DNA of 64,000 nt, taken from the IMG/VR virus record IMGVR_UViG_3300045988_123958. One strand, 5' to 3'. The notes under the pieces are model-generated. The model had not been told where the DNA came from. It saw only the letters and a list, made by a program, of their open reading frames with translations, and made no database searches. Origin of the DNA: a virus. Positions 1 through 64,000 of this stretch are shown here, piece by piece. How positions within the stretch are numbered: position 1 is the stretch's first letter; the number at the start of each line of letters is the position of its first letter. The position numbers and the translations under genes are program-made.

Positions 1-920
1 AACAAGAAAAAAAGGAGAAAAAATTATTAACTGATAATCGTATGGCTACAGTTAATAAGCGTGAGACTTCTTTTGAAGGTCTTGTTTCCCAACTCGAAAA
101 TGGCGAAGACGGAATTTATAATTTAATTACAGATAATAGAAATACAATATTTCAACCACATATTACAATTACAAAAAAAGATTTAGAAGAAATACCAAGT
201 TTAAATTAGTTAAGAGAAGCCATTAATGTTTGGGAGGCTAAATTAAAAGTAACAGAAGGTAAAGATGCTTTTGTTATTAAAAAGGCTCTTATTGAAATGC
301 GCAAAGATTAGTATGTTATGAAAAATGCTTATCGTCGTCCAATAGTGCCTACAAAATTAACCAGATCAAAGTCTTATATTCCATTAGATGATAAAACATT
401 TATTTTTGATGATGATGGTTTTCCCATTCCTGATGGAATTAGTTTATTAAGACCTGAAATATGTTCTGCGGTTTTATGTAATTATTCCCGATTAAAACAA
501 GATAGTTGGGGCGAATATGATAAAGACTTATGGTATTTAATGGAGGATTTTGATAAGCTTTGTGATAAAGCTTTAGCTAATTATCCTCTTTATGATAGAA
601 TCGTTGAATATAAAATTGATGGTTTACAAAATATTGACATTCAAGAGAAAATACAAATGGAATTTGGTATTAAACACAGCCTTGAATATATTTCAAGTTT
701 ATGGCGTAATAAAATTCCAAAATTAATTGCTTCGACTGCGGAAGATGAATATTTAGATAATTATTATTTAAATGTTGAAAAAGGTAAATATAAAAAATGT
801 AGTCGTTGTGGTAAAATAAAATTAGCTCATAATAAATATTTTAGTAAAAATAAAACAAGTAAAGATGGCTTTTATAGTATTTGTAAAAGTTGTCGAAATT
901 CTAAGGCCAAAAAATCTTAA
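1..920 (+). CDS. 5'-partial hypothetical protein with C-terminal C4 zinc ribbon (CSRCG...CKSC); TAG-recoded
   Basis: Frame 0 (pos mod 3) is open from nt 1 and joins track ORF 318..920 through two in-frame TAG codons. The ORF likely begins upstream of the window. The Cys-x2-Cys pairs lie near the C-terminus. Confidence 0.5.
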
Positions 921-969
921 TATTGTCCTTTTGTTTATAATAAATAGTTGAAAGGAGAATATTTTATTT

Positions 970-2157
970 ATGGCTGAAACATATTATTGCGAAAAATGTA
1001 ATCGTACAATGAATGGCACGGAATTCTATTCATCTAATAATTTAGAAAAATATCCTAATGATGGTAAATTTCCTGTGTGCAAAAAATGTATGACAATGCA
1101 CGTCGATAATTGGAATCCAGATACTTATTTATGGATTTTACAAGAGGCGGATGTTCCTTATGTTCCAGACGAATGGAATAAACTAATGGAAAAATATGGG
1201 CGCGATCCGCAGTCTATGACCGGTATGACGATTCTTGGACGTTATTTGTCAAAAATGAAACTCAAATAGTTTAAAGATTACCGTTGGAAAGATACAGAAT
1301 TTTTATAGTAGATGGCGAACAATAAATTAGAGCAAACTATGAAACGTCAAGGGTATGATGCTCAATAGATTGCAACCGCTATTGAAAAAAGTTCTATTGC
1401 TATTCCAGAAGGAAAACTAAAAGAGCCGGTTTATGCTCCACCACCTAATGCCCCTACAGAAGATTATTTCGCACAATAGAGTGGTGAAGTGGAACAAGAA
1501 TTAGACTTAACTGATGAAGACCGCACTTATTTAAGACTTAAATGGGGCAAGACTTATAAACCTGAAGAGTGGGTTAAGCTTGAATAGTTGTATGAAGAAA
1601 TGATGGCTTCTTATGATATTCAAGGTGCCGGACATAAAGATACGCTAAAACTAATATGTAAGACATCTTTAAAGGCAAATCAATTGATCGATATTGGTGA
1701 TATTGAAGGTTTCCAAAAGATGAGCAAAGTATACGATAGCTTAATGAAGTCTGGTAAATTTACTGCCGCTCAAAACAAAGCAGAATCAGGTGAATTTGTT
1801 GATTCAATTGGCGAATTAATTGAATTATGTGAAAAAGAAGGATATATTGAAAGATATTATGTTGAATAGCCACATGATAAAGTGGATTTAACTATTCAAG
1901 ATATGCAACGTTATACTCGCACTCTTATTGAAGATGAAACTAATATTAGCACAATGGTAGAAAAGGCTTTACGCGAAAATGCTAAAGAAGATGAAGAGAA
2001 AGCAAAGAACGCGGAAAGCGATATCGTTGATGATGCTGATTTAAGTATTGAAGAACTTGAAAAAACTATTAAAGATAGTGATTACGCGGATTTTGAGGAA
2101 TTTAAAGAATAGGAGTCCGCGCAAGATAATGAGTTCTTATAGAGTTTGGATAAATAA
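970..2157 (+). CDS. Zn-ribbon / acidic C-terminus protein, possible small terminase or DNA-binding packaging protein
   Basis: Track ORFs 970..1269, 1588..1869 and 1882..2112 share the same frame and are separated only by TAG, about 8 in-frame TAG in all. N-terminal CEKCN...CKKC zinc ribbon. Lies immediately upstream of terL; the TAATG overlaps the terL start. Confidence 0.45.
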
Positions 2158-3896
2158 TGGCATTACAAGATTTACTGTAGTTAAGTGATAGCCGTAGAAA
2201 AATAGGGTTATCACCGGAGCGAGTAGAAGCGGTCATGCCCACTATCCGCAAATACGTTGCCTTTTGGAGAGAATATCCTGATTTATTTGTAGATTTTATG
2301 GTTCGAGGAAGACGTACTGAAATAAAAGATGGAGAATTTAACTTTTATTTTTATTAGAGAGTATTTCTCCGTTCTGTTATGCGTTATTAGTATGTTTACG
2401 CGGTTTTTCCTCGTGCTTATTCCAAATCATTCTTGTCTGTTATGGCATTAATGATTAGATGTATTTTATATCCTGGTGCGCATTTGTTCGTTACTTCTGG
2501 AGGTAAAGAACAAGGTGCTAGTATTCTTCATGATAAAGTTCAAGAAATATGTGAACTTATTCCAAGTTTTAATCGAGAAATTGATTGGAGTCGAGGAAAA
2601 ACTCTTGAAGGAAAAGATAAAGTTAGATATGTATTTAAAAATGGTTCAGTTTTGGATAACCTCGCAGCTCGTGAAAGCACTCGTGGTCAGCGTCGTCATG
2701 GTGGATTAATGGAAGAATGTGTTGGTATTGATGATGCCATTCTTCGTGAAGTTATTATTCCTGTTATGGCAATTTCTCGTAGAGCTAAAGATGGCACTAC
2801 TAATGAACAAGAGCCATTAAATAAATCACAAATCTATATTACTACTGCTGGTTATAAGGGCACATTCCCTTATGATAGACTTATTGGTTTCTTAGTTCGT
2901 ATGGTGACTTAGCCTGATCGTTGTATGGTATTAGGCGGAACATGGCGAACTCCTGTTGCGGTAGGATTACAAAGTAAAACATTTATTACTGACCAAAAGA
3001 AGGAAGGAACTTATAATGAGGCTTCATTCGAACGTGAATACGAGTCTAAGTGGTCAGGAACGGTCGAGGATGCTTTCTTTAATGGAGAGCATTTTGATAG
3101 AAATAGAAAACTATTATAGCCTGAATATGAAGCTTCTGGACGTGCGGGTGCGCAAGCTTATTATGTGCTTTCTGTAGATGTAGGTCGTAAAGGATGCGAT
3201 TCAGTAGTTTGTGTATTTAAAGTAACACCACAAGCTCAAGGTCCAGCTATTAAATCTTTAGTAAATATGTATACTATGTCAGATGACCATTTTGAAGATT
3301 AGGCTATTAAATTAAAGAAATTATTTTATAAATATAAAGCTAAAACTTTGGTTATAGACGGTAATGGTTTAGGTATTGGACTTTTAGATTATATGGTAAA
3401 ATCTCAAAATGATGAAGATGGTGAATTTTTACCTGATTTTGGTGTTGAGAATGATGATGATGGGTATTATAAAAAATATCGCACACCAAATACTCAATTT
3501 GATGCTATGTATGTTATTAAAGCAAATGCTCCAATAAATACTGAATGTCATGCTAACGCTCAGACTCAATTACAGGCGGGTAAAGTAAAATTTTTAATAG
3601 ATGAGAGAACAGCTAAAGAAAAATTATTAGCTACTCAAAAAGGTTCAAAAATGACTCCTGAACAAAGGGCAGATTATTTAAAACCATTTACTTTAACCTC
3701 CATATTAAAAGAAGAAATGATGAATTTACGCGAAGAAAATGAAGGTATTAATATTATCCTAAAATAGGCAAATCGCGGAATTCGTAAAGATAAATTTTCG
3801 GCTTTTGAATATGGATTATATTATTTAAAACTTGAAGAAGATAAAAAGAAAAAACGTAAAAAGTTTAATGCGGCTGATTGGTGCTTTTTAAATTAA
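2157..3896 (+). CDS. terL: terminase large subunit
   Basis: ATG at 2157 is in frame with track ORFs 2433..2912, 2925..3119 and 3348..3767 through TAG codons. N-terminal ATPase-like region and a C-terminal RNaseH-like nuclease region (YVLSVDVGRKGCDSVVCVF). End coordinate is approximate. Confidence 0.75.
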
Positions 3897-3908
3897 GGAG
3901 GGTGGAAA

Positions 3909-4265
3909 ATGCGTGCTTCAAGAGGAGAAATTAAAATTGAAGAAATCTTAGAAGAAGCAGGACTACCTTTTAAAATGGAATATATTTTTCCAGATTTAAA
4001 AAGCCCAAGCGGGCGTCCGCTTCGTTTTGATTTTGTTATATTTGATGATGATGGAAAAATTGATTTCATTATTGAGTATTAGGGAAAATAGCATTATGAA
4101 GCCAGTTCTAAATTTGGCGGAAAACGCGGTTTATACCAGTAGCAATATAATGATAATCAAAAAAGACGTTTTTGCGCTTTACATGATTTTAGATTAATAG
4201 AGATTCCATATACCGACGAAAACCTTATTTCTTATGATTATATAATGAAATTAGCAGGTTATTAA
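3909..4265 (+). CDS. PD-(D/E)xK Vsr/DUF559-like endonuclease, putative free-standing homing endonuclease
   Basis: Reading TAG as sense gives about 118 aa with the motif FDFVIFDDDGKIDFIIEYQGKQH (IExxGxxH signature). Located between terL and portal, a classic site for homing-endonuclease insertion. Coordinates approximate. Confidence 0.5.
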
Positions 4266-4278
4266 AGGAGGTGGAACT

Positions 4279-5928
4279 TTGGATACGCAAGATCGTAATG
4301 ATTAGATTCACGCTAAAGGTTTTGATATTTATAATAGTCGTTATGAATATAATTATAATGACACTATGGATTATGCCAATAGAAAAATAAAAGTTGGCAC
4401 AAAAACTTTAGATGATGCTATTTTAAAACTTGGTGATTATAGTAAGATTAGATACCCAGGTCAAACTCGTATTATCACGAAACCTGATGTGCTTCGCGCG
4501 CTCGCAGAAAGAGATTTAAATGCTTTGCGATATATTTCTAATTTTTATTATGACATAAGTGGTGTATATCAACGAGTTTGTAATTATGTTGCTTTTTTAT
4601 ACCGCTATGATTGGTATATTGCGGCCGAAACTTATGATGATAATGTAAAAGAAGAAAAAGTTTTAAAAGATTTTTATAGAATGTTGAATTATTTTGATAA
4701 TAGTTATATTAAAAAGATTTGCGGAGATATTGCTTTACAAGTCGTTAAAAATGGATGCTATTATGGATATATAGTTCCTTCAGAGAAAAATCTAATTTTA
4801 CAAGAATTGCCAGTTAGATATTGTAGAACACGTTATAGTGTAAATAATACCCCAGTTGTCGAATTTGATATGCGATTTTTTGATACTTTTAGAGATATGA
4901 ATTATCGTTTAAAAGTATTAAAATTATTCCCAGAAGAATTTGCTAAAGGTTATGTTTTATATAAGCAAGGAAAACTTGCTTTAGAAGAAGCGGTCGGATG
5001 TCAACACACAGGTAGTTGGTATGTTCTTGAACCAGAAAATTGTGTTAAGTTTAATATTAATAATAGTGATATTCCTATTTTTGTAAACTCTATTCCAACG
5101 ATTATGGATTTGGACGCTGCGCAAGACCTTGACCGCAAGAAACAAATGTAGAAATTACTTAAAATTTTAGTCCAAAAGCTTCCAATGGATAAAAATGGCG
5201 ATTTGATATTTGATGTTGATGAAGCCAGAGATATTCATAATAATGCAGTTTAGATGTTATAGAGGGCTATTGGAGTAGATGTTTTGACTACATTTACTGA
5301 TGTAGATTCTATTGATATGTCTGATAAGAATACTACAACGACTACTGATGATTTAGCAAAAGTTGAACGTAGTGTTTATAATTCATTAGGTATCTCATAG
5401 AATTTGTTTAATACTGATGGTAATATGGCTTTAGAGAAATCTGTATTGAATGATGAATCTACAATAAGAAGTTTAATTTTATAGTTTAATATATTCTTTA
5501 ATAGGATTATTGAAAAAAAGAGTAGTAATAAAAAATATAATTTTAGATTTTATTTATTAGAAACTACTCAAAATAATTATCAAACACTTTCTAAAATGTA
5601 TAAAGAACAAGCGCAAATGGGACAATCAAAACTATTGTCTTAGATTGCTCTTGGACATTCATAGAGTTTTATTCTTAATGCAGCTCATTTTGAAAATGAG
5701 ATTTTACATTTAAGTGAAATTATGATTCCTCCTCTTATGAGTTCTACTATGGGTAGTGAAGATATTTTGGGTTTAAAAGGTTCATCATCTAATAATAAAA
5801 CTCAAAATAATTCAGGAAGTTCAGGTTCTGGAACTGCTAAAACTTCTAATGGTGAGGCAGGACGTCCGGAGAAACCTGATGATTAGAAAAGTGAAAAAAC
5901 TATTCAAAATAAAGAAGCAATGAAATAA
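4279..5928 (+). CDS. portal protein
   Basis: TTG start after AGGAGGTG. Track ORF 4366..5151 extends through many in-frame TAG to a TAA near 5926. About 549 codons, Ser/Gly-rich acidic C-terminus, positioned between terL and the scaffold gene. Confidence 0.6.
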
Positions 5929-5937
5929 GGAGGATTT

Positions 5938-7524
5938 ATGAAACATACAAGTATTAAATTAAATACACCTTGTGAGTTTATAAATATAACTCCTGTAAAT
6001 CCTTTAATTTCTAAATGCCAAATTAAGGTTTGTTATGTAGATGATAAACCTAATCGTAACAAAAGCGTAATTACTAAAGATGTAGCGACTGAGATGGCTA
6101 ATAGCCTTCCGGGCAGTCCTATTGTTGGCTTTTTTAATGAAAATACCGAAGATTTTGAAGAACATAATAGGATAATTGAATTATCTAATGGCGAATTTAG
6201 AATGAGAGATAATACTCGCCCTTATGGTTTTGTTGATCTTGGAGCTAGAGTTTGGTTTTAGAAATTTTTGGATGATGGTGTTGCCGAACGTGAGTATTTA
6301 ATGACTGAAGGTTATTTGTGGACTGGTTAGTATCCTGAATGTAAACGTGTAGTTGATAAAGGGAATAATCATTCTATGGAGCTTGATGAAAAAACATTAA
6401 ATGCTACGTGGGCAAAAGATAGTAATGGAAAGCCTTAGTTTTTTATTATAAATAAGGCAATTATTTCTAAACTTTGTATTTTGGGAGAAGAAAATGAACC
6501 TTGTTTCGAAGGCTCCCAAATCAATGTGAATTTTTCATTCGATGATGGTTTTAAGAACACTTTGTTCTCCATGATGAATGAACTTAAAGAATTTATGAAA
6601 GAAGGAGGACCCAAAGTGTTTACACAATATGCTGTTGAAATTGGCGATAATTTGTGGAATTCTCTCTGGTCTTATGTTGAGACTAAGTATCCTGGCGAGC
6701 CTAGTAGTTATTGTTCTATTTATCGCATTGAAGGTGTTTATGAAGATGCTGGACAAAAGTTTGCTATTCTTCAAAATAGACAAGACCAAAAATATTATCG
6801 CATGGACTTTTCTCTTACCGATGTAGAAGGCTTTGTTCCTTCTGACGCTTTAACTGAAGTAACTAAGTCTTATACTCCGGCAGCAGAGCCTCAGTTTGCT
6901 CTTGCTGATGTTGAAGCTTTTGAGACTGATTATGCTTCAAAGAAAAAGACTGAGGAAGAGGACAAAAATAATAAATCTAATGGCCAAAACCCTGATAATA
7001 AATCAGAGGGCAATGATAATAAAAAGAACCCTGATAATGGGGAACCCTCTAATAAGTCTGATAAAGGCGACAATGGCGAGAATGATGATGATAAAAAGAA
7101 AAAGAAAAATTATTCTCTTGAGGACGTTGTTGAATATACTGAACTTAAAGCTCAGTATGATGAATTACAGACTAAATTCGCGGCTCTTGAAACTGAAAAT
7201 AATAGCTTGAAAGAGCAAATTGCTCCACTTGCTGAATTTAAAAATGCCGCTGAAAAGAAAGATAAAGAAGATATGATTGCTAAATTCTATATGCTTTCTG
7301 ATGAAGATAAGGCTGATGTTGTTGAAAATATTGATAAATATTCTCTTGATGATATTGAAGCTAAATTATCTGTTATTTGTGTTCGCAACAAGGTGAGTTT
7401 CGACCTTGACGAAAATAATAAGCCCAATGGTGCTACTACTTTTAATTTGAACGATAATGGTTCAGAAGATGATGATATGCCCGCTTGGGTGAAGGCGGCT
7501 TTTGCTACCGCCAACAAAAATTAA
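5938..7524 (+). CDS. scaffolding protein (possibly with N-terminal prohead-protease-like region)
   Basis: Track ORFs 5938..6261 and 6481..7524 share a frame and are linked by 3 TAG. Contains an acidic low-complexity K/D/N/E-rich stretch followed by a coiled coil (ELKAQYDELQTKFAALETENNSLKEQIAPL). Sits upstream of the head genes. Confidence 0.5.
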
Positions 7525-7541
7525 TAAGGAGGACATACTAA

Positions 7542-8459
7542 ATGTTTAAAGACTTTTTGAATAAGAATCTTCCTATTAAGTCTCAGGCAAAGTATGTTGA
7601 GTTTGGTTACGGTCAGGTCGAGCCTAATCACCTTTCCGCACAAAGAAATGCTCAAATCTATGCTCAACTTCCTGCCAATAAAGACATTGAGATTCTTGAA
7701 AACGGTCAGTTTGTAAAGTATGACTATGCTGCTAATGGTAATGGTATTGGCGAAGTCAACTTCACTGGCGAAGGTGAATGGATGCTCGTTTATAACGAGA
7801 TTAAGCTTTATCGTGATCATTATGATGGCAGTAAACAGTGGGATTGCGAATTTGCTATGATTAAAGATGACTATCAGGCTCGTGTTTATAGCCCTTATGA
7901 TTGGGAGCATACCGAGGTTGAATATGGTGGTCGTTTCTGGAATGGCGTTGATGAAAAGGGTCAAACCTATAAGTTAATCAATCAGACCGTTTCCGCAGAT
8001 CAAGGTTTAAAGACTGTTACTATTGCTGGTCGTGTTTATGATGTTGATGAAACCGGCAAGTTTACTTATGATGGTAATGAATATACTCTTAATAGTAATC
8101 ATCAAGTTGCCAATGTTCCTGTAAAATATTACTATGATAAGCTTCTTACTGATGTTCCTGATATGTATGAAATGAATTGGACCAATGATCCATATCATAA
8201 GTTAGGTATTTATCATGAGAAGTTCATGGAATCTGGCACCTCTATGGTTCCTCGTGTATTTAAGACCATGATTGGTGATCTTTATACTACTAATATGATT
8301 AATGAAGAGACTCTTGCTGTTGGAGATAAGCTTTCTCCTTCTGCTGCTACAAAGGGTATTCTTAGCAAAACTGGCGACGATTCAATGACCTGGCAGGTTG
8401 TTAAGGTTTATACTATGCCTGATGGTCAAAAGGGCGTCAAGGTAATGCGTATTAAGTAA
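7542..8459 (+). CDS. abundant head protein (major capsid or decoration protein candidate)
   Basis: Intact 305-aa ORF with no TAG at all and GC-richer codon usage (ctt/gct/ggt), unlike neighbouring genes. Strong RBS. Confidence 0.6.
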   Translation: MFKDFLNKNLPIKSQAKYVEFGYGQVEPNHLSAQRNAQIYAQLPANKDIEILENGQFVKYDYAANGNGIGEVNFTGEGEWMLVYNEIKLYRDHYDGSKQWDCEFAMIKDDYQARVYSPYDWEHTEVEYGGRFWNGVDEKGQTYKLINQTVSADQGLKTVTIAGRVYDVDETGKFTYDGNEYTLNSNHQVANVPVKYYYDKLLTDVPDMYEMNWTNDPYHKLGIYHEKFMESGTSMVPRVFKTMIGDLYTTNMINEETLAVGDKLSPSAATKGILSKTGDDSMTWQVVKVYTMPDGQKGVKVMRIK

Positions 8460-8476
8460 GAAAGGAGAAAAGGATA

Positions 8477-9583
8477 ATGTTAGATAAAAATAATTTAATT
8501 GCTCTTATGAAGCAAGTTGCTAAGGCTGATCCTTCTGCTCCTGTTGCTTATAGTTATGAGGGAAAAAATCTTAGTTATGAAGCCTTAAATGAAACTCTTC
8601 GTAATGAAATGAATGAGTTGGCTGGTACTTACGCTCTTTATCGTGAAAATAAGAATCTTATTTTCTCTATGATTGAGCAGACTCTTGATGAGGTTCTTCC
8701 TAAGAAAGTTATTCAGCAATATGATCAGTTTGCTGAGGTTAAGACTTTCGCTCAGGGTGATAAGCCTATTTTCCGTCGTCCTCTTAATAATCGTGCTCGT
8801 GCTAAGCAGTTTGTAACTCGCGTTGGTCTTGCTGGTATTTATGAAGTCTTCAAGCTCGGACCTAAAGAGAATGAAGCCTTCGAGGTACGTACTAGCGCTA
8901 TCGGCGGAGCTGCTTAGATTGGCTTCGAAGAGTTCCTTGATGGTCGTGTTGATTTCGGTGAAGTAACCAAAATCATCATGGATGGTATGGATGAACTTAT
9001 TTATAAAGAAGTCGCTGCTGCTCTTAGATCTTCTATCAACCAGCTTCCTCCTGCTAACCGCGTTGCGGCTGCCGGATTTGATGAAGCTGCTATGGATCGT
9101 TTGATCACTATTGCTTCTGCTTATGGTACTCCTACTATTTATTGTACTTATGAGTTTGCTGTTAAGATGATTCCTCATGAGGCTTGGAGATATACTGAAG
9201 CTATGAAGAATGAGCTTTGGAATAATGGTCGTCTTGCTACCTACAAGGGCACTAAGGTTATTATTCTTGAGCAGGGCTTTGAAGATGAAACCAATACTCG
9301 TAAGGTTATTGATCCTGGTTATGCTTGGGTTATTCCTACGGGCGCTGATGGTAAGCCTGTAAAGATTGCTTTCGAAGGCGGAACTATTGTTGACGAGTTC
9401 AATAATTATGATCGTTCTCGTGAGATTCAGGTTTACAAGAAGGTTGGCGTAGTTTGTATGCTTGCTAATAATATCTGTGCTTATGTTGATACTTCACTTC
9501 TTGGTCAGATGTATACTTGGAATTATGATGGAGTCACCGGTAAGGTTATCACTTATGATGGCCGTCTTGATGGCACTGTTTAA
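8477..9583 (+). CDS. major capsid protein candidate
   Basis: Track ORFs 8477..8917 and 8978..9583 share a frame and are joined by a single TAG. 368 codons, high-expression codon usage, followed by a strong terminator. Confidence 0.55.
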
Positions 9584-9603
9584 TTTAATATAAATTATTC
9601 CAT

Positions 9604-9646
9604 GGGGGAGAAGGGATTAAACTCCCTCTCCCCATATTTTTGTTTT
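9604..9646 (+). terminator. rho-independent terminator
   Basis: GGGGAGAAGGGA...TCCCTCTCCCC hairpin followed by a T-run. Confidence 0.7.
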
Positions 9647-9670
9647 ATGAGTAAAAGGAGAAATTGAATA

Positions 9671-10264
9671 ATGATTAATAATGAAGATATTTATAATGTA
9701 AAAAATAGAAGCACTAGTGTAGTTGTTTATACTATTCCTGATACTAATTTGCGCCGTGAGTTTGCGCCCGGCGAGACTAAACGCATTCCATTTGGTGAGC
9801 TAGAGAAGTTAACTTATCAAGCAGGTGGCCGCGAATTAATTGCTAATTTTTTACAAATTTTAGAGCCAGAAGTAACTCATACTCTTAATGTTCATACTGA
9901 ACCTGAATATAATATGTCAGAGCAACAAGTTGCTGATTTAATTCTTAATGGCTCATTAGATGCTTTTTTAGATGCTCTTGATTTTGCTCCTATTGGGATT
10001 ATTGACTTAATCAAGAATTTATCTGTTAGCCTTCCTATTACTGATATTAATAAGCGTAGAGCTTTGAAGGAAAAAACTGGGTTTGATGTTGATAAAGCTA
10101 TTGCTAATGATATCGCTAGTAAAGAAGAAGATACTATTGTAGAGAAAGAACCCGCAGCTAAGCGTCGTGGAGTAAGAGAAGAACCTACTACTCAAGGTCG
10201 TCGCACAAGCGGTTCTGGATATAAAGTAATTAATAAAACCGAGGAAACTTCCTCCAAGAAATAA
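9671..10264 (+). CDS. hypothetical virion protein (no TAG codons)
   Basis: Intact 197-aa track ORF preceded by the GAGTAAAAGGAG ribosome-binding context. Confidence 0.6.
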   Translation: MINNEDIYNVKNRSTSVVVYTIPDTNLRREFAPGETKRIPFGELEKLTYQAGGRELIANFLQILEPEVTHTLNVHTEPEYNMSEQQVADLILNGSLDAFLDALDFAPIGIIDLIKNLSVSLPITDINKRRALKEKTGFDVDKAIANDIASKEEDTIVEKEPAAKRRGVREEPTTQGRRTSGSGYKVINKTEETSSKK

Positions 10265-10283
10265 TTTATAGGAGGGCGATTAA

Positions 10284-10856
10284 GTGGGAACATTATTCTC
10301 AACTGTTTATAATCGCTTTCTTAACAAGGTTACTGATGATATGTATCTGGAATTAACTCCCGAAGATACTTTAAGAGATTTATAGAATCTTATAATAGAT
10401 GCTATTCCTGGATTTGAATTTCCGCGAAAAAATCTTTTAGATTATAACTTAGATGTTGCTACTATTAATGAATCTGATGCTACGTCTGATGATTTCATTG
10501 TAGCAACAGTATGGGGAGAACTTCCAGAGCCGGGTGAAGAACCTCAAGTTTTAGTTGATAGATCCAGTTTTAATTGTGATCTAACTGAAGAAGAAATTAA
10601 TATTTTAGCTATTTTAATGATGTGCGGTTGGACGCAAAGACAAGTCACTTCAATTGAGAATACTCGAATGAAATATAGCGGCTCTGATTTTAAATTTACT
10701 TCTTAGGCAAATCACCTATCAAAGCTATTGAATTTATTGGGTGAATGTCAAAGACAATCTCACCATATGTAGCGTTTGTATAAACGCAGACGTCTAAATA
10801 ACAAAGGTGAGTATGAATCTAATTGGGATGTGTTTAAAAGTCGATATGATTACTAA
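10284..10856 (+). CDS. hypothetical head-tail joining protein
   Basis: GTG start after GGAGGG. About 190 codons with 4 in-frame TAG. Coordinates approximate. Confidence 0.4.
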
Positions 10857-10935
10857 ATATAATTTTGATATTCCAATAGAGAGTATAAAAGTAAATTGTT
10901 TGCGCTTAACCAATCAATTATGGAAATTAATTCCA

Positions 10936-11150
10936 ATGCGCGAAAATAATGAAGATTGGCATAAATAGCTAGAAACTGTTATAAATGAAATTGTGGGGTT
11001 TAGTGTGATTTTTAACGCTGAACCCCTTTATTTATAGTTATTAAATAAACTTGAGGGATTATAGAATCAAGATACTGATTTTAATTTTTATCGTAAGACT
11101 GTGTTTGAAACGATCAGTCTTTTATAGGAGATAAATTATGGCGTCAGGGT
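10936..11150 (+). CDS. small hypothetical protein
   Basis: About 71-codon frame with 4 TAG. Weak evidence. Confidence 0.2.
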
Positions 11151-12202
11151 TTGATTATAGTAGTAAGCAACCTTTTAGATTATAGCAAGGTCGCTTAGGA
11201 ATTTATGATAAACCACCCTTTGAAGGTAGCCCTGTTGAAGGCGTTAATTATACAGCGGTTCGGCTCGGTCAAATGGGCGGAAACCGCCAACAAGAGCGTA
11301 TGATTTTATCTAAGCGCAGAAGTTTAGATAGGGCAGTATGGAATTCATACCAAGCCGCAGAAATTATTAAATAGGATGCGGAATATAAAAAACCTATTAG
11401 GTGTTTGATTAATCCTAATAAATTAAAATAGGATTATGATGACAAGATTTTATCTGTTGGAAATGAGTATTAGTTTAAACCGGGAGATATCTTTGAATGG
11501 TGCGGAACTAATACCTATTGGATTTGTTATCTTTAGGATTTGACTGAATTGGCTTATTTTAGAGGAGATATTAGAAAATGCTCTTATAAAATAAATTGGG
11601 TAGATAATGGAGAGAAAAAATCTACTTATGCAGCAATCCGCGGTCCGGTAGAAACGAAAATTGATTATATTTAGAAACATGAAATTAGTGTAGATAATCC
11701 TAATTATTCATTAAATATTTTATTGCCTAAAAATAAAGATACTTTAAATTATTTTAGACGTTATACTAAATTTTATTTAGATAGTTAGGATGAGGGAGAT
11801 AATTTAATTTGTTGGCGTGTTGAAGCTGTAGATTCTATAAGTATGCCTGGTATTTTAGAAGTTAATGCGACTGAATATTATATTAATGAGTAGGAAGATA
11901 ATTTAGATGATAAGACTGTTGGTTCTTTAATTGCGGAACCAATTGATCCAAATCCTACGACAACTGATATTATAGGGGAAACATTTATTTTTCCAAAGAA
12001 AACTTATACTTATTATTTTGATGGTGAAGCTGTTTTAGAATGGGAAATAAAGAATAATAAAAAGTTGCCAATTTCTTTAAGAGTTATTAAAGAAGCTAAA
12101 AAACCAACAGTTGAAATAAGTTGGACTTCTGGATATAGCGGATAGTTTGACTTATGTTATGGAGATTATAAAAAAACGATTGTAGTTCAATCATTGTTTT
12201 AA
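11138..12202 (+). CDS. hypothetical neck/tail structural protein
   Basis: ATG after AGGAG. About 354 codons with about 12 in-frame TAG and no TAA or TGA. Coordinates approximate. Confidence 0.5.
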
Positions 12203-12217
12203 GGAGTAAAAGGTGTT

Positions 12218-12799
12218 ATGAAAATTAATGGTGTAAATTTACCTAAATCAAGTTTTCTTTCTGTTGAAAAAGATTTAGAAATTATTGTAAAGCATCTCTG
12301 TAAAAATGAGAGATTAAAGCGGTTATTGTATTATACAACAAAAGATGCTATTGATAAGCCAGATTTAAATGATGAACAAATGATTCAATTATTTAATAAA
12401 AATATTAAGATAATTCCTAAACTTTATGTTGATGGAAGTGTATTAAATTATGTAATTATTAACTTCGATAATTTTACACAAAGTGGAAATCCTGAGTTTA
12501 GAGATAATATTATTGAATTCGATATTATTTGTCATTTCGATCAATGGCATTTAAAAGATTATCAATTGCGCCCTTATCGTATTGCTGCTGAAATTGATAG
12601 TATGATAGATAAAACACATTTGACTGGTATTGGTAAGTTAGAGTTTCTTGGTGCTAATCAAATTATTTTAACTGATGAATATGCTGGTTTGTGTCTTATG
12701 TATCAAGCAGTTCACGGCGAAGAGGATAAAAAATTTATGCCGAATCCTAATGACGAGGAAAGATTTATAGAAGATTTTAAAAAAAGAATTGAAGAGTAA
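12218..12799 (+). CDS. hypothetical structural protein (no TAG codons)
   Basis: Intact 193-aa track ORF preceded by the GAGTAAAAGG ribosome-binding context. Confidence 0.6.
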   Translation: MKINGVNLPKSSFLSVEKDLEIIVKHLCKNERLKRLLYYTTKDAIDKPDLNDEQMIQLFNKNIKIIPKLYVDGSVLNYVIINFDNFTQSGNPEFRDNIIEFDIICHFDQWHLKDYQLRPYRIAAEIDSMIDKTHLTGIGKLEFLGANQIILTDEYAGLCLMYQAVHGEEDKKFMPNPNDEERFIEDFKKRIEE

Positions 12800-13524
12800 T
12801 GGATATTAGACTTGGGTTAATGACAGGTATTGATTTGCCAATACCTGAATTAGAAGTCACTATTCATTAGCCATCTATAAAAGAAATTTCTTTTATAGGT
12901 GAAAAAGATCTTTTCTTGGGGATTTAGTGTTTATGTATTGATAAAAACATAATAGAGAATTCGGGCGAAAGTCTTTTAAGAGAAACAAATAATTTTTAGA
13001 TATTTATGACAATGATGAAAGAAAAAGAGATGGCCGATAAAAAACAAGCATCTATGTAGGTTCTTACATTATTGTTTCCAAAGCAAAATGTTTTATTTAC
13101 CCCGAGGTCAATTGTTTTACAAGGTGATCCACAAATAATGATTGACGAAAGCAATTTTAATATATTATAGGAATATATTAAAGAAATATTTTGTTTTAAA
13201 TCTAATGCTTCGCAAGAAATGGGATTTAATCCTGGAAATGCGGCCGCGAAAAAGATAGCCGATAAATTAATGCGAGGTAGACAACGTGTCGCTGAATTGA
13301 ACGGCACGGCTAATGCTAGTATATTTAGTTAGTATCTTTCAATGCTTACTATAGGTCTTGATTCAATGTCTTTACAGGATTTAATGGATTTAACAATGTT
13401 CCAACTCTATGACCTTGTTGAAAGATATCAACTTTATATTAATTGGGATATTGATATCCGGTCTAGATTAGCAGGTGCGAAGCCTGATAATAAGCCGGAT
13501 AACTGGATGAAAAATATCCATTAA
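12799..13524 (+). CDS. hypothetical protein (tail assembly?)
   Basis: ATG overlapping the preceding stop, in the same frame as track ORF 13342..13524. About 241 codons with 6 TAG. Confidence 0.45.
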
Positions 13525-13548
13525 ATTTTTTAAGGAGGAAAAAAACCT

Positions 13549-14532
13549 ATGAAATTTGGTGTACGCGAAATTTGCGATGTCGTTTTAAAGGCAAAGGCTA
13601 ATCAAAAGATTGGTAATAAGCAATTTTATAAGAATGAGCCAGTTATTTATTTCGACACTTTAAAGACTTCCAGTATGGAAGGCGCTGCTACCACTGTATA
13701 CGCACAAGGTGGACGTGGTAATACTAATTTAGTCGCATGGGAAGGCGAGCGTACTGTTACCTTCACAATGGAAGATGCTCTTATTTCTCCTGAAGGTTTC
13801 ATGATTCTTTCCGGTGCTGGTCTTGTTGAGGCTTCTGCTAACAATAAGATTAAGCAACATATTACTCAAACTGTTGATAAGACTAAAGACATTGTCCCTG
13901 CTAATACTGGAAAAGACATTAAGACTGATGGACTAATCGTTCCTGTTTCTTATGCCCCTTATCTTGATAATGAGCATAAAGATGACGATTATGTTTATGT
14001 TTTCTTTATGAAAGATGGCGAAATTATTTCTGAGCCTTATTTGGCACATGAAGGAGTTACTACGGGAGATACTGGTTTTAGTGTTACCGTAAAAGGATTT
14101 GATCGTGCTACTGGAGTGGCTTATACCACTAACGATTTAGAAAATGATTATGCTAAATGCGACTCTGTAATGGTTGATTATTACACTGAGCGTGAATCTG
14201 GTGCTAAGCAGATTGAAATTACTGCTGATAAGTTCGGTGGTAACTACTATCTTGAAGCTTCTACTTTATTCCGTAATCAAGATGGTGTAGATATGCCTGC
14301 TGAATTTATTATTCCTAACTGCAAGATTCAATCCAACTTTAACTTTACAATGGCTTCTTCTGGTGATCCTTCTACTTTCACCTTTACTATGGATGCATTC
14401 CCTGATTATACTCGTTTCGATCATAGTAAGAAAGTTTTGGCTGCTATTCAGATTATTGAAGAAGACGAAACTGTTGACAACGATATTCGTAGAAAGACCG
14501 CTGCTAATAGCACCATTGTTGTTGGAGGCTAA
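13549..14532 (+). CDS. major tail (tube) protein candidate
   Basis: Intact 327-aa ORF with no TAG and high-expression codon usage. It lies upstream of the chaperone genes and the tape measure gene. No sheath-sized gene is present, which suggests a long non-contractile tail. Confidence 0.5.
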   Translation: MKFGVREICDVVLKAKANQKIGNKQFYKNEPVIYFDTLKTSSMEGAATTVYAQGGRGNTNLVAWEGERTVTFTMEDALISPEGFMILSGAGLVEASANNKIKQHITQTVDKTKDIVPANTGKDIKTDGLIVPVSYAPYLDNEHKDDDYVYVFFMKDGEIISEPYLAHEGVTTGDTGFSVTVKGFDRATGVAYTTNDLENDYAKCDSVMVDYYTERESGAKQIEITADKFGGNYYLEASTLFRNQDGVDMPAEFIIPNCKIQSNFNFTMASSGDPSTFTFTMDAFPDYTRFDHSKKVLAAIQIIEEDETVDNDIRRKTAANSTIVVGG

Positions 14533-14537
14533 TTAAT

Positions 14538-14720
14538 ATGGTTGTAAAAGGTCCAGTAAAATATACTCCACCAAAACAGCCTAAAAAAGAATCTACTAAA
14601 AAGCAGCCAAAAGTAGAAAAGGCTGTAAAGAAAGAGCTTGTCGAACCTATTGAGGAAGTAATTCTTCAAGAGGAAGATGAGGTAAGTAAGATTTTATCTG
14701 AATTAGATAAAAAAGATTAA
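14538..14720 (+). CDS. small Lys/Glu-rich protein
   Basis: Intact 60-aa track ORF. Confidence 0.4.
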   Translation: MVVKGPVKYTPPKQPKKESTKKQPKVEKAVKKELVEPIEEVILQEEDEVSKILSELDKKD

Positions 14721-14725
14721 TTAAT

Positions 14726-14758
14726 GGGAGAGAATAGAAATATTCTCTCCCATTTTTT
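14726..14758 (+). terminator. rho-independent terminator
   Basis: GGGAGAGAATA gaaa TATTCTCTCCC hairpin followed by TTTTTT. Confidence 0.75.
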
Positions 14759-14781
14759 CGTTATGTGAAAAAGGAGAAAAT

Positions 14782-15855
14782 ATGATTATTAAATCAGATG
14801 GAAATATTAAAGGTTCTTCTATTATTAATGAAACTGAAAAATAGATTATTTAGAATATGACTATAGCAACTTAGTAGGATTGGGGACCTTTATTGCAAAA
14901 ATGGTTGATAGATATTTATAAATGGTTAAATAAAGCAAGAGCTTATGTAGCATCTCAAAATTCTGTTATAGAGAAATTGTCTTCTTCTTTAGTTATAACT
15001 AATAAGACTGGAAAACAAGAAATTAATTTAGTCGAAATTAATAGCATGAAAAAAATGAGAATTAATAAAAAAAATATTAACAATAAAGAAATTTTATGGG
15101 AAGGATACAGATTATTAAATGAAATAGGTGAAACTTTACGCGGAGAAGAAATAATGTATTCTATTACTTTTACTAAAACTGGTGAAGCTATAAGTGATTC
15201 TAATGAAGTATATACTTGGACTGTCCCAATGAGTGAGTTTTTTAATTTAGTTAGATTTAGTGAAACTCGTATAACTTTAAGAGACTCAAGTGCTATATAT
15301 AAAATGATGTAGAAACAAATTTAGAATGATGAAAAAGATACTATGATTGAAAAATGGACTGAATAGAAAATTTAGGATTATGCTTTATTTAATGATGAAG
15401 TTAGGAACAATCCAAATTGGGAAAAATGGCATAAAATTAATGAAGGTAATATGCTTGAAAGTTATCTAAGACTTTTAAGAAATGGCGGAACTGTATAGGA
15501 TAGAGATAACGTAAAAAAAGATTCGGAATATTGGCGTAAATTAGGAACAGCGGTTTCTTCTACTATGAAAGCTCCTGACGCTTTCTTTAAAGGTGGAGAT
15601 ATTGACAATGAACAAATTAAAGGACTACATGCTTCAGTTACTAATATTAATACTTTAATGTTAAATTTATAGAAAGTTTTTGCCATTTTAAAAAATGCTA
15701 AAATTAATGAAGAAGTTTTAAATAAATATTATAAAAAAAGTGGATTAAATTTAGAATAGTAGCAAAAAGAAGTAGAACAAGAAGTTATAAATAAATTAAC
15801 TGATTTCTTCACAAGTAAAATTGATAGAAATATAAATACTATAATTGAATTTTGA
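14782..15855 (+). CDS. hypothetical protein (tail assembly region)
   Basis: ATG after AGGAGA. The frame includes track ORF 14893..15312 and continues through about 9 TAG to a TGA near 15853. About 357 codons. Confidence 0.45.
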
Positions 15856-15880
15856 CTAAATAAAAAATTTTTTGTATAAT
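15852..15880 (+). promoter_or_regulatory. sigma70-like promoter
   Basis: TTGACT, a 17-nt spacer, then TATAAT, located upstream of the 15908 gene. Confidence 0.5.
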
Positions 15881-15907
15881 ATAATAAAGAGTAAAAGGAG
15901 GCTAATT

Positions 15908-16441
15908 ATGGCTAAAATTTCATATAATAAATTAGGAATTACTAAGGATGAACTTAATAAAGTTCAAACTGTTGAATATAATGATTAGACTATTGAGGTA
16001 AAGCAATATCTTCCTATCGCGGAAAAGAGTGAATTGATTACCCGTGTATTGAATAATTCAGTAGATGAAAATACTGGATACTATAATCTTTTAAAGTTAG
16101 ATATGAATCTTGGTTTAGAGATTGTTTATGCTTATAGTAATATTTCATTTACTGAAAAGCAAAAGGAAGACCCAATGAAACTTTATGATATGCTTAATGC
16201 TTCTAAAGTGCTTAATCTTATTATTGGCCTTGTGCCAGATGGAGAATTTTATTATTTAAATAAAACGACTCACGAGATGGCTAATAATATTGTGACATAT
16301 CGCAATTCCGCGATGGGTATTATGGAAGCAATTTCCGCGGATTATAGTAATTTAGATTTGGACGCAACAGATATTCAAAAGAAATTAAATGATCCAGATA
16401 ATATGGCTTTATTGAAAGATGTGCTTATTAAATTGGGCTAA
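15908..16441 (+). CDS. tail assembly chaperone-like protein
   Basis: ATG in the same frame as track ORF 16034..16441, with 1 TAG. 177 codons, immediately upstream of the tape measure gene. Confidence 0.45.
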
Positions 16442-16496
16442 TTAAATTAGTTAATAATATTATTTTTTGAAAAATAATAGAGTGATGGGGATAAGA

Positions 16497-16530
16497 GTGT
16501 AATTGCTCTTATCCCCGTTTTATTTTTATT
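16497..16530 (+). terminator. rho-independent terminator
   Basis: GGGGATAAGAG...CTCTTATCCCC hairpin followed by a T-run. Confidence 0.65.
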
Positions 16531-16565
16531 TTGCAAAGTAAAAATTGGAGAGAAAGGAGATTTCT

Positions 16566-19500
16566 ATGGCTAAACAATTAAATAGTTATTAGGTTAATTT
16601 ACAATTTACCGCTGATTCTAAATAGGCTCAACAGCAATTATAGGATTTACAAAATTAGCTAAATAATCTAATGGCAAATTCTATAAAAACTGATGCTAGT
16701 TTAGGAATTTCTAAAGATATATAGAGTGCGATTCAACTAACCGCACAATTAAAAACTTAGTTATAGCAAGCAACTAATGTTGACACGGGTAAATTAGACC
16801 TTAGTAAATTTAATTAGGCTTTAAAATAGGGTGGAGTTTCCCTTAAAGAATACCAAAAGAATCTAAGCTTATTAGGACCAGAAGGCGAAAAAGCATTTGC
16901 TAATTTAGCGACTTCTATTTCGCAAGCAGAATTACCTTTAAAAAGAACTAATTCTTTACTGAAAGAGTTTGGGATTACTTTAGCAAATACTGCTCGTTGG
17001 CAAATTTCTTCTAGTATCTTACACGGATTTATGGGATCTTTATAGACTGCTTATGGGTACGCTCAAGATTTAAATGAATCTTTAAATAATATTCGTATTG
17101 TTACTGGATAGACTACCGATTAGATGGCTAAATTTGCTAAATAGGCGAATATCGCGGCCAAAGCTTTAAGCACAACTACTACTGAATATACTGACGCTGC
17201 TTTAATTTATTATCAATAGGGCTTAGATGATTAGGCAGTAAAAGAGCGTACTGATGTTACTATTAAAATGGCTAATGTGGCTCGTGAAAGTGCTGAAATT
17301 GTTTCCGATCAAATGACCGCAGTTTGGAATAACTTTTATAATGGAAGTTAGTCTATCGAGCATTATGCTGATGCGATGGTACGTTTAGGTGCTGATACTG
17401 CATCTAGCACTGATGAAATTGCTGGCGGTCTTGAGAAGTTCGCGGCTGTAGCTGACACAATCGGGTTAAGCTTTGACAACGCGGCGGCCGTTTTAGCAAC
17501 TATTACTGCTACTACACGTTAGAGCGAAGATGTTGTAGGTACTGCTTTAAAAACTATTTTTGCTCGTATTCAAGGTTTAAAACTTGGCGAAACTCTTGAA
17601 GATGGTACTACATTAAATCAATATTCATAGGCTCTTGAAAAAGTTGGAATTAATATCAAAGATTCCAATGGTGAATTGAAAGATATGGATAATATCATTG
17701 AAGAAATGGGTAATAAATGGAATACTATTGATAAAGATTAGCAAGTAGCTTTAGCTCAATAGGTAGCTGGTGTTCGTTAGTATACTCAATTAATTGCTTT
17801 AATGGATAATTTTGATTTTTATAAAGAAAATCTTGCTAGAGCATAGAATGCTGATGGCTCTCTTCAAGAACAAGCAGATATTTATGCTGAATCTTGGGAG
17901 GCCGCCGGAGATAGAGTAAAGGCTTCAGCTTAGAAAATATATGCTGCTCTACTGGATGATAATTTCTTTATTGATTTAACCAATGGATTTAGTTCTGTTT
18001 TAGATTTAATAGGTAATGTATCATAGAGTTTAGGTGGAATGCCTGGTATGTTGCTTTTAATTGGTTCTACAATGTCAAAAGTTTTTTCAAAAGAATTAAC
18101 TACATCTTTTGATAATTGGTTTTATAATTTAGGATTAAAGTTTGGAACTATCAAAAATGATATTGAAGAATTAAAAAAATAGGCTAATGAAAGTCTTATT
18201 TTATCTGGAAATAAAAATACTACTTCTGGAAAAGCAATGAATATGGCTTATTCAGAATAGTCTACCGCTCAATTAATGCTTATTGCTAATGCCGATAAAT
18301 TAAGTGAAAAAGAAAAGTAGATTGCTTCAAGTTTATTAGATTAGCATAATTTATTAGTATAGAGTGTTATTAAACGTGGTGAAGAAGTAGAATTGGCTGA
18401 GAAAGAAGTGAGTACATTAAATAAACGTTCTTCAGTTATGGCTAAAGTAATGGCTAGTAGAACCTACTAGAATGGTACTCCACAAGGTACTGAAGATGCT
18501 GAAAACGTTGCTAATCGTTTTGAAAAAGCTAAAAAGCAAATTTAGGCTTATTCAGAATTAGTTTATAAATTATCTTCTGTTCCTATCGTTAGTGAAGAGT
18601 AGTTTAAAACTGAGGGGCTTGAAAAAGTTAAAAAGATATTAGATGAAGTTTATATAAAAGAAGAAAATTTAAATAAATAGGATTTAGGATTTGGTGCTGA
18701 TAATAAAAATATTAAAGCATTAATTAAAAGTTTAAATAATGGTACTCTAACTGCGAAAAATTTTGAAATTGCTTTGGCTGGATTAGATGATACTAATTCT
18801 ATTAAAAGATTAACTAAGACATTAGAGCTTTGTGGATATGAAACAAAAGATGCTATGAAATTAGCCATGTAGTTAGTTGATACTTATAATAAAGTTGGAG
18901 ATTCCTCGGCTAATTTGACTGAAGATGAATAGAGACTCGCTAATGCCACAAAATCTTTAGGGGATTGGTTTGCAACTGTTAAAGGAGAAACTCAAACTCT
19001 TGGTTCAGCATTCTCCGCTTCTATTAACGGAATAACTAATTTTGGTATGGCATTAACTTCTATTAAAGGATTAATAGATACTTTAAATGACACAGATATG
19101 TCTTTTGGAGATAAATTATTAGCCACTTTTACTTAGTTAGGATTAATTTTACCAAATTTAGTTTATAGTTTTTAGACGGTAAGTAGTGTTCTTGGTCCAT
19201 CTGGGTTTATAGGAAGTATTTTTGCTTCTAAAGCTGCAATGGAAAAATTAAATTAGACTTATGGCGAAAATGTAATTGCAACGGCTACTGATATTATAAT
19301 GAAAAATAAGGACACTTTAGCGACTGATGAAAATACTAGAGTAAAAGTTCTTAATGAATTAGCTCAAAAAGGTATCACTGATACAGAAGAAGCTGCTATA
19401 GTTATTTAGACAATTCTTACAGCTAAAAAAAGAGAAGAAACTCTTGCTATAGAAAAGAATACTCTTGCTGAAATAAAAAATAGAGCAGTTAAATTACTCA

Positions 19501-22500
19501 CTAATAAAACTTTTCTTGCTACTGTTGCTATTAGTGCTGTAGTTATCGGTACTTTATATGCGGTTTCTAAAGCGGCAAATGCTGAAGCAGAAAGTCTTCA
19601 AAAAGCTACTGAAGCTGCTGAAAATTTAAAAGAAAAATCTCAATAGACGAAAACTGAATTAAATAATATTATTTCGGCTTTCGATCAATATTAGACTGCG
19701 ATAGATACATTAAATGAATGTACTAAAGGAACTGATGAGTGGAAAGAAGCTTTATCAGATGTAAATGAATAGATTTGGAGTATTCTTGAAACTTATCCTG
19801 ACTTAGCTAAAATAGATAATCTTTTTAATGAAGATGGCACATTTAATCAAGAAGCTATTGACTCTTTTATAGCAGATAAACGTGATAAATCTAATAACGC
19901 TTAGGCAGCTGCTTTGGCCAGTTAGGCCGCAGTTAGTTAGATGGAATATTAGTCCAATAGAAAAGAAGCGGTTAATTAGGTTTATTCTGTGGTATCTAAA
20001 TATAGCACTAATGGCGAATCCAATGCGGAAAATAAAAAAATAGCAGGAGAATTAGTTGATTCTATCGTAAATGCTATAAATTCTCCTGATGGTATTCAAA
20101 ATATTGATGGAATTTTTGAAGACTATGCTAAGCAATTTGATAATATAAGTCTTGGCACTTCTTTAGATGATTTTACTAACGCTTTAAAGGGATGCTCTGA
20201 TAATTTAAAAGAATTAGGTAGAAATGCTAAAGAAACAGGAAATTAGGTTGATAATACTGGTAAATTATTATCTAAACAAGTTCTTGGCGATAATATAACA
20301 GATGAATAGGCAAATGATTTTACTAATACTTTTGATTCTGCTTATGCCAAACAAAAGAGAATTACTTTAAATGGTTTAAAAAATGATTTTACTAGATGGG
20401 CTGGAAGAAATAATAGTAATGTAAAAGATTATTGGGAACAATATAAAGAAGCTACAGGTTATGATTATAATTTAACAAGTAACGCAGTTCAAGGTAGTGG
20501 AGATAATCGCGTTTTTGAGTATTATAATGATGATGGTAACAAAGTAACCATTTCTGTTGAAGAAATGGCTGAAGCAATTGCTAGTGCTTAGGCTAAAAAT
20601 GATGCCGAAAAATCTACTAGAGAAGATTTAAATAATACTTTAGGTGAAGATATTTCTTCTAATATTAGTTCTGATGTAGATATTTCTCTTTTAAATGATT
20701 TGGTTCAAACTATGAATTTAGAAGATGAAACTACAAGACAAGCTCTTGAAGCGATGTTCGATGTAAATCAAACTGTAAGTGAGCAAGAAGATATTATAAA
20801 AGATTTAGTTAATACTTTAAGTGAAGAAGAAAAAGCTCAATAGGAAGTTGCTTCTTTAACTGAAAATGCTGTTTAGAAATATGGGTTAGATGCTGATGAC
20901 ATTGAAGATTAGGCTAAACGAATTCAGAAAGCCTATGATTTAACTGAAGTTGAAGCAACTAAACTTGCTATTACTAATTAGCGAATGAATAATGGCGTTA
21001 AAAACTTAAGCGACAATTGGGAAAATTGGAATTCTGTTTTAAAGAAAAGTCAAATCGATGATAAAGAAAAATTAACTAAAGAATATACTGATACAATCCA
21101 AGATTTAACTAAAACTATTGCTGATTTAACCGGTGCTTCAGAAGATTTAGAATTACCTGATGAATTTTTTGATTCGGCCGATAATTTAGAATTAATTAAT
21201 TAGGCTGCTCAAGGTAGTACTGATGCTATTAATCAATTGGGTATTGCTGTAGCAAAAACCACAGTTGATTTAATGGAAATTAATGATGCGGAAAAAAATC
21301 TTACCATGACTTATGGGGATAACGAAGATGAAGGTATTTTACCTGAATATATTCGTAATTTCCAAGATAATAAAGAAATTATTTTAAATGGTTTAGATGA
21401 AATTTCAGCTAAACTTGCTGAAGGTCAAGATTTAACTGGTAAAGGATTAGAAGAGATTCTTTCTGGTGGAACTGAAGCTGCAAATAATTGGGTTAATGCA
21501 TTAAATGAAATGGCTATGGCTACTAACATGTCTGTTGAAGACATGAATAGCACTCTTAGTCAAATGGGATTAACTGCTGATGTTGATGTAACTGAAAAAA
21601 CTATTACAAGTAAAAAACCAGTTACTAAAACCACTCTTACTTATGGAGAGCTAGACAAAGTTACAGGATTTCCAAAAGAAATAACTCAGCAATCTAGCAT
21701 AGTTGATTATACTGATGTACCTGAAAAAATATAGGTAGCTCAAATTGCTACTAATGGAGCAAAAAATACTCCTCCTAAAGTTAATTTTGCTGGTTCTGGT
21801 CCCGTATCTCATTCTTCTACTTCGTCAGGGAAAAAATCAAGTGGTGGTTCTTCTTCTTCTAAGCCTTCTAAAATTGATAAATCTAAAAAATCTGATGTTG
21901 TTGATAGATATAAAGAAATAACTGATAGTATCAACGATACTACTCGTGCTTTAGATAAAGCTAATAAATCAGCGGATAGGCTTTGGGGTAAAGCTCATCT
22001 TGATGCGATGGCTAAAAGCAATAAGTTAACTTTAAAAGAAGTTGATTTATTAAAACAAAAGCAAAAAGAAGCTTAGGCCTATTTAAAGACAGATAAAGCT
22101 ACTTTATAGCAAGCTGCGAAAAAAGCTGGAATTACTTTCACATTTGATGCAGATGGTGATATTTCTAATTATACTGATTAGATGACTAAACTTTATAATT
22201 AGCTTGTAGCCGCTTAGGATAAAGCAAATTCTTTTTCTACAAAAGATGCTCAAGATGCTTATAAAGAAGCAACTTTAGATCCTATTCAAAAGAAAATCGA
22301 TGAGTTAAAAGACGCCATTAGTCAATATGAAGATACAAGAGATTTAGTCGAAGAATTAACTGATGATATTCAAGATAAAATAAACGAGTGGCAAGACAGA
22401 AATTATCAAATGCTTACTTATGAAGTTGAAGTAAAGGTTCAATTAGACGAAAATGATACTAAGAAATTAGAATATTATTTTGATAAATTAAGTGATAATA

Positions 22501-24785
22501 TTTATAAAGCTGCTGAAGCTCTTGGATATTTACAAGGTCAATTTGATCCAGTAATTAGCCAATTAGGAACTTATGAAAATTTCTATGGTTAGTTAAACAA
22601 TGCTTATTCTAATGGAGAAATTTCTCAAGAAAATTATATTGAAGGCTTACAAGATGTATATGATAATACATTAGATAATTTAAATGCTTTGTAGGATTTA
22701 GATAAAGAAATGCTTGAATATTATGGTAATACTATAGATTTAGCAAATGATGAATTATCTAAATATACAGATCATATGGAGCATTTAACTAGTGTATTGG
22801 ATCATTATCGTTCTATTATTACTTTGTTAGGTAAAGACAAAGATTATGATAAAGTTTTATCAGTTTTGAATGGAACTGCTTAGACTAAGAAAAATAATTT
22901 TGATACTTCTAAACAATGGTATGAAAGCTTGAAGCGTGAACGTGATGCAGCAGCCGCGGCCTTAGCCAATTCGACCGATGAGGCGGAACGTGAAGGACTT
23001 CAAAAGAATTATGATGCTATATTAGCTGCGTTCGATGAGGCGGAAGAAGATATGCTTTCTAAAGCTGAAGAATATGGTGAAGCATTAAAAGAAATTCTTA
23101 CTACAAAGATGGAACAAGCTGCGGATGAAATGAATAAGCAATTGAGCACTACTAAAGTAAGTATTAACGGTAATAACTTTAATATTTCTGGCTGGGATGC
23201 TTTAAATGACGCTTTGGATAGAATGTCTTCTTATCAAGATGAATATTTAACAAAAACTAATTAGATTTATGAAATGAATAAACTACTTAATAATGTTAAT
23301 TAGGCTATTAATAAGACAAATAATCAAGCAGCTAAAAATAGATATCAGCAATTTACTAAAGAAATTGAGTAGTTAAGAGATAAAGATAAATTAAGTCAAT
23401 TAGAATTAGAAATTGCTTAGGCTAAATATAAAGTGCTTGAAGCACAAATCGCGTTAGAGGAAGCTCAAAACGCAAAGTCTACAGTTAGACTGCAACGTGA
23501 TAATGAGGGTAATTTTGGTTATGTGTATACCGCAGACCAAGAGAAAGTAAATGACGCGCAATAGGCTTTGGCAGACGCGGAAAATGACTTATATAACATT
23601 CGTCTTGATGCGACAAATAAATATGGTCAACAAAAACTTCAATATGAAAAAGAGCTAGCTGAAAAGCTTGCGGAACTCGATTAGAAAGCCGCGGAAGATG
23701 CTGTTTATCGTGAGACCACATATCAGCAAGAACGCGCATTAGTAATTCAACAATATACTGATTTAATTACTACTGCTGGAAACCTTTATGCGAAAGCACA
23801 AGAAGAGGATAACCGAGTAGTTCAAGATGCTTGGGTAAATTCTTTTGATATTATCAAAGATAATAGTAATAGTTGGAAAGATACTATTACTGAAAACACT
23901 AATATTATCAATGATACATTTAAAGAATGGCAAGGCAGTATGGATGAAATTAGTAAAATTGTTGGTGATGATTTAAAAGATACTCAATAGAAAGTTAAAG
24001 ACGTTACTGATGAAAGTAATAAACTTTATCAAGAAGTATCTAATAGAGTTATTCCTGCTCTTGAAAGTGAGTTGAGTTCCGTCCGTAGCGCCACTGAAGC
24101 TTGGGCACAACATCGTCAGCAATTACTTGATACTATTAGAGCTTATGAAGAGCTTTTAGATGCTATCCAAGCGACATTACGTGCTTAGAGTGGATTTGGT
24201 AGTGGAAGTAGCTCTGGTAATGATAGTGATTGGTCTAAAGATATGGGTAATGTAACATATGGGTCTGATGATTATTATAAATATATGTAGAATCGCGAAG
24301 ATAAAATTAATGGTGGATATGATGTTGGAGCTGCTACTAATGCTCGTGTTGATGCTTTCTATCGTAAAGGATTAACACTTCCAATTACTCGTAATGGATA
24401 GACTTATCGTTATTTTACTGACATTCCTGATAGTGTTTGGAAACAATTGGTTGGATTTAGAAGTGGTGGCTATACCGGCACTTGGAATGATGATGGCAAG
24501 TTAGCATTCTTACATTAGAAAGAATTAGTTCTTAATGCTGATGACACGGAAAATATGTTAGCTTCTATTCAATTAGTTAGATAGATCGCGAAACAATTAG
24601 ATTTCAATAGTCAACAAATTTCTACTCTTTCATCTTCTGGATTTACTGTTAGTTCTCAAGATGGAACATTAGAATAGAATGTTAGAATTGAAGCTAGCTT
24701 CCCGAACGCAACTGATAGATATGAAATTCAAGAAGCATTTAATACATTAGTTAATGTAGCTTCTCAATATGCCAATAGAAAATAA
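16566..24785 (+). CDS. tail tape measure protein (2,739 codons)
   Basis: ATG at 16566 is in frame 0. Track ORFs 19989, 20985, 21237, 22410 and 22929 are all in frame 0 and are separated only by TAG. Hand reading found dozens of in-frame TAG and no TAA or TGA before 24783. Contains a TMP-like segment (TEYTDAALIYYQQGLDD). Confidence 0.75.
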
Positions 24786-24791
24786 AATTAA

Positions 24792-24828
24792 GGGTGAGGT
24801 CCGCGGACTTCACCCTTTTTTCTTTTTG
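24792..24828 (+). terminator. rho-independent terminator
   Basis: GGGTGAGGTCCGCGGACTTCACCC hairpin followed by a T-run. Confidence 0.7.
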
Positions 24829-24900
24829 GGTAATTATATTGAATAAAACTAATTAATTTTTTAGAAAATTATAGAGTAATGAGTAAAAGGAGGGATTATT

Positions 24901-27900
24901 TTGGCTGATAACGCACTAAATATTCAAGAAAGTTTATGTCAAGCAATGAGTATTATTGCTAATTCAAGTGTTGATAAAGTTAAGTTTGATAGTACCATTG
25001 AATGTACTATTATTGACGCAACTGATAAACTTATTGGTAAGTATAAGGTCAAAAATGAATCTTATGCGGAATTTTATGCTTATTCCCAAATAACCACTTA
25101 TAATAAAGGCGATAAAGTATATGTATAGATCCCAAAAGGAGACTATAATAGCACTAAATTTATTGTTGGTAAAAAGACAGATAAAAATGAAGATAAACCA
25201 TATAATTTTGTTAATCCTTTTAATACTTTTATTGATTTAACTGGCAATTTTTTTGTTGCCAAAGATAATAATAAAGAAGTTTGGAGTATCTTAGCCAATG
25301 GTAATGAAGAGGAAATTGAGATTACTCCAAGTGGCGGAATTACCTTTACTGATGAGCAATAGGGATTTACGCGGTTGGGGTTGCGTGCCGATTTTCGCGC
25401 CTGGCTTGAAACGCTCGGTGTAATAAGTGGTAATTATGGATTAAAATTAAATATATATGGTATTAAAGATGATACTGCGGACAATATTAAAAAAATAGAA
25501 AATAGTATTAAAAATAATGGAGAGATCCCTTTAATTGCATCTATTGATTTAGATACTAATGATATGTATGGCAATCCTTATAATTTTGAAGGATATTATT
25601 CTCAAGAAATTGTTATTGATACTAGCGCAGTAGCTAAAATATATAATATAAAAATATACCTTTATCAAAAAGGTAATTTTAAAGATAGCAATAATGATTT
25701 AATTAGCTATGCTAATGATTTTAATATGTCAGTCCCGCCTAATAATATTTTTGTAAAAGATATATATATGGGATTAGGTATTTCCGCGGATGAAATAGAA
25801 AATGAATATGTAAGATTATATTCATTAGATGGAAGTACTTACGTAATTGATGATAAAGGTTAGATTGATTCTAAAACTATTAGATTAAAATGGGTTCATT
25901 TTGATGAAGATGGCAATAGAACTCAAATAACCGAGTATAAAAAAGATGATACTTTTGAAGTTCGTTGGTATAGGTATGAATTTGGAGCACCGTCCGCGGA
26001 CGAATATTCTGGTGTCTATTGGACTGCGATTGAAGATAATAAAAATAATTTTTATTATTAGCTAAAACCGCGCTCTAATAAAAATCAAGAATAGATTAAA
26101 GTAATTATCTTATACAATGGAAAAGTTTATAGAAGTAATATAATTACTTTTAATAATGAAAAACAAGTCCCTAATGATGCGACTATTGATAGTTTAAATG
26201 CTTTGTCTATTCACTGTGAAGATTAGACTAATGGTAATTATTTAATTTATAATTAGGCTAATTATTTAATGAATAGATCAGATGGAAAAATTAGTCGTAA
26301 ATTAACTCTACATTTTGATTCTAAGACTTACGCTATTACTAATGGTATAATTGGTAAGAATCAAAATGGAGAAAGTAAATTAGTTGAAGCATAGAGAGTA
26401 ATTTGGTAGATTCCTATTAAAAATACTATGCTTAATTTTGGGATTAAAGATGATGGAACTGATGCTACTTATAAAGAAATTGTAATTGATTTAACTAATG
26501 AAAATGTTAATGTGTCTCCTGGAGAATTTTCTTTAGATTATACTATTAATACTTTTTATAGCGCCAATAAATCCAATAATACTGTAATTGCTAAAGTAGA
26601 AAAAGATGGTATTGTTTATACTGCTATTAAAGATTTCACTTTTGGATAGGCAGGAACTAATGGCACTGACTGTACTTTAGTAATTGATATGATAGCTCAT
26701 GAGAATTTAAATAATAAAGTATTTACTGCTATAAAGAGTGGGGTAAGAGATAATTATACTTTTAGAGCTTAGTTATATGATAATGAAGGCAAGGAAATTA
26801 CCAATTTTGAAAAATGTAATTGGACTTGGAGTTTTATGTCTGGATCAAATACTAATAATATTGAATTAGGAAATACTGAGAATTAGGACTGTATATTAAG
26901 AGTTAATACTACAAATTCTATAATGAATAATTTAATTATTTTATAGGTAAAGTTATCTGGTTGGGGAGATTACGATTTAACTGCTTATTATCCAGTTCCT
27001 ATTACAACTTTAAATAACGCTTATATAAATGGTCCAACAGAAGTAATTTATTTAAGTAATGGTGAACCTACATTTTCTAAAGAACCTTATAAATTATTTA
27101 TAGATGGCGAGGTAGATAAAACTGTAATTTGGAGTATTTATCCTACTGAATCTACCGATAAATTTATTGGGTAGATTAAATATAATGATAAGAAAAAAGA
27201 ATATAGATTAAGTCCTATGAATTTTTATGTTGATGGCGTAAGTGTTTATGGGGTTCAAGGAAAATAGGAAAGTAATGTAGTTTGGAGCCAACCTATCTTA
27301 GTTGTTTAGAATAAATATCCATCAGCAATGGTAAATAAATGGGATGGATAGTTAAATATAGATAGTGATAATAATTTTATCGGTGTTGCTTAGATCGCGG
27401 CCGGTAAAAAAGAAAATAATAATACATTTACTGGTGTCCTAATGGGGTCTTTTGGTGATAGTAATGTTGATAGTAGTCTTAGTAAAAACACTGGTGTTTA
27501 TGGATATTACCAAGGTAAATAGGTTTATGCTTTAAAAGATGATGGTACTGCGACATTTGGTAAATCTGGAAATGGTTAGATTGAAATTAAAGGTGATTCT
27601 GGAAAAATAAAATCCGCTGGTTATGATAGTGGTAATGGCCTTTTAATTGATTTAAAAGAAAGTCAAATAGATGGATAGAGTGGCGGAATTAGTGCTTTTC
27701 TCTTAAACAAATCTAGTCCGTATTTAACAATTAAAGATCCGGTTGAAAATAAAATTTTAATGAATGTTGGAAGCGATAATTATTATTTACAATCAAAAAA
27801 TTATACTTCTTCAACAGGAACTTACTTTAATTTAGCAACAGGAAGTATTACAACAAATAGCATTACTGTGAATAGTGGAACATTTAAAGATGACATTATT

Positions 27901-28350
27901 ATTAATTATACCGGTAATACGGGTAGTGGATGGACTTATGGTAGTCAAAGTTTAAATTATATTTTAAATAGAATTGGGACAGCAGCTTCTGAAGCTAGTC
28001 GATTAGCTGAAGAATCTATTACGTGGACTGCAGATATAGATAAGGCTCAAAAGAATGCAGAACATGCTATAAATGGTATTTCAAATACTCTTGATATGTT
28101 AAATTAGTTTTTTGAAATTGGAGCTTCTATAGACAAAAACACTGGATATGTTTCATATGGATCCCGTCCTTCATTTGTAAGTCCTAATGGAGGTTCAGTT
28201 TCAGTTGGTTATGGCGTAGAGCTTTTAGGAAATGAAATTAATATAGGATATTCGTATGGTAGTAGTACTGTAAATTTTCATGGTAGTACTATATATATAA
28301 CTGGAACTGTAACCTTAGAAGACTATATTAGACAAATTGCGAAAAGTTAA
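24901..28350 (+). CDS. distal-tail / baseplate structural protein (about 1,149 codons)
   Basis: Track ORFs 24901, 25375, 26428 and 27760 are all in the same frame and joined by TAG. First gene after the tape measure gene. Confidence 0.55.
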
Positions 28351-28373
28351 ATTAAAAAAGGAGAAAAAGGAAA

Positions 28374-28550
28374 ATGAAAGAACAAGATATTAATTTCTTA
28401 AAGGTTTTATATAATACTCTCTCTTTGGTAACAACCAAAGGAGAAGATACTATTCTTATGGGAGAGTGTTTAAAACAATTAAGAGATTTTACAAATAGAT
28501 TAGCAGATCTTCAAGAGGAGAAGAATAACGAAAATAATTAGGAGGGATAA
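28374..28550 (+). CDS. small hypothetical protein
   Basis: 58 codons with 1 TAG and a good RBS. Confidence 0.3.
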
Positions 28551-28551
28551 A

Positions 28552-31436
28552 ATGGTTAATAAATTATATCCACCTATTATATCTGGAACTTTGCCAGCAT
28601 TTGTTGGATAGGAAATTACTATTCCATTTCAAATGAACCGTGCAGTTAGTATGGCAGAAGTTTCAGGATTGTGTTATATAATTAAAACAGTATCAAGTAA
28701 TGTAGTAATTGCTTAGGGAACAACCGCGGATTTTACTCCAAGCAAAGTCCGCGGTTGCTTAGAACAAGGTTCTATTACCTTTAATATAAATCTTAAATCA
28801 ATTACTAATAATGGGAAACCTATCCAATATAAATTAAATCCAGGATAGTCTTATAAAATTCAATTAGCATATATTAATACTAATGGAATAATTGGATATT
28901 ATTCTACAGTTGGTATTGCTAAATGCACAACTAAGCCCGCAGTTTATATAAAAGGTTTTGAAGATAATTTAGTAGGAATAAATAAAACAAATTTTATTGG
29001 AGTATATAGTCAAAAAGAAAAAAATGATGATATTACTGAAAAAGTTTATTCATACAGATTTAAAGTGTATGATGAAAATGGTAATATTTTTGCTGATAGT
29101 GGAGAGCAATTACATAATTCAATTAATGACACGGAATTAAATGAAAGTTATGATAGTTTTGAATTAAATAAAGAATTACAAAAAAATAAAAATTATTTTA
29201 TTCAATATTCTATAACTACTATTAATAACTATGAAGCAGAGAGTGTTAGATACCAAATCATTAATAGAGAAACTATTAATCCAGAATTACAAGCAACCCT
29301 TTCCGCTACTATGGATGAAAATAATGGATATGTAAAAATTAATTTAAATGGAATCCGCGATAAAAAAACAGGGTTAGAAATTCCTGCTACTGGGGCTTTT
29401 GCTTTATTAAGAGCCAGTAGCGAAGATGATTTCAATACTTGGAATACAGTATTAAAATTTAAATTAGTTGGTGAAACTCCATCAAGAGAATTATATAGAG
29501 ATTTTACTGTCGAGCATGGGTTTAGTTATCAATATGCGGTTCAGCAATATAGCGACGAAACTGCGGTCCGCAGTAATAAAATCTTTTCTAATACTGTATA
29601 TAGCATTTTTGAAGATAGTTTTTTATATAATAATGGATAGTTATTAAAAATAAGATTTAATCCAAAAGTAAGCAATTTTAAAATTAATACCCTTGAAAGT
29701 AAAACTGATACTATTGGAAGCCAATATCCTTATATTTTTAGGAATGGAAATACTTATTATCACGAATTTCCTATAAGTGGTTTAATTTCTTACCTTATGG
29801 ATGAAGACCATTTATTTATAGGTAAATTAGGCGATGATGAAATTAAAGATTTTACATCAACTGATTTAACTAACTATAATATTAATATAGAACGTCAATT
29901 TAAAACTAAGGCTTTAGAATTTTTAACTGATGGAGAACCTAAATTATTTAAATCTCCAACAGAAGGAAACTTTATTGTGCGTTTGTTAAATGTAAGTTTA
30001 AGCCCTGAAGATAAATTAGGACGTATGCTTCATACATTTAGTGGAACTGCATATGAGATTGATAAAGTTAGTTTTGATAATCTTACTACTTATGGATTTA
30101 TTGACGCGGACCCGCCCGAGAGCGAAATTCTTAAATGGGATAGTATTTCTTTTGATGGATGGTATAAAATTAATGGGTATATTAATGATGTAAATACCTA
30201 TATTGATAATTTGAAAGATGAAAATCTGACTTAGGTAGAAATTAATAAATTACAAGCAAATAAACAAACTTGTTTAGATAATTTATTACAAACATTAAGT
30301 TTTTATCCTATGTTTGAATTACTTTATGACGGAGATCATTATAGTTTATAGACCAAAGATATTTTAGCTAATTCTCCTGCGATAACGATTCGATTTGAAG
30401 GTTTTGCTCCTGGAGATAAGTTCAGCATTGATGGAGAAGAAATTGTTATTGGTATTACAGGAGCTTATTTAATAGATCATGTTGCTCCAATCTATAGTGT
30501 TAAAGTAGTAGAATTATCTGACGTGGGCTTATAGCAAGGAACTATTGTGTATTCTTATTATGGTAAACAAGCAAGTAAGTTTGATACTATTAATGATATT
30601 CAAGTGGCGGATTTGCCTTTAGAGCAATATTATGGAACTGAAGGTAATATTTTAAATCTTTATAATGATGATTTTAAATACAAAGTAACATAGATTTATT
30701 TCTTGCGTTTTACTAAGCGTGATGTATAGAAATTATATACAAGTAATAAAGTTAATTTTTATACTACTCCCGGCGGAGCAATTAGTGAAGAAGAAGGAGA
30801 AAAAGATCATTCGGTAGAAATTAAACGTGTAGATTTTGATCCTACCTTAATTTATCATATCTATTTAGTAAGTCAAACTGAAGAACAAGATTACTATATT
30901 GATGGATATACTAAGAAAGAAATTTATGATTCTGGCGTATTAGTTAGTGAAAAGAATTGGGCTTGTAATATTAGAATAAATGAAGATGATAAACAAATTA
31001 TTGGTATTGATTAGAAGAATGAATATTAGGTTAAAGACTTAACTGATATTACTTCTATTGAAATCGATCCAGGTGTTTTATGCGAATTATCAGTTCAACG
31101 TCAAGAAGTAGTTTACTCTTTTGAAAATGATAATCAAACTACTTATAGAATTTTTAATGGTTAGAATTATACTACAACTACAATTTATCAATTAAAGCAA
31201 AATTGGTTAAGGGCTAAGAAGGCTTTAAAAGATTTTAAAGAATTAGAGCAAGATAAAAGCAATCCTGATTTTACTAAAGATGATCCATTTTATAATGTAA
31301 ATTAGAGTAATATTTAGACTTGTATAAAAAATTATAATAATAAAGTAGCAGAATTGCAAAAGATAGTTGATGAAACATATACTTTATTTATTGATACTTT
31401 AAGAAAGGCGGTAGAGGATTATGAAGACTCAAAGAC
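28552..31436 (+). CDS. tail/baseplate structural protein (about 960 codons)
   Basis: ATG at 28552 is in the same frame as track ORFs 29065..29640 and 29797..30234. Many TAG codons. Ends at a TGA that overlaps the next gene's start. Confidence 0.5.
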
Positions 31437-33727
31437 AATATGATACCGACTTTCTTAAAAAATTAGACGAATTTAAACATAAAGTAGTTTATGCTCGTAT
31501 TGAGCTATTAACATTTGATGAATTGCCAATAGAGAGTATAGAAGGCAAGATAACCGGCGGATCGATTAATATTGATGGAACATCTGCGGTCCGCAGGTCT
31601 TGTTCCCTTACTATGATGACTAATGAGAAATTATATAGACAATATTCTTGGGGTTTAAATTCTAAATTTAGTTTAGCTATTGGATTAGAAAATAAGATTG
31701 ATAGTAAATATCCAGATATTATTTGGTTTAATCAAGGTATTTATTTAATTACTTCTTTTAATACTTCTCAAAGTGCTAGCTCATATAGCATTTCTATTCA
31801 AGGTAAAGACAAAATGTGTTTATTAAATGGAGATTTGGGAGGAGATTTACCTGCTTCTATAGATTTTGGATAGGAAGAAGTAATTACTTATACTTATAAT
31901 AAACAAGATAATATAACCAAAGATAACTATATAAAAGGTAAATATTGCTATATTGTCAATAGTGAGGAAGAAGCTAAGAAACATAACGTTTATTATATTT
32001 CTACTTAGAATAAACAAACCACTTATTACGTTTTAGATGAAGAAGAATTTAGTAATAGAGAATACTATTTAAGAGAAAGTTATTTAAATTTAATTCAAAT
32101 TCCTATTTAGACTATTATTAAAAAACTTCTTACAGTTTATGGCAAAGAAAAAGAAAGTAATATAGTTATTAATGATTTAGATCAATATGGTTATGAATTA
32201 TTGGCTAATAAATGTGATGAAACTATGTATTTTTTTAAAGACGCGCAAACTAATAGAATAGTTAATGCTTCAATAGGGATATTGCCAGATTTATTAGATG
32301 TAAATAATAATAAAATAACTGATATGAGTAGTATTAAATTCGATAATTTAGATAGTAATAAATTATTAGATGACGCTTCTGAACCGACTAAAGTAAGACT
32401 GGTAAATAACGGAACTATTTATACTATTATAAGTCGAACAACTAATGAAACAGTTGGTTATCGTATTTGTGATTTAGTCTATGCAGGAGAACTTATTACA
32501 AGTGTTGGTGAAAATGTGGCTAGCGTGTTAGACAAAATTAAAAATATGTTAAGTTGTTTTGAATATTATTATGATATAGATGGTAGATTTATTTTTTAGC
32601 GAAAGAAATTTTATGAATACCAATCTTGGAATAATATAGTAAATAATTCTAATGGAGATAGTTATATTGAACCTGCGGTTTATTCTTCTTCTTCAATTTA
32701 TTCTTTTAGAGATGGATAGACGATTATTTCTTTTAATAATACTCCATAGATTGCTAATTTAAGAAATGATTTTTCTATTTGGGGATAGAGAGAAAGCGCC
32801 AGTGGGGCAGAAATTCCTATTCATTTAAGATATGCAATAGATCAAAAGCCTATCCAATATACCACAATTACTGTGAACGATAATGATATAAATAGGTATA
32901 AATCTACAATGTATAATAATGATATTTTTGATACTATGAATCCGCAATTAGAACAAAAGACTTATAAAAACAAATGGTATCAAAGCGAAAATGAACCGGG
33001 AGTTATTTATTGCGATTGGCGTGAAGTTTTATATCGTATGGCCGTAGATTATTATCAATATAATTATGCAGATGATTTTACTAGTAAAGTGGCAACCGCT
33101 AATCCTGATTTTTATCCTTCTGGAATAACTGGTTATGAAACTTATTATGTAGATTTATTTTCTTTTTGGAGAGATATCTATGATTATGATAAGTTAGATT
33201 TTAAAGAAGAAGTAAAGAATAATCCTGAGAATTTAAATTTTTGGTTTGATTTTATTGGGGAAGAAAATGCGGATATTGCTAAATATTCAGTCCAATTAAT
33301 CGGAGATAGAACAAAAGCAATTAATGATACTAATATAAAAGTTATATGTTATAGGGATACCCCTGATGTATTATTTATGACATAGACAGATTATGATTCT
33401 ATTATTTAGAATAACTATCCAGCAGAAAGCGGATATATTTGGATTAATATTCCTTCAGGATATGATAATTATTTTAAAATTAGTTCTAAAGGTAAGAGTG
33501 CAGTTGATGAAATTGAAGATTTACTTTACACGACCGCTTACTGCACGGAAAGTGTTTCAATTTCTACTATTCCAGTTTATTATTTAGAGCCTAATAATAG
33601 AATTTATATTGAAGATAAAAGAAGTGGCGTTGAAGGAGAATATTTAGTTAATAAAATAACTATTCCATTAACTTATAATGGTTCAATGTCTATTAGTGCC
33701 ACCAAAGCGATATCAAGAGTATATTAA
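31421..33727 (+). CDS. tail tip protein, Tal / prophage-tail N-terminal-like (about 768 codons)
   Basis: Track ORFs 31421, 32201 and 32873 share a frame and are joined by TAG. The N-terminus resembles tail-associated-lysin / gp27-like hub proteins. Confidence 0.45.
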
Positions 33728-33740
33728 GGAGGACCACTAA

Positions 33741-34085
33741 ATGGCAAGAAAGATAAGACAAATTCGTTATTATGGTGAAGGTCTTAATTCTAAGAACTAT
33801 CCAAGTGATGTTAATATGAGTAAATTAATTACAGGAACCGCATTTAAAAATAATAATCAAAATGTATTAATTACTCAATTAGGCATTTAGACTTTGCCAG
33901 GAACGAAATTTTATTTAAATGATAGCACTAATGCTATTATTGTTGGAAATACTGGTATTTATGAATTAGATTTAGAAGGTATTTCTACTATTAATTTGAT
34001 TAAATTTGATAGAAGCTCTATGAATTTGATTAATCAAAATCAAGAAGCATATCTTATTATAGATTATTTATTTGAGGAGGGTTGA
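33741..34085 (+). CDS. hypothetical baseplate protein
   Basis: ATG in the same frame as track ORF 33894..34085, with 1 TAG. About 114 codons. Confidence 0.4.
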
Positions 34086-36358
34086 TAATGGGTTTTTATG
34101 GTAATATAACTAATACTTCAAAAACAACCTTTACTTTTGATAAAATTTATAGCAATAGACTTCAAATGGATAATAGTTGTACGAGTGATGGTATATTTTT
34201 AGGACGCTATGTTTTAGTTGAATATGGCCTTCCTGCTACTCAATATTTAGTAGGATATCTTGATAATAAAATTATGTATGATGATCCTTCTGATAGAAGT
34301 GATTCTCATATTATTTTATGTGAGAATGGAAAATTAGTAAAAGTTAAAAGAAGCAACCAATGGTATTTATATGTGGGAAATGTAACCGCGAGCGGGACTA
34401 AAGAGTGGAAATATCTCACTAGAATTACTAATGATAGAGTCGATGATGAATAGTATAATTTAAATTATCAAATAGATTATCCTGTTTATGGTCGCGGCTA
34501 TGATTCTACAGTTTGGATAAAACAATACATCAATAATCAAGAGACTTATGTTTAGATTGCTGAATTAAATACTGTTGTTCCTAATTTTTCAATTTACCCA
34601 CTACTTCCTCAAGATCCCTATGTTGCGGTTGATAATGCTAGTATTGTATACCAACCAGGTAAGTATTATTATTATGATGAAACTGATAGTCATTATAAAT
34701 TAGATAATAATGATACTAAAACTGAGGGGCGCGTTTATTATTTAGAAAGTGAGCTTGGACCTGCGATAACCACAGATCAAAGTAGCACGAATTTACTTTA
34801 TAAATTAAGAGTTCCTACTAATTTCCAGCTTGATTTAGACGATAATAATATTTATTATAATAAAGAAGGATTTAGTAAAACAAAACGTTCTTACGATAAT
34901 ACTACAAAAAATAGTATTAATTATAAATTAAGTTAGTCAGGATATAGATTTTATTATAATGTAGAATAGGATAATGTTGTTGGTGAGCCGATCGAAGACG
35001 GCTACGACCGCAAATCTCTTGTTGTAAAGCTTCCTGCTCTTGGTAATGCAGTATGTGATACCTATGACTTGCTTTACGGTCAAAATCGCGATGATTCTAC
35101 TACTAATTTTGATAAAACTAATATTAAAGGTGCTTTGAATACCCTTAATAGAAAAATGAGTTTAGATAAATTAGATACTAATAAACTTATTTATTTTTCT
35201 ACTGAAACTGATAATGATATTAATGATAATTATATGAAATCTGCGACTATCGAAGGAGATAATTTGATTTCAGTAGATGCGAACATTGAGAAGAATAGCG
35301 GAGTTATTAAAATTACTCATAATAATTTAGATGTAAGTAAAGCATCAAAAAGCTATGGCAAAGATGTTGATTTTGGTACTTTTGGTTCTTCTATTACTTT
35401 ACCTAAATTATTTACTGATAGAGCGGGACATATTGTAAAAGAAGAAACATTTTCAGTTAGTATTCCAAAAGGCTCTTATACTAATACTAAAGAAGGTAAT
35501 GTTTTTACTTCTTTAAATTTTACTGATACTACTGGAGCTTTAAGTAGTGAGAAATCTTATTTAGGAACTTTAGCATTAGGCAAAGGGTATATTATTAACA
35601 ATAAATTAAATACTATTACTAAAGATACAACTCTTAATGATAGTATTAGTAAATTAATTGATAATAGTGATAGTAAATATAATACTCTATTAGGTCAATC
35701 TAACAATAGTTTTGGTAAAGATACTATCCCGACTCTTTATGGATTAAGATAGGGAATTAATGCTGATAGAGATAGTATTAGCAATTTAAGTGATAAAATT
35801 GATGTATTAAATGGAACTGTATCTACGACTAATTCTGTTGCTTATAGTATTAAATAGGCTATTGATAAATTAGATAAAACTGATAATAAAGTAGATAAAC
35901 AATTTGTTACGGCAGTAGAAGAAAAAGATGGTTTAATAACTGTTTCAAGAAGTGCTTTACAAGAAAGTGATTTACCTATTACTTTTGATGGAACTTATAG
36001 CAATAGTAATAAAGTAGCTACTATGAGTAGTTTAAATACTTTAAAAACTAATCTTTTAGGTGGCTATACTGGCACATTAGCTGATATAAATACTTTAGCA
36101 AGTGGCAAATTAAATGAAAGCGCAGTGCGTGGTCTTACATATAATGCGACTTCTGGAGATAATGGAGCTAAAACAGTAGTAGGAATGTTTGATTTAATTG
36201 TAGTTTTACAAACTAAAAACGCGGAATTGAATAAAACTATTAAAGCATTATAGGATAAAGATACAGAATTAAATGATTTAATTACTGGATTAAGAACTGA
36301 TGTTGATGCTTTAAAGAAAAATTCAAACAATACTGATACTCCATCTGAAACAACTTAA
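34082..36358 (+). CDS. tail fiber-like protein with C-terminal coiled coil (about 758 codons)
   Basis: Track ORFs 34082, 35069 and 36023 share a frame and are joined by TAG. Ends at TAA just before a terminator. Confidence 0.5.
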
Positions 36359-36366
36359 TTTAAATA

Positions 36367-36398
36367 AAGGGTTTGGTCTTAATAGGCCAAACCCTTTT
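36367..36398 (+). terminator. rho-independent terminator
   Basis: AAGGGTTTGG...CCAAACCCTT hairpin followed by TTTT. Confidence 0.65.
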
Positions 36399-36446
36399 AG
36401 TATTGATTAAAAAGATTTTATAAATAATAGAAAGGAGTCGATTATC

Positions 36447-37028
36447 TTGCCTAATACATTAAATAAATATGTAAAATTTGTTAGAGGTTCTAAAACTGCT
36501 TTTGAAAGTTTAGGAACCAAAAGAGACAATGATACTTTATATTTTATTTATGGGGAAAATGATTCTTCTGGAGAACTTTATTTAGGTAGTCGTTTAATTT
36601 GCGGTGGAATTAGTTCCGGGGGTAAGTTAAGCGATTTAAGTGATATTGTTCTCAATGAAGTTAAAACAAATCAAGTTTTAATTTATAATGAAGAACAAAA
36701 AAAATGGGTTAATTAGGGCTTAGAAAATAATGAAACTTTAATTAATTCTATTGTTGAAAAATTATCTACGGAAGAAAATTTAGCTAAGTTAGCTCCTGTT
36801 TTTAAGGGTACAGTTCCAGGCTTAGTTCCAGTTTCTTTGCATGAAACTAAAGGAAAACATATTCTTACTGATGCTGGTACATGGATTGATATGCCAGTAG
36901 GAACATTAACTTAGGGAGATATTGAAACAATTAATATAGCTAATAAATATTTAGTAGATAAGGGTCCTGATAATTTGGTAACTCGTGTTGAAGCGGTTGA
37001 ACAAACTGTTTCTTGGGCTGATATTTAA
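36447..37028 (+). CDS. fiber N-terminal anchor-domain protein (short paralog)
   Basis: Track ORF 36447..36716 extends through 2 TAG to 193 codons. Its N-terminus is paralogous to those of the genes at 37043, 38809 and 49240. Confidence 0.5.
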
Positions 37029-37042
37029 AGGAGTGAAAAAAA

Positions 37043-38689
37043 TTGAACGTTAAGTTTTTAAAAGGCTCTCAAGCCGAATTTGAAAAGGTGGCAGGTAGAT
37101 ATAAACCTGGTGCGTTTTATTTAGTAATTAATGATAATAAGTCCGCAAAAGACTATAAAAAACCAAGCCGTCTTTATTATGGTGTAGATGAAAATAATTG
37201 CGTTCCTGTAAATCAAGGTATTAATGTAGTTGATACTATCGCAGGTTTACCTCAAAGTTTTAGTCAAAATACTGCTGGCGAATTTTATTATGTAAAAGAT
37301 AAAAATATCTTATGTATTAATAATGGTAAAGGTTGGATTCAAACTAACACTGATACTGTTTTAGATACTAGTAAAAAAAATAGTAATGTATCAGTAAATA
37401 GTAATCCTGAAAAACCTAATGGAGTTTCTATAACTAATACTATTGCTGATAGTAGTGGTAATATTATTACTGAGACTTATGATATTATTGGTAGCGATTA
37501 TATTCAAGTGGAAGCAATTCCTGCTGTTGATGATAAAGGTGTAGACACTGTTAAACTGAGTTTAAAAGGAATTAATTATCAATTAAGCTCTTCTTTAAGT
37601 GATAAAACTTTAAATGTTAATTTAAAAAATGCTGATACTGATGCGGGTAATTTTAATATTATCGCTGGCAGTAATGTTAATATTGCTGAAAACCCCGCTG
37701 GTAGTTATACTTTAAGTGTTGATAAAGCAGTTAATGATATCAACGTAATTAACCACGCTAATGGTACTGGTTTTACTGCTTCTATTAGCGGTCCTGGTGT
37801 TGAAGGAGCTGGTAATAGTACAACTTTATCTGCTGATATTGATCCAGAAATTGCTTTAGAAGGCAAGGATGGCAGTTATAAATTTAAAGATGGTGTTTTA
37901 ACTCTTCCTGTTTATAGTAAACAAGATATTGATAATCAGCTTAGAACTATTAACGCTATGATATTCCGTGGCGGATTCTAGGTTAAAGATGGAGCCATTA
38001 TTTATGATAGCGCTGATATTACTGAAATTGCTGAAGGTAATACCTTTATTTATACTGGCGCTGAAGACACTCTTTGGAACGGTCATTACTTACGTCCTGG
38101 AGATTTAATTATCGCTTCTGGCAAAGAAGTTGATGGTGTTATTACTGGTACTATTAGTTGGACTTATGTTCCTTCTGCTGATGATCCTGTTACTGAGGTC
38201 GAAGGAGCTGATGATAACAGTAATGCTGGATTTATTATTAAGCTTGGTCCTACTAAAGAACTTTTAAATTATGTCCTTAAAGGTGAAGAAGGTATTGAGT
38301 TAGAAGTAAAGGCTCAAACTGGTTCAGTAGTGAAAGAAATTACTATTAAACACAGTAATACTTTAACTGTGAATACTCCAGTCTCTCAAAATTATGCCGA
38401 TGAGTAGACTATTGTTATTAATGAACCAACTGAAATTGATGCTCAAGGCCATGTAATTAAATCTACTAAAAAAACATTTACTGTAAAGAATACTCACCAA
38501 GAAATTGCCAACGCAGATTATACAGTAAATGGTACTGATACTTTAATTCCTAATCTTAAAGTTGCTGGTGCTGATCTTGAAGGTAAACCACTTGTTTTCA
38601 CTAGTAATAGCTTAAAAGTTAATGTTTCTGCGGCAACTAAGACTGATGATGCTAAAGTTAATTTTGAGTTAGAGTGGGGAACATTCTAA
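37043..38689 (+). CDS. tail fiber protein (about 548 codons)
   Basis: TTG start; track ORF 37043..37981 extends through TAG. Shares the N-terminal anchor domain with the other fiber genes. Confidence 0.55.
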
Positions 38690-38750
38690 GGGCAATACTA
38701 TTTAATAATAAATATAATTTTTTCTATTTTATATAGAAGAATGTTTTTAT

Positions 38751-38788
38751 GGGGAAAGATGAAATATTCTTTCCCCATATTTTTTTTT
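38751..38788 (+). terminator. rho-independent terminator
   Basis: GGGGAAAG...CTTTCCCC hairpin followed by a T9 run. Confidence 0.7.
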
Positions 38789-38808
38789 AGGATAGAAAGG
38801 AGTAAATT

Positions 38809-41800
38809 ATGTCTAAGATACGTTTTCGTCCTGTATAGGGCCCAGAAGAAAAAATAAAAGAATATCCTCAAAGCGATGGATATTTTTATGTGGCAACAGA
38901 TACAGGCCGAGTTTATTTAGATACGGCAACTGAAAATAAAATGCCAATAGGGTCTAGTGGTGTTCAGGTAATTTACGGTACAGATAATACTGTGGAAATT
39001 GAATATGATGCGGATGAAAACCCAGTGGCTTATTTAATTCTTTTATCAAAATTATCTATAACAAATTGTCATATAGATGATTTAATTTTAAATTTAGACG
39101 GATGTTTTTATCGAATTTTAGGTTTTGCTTTAAATGAAAACCGCGAAGAATGTGCGAGATGTGAAAAATTAACTGTCGCTGGGGCAGGCGGTGGCGGAGA
39201 AGGAGACTCTGAACAAAAAGTTTTAGGAACTGTTTCTTTAACAAGAATTCCATCTGACAGCCCTGTTGATATCTTAAATGAAGAAAATGTTAAAGTAAAA
39301 GTTTTGGTTAAATGTAGAACTGTTGGTGGCGTTCCGCAATCTTCTTCTGTGCAAGGAATTATAACTATAAGCGAAATTAAAAGTGCTACAGAAAAAGAAA
39401 TTTATTATACTTCTCCTCCTACTACTTATGAGCACAATATTCCGCAAGAAATTGATTTAACTAATATTTTAAGAAATTCATGTTCTAGTGAAATTAATTT
39501 TAGTATTTATTATAATCCTGATAAAGAAAATAATAGATTTTAGAAAAGCTCTGATACTATTAATATTAATAAACATCATCTTTCTTTTAGTTGGAAAGAA
39601 AGTAGTTTTAGTAATGATAGTCCAGTTGATAATGGACAAATATCTGTTAGCTGGTTAATGTCTGAAGATATTGCTAGATCTGTTGAAGTTTATTTTGATG
39701 ATTATTTAGTTTTAGATAGAGCTTATAGTGATACTGATTCTTCTTCTGAAGATTCTTTTGTTATTACTCCTGATACAAATATATTAGGGGTTGACAAAGT
39801 TTCTACTTTAAAAAATTATTTTACTCATGGTGAGCATATAATAAAAGCAAAGTTGTATTTAATGAATAATTCTAAAAAAGGCGCGGGAACAGATTTTATT
39901 CAAAAGGAAATTGTTATTCAAGAATCAGGTAATAAAATGCCTTTAATTTGGGTACAAGATTTTAAGACAGAATATTATACTTATGAGACAATAAGAATTC
40001 CTTTTAAAGTATTAGATCCAAATAATAATGGAGCTTTTATAACTCTTTATAAGAATGGCGTTCAAGTAGGAACTAGAGAATTAGATAGTTCACAAGTTAG
40101 AGAATGGCAATATTGGGAAATTACTAATTTAACTGTAGATGATAGTTCTTATTATACTATTAAAGTTGGTACTGATCCTTATTCTTATTCTCGTAATTTT
40201 AATTTTACAATTTTAATTGATCCTTTAAGAGATATGAAATTAGCAAAAAAAGATAATTTAAAAGTTAATTTTATAGCTACTGGTCGTTCTAATTCAGAGG
40301 GAAAATTAGGCCGTGAAACTTATTTAATTAATAATAATAAATACGTAGAATTTAAAAATTTTAATTGGTATAATAATGGCTGGATTTTCGATGAAAATAA
40401 TACAACTTGTTTACGAGTAAGTAATGGTGCAGAAGTATCTATTCCAGTTGGGAAAATGGCTTTTAAAGATGGGTCATCATCTGCTACTATTGAGGTTCAA
40501 TTTAAAATAAAAAATCCTCAAAATTATGCTAAAGTTATAACTAAATATACTAGATATAAAGTAAGTAAAGATAATTGGGAAGACGATGATGCTTGGGATA
40601 AATTTAAAGCTCAAAATAAATATCTTAATTATGATGAGTTTTTAACTAAAAAATATTTACCGACAACCAATTATAGTTATGATGATTTAGAATATAATAA
40701 AATAGAACAAGATTTTAATTTAAAGAATTTAGTTTGTGCGTATGGTAAATTAGGAAGCTCTGTATCTCCTGGTATTTATTTTAGTCCATAGGATGCTGTA
40801 TTTACAGCTAATGGTGCTCAAGAAACAGTTTCAGTTGATTTTATTGAAAATGAAATGCTAAATCTTTCATTTGTTTATACTAAAAAGAAAAGTGATATAG
40901 AAGGCGGAAATTCTAAATTATTAGAAATTTTTATGAATGGCGTTTTAACTAGTGTTGTACGTTGTAGTAGTGATGTTTGGAATATTGATTCTGATTTCAT
41001 TAAATTTATGTCTAATACTTGTGATATTGATATTTATAGTATTAGAGTTTATGATACAGATTTAACCATTCCTGAAATAGTCCAAAATTACGCTTTTGAT
41101 AAGAGAAGTATAAAACAGTGGGACCAAAAAGATCTTTATGAAAACAATACGGTATTAAAAGATGATGTATTTTCTTATACTAAAATGAAAAAGTATAATG
41201 ATAATCATCCGACTGAACCTTTAATGCCCTATATTATTTTAAGGACTACTAAAAATAATAAAAATAATACGGATAATAGATTACCTTATTCTAAAGCAAA
41301 AGAAAGCTAGGAAGGAACTTTAGAATTTGTTAACACTGCTTTAGACGCTGCTTACAACAGTGGTGAATTAGAAAAAGTTGCTATAAAAGAAGGATGGAAA
41401 CCTGTAATTGAAAAAAATGAAGAAACATAGGAAGAAGTAGTAAAATATACTGCGGTATAGAATTATTATATGCATCATTGTCCTAGTTTTATAACTGTTC
41501 TTAATGGATGTACTTTCCAAGTTCAAGGTACTTCTTCACAATTTTATCCTCGTCGTAATTATAAAGCTAAATGCAAAGAATCAATGCTTTTAAATAGAGG
41601 CCCATTTGCTGAAGACTATAAAAAAGCAGGAGACTAGTATAATGAAGATATAACTAAACATCCTTGTTATTTAGAATGGTTTTATATGGATAATAAGACA
41701 GTCGGTACTACTAAATTTACTTTAAAAATAGATTTTATGGAATCTTCTGGAGATTATAATAGAGGATTTGCTAATTTAGTTAACGAGATTTATTCTAAAC

Positions 41801-44800
41801 ATCCAGTAGAAGACTATAAAGATTCTTTTGATAATTATAATTTATATGGAAATTTAGAAGATTATCGCACTTCGGTAAAAGGATTCCCCGTCTTAGCTTT
41901 CCACTATATGTCCAACGATGATAATACTTACTCTAAGGAAAATAGTAATAACTGTATTTTTATTGGCAAATATAATATGTTATTAGATAAAGGATCAGAT
42001 GAATGTTTTGGATTTAAACCAGATAAAAAGATTTTACAAAATCAAATTACGGGCAATCCTAAAGTAAGAGATATGGCAGAATGTTGGGAATTTTAGAACA
42101 ATTCAAGAACTTTCTGTTCTTTCCGTGATCCTTGGAATCGTTATAAATTATCATTTAGAAATCCTAATATGGTAATACCTCCAGACGGAGATAATCCTGA
42201 ATTAGTTAAAGGCGCTCCAAAAGTCGTTGATTCTTTTGAGCCAAGATATAATCCAAATGATGATTTAATTGCTAAATAGTTATTTAGTTTAAAAGACTGG
42301 CTTGATCCAGATGGAACATAGACTGAGGCTACTGGAAAAGAATTAAAAAATGTAGCTCCTGATAGACTTACTAAAAAAGAAGTAGTAGATGAGCTTACTG
42401 GAATAAAATCTACTAAATGGATTATAAAAAATCCCGATGGAGAAGAGATAGAATTTAATGTTAAAGATGATACAAGCAAACAAGAATTACTTTTAGCTTT
42501 AATGTCTAACTGGGAAGATGCAGTTAGTTGGGTTTGGAGTACTTGCTTAGATTGCGATATTGAATTTGATGATGGATAGAAATTAAAAATTCCATCTATG
42601 GGCGTTTATACTAAAGTTGATGGATTAGCTGAAGCCATATATGTTCCTAATGTCTATTATGTTGAAAATGGAGTTAATGAAAATGGAAAAATTATTTATA
42701 AATTAGCTTCTGAAGAATATAACTCTGAAACAAGATATTATAAGTAGATTAATGAAAATAATAGTTTAAAGTATGTAAGCATAAAACTTACAAATAATTC
42801 AGATAAAGTATATAAAGCAAATATTTATTATCTTTTAACTGATAGTAAAAATGAAATTTATGTATTAAGTTCTGATAAATTTAATTCTTCTTTAGATTAT
42901 TATTCTTTTAATAAAAATGAAGAAGGTATTGAGGAAAGATGGAAATTACCTAACCCAGTAACCTATGGCTCTATTACTTATACTAAAGATAGTAAAGAAT
43001 ACCGTCAAGCTAAATTTAAAAATGAATTAAGTAATTTCTTTGATATTGAATATTTAGCTTCTTACCTTTTAATGACAGAAATTTTTGAATGTTATGATTC
43101 TCGTGGAAAAAATGCAATGTTTGCTTCTTGGGGGCCTCAAAAAGGCAATGTTCAAAAATCTACTGGCAAACAACATTATGTTTGGTATCCTATCTTTTAT
43201 GATATTGATACTCAATTAGGTATTAATAATACTGGTATTCCATCTTTTGAATACTATATTGATGCTACTGAAGAAGGAAGTTTTTCAACTAACGATAGTG
43301 TTCTTTGGAATAATTTTTACACTTTCTTTAGAAGTAAGATGGTGGATAAGTATAAGCAATTAATGGGAACTCAAAATAATTCTTATAGTCCAAATGATTC
43401 AAGAGTAAATAAAATTTTTATTAAAGGCGCTGAGGCAGGGGCTAAAAAAAGTGATATTGTAGATAAATGGTATCGTACTGATCCTTCAGTATTCCCCGGT
43501 AGTTATGCGGCTTTAGGAGACCGACCAATTATTGCATTAAGTTTGGATGAAGAATTTAAATATATTATTCCAACAAATTCTAAAGCAGAAAATATGCCAG
43601 TATTTGGTCGTTTAAAGGATGATGGATCTTATGGCCGTGAAGATGATAAATATTTTTATGCTTTACAAGGAGATAGAAATCTTTATCGTGCGCAATTTTT
43701 AGCCAATCGTCTTAATTATATTGACTCTTGGTTAACTGTTGGTACTTATGCCAGAAATGGTGGAGGAAGCTATATTAGAAGTCGTATTTCCGCGAACAAT
43801 CCTAAGAATACATCAGATAAATGGATTGAAGGTACTAACACTCAAAACATGGAAGGATTAATTACAAATTCTCAGTATTGGAAAAATGGTACTGAATTCG
43901 AAGAAAAAAATCATATGTTTGATGGTGAGTATTGGATCAACATGGAACCCGCGCGTAATGCCTATGTTACTATTGGTACAGATGGAGAGAATTTTCCTTC
44001 AAAAAAATATAATGGTTTAGAACCGGTTAAATATGTAGCTCCTGATATTAAAAAAGGAATTATGAGTAGCGGAAATTATAAAGAACAATTATATTATATT
44101 TATGGAATGGATCAAATGAAATCTCTTGGTGATTTAAGTAAATTATATTTCCAAGAGTTTGCAGCTGAAGGAAAAATGGAGCGTTTAACTGATTTATTAT
44201 TAGGATATGATGGAAAAGATGAAAGCGGTAATGAATATTTTAATAATGATGTAAATGACTGGTCCTTCTCAAAAGGTGGAATGCCTTTACTTAAAGAAAT
44301 GAATCTTTGTAATATTAACTTTAAAAAAGACTAGGGGGCATTAGATTTAACTAAGAGTGAAAAACTTGAAAACTTTAGAAATACTAAATCTAATATCCCG
44401 AGAGTTAATTTTGCTCCTGGAGTAGCTTTAAATACTTTATATTTAACCAATCGAACAAATTATTTAAGTTTAATAGAAGCTAATTTATTAACGAAATTAA
44501 TAACTAACTATATATATCCTGAAAAAAATTCAATTACTGGAAAACTTGAGGTCTTAGATGAAAATCGTGGTTTATATATTCAAGGTCTTACTGATGCTGA
44601 AGAAGGAAAAGAAAAAACCGAGATAAGAACTTTTGATATTCGAGGCGGTAATTTAGGTTATAATAGTTATGAATTGTTACGCAAATATATTTCAGCTAGT
44701 AAAAATAGTAAATTAGATTTATCTAATTGTATTATTAATTTAAATAATGTTTAGTGGAGTCCATATAGACTTCTGACTGACACTAAAACAACTCTTGACC

Positions 44801-46553
44801 CAGAAAGAAAATCTTATTATAGAGATAATGGACATTTTTAGTTAACAGCTATTCCAAAAGATTAGGTTAATAAAATAACAAAATCTGATATTAAAAATAA
44901 TTAGATTTATTATTTAGATACAATAAATGGAGACAATAATAATCATAATATAATAACTGATTATAATTTATTAATTGATATTTATAATAATTATAGGGGT
45001 CTTAATACTAATAAACCAGAAATATCTGGTGTTATGTATATAAAAAATAATAATTAGATTGATGAATCTATTATCTAGAATGAGTTATAGGATAAATACC
45101 CTGATTTAATAATTTTTGTAGAAAATGTTAAACAAGAATGTTCTGCCAAGTTTATTTTAGAAAAAGAAGATATTGATGGAGTGTTAATTTAGGAGGTTCT
45201 AAAAACTTAGAAATTACCTTTATCTAGCAGTAAATTCTTTGATGATCCAACAAATTCTTCTAGCGAAACTTATATTTCTTTTGGTAGCTTACAAGAAAAA
45301 ATGCCAACTTATGATTTTAAAGGTTGGGAAGATGATACGGGAGAATTAGTAATTACTGTTGGAAAAAATGTAAATGAAGAAGATGTTGTTTTAAAAAGCG
45401 ATTGGAATTCTTTGTCTTTACAACCTAATAAAATGGATTATATTTTTAAAGCGAGATTTAAGCGTAAATCTTATACGATCACTTTCGTTAATGGTGACCG
45501 CGTTGTTAATGATTCAACTGTAAAGAAAGTATTTAATTATGGTGAAAGAATTACTGTTCCAGAAGAATTCTATTATTTTAATAATACAGAAGTATCTAAT
45601 TTACCAGAAGGCGAAGATCCATTAGAATGGACTTGGAAATAGGCTGGATGGGCGGATAAAGATGGAGTTAAAATTGATTTAACTAAACAATTAGCTTATT
45701 CCGACCGTGAATTCTATGCTGTTGGAGAGCCGATTAGTGTTTATGATAATATTTTAATTAATGATTCTGCTCATAAATATTATGATATTATAAACTCTGA
45801 TGGAGAATTATCATTTGCAATGACTGACTTAGCTAAGAATTTAAAAGGCAAAATTACTTTACCTACAACTTATAATGGTTAGCCAATTACAAGAATTAAA
45901 TATAGTCAAGTTAACCCATCAGCAGCAGTTGGTATTCAAGTAAATCCTAATATCACTGCGATATTTTTTGCTCCAAAAGATAGCAATAAAATTTCTGTAA
46001 TAGATGATTATGCTTTTATTTTAGATAGTGGGTTAGAATATTTCCAATTTAGTGATTGTTTAAAGAAAATTGGTACTAAAGCATTTTATCAATGTCCTTT
46101 AAGTCGTAATAACATAATTCCTTATTCTTCTTCTACTGAAGGTTTGACTTTTGGAGCTCAAGCATTTTATCAAAGTAAGATGGGTTCTTATTCTCCTTAT
46201 AATTTAATTATAGAGGGATGCAAAGACGGTATTCTTAATTTTGATATAAATGCGTTCTCTGGTTAGACAATTTTAAATATGTCTGGTAATTAGTTTAAGG
46301 GTTATACTGGTGCTATTCAAGTATAGATTGGCACTAATAAACATCCAATTAAATAGATTACGGCAGATAGTTCTGGTAATATTTTTACCCCTCGTCAAAC
46401 AGGTATGCCTACTGTCGCTAATGGATATACAGGTCGTTTTAGATATTATTATGTTGCTAGTTATGGTGAAAGTGTTAAGAATACTTTACATAGAATTTAT
46501 GAAGCAATGATATCTAATAGAGCAAACTTTGAAGAAGAACCTATTGTAAAGTG
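38809..46553 (+). CDS. giant tail fiber / receptor-binding protein (about 2,581 codons) with Listeria-Bacteroides-type repeat and BspA-type LRR C-terminal region
   Basis: ATG at 38809 is in the same frame (pos mod 3 = 1) as track ORFs 38890, 39658, 40855, 41686, 43072 and 45301. Hand reading of the gaps shows only TAG, no TAA or TGA, up to a TGA near 46551. The C-terminal region contains GYxFxGW-like repeats (YDFKGWED) and an LRR-like stretch (ISVIDDYAFILDSGLEYFQFSDCLKKIGTKAFYQC). Confidence 0.55.
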
Positions 46554-46563
46554 AGGATAAAAT

Positions 46564-46764
46564 ATGGAAAAAGAAATTGTTTATAGATATATGGGTTCTA
46601 ATGGCATTATTGAATCTTCTATATAGTTAGCAGGAGTGCCTGCGACTAAATTATATAGATTAATTGCGGATTATAATAAAAAATTAACGAGAGATGGAAA
46701 AGAATTCTTTTCCATCTCTCCCTTAGTTCCCGAGGATGAATTAGAAGAATGGTATGAGGTTTAA
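46564..46764 (+). CDS. small protein, possible fiber assembly chaperone
   Basis: About 66 codons with 1 TAG, immediately after the giant fiber gene and before a terminator. Confidence 0.3.
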
Positions 46765-46798
46765 ATAGGCCAGAATACATTGATTTAAATATAAAAAA

Positions 46799-46843
46799 AA
46801 TTAGGTTAAATAGGAAAAGAAACTATTTAACCTAATTTTTTTA
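46799..46843 (+). terminator. rho-independent terminator
   Basis: AATTAGGTTAAATAG...CTATTTAACCTAATT hairpin followed by TTTTTT. Confidence 0.65.
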
Positions 46844-46860
46844 GAAAGGAAGAGATAGAT

Positions 46861-48539
46861 TTGATAGTTAAAAATGATAGCGTTATCGAACAAGCTAAGT
46901 GGGAAGAACTTCAAAAGAAAATCAATACTTTAGCCAAAGATAATAAAATAAAAAATGTTAATGGAAAAATCGTTGAAATAAAATCTATTGAAGACTATTA
47001 TAGTAACATCACTGGTATCGTTCAAATGAAGAAGTTAGATCCATCTGTTCTTCGCATACCTTTAGATGAGCCTATTATAAATATAAATGCTGATACTCGT
47101 CAAATTGAATTAACTAAAGAGTTCGGAAAAACTCAATTGCTTACTGTTGAAAATGATCATTTAGCAGAAACAATTTATTTTCAAATTGATAGATATTTTG
47201 ATTTACAAGATTTAGCAGCTGATGATATTAAAATTTATATTTAGTATTATTTAAACGATCAAATTCAAGGTTATTCTGAAGCTATTTGCCCCGATATTGG
47301 TACTGCTGGAAAATTAATTTTTGGTTGGCAAATTAGTGATGAAGTAACTAGTGAATCTGGTACTTTATAGTTTTCTATTATTTTCTTTAAAAAGAATCCA
47401 AAAGATAATAATAATTTAATGTATGTGTTTAATACATTACCTGCGCAAATGGTTATCAATAAAACTTTAGACATTGATGAAGATTTAGTTACTGCGCAAC
47501 CTGTTGATTATTTAACTGGGTATTTAGAAAGTTTAATCGATTCAAAGAAATCCGCCGGTTTTGGAGTTCCTGATAATGTGGCTTTCTTGACAAGCATTTT
47601 GAATAACAAATCAGTTTATTTAACTGGTGATAAATTATATGCTTTAGCTTATAATGATACTTTAAATAATCCAGATAATACTACTATTGAGTATAAATGG
47701 ATTTGTAATTATAGAGGAACTAATACTGAATTAAAAAATGGTATTGGTTATGAATACAAAAAAATTGTTGATGATAATAGTATCTTTAGTGGAGATATGG
47801 CTTATAATGAAAAATTGACCTATTTTACTAAAAATGGAGACTCTTATATTAATAGTAGCAGTGATATTAATCTTGAGAACTATACTGCTAAGAAAAACGA
47901 TCTCTACCTAAAAGTTCAATACTGCGAAGTTGATGGATGTGGAAGTTATAGCGTTACCGCATTTGGTACAACTGCCAATCAAGTGAGTAAAGAAGTTAAA
48001 TGGGCTGGATTAGCTATTTCTGTTGAAGGAATTAGTGAAGATTTTAGAATTGTTCTTGATCCTTCCCCTGATAATGGATGTTATTATGGTTCTTCTAATA
48101 CTATTACTGCTGTTGGATAGAATGATGAAGGCGTTCAGTGTACTTATCTTTGGAAAAAGAATGGCTCTGATTTTAGCACTGAAAAAACTGTAACTTTAAC
48201 TAAAGAGGATAATTATACTTTATCAGTTCATGGTTATAAAAATAAAGATAATATAGATTATCCTACAATTAGTTTTACTAATTATTTTGACCCAACTAAT
48301 TTAGTTCCTGTTATTAAAGAAGTTTCAATTGAAAATGGAAAATATATTGTTAAACTCGAAAATACTAGTGAGTTAGGCAATGGTATTTATGAATATCAAT
48401 GGAAAAATGCGAATGGTCTTACTCAAAAAACAACTTCTGAAAATTCAACAGAAGTAGATGAAAATATTACTCAAGTAGCTGTAATTATCTAGAAAGGTGA
48501 AAGAAAATCAAAACCAGGAACCTTTAAGATTGAGGGGTA
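46861..48539 (+). CDS. tail/baseplate-associated protein with C-terminal Ig-like or carbohydrate-binding-like region (about 559 codons)
   Basis: Track ORFs 46861..47244 and 47419..48120 share a frame and are joined by TAG. N-terminal region is paralogous to the gene at 48546. Confidence 0.5.
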
Positions 48540-48545
48540 AGATAA

Positions 48546-49166
48546 ATGATAACTAATCCAACTGATTATTATAGTGTTTTACATCAAATACAAGATGAAA
48601 ACTTTCCAGTTAAGTATCCTGCTCTTCCAGCCCCAGAAGATGAAAAGTTAGTTTAGATAGATTTAAACTCAAGAACTATTAGTAATGAAAATAGTTATAT
48701 TACAGTTGAAGGCGATCACGCTGCTGAAATTATTTATTTTGAAATAGATAGATATTTTGATACTATGGATTTAACTAATATGATGTGTATTATTTAGTAT
48801 ATTAATGCTGATAATGAAAAACGCATTTATCCCGTTCCATATTATGATACTTTAACTCACAAAGATAAAATTATTTTTCCTTGGGTTTTAAATTATAGTG
48901 CTACTAAAAAATCTGGTACTTTAAATTATATGATAACTTTTTATAAAATAGAAAAAGATTCTAATAATTTACTATATAATTTAAATACATTACCAGCAAG
49001 TCTTTAGGTTTATTCTAAACTTAATTTAGATTCTATCGTAAAAGAAGAAGATTATTATGTAATTGATGATAGCCAAGTAGTACAACAAATTTGGGAACGC
49101 TTAGCACGTTTAGAAGGATTTGTTGGCGGTAATGGGTTGGATGTTTATTGGATTGTTCTCGAATAA
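48546..49166 (+). CDS. paralog of the N-terminal domain of the 46861 gene (about 206 codons)
   Basis: Shares the motifs E.DRYFD...D, FPW/FGW and TL.Y/F, then NTLPA with the 46861 gene. 3 TAG. Confidence 0.45.
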
Positions 49167-49239
49167 ATAAACTAAATGGTATAGAATTATTAATTTAATT
49201 CTATACCATTAATTTATAGAAAGGAGTTATTGAAGATCG

Positions 49240-50265
49240 ATGGCTCTATTTAAAATTTTAAAAGGTGATTCAGATAGATTAGTCACCTATGATGCGAAAG
49301 CGGTTAATGGAAAAATACCCTTTCCATCTTTAGATTCTGGAAAAACTTTATTTACAACAGTAGAAAGCACTCCTATTACAGAGGGCTATGCTTATTTTAC
49401 AGAAGATACTCATAAATTTTATATTGACACCGCGGACAAAAGATTAAATCTATATACCGATCATGCGGATTATGCTACCTATGATGAAAATGGTCGTAAT
49501 TTAGCAGAATTGTCAGAAGTATCTTATGAAAATATTGATGATAATGGAAGTAAAATTGGTGCGATAAATATCAATGGAATTGAGTATAATGTTACTTGTC
49601 CTGCGAATGTAGTAAGTAAACCTGTAAATAAATATGTGTTTACAGCAAAAGCAAATTAGAATACATTTACCATTCCTTTTGATTTTGATGATAGCAGTGC
49701 TTTAACTTTATATTATAATGGTATTATGTTAAAAGAAACAGATCATTATACTGTTAAAGGAAAAGTTATTACTTTAAATGGGTGGACTAGTGAAGCTGAT
49801 GATTATCTTACTGTAATGGGTATTGAGGGTGCGGCCGCGATTAATGTTGACGAAAAAGTGGCTTAGATTCAAGAAGCAGTAGATAACGCCGAAGTGACTA
49901 TTAATAATAAAGTTACTGATGCTATTAAATCTATTGATGATAAACTAGCAACCGTTCCTGATGATGTAACACAAGCAGTTTATAAAAATAAATCCAACAT
50001 AATGACCGCGGATGGTAGAATTACTATGGATAATAATTATGTTCCTACTGCTGATATGGAATTAGCTACTAAAAAATACGTTGATAATGCCACTCCTCCT
50101 ACAGTTGGAACTACCACTGATTATTCTATTTATATTGGATCTACTAAACCTGCTTCTGGAACTGCTCCTTTAGTGTGGATAGATACAACTGCTAAAACTG
50201 GCACTTTTAAATATAGAACTTCTACCACAGGTACTTGGACACCTGTCCCCGTGGCTTGGATTTGA
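49240..50265 (+). CDS. tail fiber-like protein (about 341 codons) with the shared N-terminal anchor domain
   Basis: Track ORFs 49240..49659 and 49894..50265 share a frame and are joined by 2 TAG. Confidence 0.5.
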
Positions 50266-50299
50266 TATAAATTTATTGTAAGAAAAAGGAGATAATATT

Positions 50300-50707
50300 A
50301 TGGATCAAAATTTAATTAATCAATTGTTTCAAGTGTGTTTGATTCCTATGCTTGGTGCTTTAACCACTTTTATAGTTATTTGGATTAAAGCAAAAAGTGC
50401 AGAATTACAAAAGAAAACTAATAATGATATTTTAAATAAATATGTGCAAATGGCTACTGACACAATTACTAATTGTGTTATTGCCACCAATCAAACTTAT
50501 GTAAATTCTCTTAAAGAACAAGGTAAGTTTGATGAAGCTGCTCAAAAAGAAGCATTTTAGAGAACTTATCAAGCAGTATTGCTTATTTTAAGTGATGATG
50601 CTAAAGAGTATTTGAATAATGCTTTTGGTGATTTAAATAAATATTTACAAGAGAAGATTGAGTCTACAGTAAATAATTATCGTACTCCAAGTAATGATTT
50701 AAAGTAA
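50300..50707 (+). CDS. putative holin
   Basis: Track ORF 50300..50560 extended through 1 TAG to about 135 codons. Single N-terminal transmembrane helix (LIPMLGALTTFIVIWI) followed by a charged C-terminal tail. Confidence 0.45.
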
Positions 50708-50713
50708 TAAAAA

Positions 50714-50755
50714 TAAGGGAGACATTCTTAATTGAATGTCTCCCTTATTTTTTTT
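50714..50755. terminator. bidirectional rho-independent terminator
   Basis: AAGGGAGACATTC...GAATGTCTCCCTT hairpin flanked by A- and T-runs, between convergent genes. Confidence 0.7.
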
Positions 50756-51470
50756 ATCTGAATGGATTTTTCCATCGTCGATTAATTTCTTCATAGCCTT
50801 TTTTAGGAAAGTATAAAACTTCACCATTTTTGAAAGTTAAATTGTCTTTATTCATTATTTTAATTTGATTTAAAGTAATAATTAAACTTGGTGGGATAAA
50901 GACAAAATCTGGATGATAAACTAAAGTTCCTATATAATTTTCAAAAGAAGTTTTTAGAGTTTTACTATTTAGAACCTCATTTTCTAAATGATAACACAAA
51001 TTTCGTTTTTGGATATCAGCATATAATACTTTACCCAAATCAATTTTTACTTCTCCATTAGGAGTGTCTAAATATTTATATTCACGTCTTTTTTCTTCTC
51101 TAACTTCATGTAAAATAGAAAAAATTTTTTCTTTATTAGCAGGTTTTTTGACGAAGTTAAATGCCTTTACTTCATAAGAAGCTACTCCATAATTTATTTG
51201 AGAGGAAACAAAAATTATTTTTCCAATATACCCATTTGTTCTTAAGAGATGAGCTATTTCAATACCATCCATTTTTTTGAATGTAATCCCTAAAAAGATT
51301 GCATCATAATCAATATTAGAATCAATTAATTTTCCAGGATCAGTAAATTTATATACATATCCCGGCAAATTAAATTCTTTAAAATACTGATTTATTATTT
51401 CTTCCAATGAGTCATTTTGCTAATCACTATTGTCGCAAACACCTACGATAAAAATTTTAATCACCTTCAT
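50754..51470 (-). CDS. LytTR-family response regulator with atypical receiver (Gly at phospho-acceptor position)
   Basis: Track ORF 50754..51407 extends 5' through one in-frame TAG to an ATG at 51468-70, giving MKVIKIFIVGVCDNSDQQND... (about 238 codons). The receiver domain keeps the acidic pair, the Ser/Thr and the Lys, but has FLGI where FLDI is expected. C-terminal LytTR DNA-binding domain. Confidence 0.65.
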
Positions 51471-51564
51471 TTTGTTTATTTTAGAAAAAATTTTTCTATT
51501 TCTATATTTTCTCTATATTATAATTATACAAAAATTTTTAAATATTGTAAAATAAAAAATTATA

Positions 51565-51620
51565 AAGTGTCAAATTTATTTAATTTTAAGTAAGTGAAAT
51601 TTTTATTCAAAAAGTGTCAG
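51565..51620. promoter_or_regulatory. direct repeats AAAGTGTCA (x2, plus an AAGTG half-site) in a divergent AT-rich promoter region
   Basis: AAAGTGTCA occurs at 51565-73 and 51611-19, with AAGTGAAAT at about 51592, between the LytTR gene and the 51714 operon. Confidence 0.35.
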
Positions 51621-51713
51621 TAATTATAATATATTTACACAAAATAAAAGTCATATAATAATGAAAGGAAAAGATAAAACCTTTCATTATTATATTTCTC
51701 CGGAGGTAATAAC

Positions 51714-52160
51714 ATGAATACTTATGGTTATCCATAGCAGTAGTATCCAATAGGTAATAATAGACCTATTTATGGAACAACTGCTACGCCTGTGATTCAA
51801 AATAATACTACATAGCGAATTAGACCCGTTGCTTCTTTAGAAGAGGTTCGAGCTATGAATATAGATTTTGATGGTTCAGTTTTTTATTTTCCTGACTATG
51901 CTAATCGTAGAATTTATACAAAACAAATAAATATGGATGGAACAGCTTCTATTAATATGTATGAATTAAAAGAAATCCCAAATTCTTCTTAGCCTAATAA
52001 TGACTATATAACACGAGAAGAGTTTAATACTACCTTAACTTCTATTAAAGAAGTATTTGCATAGATCATGGGATCTAATAACGCGGTTGCGCCGTCTTAG
52101 GAATCGGGTTAGCCAGCTCAATAGCAACCAACAGAAAGCAAACCGCAGTTTAATTTTTAA
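51714..52160 (+). CDS. Pro/Gln-rich hypothetical protein
   Basis: ATG after a GGAGGT RBS. About 148 codons with 7 TAG. Q/P-rich at both ends. Confidence 0.45.
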
Positions 52161-52172
52161 GGAGAGTTTCAA

Positions 52173-52421
52173 ATGACACAATCAATGAATCCAATACAAA
52201 TTATTGCTATGATTAAAAACGGTCAAAATCCATAGCAATTAGTTTTATCTATGCTTGAAAATCAAATGGGTGGAACGCCAATGGGCAATAATTTATTACA
52301 AATGGCACGGAACGGTCAATCCGATGACATTGAAAAATTTGCTCGTAATTTGTTTGAATCAAGAGGTTTGAATTTCGATAAAGAATTTAATAGTTTTAAG
52401 TCCCAAATAGGGTTTAAATAA
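52173..52421 (+). CDS. small Gln/Asn-rich hypothetical protein
   Basis: 82 codons with 2 TAG and a GGAGAG RBS. Confidence 0.4.
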
Positions 52422-52447
52422 ATAAAATTATAGAAAGAGGTTTTGTT

Positions 52448-53320
52448 ATGTTTAATTACAATTATCCAATGAGCACGCCGAATTATTCATTATCTGATAT
52501 TGCTGCGGCTTCTGGAAATGGCTATCGTAATAATGATGGCGGAATGTGGGGAGACGGAGCATGGTGGATTATTATTCTGTTCTTATTCTGCTTCAATGGT
52601 TGGGGCGGTAATGGCTGGGGTAATAATGGTTCTGGTTTCCAAGGCACTACAACCCGAGAAGAATTGAACTATGGTTTCGACATTAGTGATCTTAAATCTG
52701 GAGTCAATAGTTTAAATTCTAGCCTTTGTAATGGTTTTAGCGGAGTAAACACTAATCTTTTAAGTGGTTTTGCTAATCTTGCTGAAACTAATAATGCCAA
52801 TACTCGTGCTTTACAGAGCGATATCTGCAATATGGGTATGAATAATATGCAAAATACCTTTAGTATTACTCAGGCCATTAATGCCGATACTGTAGCAGGT
52901 ATGCAGAATACTAATAATTTAACTCAGCAATTAAGTAATATGGCAGCTACTAATGCTCAATGCTGCTGCGAGAATAAACAATTAATTCAATCTAGTTTTG
53001 CTGATCTTAATTACAATCTCGCTAGTATTGCTTGCCAGAATCGTCAGACTACCGTTGATGGTGTCCGCGATATTATTGACAACAATAATGCTAATATGCG
53101 TTCTATTCTTGACTTCCTTGTTCAAGATAAAATTGAGACTCTTACCAGTGAAAATAGCACTCTTAAAAATTAGATTTCTCAAAATCTTCAAAATGCTTAT
53201 CTTATTGATCAGTTGTCTCCAAAAGCAACTCCTGCTTATATTGTTGCTAATCCTTATACCGGTGTTAGTTATACTAGCTATGGATGCGGATATGGTTCAG
53301 GATGCGGTTGCAATTCCTGA
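52448..53320 (+). CDS. Gly/Asn/Trp-rich single-pass membrane protein with N/Q-rich coiled region and Cys-rich C-terminal tail
   Basis: Track ORF 52448..53173 extended through 1 TAG to a TGA near 53318. Transmembrane segment AWWIIILFLFCF flanked by GWGGNGWGNNG repeats. C-terminus is GCGYGSGCGCNS. Confidence 0.5.
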
Positions 53321-53341
53321 TTGAAGAAAGAAGGTTAAATT

Positions 53342-53632
53342 ATGGAAATAACGGCTAATGCTTTACAATCAGTTGCTACTGGTTCTAATGTAGTATTCAC
53401 TAACACAGCTGTTGCTGGAAACTGTTCCATAATGTATCGCGAGGGTAGCGGTCTAGTTACCCTCCGCGGTCTTACGAACGGTCAACGCAGAGCTCGTTTC
53501 CGCATTTCATTTGGAGGTAATATAGGACTTCCAACTACTGGAACTGCGGGTGCTATTTCTTTGGCTATAGCTATTAATGGAGAGCCAGTTACTACTTCTA
53601 CAATGATTTCTACTCCTACGGCTACTGGATAG
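53342..53632 (+). CDS. C1q/TNF-like (BclA C-terminal-domain-like) protein
   Basis: Track ORF 53342..53632 is extended through one in-frame TAG at 53630-32 and ends at TAA near 53762 (about 140 codons). Predicted all-beta Gly/Thr/Asn-rich domain resembling exosporium BclA C-terminal domain or C1q jelly rolls. The call rests on remembered family features, not a search. Confidence 0.35.
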   Translation: MEITANALQSVATGSNVVFTNTAVAGNCSIMYREGSGLVTLRGLTNGQRRARFRISFGGNIGLPTTGTAGAISLAIAINGEPVTTSTMISTPTATG

Positions 53633-53777
53633 TTTAATAATGTTTCACGTGCTTTATTCCTTGATGTGTTAGGCGGTTGTTGCACTCAAATCAGTATTGA
53701 AAACACGAGTTCATAGGCTATTGATGTTGAAAATGCCAGCTTAATTATCGAGAGAGTGGCATAAGGAGGTTTTTTAA

Positions 53778-54320
53778 ATGTGCGATAAATTCCAAGAAAT
53801 TAAAAAGCAATTATTAACTCAAGTAGAAAGCCAAATGGCTCATTTAGAATGTGTTGATACAAAGGAAATGGGCGAAGTAATAGATATGATAAAAGACCTT
53901 GAACAGGCTATTTATTATTGCACTATTACTGAAGCTATGAATGAATTACCTGAAACCACACATTATTATACTGAAAAATATAAATCTCCTCATAAAAAAA
54001 GAATTTATAAACCCATGACATATAATTATGATTGGGAAGATTATGATTATGATGAACATGAATATGAGATGCCAACGAGTGGGAAATCTCATGAAGCCCA
54101 TGATAGCAGAGAGGGTCGTAGCGGCGTCCACAGAAAGATGTATATAGAAGCCAAAGAACTTCATAAAGATAAAAGCGTTTAGATAAAAGAGTTAGACAAG
54201 TATCTTCAAGAATTAAGCTCTGATATAGTAGAAATGATTGAAGATGCTTCTAATGATGAACGTTCTTATATGGAGAAGAAAATCTAGGCTTTAGCATCTA
54301 AAATTGGATCTATGAATGGT
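53778..54320 (+). CDS. acidic His/Tyr-rich hypothetical protein
   Basis: Track ORF 53778..54182 extended through 2 TAG. About 181 codons. Confidence 0.4.
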
Positions 54321-54615
54321 TAATATTAATAATAGGAATTGGAGGATACTATTAGTATCTTCCAATCATCCTATGTTAATGCGACCTTCTGGAATATATA
54401 CTTTAGGTTCTTGTGATGATCCTACTTCAACAATTTATATTAATGAAAATATTAGCAATAAAAAATTAAAAAAAGTATTAGCGCATGAATTAACTCATGC
54501 TGCTATTTTTAGCTATGATATTTCATTAAAACCAGAAGAAGAAGAATTGATTGCGGATTTGGTGGGAACTTATGGTGAAGAAATTATAAATAATACTAAT
54601 CTTTTATTTAAATAG
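54316..54615 (+). CDS. HExxH zincin-like putative metallopeptidase (ImmA/SprT-like)
   Basis: Intact 99-aa ORF with the motif LAHELTHAAIF. Confidence 0.4.
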   Translation: MVNINNRNWRILLVSSNHPMLMRPSGIYTLGSCDDPTSTIYINENISNKKLKKVLAHELTHAAIFSYDISLKPEEEELIADLVGTYGEEIINNTNLLFK

Positions 54616-54627
54616 ATAAAAAAAATA

Positions 54628-54670
54628 AGGGAATGAAACTATTTTTGTTTCATTCCCTTATTTTTTTTTA
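54628..54670. terminator. bidirectional rho-independent terminator
   Basis: AAGGGAATGAAAC...GTTTCATTCCCTT hairpin flanked by an A-run and a T9 run. Confidence 0.7.
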
Positions 54671-55099
54671 TTAGTCTTTAAGCGGTAATTTTAAAGTCCT
54701 TTCATAGTACTCTTTAGCCTATCCATTTCCACCTAAACCTGCATATACTTTAAAGAATTCGACTAACTATTCATACTGCCCTGAAGTCATATATCCTTGT
54801 TTTAAGAAACTTTGACATAATTGAATTAATCTAAATCTATAAGAAGCAAGAATTATTTCAATATATTTCTCACTACTTTTCTTTTCTTCCAATACGAAAG
54901 ATCTTAAATTATTTAAATCTTCTTTAATTGGAGCTATATGTTCTTCAATTAATTCTTCTAATTGTTCATCTTTCTTTTCTTCTGCCAATTTTTGATACAT
55001 TTTCATTTGGGTATAAATATATCTACAAAAGGCTAAGAGGCCAGCAGAAATAAGACCAAAAAATATTTCTATAAAATGCTAGGCAATAAAAGCAGACAT
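54671..55099 (-). CDS. small membrane protein
   Basis: Track ORF 54767..55006 extended in both directions through TAG. ATG at 55097-99 after a GGAGGT RBS. N-terminal transmembrane helix. About 142 codons. Confidence 0.45.
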
Positions 55100-55156
55100 A
55101 AAAAATACCTCCTTCCACTTAACTTCTAATATATTTTAAAAGAAGGGAAGGAGGAT

Positions 55157-55690
55157 TATTTATTTAAGGCCTATTTATTACTCCCAATTAAAATCATTAT
55201 TGGAACTTTCTTTCGTGAAATATGCGGTATATAAACATATGGCATCACATATATCGTCATTGGCTTTTATATTATATTTTTGCTATACAAAATCAATATC
55301 AGCTTGTTTAAGAGTTTCACGTTTAATACTGCGACCGGTTTTAATTCCGAGTTTTTTGCGCCATTCACTTGCCTACATCAGCTCTAATGTTTTGGAAGTA
55401 AATGAAGAATTAACTCCATGGGCGCCTAACATTACTGCGCCTTGAAGCCACATTAATAAACGTGAAGTATCAGAATATCCATAAGTTTCAGGATGAACAT
55501 CTTCCGCTACTATCTTCTCTATATTATATTTTTTTACTAATTCAATAATCTAATCTTGTATTTTTTGTATTCTATCTAAATTATTAGAGGAAACCGCGGT
55601 TAGCAGTCCATAATCTAACATTTCTCCCTCATTATTAGATACACAATAACCAGTAGATTTAGTGGACAAATCTAAAAAGAGGATATTCAA
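55157..55690 (-). CDS. RuvC-like Holliday junction resolvase
   Basis: TTG start after a GGAGGTAATTAC RBS. 177 codons with 4 in-frame TAG. Contains ILFLDLSTKSTGYCV near the N-terminus and DDICDAICLYTAYF near the C-terminus. No piece is long enough to appear in the ORF track. Confidence 0.55.
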
Positions 55691-55723
55691 GTAATTACCT
55701 CCTTTCTTTAAGGTTTGAGGTAA

Positions 55724-56242
55724 TTACTTTGAAGTTGAACCAAATCCTCCAAGGCGGTCACCAGAAGCATTATCGTCTTCGGTGATTAAATAAGGTTTAA
55801 TAATACCTTGACCAATAACATCACCTTTATGAAGTTGAATATCAAAAGGAGATAAATTAATCATTTGAAAATAAATATGTCCTTCATTATCAGGATTATT
55901 ATAATAGTCTGCGTCAATAATCCCAACGCCATTAGCAAGAATAAGCCAATATTTTAAAGGACAAGAACTGCGAACTGATAATTCAAGATATGTATTATCA
56001 TTTAATTCACATTTAATTCCAGTAGGCACAAGAGTTGGTTTTGCTTTAAGATTTTTTGTCATATTACCCATATCTTCAAGAGAGATTGAATCAAAATAAC
56101 GTGTTGGAAATCTATTTAGCAAATTCTTATATGCTGGAATTACAACATCTTCTGCTACTGTAAAATCATAGCCTGCGGATTTCGCTGTTTTTCTTACGGG
56201 CAAAACCGCGTCTGGATATTTGCTTACTCGTTCAAACTTCAT
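55724..56242 (-). CDS. dut: dUTP diphosphatase
   Basis: Intact 172-aa ORF with SAGYDF, GVGIIDADYY and GDRLGGFGSTSK motifs. Confidence 0.8.
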   Translation of the reverse strand: MKFERVSKYPDAVLPVRKTAKSAGYDFTVAEDVVIPAYKNLLNRFPTRYFDSISLEDMGNMTKNLKAKPTLVPTGIKCELNDNTYLELSVRSSCPLKYWLILANGVGIIDADYYNNPDNEGHIYFQMINLSPFDIQLHKGDVIGQGIIKPYLITEDDNASGDRLGGFGSTSK

Positions 56243-56490
56243 TAAAAGCTTACCTCATAATTTACATTAATATTACTAATAGGATCTTTTTCATCATTGA
56301 ATTTTTTAACAAGAGTGACTTGATACCATTCATCGACAATTTCGCCCTTAGCCTTTTTTTCTTTCTTCACTGAACTATACTTAGCTAAAATATATTTAGT
56401 TTCAGCCTTAGCCTCATCAATAAGCGCGGCCGCACTTTCCTCATTATCTACACGATAAACTTCTGTAGCACTTACAAGATACTTATTCAT
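56242..56490 (-). CDS. hypothetical protein
   Basis: Intact 82-aa ORF, tightly packed in the operon. Confidence 0.5.
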   Translation of the reverse strand: MNKYLVSATEVYRVDNEESAAALIDEAKAETKYILAKYSSVKKEKKAKGEIVDEWYQVTLVKKFNDEKDPISNINVNYEVSF

Positions 56491-56750
56491 TAACCTACCT
56501 CAACTTTAATTTCTTTTCTATTGGAATAATTTAAACTATTACTTTCATAAATTTTTGGAATTAATTCATTAATAAAATCTTCAATACCATATAAACGTAT
56601 AGTATCAGTATTATTCTTATAACAAGATGCTACTAAAACATTTGGAAGATCAGGAATACTACAAGTTCCAATACTTACTGCCATTCCATCATCATAAGTT
56701 TTAAAAACATTTTGTTCCATTGAAAATAAATTAATATTACAAACAATCAT
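56490..56750 (-). CDS. hypothetical protein
   Basis: Intact 86-aa ORF, contiguous with its neighbours. Confidence 0.5.
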   Translation of the reverse strand: MIVCNINLFSMEQNVFKTYDDGMAVSIGTCSIPDLPNVLVASCYKNNTDTIRLYGIEDFINELIPKIYESNSLNYSNRKEIKVEVG

Positions 56751-57284
56751 TTAATTACACTCCACAATACCAGCATCATATTGGAATAAATAAAAACAAT
56801 AAGATTCATTATCAATATTTATCCAAATTTCAATAGCATTATCATTATTTTTTTCCCAACCAACAATACTTCCTAATTCTTGGCAAAGTATAATTACCAT
56901 ACTCGCTACAGAACCAGTTGAAATAATTGGAGGAATATTTTTGTGAAAAATGGTATAATAATTATAATCTTTACATAATAACATATAATACATTCCATAT
57001 TCACTTATTTCATTAATACTACTCATTAATTTATTTAATTCTTCTTCATTAATTGGATCCATTTGTATCATAATATTTTTATTAAAATCATATAAATTCA
57101 TTCCAGTTTGAAATGTAGTAGAATTATCTGACAAATTATTAGTAGTAGTTCCTATCATTACCCATTCATTTCCAGTGTAACAATATTGTTTCTGATCTTC
57201 ACCAGAAATGGCAATAGTTCCTTCTTCGAATTTACGAGGAGAATTATATAATTCTCCCATCGTATTAGTATAAAAAACATTCAT
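56751..57284 (-). CDS. hypothetical protein
   Basis: Intact 177-aa ORF. Confidence 0.55.
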   Translation of the reverse strand: MNVFYTNTMGELYNSPRKFEEGTIAISGEDQKQYCYTGNEWVMIGTTTNNLSDNSTTFQTGMNLYDFNKNIMIQMDPINEEELNKLMSSINEISEYGMYYMLLCKDYNYYTIFHKNIPPIISTGSVASMVIILCQELGSIVGWEKNNDNAIEIWINIDNESYCFYLFQYDAGIVECN

Positions 57285-57365
57285 TGTTATATAATCTCCT
57301 ATCTATTTCATAGAAAAATTATATCACAAATTTTCTTTTTTGTCAAGTTTTAAATTAATAATGTT

Positions 57366-57818
57366 CTAATTGCGGGAACCGCGTAAAGGTAAAGTAATAT
57401 CTCTTTCCTTTTGGATATATGGTCCATCAATTAGATAATCAGCGGTTTTTAATATATTCTTAATTCTAATATTATTACTATTCTTCAAATCATCATAAAC
57501 ATATCCAGTCCATATATATATTTTAATGTTTGGATATATTTTTTTAATTTCAGTAATAATTAAATTAGTTAAAAATTCATTTTCAGGGCAGAGAGGCTCT
57601 CCACCCATAATACAAAGATTACGCTCAACATTATTCGCATTAATAGCAGTAATTAATTCATCTAATACTTTATTAGTGAATTCTTTACCACCATTAAAAT
57701 CCCACGTTTCGGGGTTTTGGCACCCTTCACAATGGTGCGGACACCCTTGTGTAAAAAATGATACACATACTCCGGGTGCCGCTGCCAAATCATTCTTTAT
57801 AATTCCTGCATATTTCAT
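57366..57818 (-). CDS. nrdG: anaerobic ribonucleotide reductase activating protein (radical SAM)
   Basis: CPHHCEGC (Cx3Cx2C) motif; overlaps the end of nrdD. Confidence 0.8.
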   Translation of the reverse strand: MKYAGIIKNDLAAAPGVCVSFFTQGCPHHCEGCQNPETWDFNGGKEFTNKVLDELITAINANNVERNLCIMGGEPLCPENEFLTNLIITEIKKIYPNIKIYIWTGYVYDDLKNSNNIRIKNILKTADYLIDGPYIQKERDITLPLRGSRN

Positions 57819-60085
57819 TCTAACACTCCTGTATGTTTCACTCTTGCTTCAACTTCTTTTTGTTTACCCCAGTTAAAAGCAGTTTTATAATTGCCTGTAA
57901 GATAACCAGTCACACGACGCAATTGTTGAATATTGTGGCTTCCGCACACAGGACAAGAATCATTAAACTCATCACAATAACCACATTCAAGGCAAGTATC
58001 ATTAGGAACATTTACTGCGAAATAAGGAATATCGTGGTCCATTGCATAATTAACAATAGTTTCAAGAGCATCAATATTGTGTTTTACAGTAGAATCAAGT
58101 TCAACATAAGTAATACATCCTGCGGATGAATAGCCAGTCAGCTCAGATTCAATATCAATTTTTTCAAACGGACTCATTTCTTTCCACACTGGAACATGAA
58201 TACTATTAGTGAAAAATTCTCTATCACTAACATTAGGAATAATTCCATACCTTTCTTTAAATTTTGTCATAGCAGTATAACATAAATTTTCTGCGGGTGT
58301 ATAATAAACTCCAAAATTTAATTTATATTTTTCTTTATACTCGGCGCATCTATCTTTAAATAATTGTTCAATTCGTTTAGCTAATTCCATTCCTTCTGAA
58401 GTGGTGTGGTCTTTACCAATAAGAATTTGAAGAGTTTCAGCTAAACCTAACTGACCAATAGCAAGAGTTCCGTGCTTAAGAGCGGAACGAATTCCTTCTT
58501 CTGGAATATAACCTGCCATAACGTTATTTTCATACATAAATTTCGCGGAGCCTGGGTCTTGAGAGCAAATCCATTCAAAACGTTCCATTAATTGGATACG
58601 TGCTTCATTGATTTTTCTATCAAGTAAAGACATAAATCGTTCTACACCAATTTTAGTCCGTTCTTCTTGGGACAACGATTTATAGTCCTCCCAATTATCA
58701 TTTTCGTTTAGGGTAACGGCCATCATCGCAAGAGTTGGAAGAATAATAGTAACTGGACAAATATTTCCACGTCCATCTTTAAGCTGGCCGAATCCATTGA
58801 TATCCCAGCCGTTTGCGGTTCTACATCCCATTGTAGAAAAATAAGTGCGAGGATCATTAATATCATATCCCGCATTACCAGACCAATCAACATTTGCATA
58901 ATTAGGATAAAGGCGTCTCGCGGTGCTTTCTAATGCTAATCTATATAAATCATAGTTAGGATCACCTAATTTGCGGTTAACCCCTTTCATACATTGGAAA
59001 ATTCCACAAGGAAAAATTGAAGTTTTATGTAATTTACCAAGACCTTCAATAGAAACATCTAATAACGCCTTAGTTACCATTCTGCCTTCAGGTTTAGTAC
59101 AAGTGCCATAGTTAATACTTGTAAATGGTAATTGATTGCCACTACGAGATTGTAAAGTATTAAGATTATGATAAAGACCTTCTGCAGCTTGATGAGTTTC
59201 GCGAGTAGTCATTTTCATAGCATATTTATATGCTTTTGGAAATGATTTATAAAAATCATCATCAATAGGAGTTTCTTTACTATAACAACCATCATATTTG
59301 CTCATATCTAATCCTTCATATAAAAATTCAATACCATCATTGAAATGTTTAAAGAAAGATTTTCTTACATAAGGAACCATAGTCCAATCTAAATGAGTAG
59401 CACTAACTCCACCAAACTAACAAAGACTTTGGATTTGAAAAATAACAGCAATTAATTGAAACGCTGTATTAATTGAACCCGCAGGACGAACATCAGCTTG
59501 ACGAGTATTAAATCCATTAGTGAGTAAATCATCAAAGGGAATACTTAAACAATTATGAGAACCAACATAATAAGAATCAAGGTCATGAGTATATATCATA
59601 TTATCAATATGATTCTTACGAGCCATAGGGGAAAGTAAGTAATCAAGTGCAAGTTGTTTGGTGACAACACTACTTGCTTCACCTATACGGCCACCAAATG
59701 AATGTTCATCAACATTAGCATTTTGATTTTTTACATTATTACCATCGAGCTTTTCACGAATTGCTTTAATAAAATCATCTTTTTTATTACGAGCAACTTC
59801 TTTTTTATATCTATATCTGATATAAGCACGAGCAACATCGCGTCGCTCAGAACGCATTAAATAATCTTCAATCCAATCTTGAAGATCTTCTACTCCAACG
59901 CTTCCATCAGGGAAATGATTTATTTGTCTTTCAATGTCTTCCGCGATATCTTTCGCAGTATCATCTTCATATAGTTTACCATCAACTTCAATAAATGCTT
60001 TATTTATTGCGTTAATAATTTTCTTTTTATTAAATTGAGTTATACTTCCATCACGTTTAATAATATACAATTTTTTTGCCTCCAA
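57815..60085 (-). CDS. nrdD: anaerobic ribonucleoside-triphosphate reductase (single gene read through one TAG)
   Basis: Track ORFs 59417..60085 (ATP-cone N-terminus) and 57815..59380 are in the same frame, with a TAG at 59417-19 and a 12-codon open linker. C-terminal Zn ribbon CLECGYC...CPVCG and glycyl-radical motif RVTGYL. Confidence 0.85.
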
Positions 60086-60144
60086 ACTAAATATAGTAGT
60101 TCTTTTAGAATATTCTACTATATTTAGATTTTGTTAGTAAATAA

Positions 60145-60750
60145 TTATTTATCTTGGTCCATTTCCGCCCATTGCTTAACTCTTTGAGTTAAAAGATTAA
60201 CAATATTATTATAATCTTCTAATGTTTCATTTGTCACAATATTGCACTTAATATCATTCATTAGTTGAAATTGAATTTCATCAGTAGTATATCTTCTAAT
60301 AATTTCATTTACATCAGGATTTTCTTCTCTGTTTAATTGCCTAATTAAACGTGTCTTTCCTTTAGCGGTGATATAATATATCTCCAATTCAATTCTATCA
60401 TCTTTAAGAAGACTTATAATTCCTTCGGGATTAAAAACACCAATATTAACTTTACTATCAGACAAACTATCAATACTTGTGCCATAATACCAATTATTAA
60501 AAGAAGTGGTTTCTAACATTTTATTTTCATCAATTAAAGTTAAAAACTAATCATCTGAAACAAAATGATAATTTTTATCTGCTATTTCTTTTTCACGCTT
60601 TGGGCGCGTAGTGTGGCTTATAATAGGATTTAGATATTCTTCTAATTGGGAAAAGGTAGCCATCATTAGGCTATCTTTTCCTGCACCAGATTTTCCACAT
60701 AATGCAATAATTTTATACATCTTCTTCAATTCCTCCTTGATAACGAGCAT
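60145..60750 (-). CDS. gmk: guanylate kinase (read through one TAG)
   Basis: Track ORFs 60547..60750 (P-loop GKSGAGKDS, TTRPKRE, HFVS) and 60145..60519 (NWYYGTS) are in the same frame, separated by a TAG at 60547-49. Confidence 0.8.
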
Positions 60751-62190
60751 CTTTTAAAACTAAATCGCCATTGGATAAAATTTCATCAATTTTATATAAT
60801 TGATGCCCTCCAGAAGAAGCATATTTTTTTGACATGAAATTATCTCCATTGCGGATTCCAGAGACTACAATCATATTTCCGCGATTAAACCAAGATTTTT
60901 CAACAATATGTTTGGTTCCATCTGCACCGCGCTCTGAAATTTGTTTATCAAACAAACTAAAATATTCTTTTCTAAACTTTACTTCTACAGGACCAGTAGT
61001 AGTAAGAATGGTTACAGTGCTTTTAGTTTTATTTTTGGCAATACAAGTTCCGCAAATTTTAAATAACTTATAAATATGAATAGTATGATTTCCTTTGGTA
61101 AAACTTCTATCAATTATTGGATCTTCTGGAAGCTTAAAGAAATCTACAAATCCATATTTATCATTGTTAATATTGTTCAATTCATGAGTATGATAATAAT
61201 AACAAAGAACTTCCATTTCCCAGGCGGATAAATTATTTTTATTAGCGTATTTATCCCAATCATCTTTAAATATTTTTATATTCAGATTATTCAAAATTTC
61301 ATCTTTATTATTAGCAATCCAAGTGCGGAATATGTCCATCCACTTTTGGTATATACCATTCCAAACATTTTCACTTAAAGAATAATTAGTTCCATCAAAT
61401 TGAATATTATTATCTTCTCCAATTTCTACTAAAAAATTAATGGCTCGTTCATCAAGTTGATATAGACCATTATTTTTTGTAGTTTTACAAATTGCTTTTA
61501 AATATCTATTAAATTCATAAATACGGCGAGCCATAATTTGATTTTCATTTTCTTCTGGAAGAAGATCATACTTCATAAGTCCGCCCATATTTTGAAGAGT
61601 AATTCTTTTCTTTTTGTCGCAGGTTTCCCAAATATACCAAATCATTAATTCTTTTCTATCCATCATATTATCAAAGGCTCCACCTTTAATAAGAGAAATC
61701 ATAGCTTGTTTACCTGGCTTAATACGATATAAAAATTCTTTAGGATTTGAATAAGGACGATTAGCAATGATTGTATTAACTAATTCATCACCAACATTTA
61801 GCATACCTTTTAATCCAAAAAGAATTTTATTATTTTCAATATCAGGGGCAAATCCAAATTTAGATTTGTTAATATCAGGAAGACCTACTTCAATTCCTGC
61901 TTTTTGAATATCACTAATAGCCTTGGCAATTTTTCCATAATCGGTGGCTGCGGTTTTGCGGATTTTGCCACTTTTGTCAGGAAGATCTTCAAATGTTACT
62001 CCATTAGCTAAATCATCGCCTTCAGGAGCATAAATATCGACAATCTCTTCTTCGCTATTATCTTCAAGGGAACCACTATTAACAATTAAACAAGCGGTAT
62101 CCCAATAGATAGGATTAAAATGAATTACTAAGTAAATCATTTGAATTGCTACAAATGAATAAGGTAGACTATGATTTAAACTAAATGCAT
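60713..62190 (-). CDS. dnaE: DNA polymerase III alpha subunit (DnaE-type), exon 2
   Basis: Track ORF 60713..62203. The region DAFSLNHSLPYSFVAIQ aligns with the conserved GYGFNKSHSAAYALVSYQ motif. The first four track codons (MRIT) are inferred to be intronic. Confidence 0.7.
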
Positions 62191-63331
62191 CAGTTATTCT
62201 CATATTTCTATGAGGGCTGGACTATCTTTTACTATAATATATATAAATTATAGCACACCATTTCGAACTACGTATCAATAGTAGTCCTACTTCCGGTCTC
62301 ACCCGGAATAGTCTCTACAATATTTATCTTAATGGATATTTTAAATTTTCGTCTTTATCAATAGCACCTATATTAACTCTACGCACTGTTTCATCAGATG
62401 TTCCAGTTAATTTTACAATATCTTTATATAGGAGATTAGTATTTAATAAATATTCTTTTATTAATTGTCTTTTATATTTTTGTGGAGTTATTTTTCTAAT
62501 AGGATATTCGCCTTTATAATATCCTTTTTGCAATGTTCCATAATTAAATTTTTTAATAGTTGATTCTCCTAAATTATATCGTTGTGCTAGTTCTTTAAAA
62601 GTTAGTTCAGGTTTTATTAAATCTTCAATTAAAGCATCATAAATATCATTAGAAATTCGATATCTACATAAAGGATATATTTCTTTTTTATTATAAAAAT
62701 ATTTTCCAGAATTGATACCTGAAATAAAAGTTTTAGATATGGGATAATATTCTTGTATTTTTGAATAAGATGTTTCATCTTTAATCATTATTTTTATCTT
62801 TTCAACATCTTCTTGTGTTAAAAAAGACTTCCAACTATTATTTCCGCCTTCTAAAACATTATATCCCCATTGAGTTAATAAACTTTGTTCTTTTTTAATC
62901 CAATAACTTTCACGTTCATTTACTAAATCATATGTTTTAGCATCTGTTATAATTTCAATAATTTCAATTTTAAAATTGTCATATCCATATTTACGAATTG
63001 CTTGATGGATTTTATCATTATAATTTACACTATTAGGATTAAAAGAACAACTTTTATGTTCATTAACTCTTCTTTGAAAATTATTAGTCTAACCTATATA
63101 TTTTTTATTATTAATTAAATTCGTATATTTATAAATATAAAATATCATTTTATTTCTCCTTTAAAATATATTAAAGGACCATTAAGACATTTATCACGGG
63201 ATTGGTATATATTAATGATTCCTTCATTAATACTTAACTTTCCCCGTTAGCAAATTAATAAGTTTAGCCCCAAAAAGGGCTATTAATTTACCCCTGTGAT
63301 AACAGGTTAGGTGTGTAAGGGCAAGCTATTT
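62191..63331 (-). mobile_element. group I intron (about 1,141 nt) carrying a GIY-YIG homing endonuclease gene, inserted in dnaE
   Basis: Exon 1 ends with ...UUAGGGU, which pairs with the internal guide GCCCUUA at 63316-22, giving a U.G pair at the 5' splice site. The terminal G at 62191 precedes exon 2 (AUGCAUUU). The splice gives the in-frame sequence ...PQLG-Y-AFSLNHS. Confidence 0.65.
62324..63148 (-). CDS. GIY-YIG homing endonuclease (intron-encoded)
   Basis: ATG after AAAGGAG. MIFYIYKYTNLINNKKYIG[TAG]TNNFQRRVNEHK continues in frame into track ORF 62324..62788. About 274 codons. The TAG falls at the canonical YIGQT position. Confidence 0.75.
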
Positions 63332-64000
63332 ACCCTAATTGAGGAGCAACTGCAATTTCCCAAAAGTATTCAGCAGATTTTTCATTATCAAATTTACTAA
63401 ATACTTGTTCTTTTAATTGTGGAATTTTAGCCATTTGCTTTTTAGCAACAATCTTACGCGCAGTATTAGCTTCACCAAGAGTAAAATGAGCTACATCCAT
63501 AAGAATTTCCATCATTTGCTCTTGAATAGGACAACATCCATAATATTTATCACAATGCTTATGCATCTTATCAATTAATTCTTGCGGAAGATGCTGAGCC
63601 TTCATTTCATCATCAAATACTTTAATACCCGAATGTTGAATGCGATAATATCTATCTTGCTGTGATTCCTTACCTTTTTCAGACATAAGACGCATCATAG
63701 CATTGGCCGCCGTCATTTCCATAGGGTCTTGGGGTTTAAGGCGTTTTGCTATTGCCAAACCGACTCCTGTAGAAAATTGGAATACATCTAATACATCACC
63801 AGCAGCAAGGTGGTCCCAAATTGCTTGATCAGTTGTATCTATTACTTCTGGATGAATATATTTATTATAAAATTCTCGTAAAGATAATTCTGGAACCTAC
63901 TTATCTTTTAGAAGTAATTGATAACAAGTAATAATTTTATCAGAAGCTTCAGTTACAAGGAAGTCATATTTTGTGTCTCCAGCAGCTTCCGCTTTATGAA
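63332..64000 (-). CDS. dnaE: DNA polymerase III alpha subunit (DnaE-type), exon 1, 5' portion outside the window
   Basis: Track ORF 63330..63758 (FTLGEANTARKIVAKKQ finger-like region). The frame continues upstream through a TAG and includes a KYDFL motif. Confidence 0.65.

What the first reader, a model, noticed from the sequence alone, without database searches (positions are those of the whole stretch)
51714..54615. Accessory operon of unusual surface-type proteins downstream of the LytTR promoter: candidate novel module
Six co-directional genes sit between two bidirectional terminators, outside both the virion and the replication modules. Their products are a P/Q-rich 148-aa protein and a Q/N-rich 82-aa protein. 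They also include a Gly/Asn/Trp-rich single-pass membrane protein (GWGGNGWGNNG) with N/Q-rich heptad-like repeats and a Cys-rich GCGYGSGCGCNS tail. There is a small all-beta protein reminiscent of C1q/TNF-like BclA C-terminal domains of spore exosporium proteins. The last two are a His/Tyr-rich acidic protein and an HExxH zincin. The composition (Cys-rich tail, BclA-like domain, Q/P-rich proteins) resembles spore coat or exosporium or cell-surface components rather than phage structural proteins. Together with the anaerobic NrdDG enzymes this fits a phage of a spore-forming anaerobe carrying a regulator-controlled surface- or spore-modifying module. This is speculative, but it is the least explained part of the window.
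Basis: inference. Interest (0 to 1): 0.7.

Follow-up and report, generated by a model that had tools for sequence, protein, structure and literature searches.

The report
Widespread uncharacterised phage late-gene cassette
The six genes are real and belong to a rigidly conserved, so far undescribed cassette carried next to the lysis genes of thousands of gut Firmicutes phages; its core is a hydrophobically anchored helical stalk protein plus a small protein with the fold of the anthrax-spore surface protein BclA, but nothing ties it to spores.

Summary

The block is not a peculiarity of this phage. The same order, (Cys-peptidase-like)-g1-g2-g3-g4-g5-(Ygd or zincin g6), recurs in all 88 loci examined. 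The g3, g4 and g5 families hold 3,000-5,500 90%-identity clusters each, with no Pfam domain or name.

The cassette usually follows the holin/endolysin genes and precedes the integrase. In this TAG-recoded ~195-kb lineage it follows the holin directly. Its TAG density equals that of the virion genes and is 8-fold that of the replication genes, so it is probably a late function here. It also occurs in the reportedly virulent Butyrivibrio phage Ceridwen. The LytTR regulator is lineage-specific.

A spore-modifying role is therefore not supported. My best guess, at low confidence, is a two-part stalk-plus-C1q-head assembly, anchored at the membrane, matured by a small peptidase and acting at the envelope around lysis. 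The function remains unknown.

The parts
51714..52160 (+). g1: 148-aa protein. It has a P/Q/N/Y-rich disordered N-terminus, a conserved small beta-rich middle domain and a C-terminal amphipathic helix. It carries 8 in-frame TAG (Gln) codons. It is the first gene of the conserved cassette.
   Evidence: ORF and translation. phrog_21718 (unknown function) at 4.8e-07; the Ceridwen homologue scores 1e-29. Homologue present in 77 of 88 loci, always first or just after the Cys-peptidase-like gene. GGAGG lies 8 nt upstream of the ATG. No Pfam or PDB sequence relative.
52173..52421 (+). g2: 82-aa Gln/Asn/Met-rich small helical protein. Candidate chaperone or adaptor (inference from composition only).
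   Evidence: The Ceridwen homologue matches phrog_22984 at 2.8e-18. Present in 69 of 88 loci between g1 and g3.
52448..53320 (+). g3: 290-aa stalk protein. Parts in order: a conserved N-terminal motif (YSLSDIAA); a short hydrophobic core of 12-16 residues with Trp/Gly-rich flanks; a Gly-rich disordered linker; about 175 residues of long helix in two segments with a hinge; an invariant CCC; a conserved P.P.Y.V.NP motif; and a GCGC-type Cys-rich tail.
   Evidence: phrog_16490 at 4.9e-32. Family of 5,530 clusters, no Pfam, no name. Family-wide conserved features. AF2 model (pLDDT 58): H39-49, disorder 50-78, H79-145, H151-256, disorder 257-290. Core length and absence of flanking K/R. Hydrophobic periodicity 3.67.
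53342..53764 (+). g4: 140-aa standalone C1q/TNF-type beta jelly roll of the BclA/ExsFA type. It has an invariant GCC and an REGSG loop. It is the most conserved gene of the cassette.
53778..54323 (+). g5: 181-aa acidic protein. It has helical N- and C-terminal segments and a central Tyr/His/Lys/Asp-rich low-complexity region (Arg/Gly/Tyr/Ser-rich in other phages).
   Evidence: Family of 3,157 clusters, no Pfam, no name. Found after g4 in 85 of 88 loci. No PDB sequence relative.
54316..54636 (+). g6: 106-aa minimal HExxH (HELTH 57-61, then EEEE 74-77) zincin. Its start overlaps the end of g5 by 8 nt. It ends at TGA 54634-54636 after reading TAG 54613-54615 as Gln. It is the alternative to the upstream Cys-peptidase-like gene of other cassette variants.
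   Evidence: Pfam DUF2268 at 2.1e-05 (24.5 bits, cut-off 23.6), DUF6782, Peptidase_M78, SprT-like. phrog_1233 at 1.1e-14 and phrog_87 metallo-protease at 3.9e-06. Homologue directly after g5 in Dulem virus 39. Among 57 loci with intact flanks: g6 only 15, Cys-peptidase-like only 40, both 1, neither 1.
54620..54666 (.). Bidirectional intrinsic terminator closing the cassette and the convergent minus-strand genes.
   Evidence: 20-bp stem with T runs on both strands; sequence read.
51653..51695 (+). Perfect 16-nt inverted repeat (11-nt loop) immediately upstream of the g1 ribosome-binding site. Possible operator or 5'-UTR hairpin; role unknown.
   Evidence: I3, 100% complementary; sequence.
50300..50707 (+). 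Holin, the gene that directly precedes the cassette in diverged relatives of this phage. It is context, not part of the cassette proper.
   Evidence: phrog_13712 holin at 6.1e-38. Holin followed directly by g1 in L010, L012, L013, L017 and L018.
50754..51470 (-). Divergently transcribed LytTR-type response regulator. It is a lineage-specific insertion between the holin and the cassette, with a degenerate receiver domain (Gly at the expected phospho-Asp position, by eye).
   Evidence: Response_reg at 2.9e-08, LytTR at 0.022, phrog_8810 at 3.6e-23. No homologue next to the cassette in nine diverged relatives.

Best explanation
The six genes are this phage's copy of a widespread, self-contained late-gene cassette of gut Firmicutes phages. 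The cassette builds a two-component, anchored fibre-like assembly at the host cytoplasmic membrane around the time of lysis.

Shown:
- The cassette is a rigid syntenic unit: (Cys-peptidase-like)-g1-g2-g3-g4-g5-(Ygd or zincin g6).
- It travels between unrelated phage backbones.
- It usually lies directly after the holin/endolysin genes.
- In this phage it has the TAG usage of late genes.
- g4 is a BclA/ExsFA-type C1q/TNF jelly roll, always a standalone protein.
- g3 has a short hydrophobic anchor, a long bipartite helical stalk, and a conserved Pro-rich motif plus Cys-rich tail.
- A small peptidase of either the Cys or the Zn type is almost always attached to the cassette.

Inferred:
- g3 oligomerises into a stalk about 25 nm long, tethered by its N-terminal hydrophobic segment.
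- Its conserved C-terminal P.P.Y.V.NP/Cys motif docks onto the g4 trimer. This is analogous to BclA-type leader peptides docking into ExsFA trimers. The conserved CC/CCC clusters may add Cys-mediated (disulfide or metal) cross-links.
- g1, g2 and g5, all rich in low-complexity sequence, act as chaperones, adaptors or matrix.
- The peptidase (g6 here) matures one component.
- None of the soluble parts has a signal peptide. So the assembly either forms on the cytoplasmic face or reaches the wall only when the holin opens the membrane, as endolysins do.
- Its role is therefore an accessory one at the envelope during or after lysis. Examples would be completing envelope or S-layer disruption, or coating debris or receptors so that progeny are not lost. 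It is not host conversion.
For: Code 15 and gene models.

Synteny and family size:
- Rigid synteny in 88 loci spanning identities down to about 35-40%.
- Family sizes.

Position:
- Upstream neighbours are dominated by endolysin and holin PHROGs. Downstream neighbours are dominated by integrase and regulators, or by RuvC/dUTPase in the jumbo lineage.
- The holin is directly followed by g1 in the TAG-recoded relatives.
- Alternative positions, inside the head module or after an integrase, show that the cassette moves as a unit.

Timing:
- TAG density is 1.58 per 100 aa in the cassette, 1.51 in the virion genes and 0.20 in the replication genes (computed).
- The idea that recoded stops mark late genes comes from bioRxiv 10.1101/2021.08.26.457843.

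Components:
- g4 fold.
- g3 architecture.
- No TM segment or signal peptide in g1, g2, g4, g5 or g6.
- Alternative peptidases (40 Cys-type, 15 Zn-type, 1 both, 1 neither). g5/g6 overlap.
- g4 is conserved like the core enzymes, whereas the neighbouring tail-fibre genes have no detectable homologues.

Presence in a phage reported as lytic and virulent: and PMC7372960. ExsF-peptide docking precedent: PMC12357932.
Against: - No experiment or interaction prediction links g3 to g4. Co-occurrence is the only evidence.
- The g3 model has low confidence (pLDDT 58, pTM 0.23).
- The g3 hydrophobic core is only 12-16 residues long and has almost no flanking positive charge. Membrane insertion and topology are therefore uncertain.
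- The slot after the lysis genes is also the classic 'moron' slot of temperate phages. Adjacency to lysis genes may reflect operon architecture rather than function.
- The type of g3 N-terminal motif does not co-vary with the type of peptidase, so there is no evidence that g3 is the peptidase substrate.
- The peptidase alternation may partly reflect phylogeny, because the g6 variant is concentrated in one clade.
- The Cys-peptidase-like family also occurs alone in Bacillus, Geobacillus and Lak phages.
- No known lysis accessory of monoderm-infecting phages looks like this.
Confidence: 0.35

Rival explanations
1. Virion accessory fibre or decoration. In this reading the g3 stalk plus the g4 C1q-like head is a particle-bound fibre, like PRD1 P5, phage fibre tips or head fibres. 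g1, g2 and g5 would be assembly chaperones and the peptidase a maturation protease.
For: - The cassette has late-gene TAG usage and is co-oriented with the virion genes.
- No signal peptides, which fits cytoplasmic assembly.
- In a few loci the cassette lies inside the head module, between portal/minor head and scaffold/capsid genes.
Against: - g4 is among the most conserved genes of the region (52-75% identity). The adjacent tail-fibre genes are too diverged to detect. That is the opposite of a host-range determinant.
- g4 is not fused to a shaft or virion-attachment domain in any of the 150 best of 837 representatives.
- The cassette sits on unrelated backbones (40-kb siphoviruses, a 195-kb phage) at different positions without co-transfer of structural genes.
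- A hydrophobic anchor flanked by Gly/Trp is unusual for a fibre.
- The usual position is after the lysis genes, not among the tail genes.
Confidence: 0.22
2. The first reader's idea, a lysogenic-conversion or spore-surface module. The cassette would be expressed from the prophage and would add a BclA/ExsF-like, Cys-cross-linked layer to the host cell or spore surface.
For: - The best structural matches of g4 are exosporium proteins: F-BclA, BclA and ExsFA.
- The composition echoes coat and exosporium proteins (Cys-rich g3 tail, Tyr/Lys/Asp-rich g5, P/Q-rich g1). This is resemblance only.
- The usual location between the lysis genes and the integrase is the classic conversion-gene slot.
- About a quarter of loci have their own small HTH regulator upstream, and this window has a LytTR regulator.
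Against: - All six genes here carry TAG codons (8 in g1) at virion-gene density. A standard-code host could not translate them without the phage's late recoding machinery.
- The cassette is present in Ceridwen, which is reported as lytic and virulent (PMC7372960) and infects Butyrivibrio, a non-spore-former (own knowledge).
- No sequence membership in BclA_C, the exosporium leader, ExsF or any spore family. No collagen repeats.
- None of the soluble components has an export signal.
- The cassette is found only in phage or prophage context.
- The LytTR gene is not conserved with the cassette.
Confidence: 0.12
3. A bacteriocin-like or RiPP-like product. The Gly/Cys-rich ends of g3 would be processed by the attached peptidase and released at lysis as an antimicrobial or signalling peptide. 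A LytTR or sigma-like regulator would control it, as in class II bacteriocin loci.
For: - The GCGCGC tails and Gly-rich segments resemble modified-peptide cores.
- A small Cys peptidase or zincin is always attached.
- The neighbouring regulator is of the LytTR type, a family that classically controls bacteriocin operons (own knowledge).
Against: - No cyclodehydratase, radical-SAM maturase, ABC transporter or immunity gene is seen in any locus.
- g3 is a 230-330-aa protein with a conserved long helical body, not a short precursor.
- The Cys-peptidase-like family matched no Pfam peptidase family, C39 included.
- LytTR is lineage-specific.
- This reading gives g4 no role.
Confidence: 0.05
4. An assortment of unrelated morons, or an anti-defence or defence island with no common function.
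For: All members are 'unknown function' in every library.
Against: - Order and content are kept across 88 loci down to about 35-40% identity.
- Genes overlap or are tightly spaced.
- There are no PADLOC matches.
- Homing endonucleases have inserted between cassette genes without breaking the set.
Confidence: 0.04

Closest known systems
BclA / F-BclA C-terminal domain and ExsFA (BxpB) of the Bacillus cereus-group exosporium (C1q/TNF superfamily; PDB 1wck, 9h38, 7r1m)
   Same: - Like ExsFA, g4 is a standalone domain of about 140-170 aa.
- ExsFA trimers bind Pro-rich leader peptides of stalk proteins (PMC12357932). This suggests how the conserved Pro-rich C-terminal motif of g3 could dock.
   Different: - Sequence identity is only 15-20%. 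There is no hit to Pfam BclA_C or to NCBIfam exosporium models.
- No collagen-like stalk and no exosporium leader.
- g4 is encoded only in phages, is apparently expressed late in infection, and occurs in a phage of a non-sporulating host.
- The invariant GCC and REGSG motifs are specific to this family.
Two-component spanins (lambda Rz/Rz1) of phages of Gram-negative hosts
   Same: - Same gene position, right after the holin/endolysin genes.
- g3 resembles the i-spanin Rz in layout. Rz has an N-terminal anchor, two long helical segments separated by a hinge, and conserved cysteines; its partner Rz1 is Pro-rich (own knowledge of Rz/Rz1).
   Different: - No lipoprotein partner and no lipobox anywhere in the cassette.
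- The hosts appear to be monoderm Firmicutes, which have no outer membrane to fuse.
- The anchor is too short and lacks positive flanks.
- The cassette has five to seven genes, not two.
- There is no sequence similarity.
TNF-like or C1q-like receptor-binding tips of phage fibres (PRD1 P5, Sf6 needle knob, cyanophage A4/A-1(L) fibres, TM4 gp23, lactococcal phage 1358 RBP)
   Different: - Those tips are C-terminal domains of long fibre proteins and vary with host range.
- g4 is always a separate small protein. It is highly conserved and is encoded away from the tail genes.
Minimal zincins of phages and mobile elements (DUF2268, ImmA/IrrE M78, SprT-like)
   Same: g6 has HExxH followed by an acidic cluster about 17-20 residues after the first His. 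It passes the DUF2268 gathering score and matches phrog_87 'metallo-protease'.
   Different: - At 106 aa it is much shorter than those families.
- It is not paired with a repressor, as ImmA is.
- It occupies the place that a Cys-peptidase-like protein fills in most cassette variants.

Membership tests
BclA family (exosporium collagen-like glycoprotein) | C-terminal C1q/TNF-like beta jelly-roll domain | tested here: met
   [not shown]
BclA family (exosporium collagen-like glycoprotein) | Sequence membership in Pfam BclA_C (PF18573) | tested here: not met
   No Pfam family at E<=1 for g4. Identity to BclA structures is only 15-20%.
BclA family (exosporium collagen-like glycoprotein) | Collagen-like GXY repeat stalk in the same polypeptide | tested here: not met
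   g4 is 140 aa and all jelly roll. The 150 best-scoring of 837 family representatives are all 71-196 aa.
BclA family (exosporium collagen-like glycoprotein) | N-terminal exosporium leader motif (TIGR03720) | tested here: not met
   The NCBIfam scan of all six proteins gave no such hit at E<=1.
BclA family (exosporium collagen-like glycoprotein) | Sporulation-specific expression in a spore-forming host | not testable with these tools
   Indirect evidence is against it. TAG density equals that of late phage genes. The cassette is present in lytic Butyrivibrio phage Ceridwen (PMC7372960).
ExsFA/BxpB (exosporium basal-layer TNF-like trimer) | Standalone TNF-like domain that binds leader peptides of stalk proteins | tested here: inconclusive
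   [not shown]
Two-component spanin (Rz/Rz1) | Genes located in the lysis cassette next to holin/endolysin | tested here: met
   Upstream neighbours are dominated by endolysin and holin PHROGs. The holin directly precedes g1 in relatives.
Two-component spanin (Rz/Rz1) | Type II membrane protein with a canonical N-terminal TMD and a coiled-coil ectodomain | tested here: inconclusive
   Long bipartite helix with a hinge, but in a low-confidence model. The hydrophobic core is only 12-16 residues and both flanks lack K/R.
Two-component spanin (Rz/Rz1) | Outer-membrane lipoprotein partner with a lipobox | tested here: not met
   None of g1, g2, g4, g5 or g6 has a hydrophobic N-terminus or a lipobox.
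Zincin metallopeptidase (for g6) | HExxH motif plus a downstream acidic third ligand, and a profile match | tested here: met
   HELTH at 57-61 and EEEE at 74-77. DUF2268 scores 24.5 bits against a cut-off of 23.6; M78 at 3.2e-4; phrog_87 metallo-protease at 3.9e-06. Catalysis was not tested.
Known anti-phage defence systems (PADLOC) | Match of any component to a defence-system model | tested here: not met
   No hit at E<=0.01 for nine proteins.
LytTR-regulated operon (AgrA/ComE-type regulon) | Conserved association of the regulator with the target operon | tested here: not met
   The regulator has no homologue next to the cassette in nine diverged relatives. Binding sites were not tested.

The most novel reading that the evidence does not exclude
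The cassette is a previously unrecognised, widespread functional module of phages that infect monoderm gut Firmicutes. It would be a self-assembling, Cys-cross-linked apparatus made of a membrane-tethered stalk and a C1q-like head. It would act on the Gram-positive envelope at lysis. That could be a functional counterpart of spanins for the wall or S-layer, or a coat that masks receptors on debris. Either way it would add a third class of lysis-associated machinery beyond holin and endolysin.
Probability: 0.15. Interest if true: 0.85.

Novelty: categorically new. Interest (0 to 1): 0.66.

Why it matters
A five-to-seven-gene block takes up about 10% of a 40-kb phage genome. It is kept in order down to about 35-40% identity. 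Its g3, g4 and g5 families are present in thousands of gut phage and prophage clusters. It is as conserved as ribonucleotide reductase in this lineage. A block like that must do something important, yet none of its families has a name, a Pfam domain or a paper.

It sits where phage biologists look for lysis and conversion functions. It combines an exosporium-type C1q fold with an unusual Gly/Trp/Cys-rich anchored stalk and an interchangeable peptidase.

Working out its role would fill a visible gap in the annotation of human and animal gut viromes. It could reveal a new step in how phages leave, or manipulate, Gram-positive cells. One cultured phage, Butyrivibrio phage Ceridwen, carries the cassette, so the question can be tested directly.

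Tried and rejected
Searches that found nothing:
- Pfam, NCBIfam, PHROG and PADLOC scans of all members gave only 'unknown function' PHROGs and the zincin signal for g6.
- Profile searches of the Cys-peptidase-like, g1 and g5 families against PDB sequences found nothing credible.
- Bulk Pfam scans of 34 Cys-peptidase-like and 40 g1 members looked for consistent weak hits. None were found. The idea that the Cys-peptidase-like protein is a C39 or NlpC/P60 peptidase therefore rests only on its invariant D-C...H...D pattern and on depositor labels of 'putative peptidase'.
- Full-text searches found no paper describing the cassette.

Ideas tested and not supported:
- Covariation between the g3 N-terminal motif type and the peptidase type, as a test of 'g3 is the substrate'. 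There is no strict covariation.
- The positive-inside rule for g3 topology is uninformative, because both flanks lack K/R.
- LytTR as the cassette regulator is rejected as a general feature.

Other dead ends:
- A search of the window for an endolysin, using 131 flank proteins from other loci, found none. This is inconclusive because two thirds of the phage genome lies outside the window.
- There is no tRNA gene in the window.
- The AFDB50 fold library was unavailable.
- The g3 model was too extended and low in confidence to justify a fold search.


Full report
**1. Genetic code and gene models**

Under table 11 the region is a patchwork of short ORFs. Treating TAG as a sense codon raises the summed length of stop-to-stop ORFs of at least 100 aa from 41.9 kb to 73.2 kb. 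The longest ORF grows from 1.6 kb to 8.2 kb. Recoding TGA has little effect.

With that code there are six tightly packed + strand genes:
- g1, 51714-52160, 148 aa.
- g2, 52173-52421, 82 aa.
- g3, 52448-53320, 290 aa.
- g4, 53342-53764, 140 aa.
- g5, 53778-54323, 181 aa.
- g6, 54316-54636, 106 aa.

A GGAGG lies 8 nt upstream of the g1 ATG. g5 and g6 overlap by 8 nt.

The finding's end coordinate, 54615, is an in-frame TAG. The gene runs on to TGA at 54636, and the standard-code homologue in Dulem virus 39 has the same C-terminal extension.

Two strong bidirectional terminators exist, at 50709-50752 and 54620-54666. The first one lies upstream of the divergent LytTR gene, so that gene is also enclosed between them.

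**2. The phage**

Near-identical copies of the block, with the same flanks, lie on metagenomic contigs of 65, 96, 198 and 380 kb. Contigs of about 190-200 kb recur. The flanks are tail-fibre genes and a holin on one side and RuvC, dUTPase, NrdG/NrdD, guanylate kinase and PolIII-alpha on the other.

The window also holds a terminase, a portal, a virion structural protein and a 2,739-aa putative tape-measure protein (my inference from its size and position). This is a large, long-tailed, TAG-recoded gut phage.

TAG density, computed:

| Gene set | TAG codons / residues | Per 100 aa |
|---|---|---|
| Cassette | 15 / 947 | 1.58 |
| Virion genes | 239 / 15,845 | 1.51 |
| Replication block, dUTPase onwards | 5 / 2,471 | 0.20 |

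If recoded stops gate late translation, as proposed in bioRxiv 10.1101/2021.08.26.457843, then the cassette is a late function in this phage.

**3. The block is a conserved, mobile cassette**

All library scans returned 'unknown function'. The hits were phrog_21718 (g1), phrog_16490 (g3, 5e-32), phrog_20016 (g4, 1e-48) and phrog_1233 (g6). There were no Pfam or NCBIfam hits for g1-g5.

tblastn found g4 in Butyrivibrio virus Ceridwen and in several uncultured phages. Reading those loci showed the same genes in the same order in standard-code genomes.

I then fetched 80 loci from GTDB species representatives. With iterated HMMs I classified the ORFs of 88 loci in all. The order (Cys-peptidase-like 'Cpep')-g1-g2-g3-g4-g5-('Ygd' or g6) is nearly invariant. 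The departures are mostly at contig ends.

Family sizes:
- g4: 4,719 clusters at 90% identity.
- g3: 5,530 clusters.
- g5: 3,157 clusters.
- None has a Pfam domain. The only source labels are a few JGI 'hypothetical protein' entries.
- At 50% identity g4 still has 837 representatives. The 150 best listed are all small standalone proteins.

**4. Position of the cassette**

I scanned the three genes on either side of 56 standard-code loci against PHROGs in bulk.
- Upstream, endolysin and holin families dominate, with a few portal and minor-head cases.
- Downstream, integrases (11) and regulators dominate. RuvC/dUTPase appear in the jumbo lineage, and scaffold/capsid genes in three loci.

So the usual slot is the end of the late operon, between the lysis and lysogeny genes. 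The cassette can also sit inside a head module (Dulem virus 35) or after an integrase (Dulem virus 39).

In diverged TAG-recoded relatives of this window the holin is followed directly by g1. There is neither an endolysin nor a LytTR gene in between. The LytTR regulator is therefore a lineage-specific insertion. About a quarter of loci do have a small sigma70-region-4-like HTH gene about 200 nt upstream.

I found no recognisable endolysin in the window. Most of the genome lies outside it, so this is inconclusive.

**5. The parts**

In BFVD the nearest models are uncharacterised 130-145-aa proteins of uncultured phages, two of them auto-labelled 'BclA protein'. Membership in the BclA family is not, because there is no PF18573 hit, no collagen repeat and no exosporium leader.

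*g3.* Across 74 sequences the architecture is constant. It comprises:
- an N-terminal motif (YSLSDIAA or MPVxP type);
- a Gly-rich stretch;
- a 12-16-residue hydrophobic core with Trp flanks;
- another Gly/Trp/Asn-rich stretch;
- a long polar helical region with an invariant CCC and an RD.I...ILD.L motif;
- a P.P.Y.V.NP motif and a GCGC-type tail.

AF2 gives a short helix at 39-49, disorder at 50-78, helices at 79-145 and 151-256, and a disordered tail (pLDDT 58). Both flanks of the hydrophobic core carry fewer than one K/R on average. Membrane anchoring is therefore plausible but atypical, and the topology is open.

*g1, g2, g5.* These have no hydrophobic segment or signal peptide and are rich in low-complexity sequence.

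*g6.* This is a minimal HExxH zincin.

*Peptidase alternation.* Among 57 loci with intact flanks, 40 have only the upstream Cys-peptidase-like gene, 15 have only g6, one has both and one has neither. The Cys-peptidase-like family has invariant D-C, H and D positions. This suggests that a small peptidase of either chemistry is a functional part of the cassette. The g6 variant is clade-restricted, and the Cys-peptidase-like family also occurs alone elsewhere.

**6. Conservation**

Across nine diverged relatives g4 keeps 52-75% identity. That is on a par with NrdD/NrdG and above the holin, dUTPase and RuvC. The adjacent tail-fibre genes have no detectable homologues. This pattern argues against g4 being a host-range-determining tip. 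It argues for a conserved partner or ligand.

**7. Interpretation**

The spore or exosporium reading fails on several counts:
- TAG usage points to late expression.
- The cassette is present in Ceridwen, which is reported as lytic and virulent (PMC7372960) and infects a non-sporulating genus (my own knowledge).
- There are no export signals.
- There is no sequence membership in any spore family.
- The context is exclusively phage.

A pure virion-fibre reading is weakened by the conservation pattern, by the standalone nature of g4, by the portability of the cassette between backbones, and by the hydrophobic anchor.

My best-supported model, at confidence of about 0.35, is as follows. The cassette is a late, envelope-directed assembly. 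In it a tethered g3 stalk carries a g4 C1q-like trimer. One possibility is that the conserved Pro-rich g3 tail docks the way leader peptides dock in ExsF (PMC12357932). The low-complexity proteins help, and the peptidase matures a component.

The layout of g3 and the position of the cassette recall the i-spanin Rz. The spanin membership test fails, however: there is no lipoprotein partner and the anchor is non-canonical.

The g3-g4 interaction, the oligomeric states, the topology and the biological role are all inference.

**8. Novelty**

No library, structure-sequence search or full-text literature search returned a description of the cassette or of five of its families. The g4 fold is known. 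The system is not.

Noticed in passing
window 50754-51470 (-): The LytTR-type response regulator has Gly where the phospho-acceptor Asp is expected (...YDAIFLGITFKKMDG...). Its N-terminal acidic pair is also degenerate. It is probably a phosphorylation-independent, orphan regulator. It is absent next to the cassette in diverged relatives.
   Followed up: partly
window 1-64000; holin at 50300-50707: No recognisable endolysin lies in the 64-kb window, although the whole virion module and a holin are present. In TAG-recoded relatives the holin is followed directly by the cassette. Either the endolysin is elsewhere in the ~195-kb genome or lysis is unconventional.
   Followed up: partly
window 51565-51619 and 51653-51695: The g1-LytTR intergenic region has a 9-mer, AAAGTGTCA, repeated 46 nt apart, with a degenerate copy between. 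It also has a perfect 16-nt inverted repeat just before the g1 ribosome-binding site. These are candidate regulator sites or a 5'-UTR hairpin.
   Followed up: partly
L001 7443-8306 (Ceridwen) and L002 5413-5964 (Dulem virus 33): Endonuclease genes are inserted inside the cassette at two different places. One lies between g4 and g5. The other lies on the opposite strand between g2 and g3. The first is HNH-like by my own reading and 'hypothetical' in the record; the second is annotated 'endonuclease'. This pattern is typical of homing endonucleases targeting highly conserved phage genes.
   Followed up: no
L048 6822-7307 + 7620-7976; also L061: The g3 homologue is split into two ORFs separated by about 300 nt. 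This could be an intron, an insertion or a frameshift.
   Followed up: no
window 54671-55099 (-) and 55178-55621 (-): The two minus-strand genes next to the cassette are a 142-aa membrane/helical protein and a RuvC-like resolvase. Both have late-gene-like TAG density (2.0-2.1 per 100 aa). The replication genes further on have about 0.2.
   Followed up: no
L089 (Geobacillus phage GBK2), L090 (Bacillus phage Kirov), Lak phages: The Cys-peptidase-like family that heads most cassettes also occurs on its own in Bacillus Tsamsa-like, Geobacillus and Prevotella Lak phages. Some depositors label it 'putative peptidase'.
   Followed up: partly
L009 (CAMELE010000001.1) and other GTDB loci: A 164-kb contig that is 97% identical in g4 is binned in an 'uncultured Mollicutes' MAG. 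Other cassette-bearing contigs are binned in Bacteroidales, Methanobrevibacter, Collinsella and similar MAGs. These are probably phage contigs mis-binned into MAGs, so host calls from these bins are unreliable.
   Followed up: no

What the first reader, a model, noticed from the sequence alone, without database searches (positions are those of the whole stretch)
62191..63331. Group I intron with a GIY-YIG homing endonuclease interrupting the Pol III alpha (dnaE) gene
The dnaE coding sequence on the - strand is interrupted by about 1.14 kb. The insert contains a self-standing GIY-YIG gene with its own RBS. The upstream exon ends in UUAGGGU, which can pair with an intron GCCCUUA to form P1 with the hallmark U.G pair. 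Splicing after the G at 62191 joins GGG U + AU GCA and gives ...APQLG-Y-AFSLNHSLPYSFVAIQ. That reconstitutes the conserved G-Y-(A/G)-F-N-K-S-H-S finger motif of DnaE, which neither exon encodes alone. Downstream of the endonuclease gene there are P7/P9-like AGACUA...UAGGACUAC segments.
Basis: partly seen in the sequence, partly recalled or inferred. Interest (0 to 1): 0.75.

Follow-up and report, generated by a model that had tools for sequence, protein, structure and literature searches.

The report
Mobile group I intron in phage dnaE
A 1,141-base self-splicing-type (group I) intron carrying its own homing endonuclease gene interrupts the replicative DNA polymerase gene of a human-gut phage; this is a well-supported but ordinary example of a kind of selfish element long known in phage DNA-metabolism genes.

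Summary
Window 62191-63331 (- strand) is a 1,141-nt insertion in a DnaE-type polymerase gene. More than 30 related phage contigs carry the same gene uninterrupted (...CAATTAGGAT|ATGCATTT...). These fix the boundaries: the 5' exon ends in U and the insert ends in G.

The insert has a complete group I core: P1 with a U.G pair, P3, P4-P6, invariant P7 (GACUA/UAGUC), P7.1, P7.2, P8, and P9 with a GAAA loop. In a 31-member alignment, 90% of cells pair, against 68% in shuffles and 36-46% in slid controls. A family profile of the 3' half hits only the T4 td and sunY intron cores in 76 kb of T4 DNA.

A 274-codon GIY-YIG endonuclease gene sits in the P6 loop. It is I-TevI-like and has its own Shine-Dalgarno. 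Its single in-frame TAG is a sense codon, because the whole genome is TAG-recoded.

Splicing would rebuild the G-Y-A-F-S-L-N-H-S finger motif. The spliced product aligns colinearly with solved Pol III alpha.

Rfam's group I model does not detect this intron or its ORF-less relatives. The family lacks P2 and has two conserved hairpins between P3 and J3/4.

Splicing and homing themselves are inferred, not shown.

The parts
63332..64000 (-). Upstream dnaE exon. It runs off the window end and ends in ...CAAUUAGGGU. It contains one in-frame TAG.
   Evidence: Translation. Pfam DNA_pol3_finger 4.8e-20. Contiguous with the downstream exon in intron-less relatives.
62191..63331 (-). Group I intron, 1,141 nt, phase 1 (splits the Tyr codon as T|AT).
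   Evidence: Exact insertion relative to more than 30 intron-less alleles. Core helices supported by covariation. Homology to the T4 td and sunY cores.
60713..62190 (-). Downstream dnaE exon (AUGCAUUUAGU...), up to and including the stop codon.
   Evidence: ORF list. Pfam HHH_6 4e-15. Aligns to Pol III alpha structures.
63318..63336 (-). P1: exon AGGGU (63332-63336) pairs with the internal guide GCCCU (63318-63322), with U.G at the splice site. The loop AAAUAGCUU contains a weak P10 candidate, GCUU (63323-63326), against exon-2 AUGC.
   Evidence: Sequence. In the family alignment the U.G pair is present in 28 of 31 members and P1 is 84.5% paired. The IGS covaries with the exon in the sister intron L031 (AGCCU/GGGCU).
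63310..63315 (-). P3 5' strand CACACC, which pairs with GGUGUG at 62254-62259.
   Evidence: 98.4% paired; 5 of 6 pairs show changes on both sides. A sequence-only alignment test gives 4.39 of 6 positions paired, against 3.36 +/- 0.14 in shuffles.
63252..63306 (-). Two conserved hairpins between P3 and J3/4. hpA is 63293-63306 (CCUGU-UAUC-ACAGG). hpB is 63252-63289. GCUAA (J3/4) follows at 63247-63251.
   Evidence: hpA is 95.5% paired and hpB 94.2% paired, both with compensatory changes. Both are present in the centroid fold. Neither is present in T4 td, nrdB or sunY.
63196..63247 (-). P4 (ACGGGG 63242-63247 with UCCCGU 63196-63201) enclosing P5 (63202-63241). P5 carries a tetraloop-receptor-like GUUAAG...UAUAC.
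   Evidence: P4 is 98.9% paired, with G-C/A-U covariation 16:15 at one pair. P/Q-like sequence similar to td. Most relatives have CCUAAG...UAUGG at this position.
63179..63187 (-). P6 5' strand UCUUAAUGG, which pairs with CCAUUAAGA at 62327-62335. An extension, P6a, pairs 63160-63169 with 62336-62345. Together they close the loop that holds the ORF.
   Evidence: Sequence. Equivalent ORF-closing helices occur in 53 family members. Their mean longest helix is 10.4 bp, against 7.3 in shuffles. The 3' strand usually ends 13-14 nt before GACUA.
63156..63177 (-). Shine-Dalgarno AGGAG (63156-63160) of the endonuclease gene, partly sequestered in a local hairpin CCUUUAAU...UUAAAGG (63158-63177).
   Evidence: strand folding gives an 8-bp hairpin, z = -2.4. 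Sequence.
62324..63148 (-). GIY-YIG homing endonuclease gene, 274 codons plus stop. The in-frame TAG at 63089-63091 is read as sense. The last three codons form the P6 3' strand.
   Evidence: Pfam GIY-YIG 1.7e-10. phrog_7168 'homing endonuclease' 9e-32. I-TevI catalytic domain 1MK0, E = 2.3e-6. The TAG aligns with Gln (CAA) in the L031 homolog. The genome is TAG-recoded throughout.
62220..62313 (-). Catalytic core, 3' half. P7 is GACUA (62309-62313) with UAGUC (62220-62224). P7.1 is 62292-62307. P7.2 is 62265-62287. J GAAAU follows, then P3' (62254-62259) and P8 (62232-62253).
   Evidence: The MFE and the centroid of the 3' half alone reproduce exactly these helices. P7 is invariant in 31 of 31 members. 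P7.1 is 92.3% paired and P7.2 99.1% paired. R and S elements are shared with T4 td and nrdB. Profile hit to the td and sunY cores.
62191..62214 (-). P9 (CUCAUA-GAAA-UAUGAG, 62199-62214) and the terminal G (omega G, 62191).
   Evidence: Sequence and fold. P9 is 79% paired in the family. The intron's last base is fixed by comparison with intron-less alleles.

Best explanation
Window 62191-63331 (- strand) is a mobile group I intron of the phage IA2-like type. It sits in the DnaE-type (Pol III alpha, SPbeta YorL-like) polymerase gene of a TAG-recoded human-gut phage.

Inferred splicing mechanism. The dnaE pre-mRNA folds so that the exon end AGGGU pairs with the intron guide GCCCU (P1, U.G at the splice site). 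The P3-P9 core binds guanosine in P7. Two transesterifications remove the intron after its terminal G and join ...GGG U to AU GCA.... This restores the Tyr codon and the G-Y-A-F-S-L-N-H-S finger motif, so one full-length polymerase is translated.

Inferred mobility. The P6 loop carries an I-TevI-like GIY-YIG endonuclease gene with its own, partly hairpin-sequestered, ribosome-binding site. On co-infection, its product would cut intron-less dnaE alleles. Repair from the intron-bearing copy would then copy in the intron together with some flanking exon sequence.

Shown here: exact boundaries, core structure with covariation, homology to proven self-splicing T4 introns, an intact endonuclease gene once TAG is read as sense, presence/absence polymorphism, and a co-conversion-like tract.

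Inferred: that the RNA actually splices, and that the endonuclease actually cuts and drives homing.
For: (1) 36 related loci encode the same DnaE region without interruption. The junction is ...GGAT|ATGC.... Nine assemblies, including a 130-kb human-gut contig, carry the intron allele.

(2) The 5' exon ends in U, opposite the G of GCCCU. The intron ends in G.

(3) On 31 family members the named structure is 90.1% paired, against 68.2% shuffled (0 of 500 shuffles reach it) and 36-46% when slid. 42 of 55 pairs change on both sides. P3, hpA, hpB, P4, P7.1 and P7.2 are each 92-99% paired.

(4) The 3' half alone folds into P7, P7.1, P7.2, P8 and P9 as its MFE.

(5) A family 3'-half profile hits only the T4 sunY core (E = 8.6e-6) and td core (E = 3.2e-5) in 76 kb. 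A profile built without the window finds window 62320-62199 at E = 3e-21. Element-by-element correspondence with td and nrdB.

(6) Rfam RF00028 scores 56-68 bits on other introns in three pattern-derived family loci (L130, L096, L121). Read by eye, the L130 one has the same P3-hpA-hpB layout.

(7) The sister intron in L031 lies 14 nt downstream. Its guide sequence is changed to match its own exon (AGCCU/GGGCU), and it has a 5-bp P10.

(8) The GIY-YIG gene: Pfam 1.7e-10, PHROG homing endonuclease 9e-32, I-TevI 1MK0 2.3e-6 with R, E and N aligned.

(9) The spliced protein aligns colinearly with Taq Pol III alpha residues 744-844 and with SPbeta YorL.

(10) There are 9 synonymous changes at +11 to +26 and one at -1 relative to close intron-less relatives. 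The background is 1-3 per 50 nt.

(11) There is no terminator on the coding strand inside the intron.
Against: Rfam's group I model finds nothing in the window at gathering or E<=10 thresholds. It also finds nothing in ORF-less members of the same subfamily at E<=1.

P10 in the window is weak: AUGC/GCUU with a U-U mismatch.

The 5' domain departs from T4 td, nrdB and sunY: there is no P2, and two hairpins lie between P3 and J3/4.

No RNA data are available. The spliced junction was not found in IMG/VR or JGI collections.

The endonuclease ORF is intact only if TAG is decoded, and no suppressor tRNA lies in the window.
Confidence: 0.93

Rival explanations
1. A 'genes-in-pieces' split. A free-standing homing endonuclease cassette inserted into dnaE, and the polymerase is made as two separately translated polypeptides that assemble without RNA splicing. 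The precedent, recalled from my own knowledge, is the phage Aeh1 nrdA split by mobE.
For: The upstream frame ends in TAA right at the boundary. An ATG (62203) opens a 496-codon ORF, MRITDAFSLNHS..., that gene callers do annotate. PHROGs holds separate families for N- and C-terminal DnaE pieces.
Against: The ATG at 62203 lies inside the P9 helix and has no Shine-Dalgarno, whereas neighbouring genes and the HEG have AGGAG(G). The break falls within a Tyr codon in the middle of the conserved GYxFxxxHS motif. The roughly 310 nt of non-ORF insert form a complete, covarying group I core. A plain HEG cassette has no reason to carry such a core.
Confidence: 0.03
2. A decayed or splicing-defective intron. 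The element is a group I intron by descent but no longer splices, so this dnaE copy is a pseudogene or depends on a host or phage splicing factor.
For: P10 is weak. The intron lacks the P9.1/P9.2 extensions of T4 introns. The HEG's last 3 codons form the P6 3' strand and its last 6-7 the adjoining P6a strand, so translation could disturb folding.
Against: Every core helix is intact in the window sequence, with no mismatches in P3, P4, P7, P7.1, P7.2, P8 or P9. The exons and the HEG are uninterrupted apart from sense TAGs. dnaE is the only replicative polymerase gene seen in the locus. The same allele recurs in 9 assemblies.
Confidence: 0.03
3. An intein or a group II intron explains the interruption.
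For: Inteins are common in DnaE and other replisome genes (literature seen).
Against: The insert is not in frame: there is a TAA at the boundary and many stops follow. There are no Hint or intein domains; Pfam finds only GIY-YIG plus weak HTH hits. The boundaries are U|A...G|A, not the group II GUGYG...AY. There is no reverse transcriptase ORF and no domain V hit in Rfam.
Confidence: 0

Closest known systems
T4 td intron with I-TevI (group IA2 intron, GIY-YIG endonuclease in the P6 loop)
   Same: The order of core elements is the same, and the sequences are near-identical: P4/Q (..CUAAACGGGGAA.. / ..CAAUCCCGUG..), R (..GACUAU), P7.1, AGUA, P7.2, CGAAAY, P3', P8, S (GAUAUAGUC). The ORF lies in the P6 loop with its own RBS next to a hairpin. 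The endonuclease N-domain is homologous to I-TevI. There is an in-frame stop just after the 5' splice site. The host gene is a DNA-metabolism gene.
   Different: There is no P2. Two extra hairpins lie between P3 and J3/4. P7.2 has a 9-nt conserved loop, CUAUUGAUAC-type, instead of td's short stem. There is no P9.1/P9.2. The host gene is dnaE, not thymidylate synthase. The endonuclease C-terminal half consists of repeated HTH-like modules, and no I-TevI zinc-finger linker was detected. The ORF contains a recoded TAG.
T4 sunY (nrdD) intron with I-TevII
   Same: P2-less: P1 is followed almost directly by P3. It is the best T4 hit of the family 3'-half profile (E = 8.6e-6). Its HEG is of the GIY-YIG family.
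   Different: In sunY, P3 abuts J3/4 with no hpA or hpB. The sunY ORF lies downstream of the core (after P9), not in P6.
Group I introns reported in polymerase and other essential genes of gut phages (crAss-like and Jug phages) and in SPO1, Bastille and Pf-WMP3 DNA polymerase genes
   Same: The biology is the same: a self-splicing intron, with or without a HEG, in a conserved site of a phage replication gene. Borges et al. describe an intron endonuclease with recoded stops in an early gene of TGA-recoded Agate phages.
   Different: As far as I know, the SPO1 and Bastille host genes are family A polymerases, and most of those endonucleases are HNH nickases. I did not check this in the papers read. 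Here the host is a DnaE-type Pol III alpha, the recoded stop is TAG, and the exons carry TAG codons as well.
Sister introns in related phage dnaE genes (L031, L138, L056, L154, L131)
   Same: The 5' domain is the same (CACACY-UAA-hpA-GGGGU-hpB-GCUAAC). The GIY-YIG gene is homologous (37% identity, identical ...YPLR end on the P6 strand). The target motif in DnaE is the same.
   Different: In L031, which has an intron-less reference, the intron is inserted 14 nt further downstream (after AGC CU|U), not within the Tyr codon. The other four lie at about the same spot by reading of P1. Their guide sequences are retargeted accordingly, and P5 and P8 differ.

Membership tests
Group I intron | The 5' exon ends in U, which forms a U.G wobble with the internal guide sequence (P1). 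| tested here: met
   AGGGU|/GCCCU with a terminal U.G. U.G is present in 28 of 31 family members. The guide covaries with the exon in L031.
Group I intron | The last intron nucleotide is G (omega G). | tested here: met
   The boundary is fixed by intron-less alleles...AUAACUG|AUGCA.
Group I intron | A P3-P7 pseudoknotted core with P4-P6 and P3-P8 domains, supported by covariation. | tested here: met
   The count of structure pairs gives 90.1% paired, against 68.2% shuffled and 36-46% slid. P3 is 98.4%, P4 98.9%, and P7 is invariant. P6 closing helices occur in 53 members.
Group I intron | Conserved R and S elements forming the guanosine-binding P7, with homology to experimentally proven introns. 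| tested here: met
   GUAGAGACUAU and AAAGAUAGUCC are present. Alignment with T4 td and nrdB. nhmmer hits to the sunY and td cores only.
Group I intron | Match to the Rfam RF00028 covariance model. | tested here: not met
   No hit at gathering or at E<=10 in the window. No hit at E<=1 in ORF-less family members. Other introns in three family loci do score 56-68 bits. The window has an 825-nt ORF in P6 and a displaced P3, neither of which the model can represent.
Group I intron | P10 pairing between the guide region and the 3' exon. | tested here: inconclusive
   In the window, AUGC/GCUU gives 3 of 4 pairs. The sister intron L031 has a clean 5-bp P10, UAAUC/GAUUG.
Group I intron | Guanosine-dependent self-splicing. 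| not testable with these tools
   No RNA data are available. The spliced junction is absent from the DNA collections.
Subgroup IA2 (T4 td / nrdB / Twort type) | P7.1 and P7.2 hairpins between P7 and P3'. | tested here: met
   P7.1 is 62292-62307 and P7.2 is 62265-62287. They are 92.3% and 99.1% paired, with changes on both sides at every pair.
Subgroup IA2 (T4 td / nrdB / Twort type) | P2 between P1 and P3, with P3 immediately upstream of J3/4 and P4. | tested here: not met
   P3 follows P1 after 2 nt. Two hairpins (hpA, hpB) separate P3 from GCUAA-P4. td and nrdB have P2, and in sunY P3 is adjacent to J3/4.
Subgroup IA2 (T4 td / nrdB / Twort type) | An extended P9 domain (P9.0, P9.1, P9.2). 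| tested here: not met
   Only 7 nt follow P9 before the omega G at 62191.
GIY-YIG homing endonuclease (I-TevI-like) | A GIY-YIG catalytic domain with the conserved Arg, Glu and Asn. | tested here: met
   Pfam PF01541 scores 41.5 bits against a cut-off of 22.6. In the alignment to 1MK0, residues 5-100, the RR, ERE and GYN motifs are aligned.
GIY-YIG homing endonuclease (I-TevI-like) | An uninterrupted reading frame. | tested here: met
   There is one in-frame TAG, at codon 20. It aligns with CAA (Gln) in the L031 homolog, YIGQT. Treating TAG as sense triples the long-ORF coverage of the window.
GIY-YIG homing endonuclease (I-TevI-like) | Site-specific cleavage of the intron-less allele, which drives homing. 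| not testable with these tools
   Only indirect evidence exists: presence/absence polymorphism and a co-conversion-like tract.
DnaE / Pol III alpha (host gene) | The spliced product is colinear with Pol III alpha through the finger motif. | tested here: met
   Pfam finger and HHH_6 domains. Taq 3E0D residues 744-844 align across the junction. SPbeta YorL is 40% identical and contiguous.
Intein | The insert is in frame with the host protein and encodes Hint splicing blocks. | tested here: not met
   There is a stop at the boundary and throughout the frame. No Hint domain is found.

The most novel reading that the evidence does not exclude
Its 5' domain is rewired. There is no P2, and a conserved two-hairpin module is inserted between the P3 strand and J3/4. 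hpA carries a UAUCA loop, and hpB follows after a GGGGU linker. The curated Rfam model misses the subclass. If this layout has not been described, it is a new structural variant of the IA ribozyme fold. A secondary point concerns a pair of sister introns 14 nt apart in one DnaE motif. Their guide sequences are retargeted, and this would document an intron moving to a neighbouring site.
Probability: 0.3. Interest if true: 0.45.

Novelty: new member of a known kind. Interest (0 to 1): 0.33.

Why it matters
For annotation: the phage's replicative polymerase is one gene, not three 'hypothetical' or partial ORFs plus stray nucleases. Standard tools miss this. Rfam gives no hit, and gene callers report a false MRITD... 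start.

For biology: the finding adds a DnaE-type polymerase of a TAG-recoded gut phage to the list of intron targets. The intron's selfish endonuclease gene is written in the phage's altered code. Related introns occupy two sites 14 nt apart in the same catalytic motif.

The family alignment also exposes a set of group I introns that the curated covariance model does not recognise. This matters for intron surveys in viromes.

None of this changes current understanding of how such elements work.

Tried and rejected
- Rfam at gathering threshold on the whole window gave nothing for group I. So did E<=10 on 62100-63420, six related loci, and E<=1 on five loci holding ORF-less family members. The only weak hit near the intron, freshwater-2 at 24 bits, simply matches the AAAGGAGAAA...AUG ribosome site.
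- blastn of the insert against 50,697 phage records gave only a 39-nt core match, in Enterococcus phages EF1 and EF5.
- Exact-pattern scans for the intron's 5' junction found nothing. Scans for the predicted spliced junction also found nothing in IMG/VR or JGI metagenomes. So there is no direct splicing evidence, and no intron-less allele with the window's own flanks.
- My first assumption was that P3 lies next to J3/4, as in td. It failed: hpB's 3' strand does not covary with the P3' segment. The real partner lies just after P1.
- P8 could not be scored column-wise, because MAFFT misaligns its variable length (50% paired). It is supported only by the single-sequence fold.
- A tRNA scan for a TAG suppressor found none in the window.
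- The promoter scan was not above chance.
- Intein and group II intron readings were rejected on sequence grounds. Literature searches found no report of a group I intron in a phage dnaE. They did show that the general phenomenon is well documented.
Full report
**Observation.** On the - strand, a DnaE-type reading frame runs in from the window end and stops at GGG TAA (63330-63335). A second frame, encoding the rest of the polymerase, continues from 62190 to 60713.

The ORF between them (63148-62324) has AGGAG 8 nt before its ATG and translates to MIFYIYKYTNLINNKKYIG*TNNFQRRVNEHK.... With the in-frame TAG read through, it scores 1.7e-10 on Pfam GIY-YIG and 9e-32 on a PHROG of homing endonucleases. 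Its first 100 residues align with the I-TevI catalytic domain (1MK0, E = 2.3e-6), and the Arg, Glu and Asn motifs are in register.

**Boundaries.** A back-translated scan of IMG/VR with the predicted spliced protein returned 40 loci. In 36 of them the joined exons align without interruption, at 75-97% nucleotide identity. The closest relatives read ...CAATTAGGAT|ATGCATTTAGCC..., while the window has ...CAATTAGGGT[1,141 nt]ATGCATTTAGTT....

The insert is therefore exactly 62191-63331. The exon ends in U and the insert ends in G. Any other register would alter the encoded Gly-Tyr-Ala.

The spliced product aligns colinearly with Thermus aquaticus Pol III alpha residues 744-844 (...FANYGFNKSHAAAYS...) and with SPbeta YorL at 40% identity. 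So the insertion lies inside the Tyr codon of the conserved finger motif.

**What the insert is.** Rfam gives no group I hit. I therefore worked from relatives.

- The 3' non-coding part shares a conserved block with inserts in L031, L035, L036 and L040 and with Enterococcus phage EF1.
- Profile searches paired 5' and 3' halves in about 70 introns. Most have a 700-1,100-nt ORF between them, and a dozen are compact.
- I cut the ORF out, aligned 31 non-redundant members including the window (A1), and projected the helices I had read from the window sequence onto the alignment.

The count on that alignment:

| Measure | Value |
|---|---|
| Cells paired | 90.1% |
| Shuffled control | 68.2% (0 of 500 shuffles reach the observed value) |
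| Slid registers | 36-46% |
| Pairs changing on both sides | 42 of 55 |

| Helix | Paired |
|---|---|
| P1 | 84.5% (splice-site U.G in 28 of 31) |
| P3 | 98.4% |
| hpA | 95.5% |
| hpB | 94.2% |
| P4 | 98.9% |
| P7 | invariant GACUA/UAGUC |
| P7.1 | 92.3% |
| P7.2 | 99.1% |
| P9 | 79% |

P8 is misaligned because its length varies. It forms in the window's own minimum-free-energy fold, which reproduces P7, P7.1, P7.2, P8 and P9 exactly. P6 (UCUUAAUGG/CCAUUAAGA) closes the ORF-bearing loop, and equivalent helices bracket the ORF in 53 relatives.

P5 carries a variant of the CCUAAG...UAUGG receptor-like motif seen in most relatives. L9 is GAAA. From my own knowledge, this is the usual L9-P5 docking pair. 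It was not tested here.

**Link to proven ribozymes.** The T4 td intron matches element by element, with near-identical R, AGUA, CGAAAY and S segments: P4/Q, R, P7.1, P7.2, P3', P8 and S. A profile of the family's 3' half hits only the sunY and td cores in 76 kb of T4 sequence (E = 8.6e-6 and 3.2e-5). A profile built without the window finds only 62320-62199 in the window, at E = 3e-21.

Rfam's model does recognise other introns in three pattern-derived family loci, at 56-68 bits. It misses compact members of this subfamily even at E<=1. I therefore record the Rfam criterion as not met and attribute this to the model, not to the absence of a core.

**An unexpected feature of the family.** The P3 5' strand lies two nucleotides after the guide sequence, so there is no P2. 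Two covarying hairpins then follow before GCUAA-P4. hpA has a conserved UAUCA-type loop and is followed by a GGGGU linker; hpB comes next.

I tested the P3 placement without using the pairing to place the strands: 4.39 of 6 positions paired, against 3.36 +/- 0.14 in shuffles. It then held on A1.

In T4 td and nrdB, P2 precedes P3 and P3 abuts J3/4. sunY lacks P2, but its P3 also abuts J3/4. I could not establish whether this layout has been described elsewhere.

**Mobility signals.**
- The element is polymorphic. It is absent from 36 related IMG/VR loci. It is present in 9 assemblies, found through the artefactual exon-2 ORF MRITD..., which starts inside P9. Among them is a 130,275-bp human-gut contig that contains the window.
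- Against its closest intron-less relatives, the window has one synonymous change at -1 (GGA to GGG), which strengthens P1. It also has nine synonymous changes packed into +11 to +26. The background is 1-3 per 50 nt. This looks like a co-conversion tract.
- A sister intron in L031 has a homologous GIY-YIG gene (37% identity). It lies 14 nt downstream, and its guide is retargeted (AGCCU/GGGCU). L138, L056, L154 and L131 look the same, but I placed their splice sites by eye from P1 only. The window's substituted tract covers that second site.

**Genetic code.** Reading TAG as sense raises the coverage by ORFs of at least 200 codons from 18.8 to 54.4 kb of the 64-kb window. One ORF holds 77 in-frame TAGs. 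The TAG in the endonuclease aligns with CAA (Gln) in the L031 homolog, YIGQT. The endonuclease gene is therefore intact in the phage's own code.

Borges et al. proposed that recoded stops delay an intron endonuclease in TGA-recoded Agate phages. Here the dnaE exon also carries a TAG, so no differential timing can be argued from the sequence.

**Rivals.**
- Split gene translated in two pieces. This is unlikely. The downstream ATG sits in P9 with no Shine-Dalgarno, the break is inside a codon of a catalytic motif, and the non-coding parts form a complete ribozyme core.
- Decayed intron. This cannot be excluded without RNA, but all core helices are perfect in the window.
- Intein and group II readings fail on sequence.

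**Comparison and novelty.** Group I introns with GIY-YIG or HNH endonucleases in phage polymerase, reductase and terminase genes are textbook. They are documented in bulk in gut phages. This is a new member of that kind.

Its particulars are as follows:
- a DnaE-type host gene;
- a TAG-recoded genome;
- a P2-less 5' domain with an inserted hairpin pair;
- invisibility to Rfam.

These features are of moderate specialist interest. Splicing and homing remain inferences.

Noticed in passing
window 1-64000 (for example + strand 16542-24782 and 38806-46551): The genome is TAG-recoded. With TAG read as sense, ORFs of at least 200 codons cover 54.4 kb instead of 18.8 kb. Giant ORFs of 2,747 and 2,582 codons hold 77 and 28 in-frame TAGs. 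The - strand replication genes (NrdD, kinase, DnaE, HEG) hold only 1-2 each. No tRNA gene lies in the window.
   Followed up: partly
L163 about 2616-3737 (same contig as the window, upstream of window position 64000): The same dnaE gene carries a second group-I-like insertion outside the window. The exon ends CUGCCU|, the guide is GGGCAG, R is GUAGAGACUAU, S is AAUAUAGUCC, and the insert ends ...AAAAACG|GAUAUU. It holds a 262-aa NUMOD3-domain ORF (2828-3616). Its first bases (AAUAUUGAUAUUG) repeat the start of the following exon.
   Followed up: partly
L031 6678-7873; L138, L056, L154, L131 (dnaE of related phages): Sister introns with a homologous GIY-YIG gene sit in the same DnaE motif. L031 is 14 nt downstream of the window's site, fixed by comparison with intron-less alleles. 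The other four lie at about the same spot by eye. Their internal guide sequences are changed to match their own exon ends.
   Followed up: partly
window 62165-62180 (exon 2, +11 to +26 from the splice site) and 63333: Nine synonymous substitutions fall in six consecutive codons (AGCCTTAACCACTCCCTT to AGTTTAAATCATAGTCTA), and GGA changes to GGG at -1, relative to relatives that are otherwise about 97% identical. The tract covers the insertion site of the sister intron. It could reflect co-conversion or resistance to the sister element's endonuclease.
   Followed up: partly
window 63252-63306; family alignment A1 columns 59-127: A conserved two-hairpin module lies between the P3 5' strand and J3/4. 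It consists of hpA with a UAUCA-type loop, a GGGGU linker, and hpB. It is absent from T4 td, nrdB and sunY. Compact members of this subfamily are not detected by Rfam RF00028 even at E<=1.
   Followed up: partly
L040 about 2880-4090 and about 4767-5990; L035 about 4781-5994; L096 1571-1760 and 1767-2035: Several related phages carry two or more family introns close together. L040 has two upstream of the dnaE region matched. L096 has two introns almost in tandem, one of which Rfam detects.
   Followed up: no
window 63158-63177: An 8-bp hairpin, CCUUUAAU/AUUAAAGG, overlaps the first three bases (AGG) of the endonuclease gene's Shine-Dalgarno AGGAG. Its 3' strand can alternatively pair with the end of the ORF (P6a, 62336-62345). 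This resembles the translational masking described for I-TevI, which I recall from my own knowledge.
   Followed up: partly
Enterococcus phages EF1, EF5 and VRE9_3; Bacillus phage LY2; Campylobacter phages A147 and A135; rV5-like coliphages (hits H28-H47): Cultured phage genomes contain unannotated members of this intron family. Features under the matches are 'none' or 'hypothetical protein'. In some coliphages the match lies inside the class III ribonucleotide reductase gene.
   Followed up: no
window 57818-60133 and 60148-60753 (- strand): The anaerobic ribonucleotide reductase (NrdD) and a guanylate-kinase-like gene each look split under the standard code. Each is continuous once its single TAG is read as sense. 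These are not introns.
   Followed up: partly
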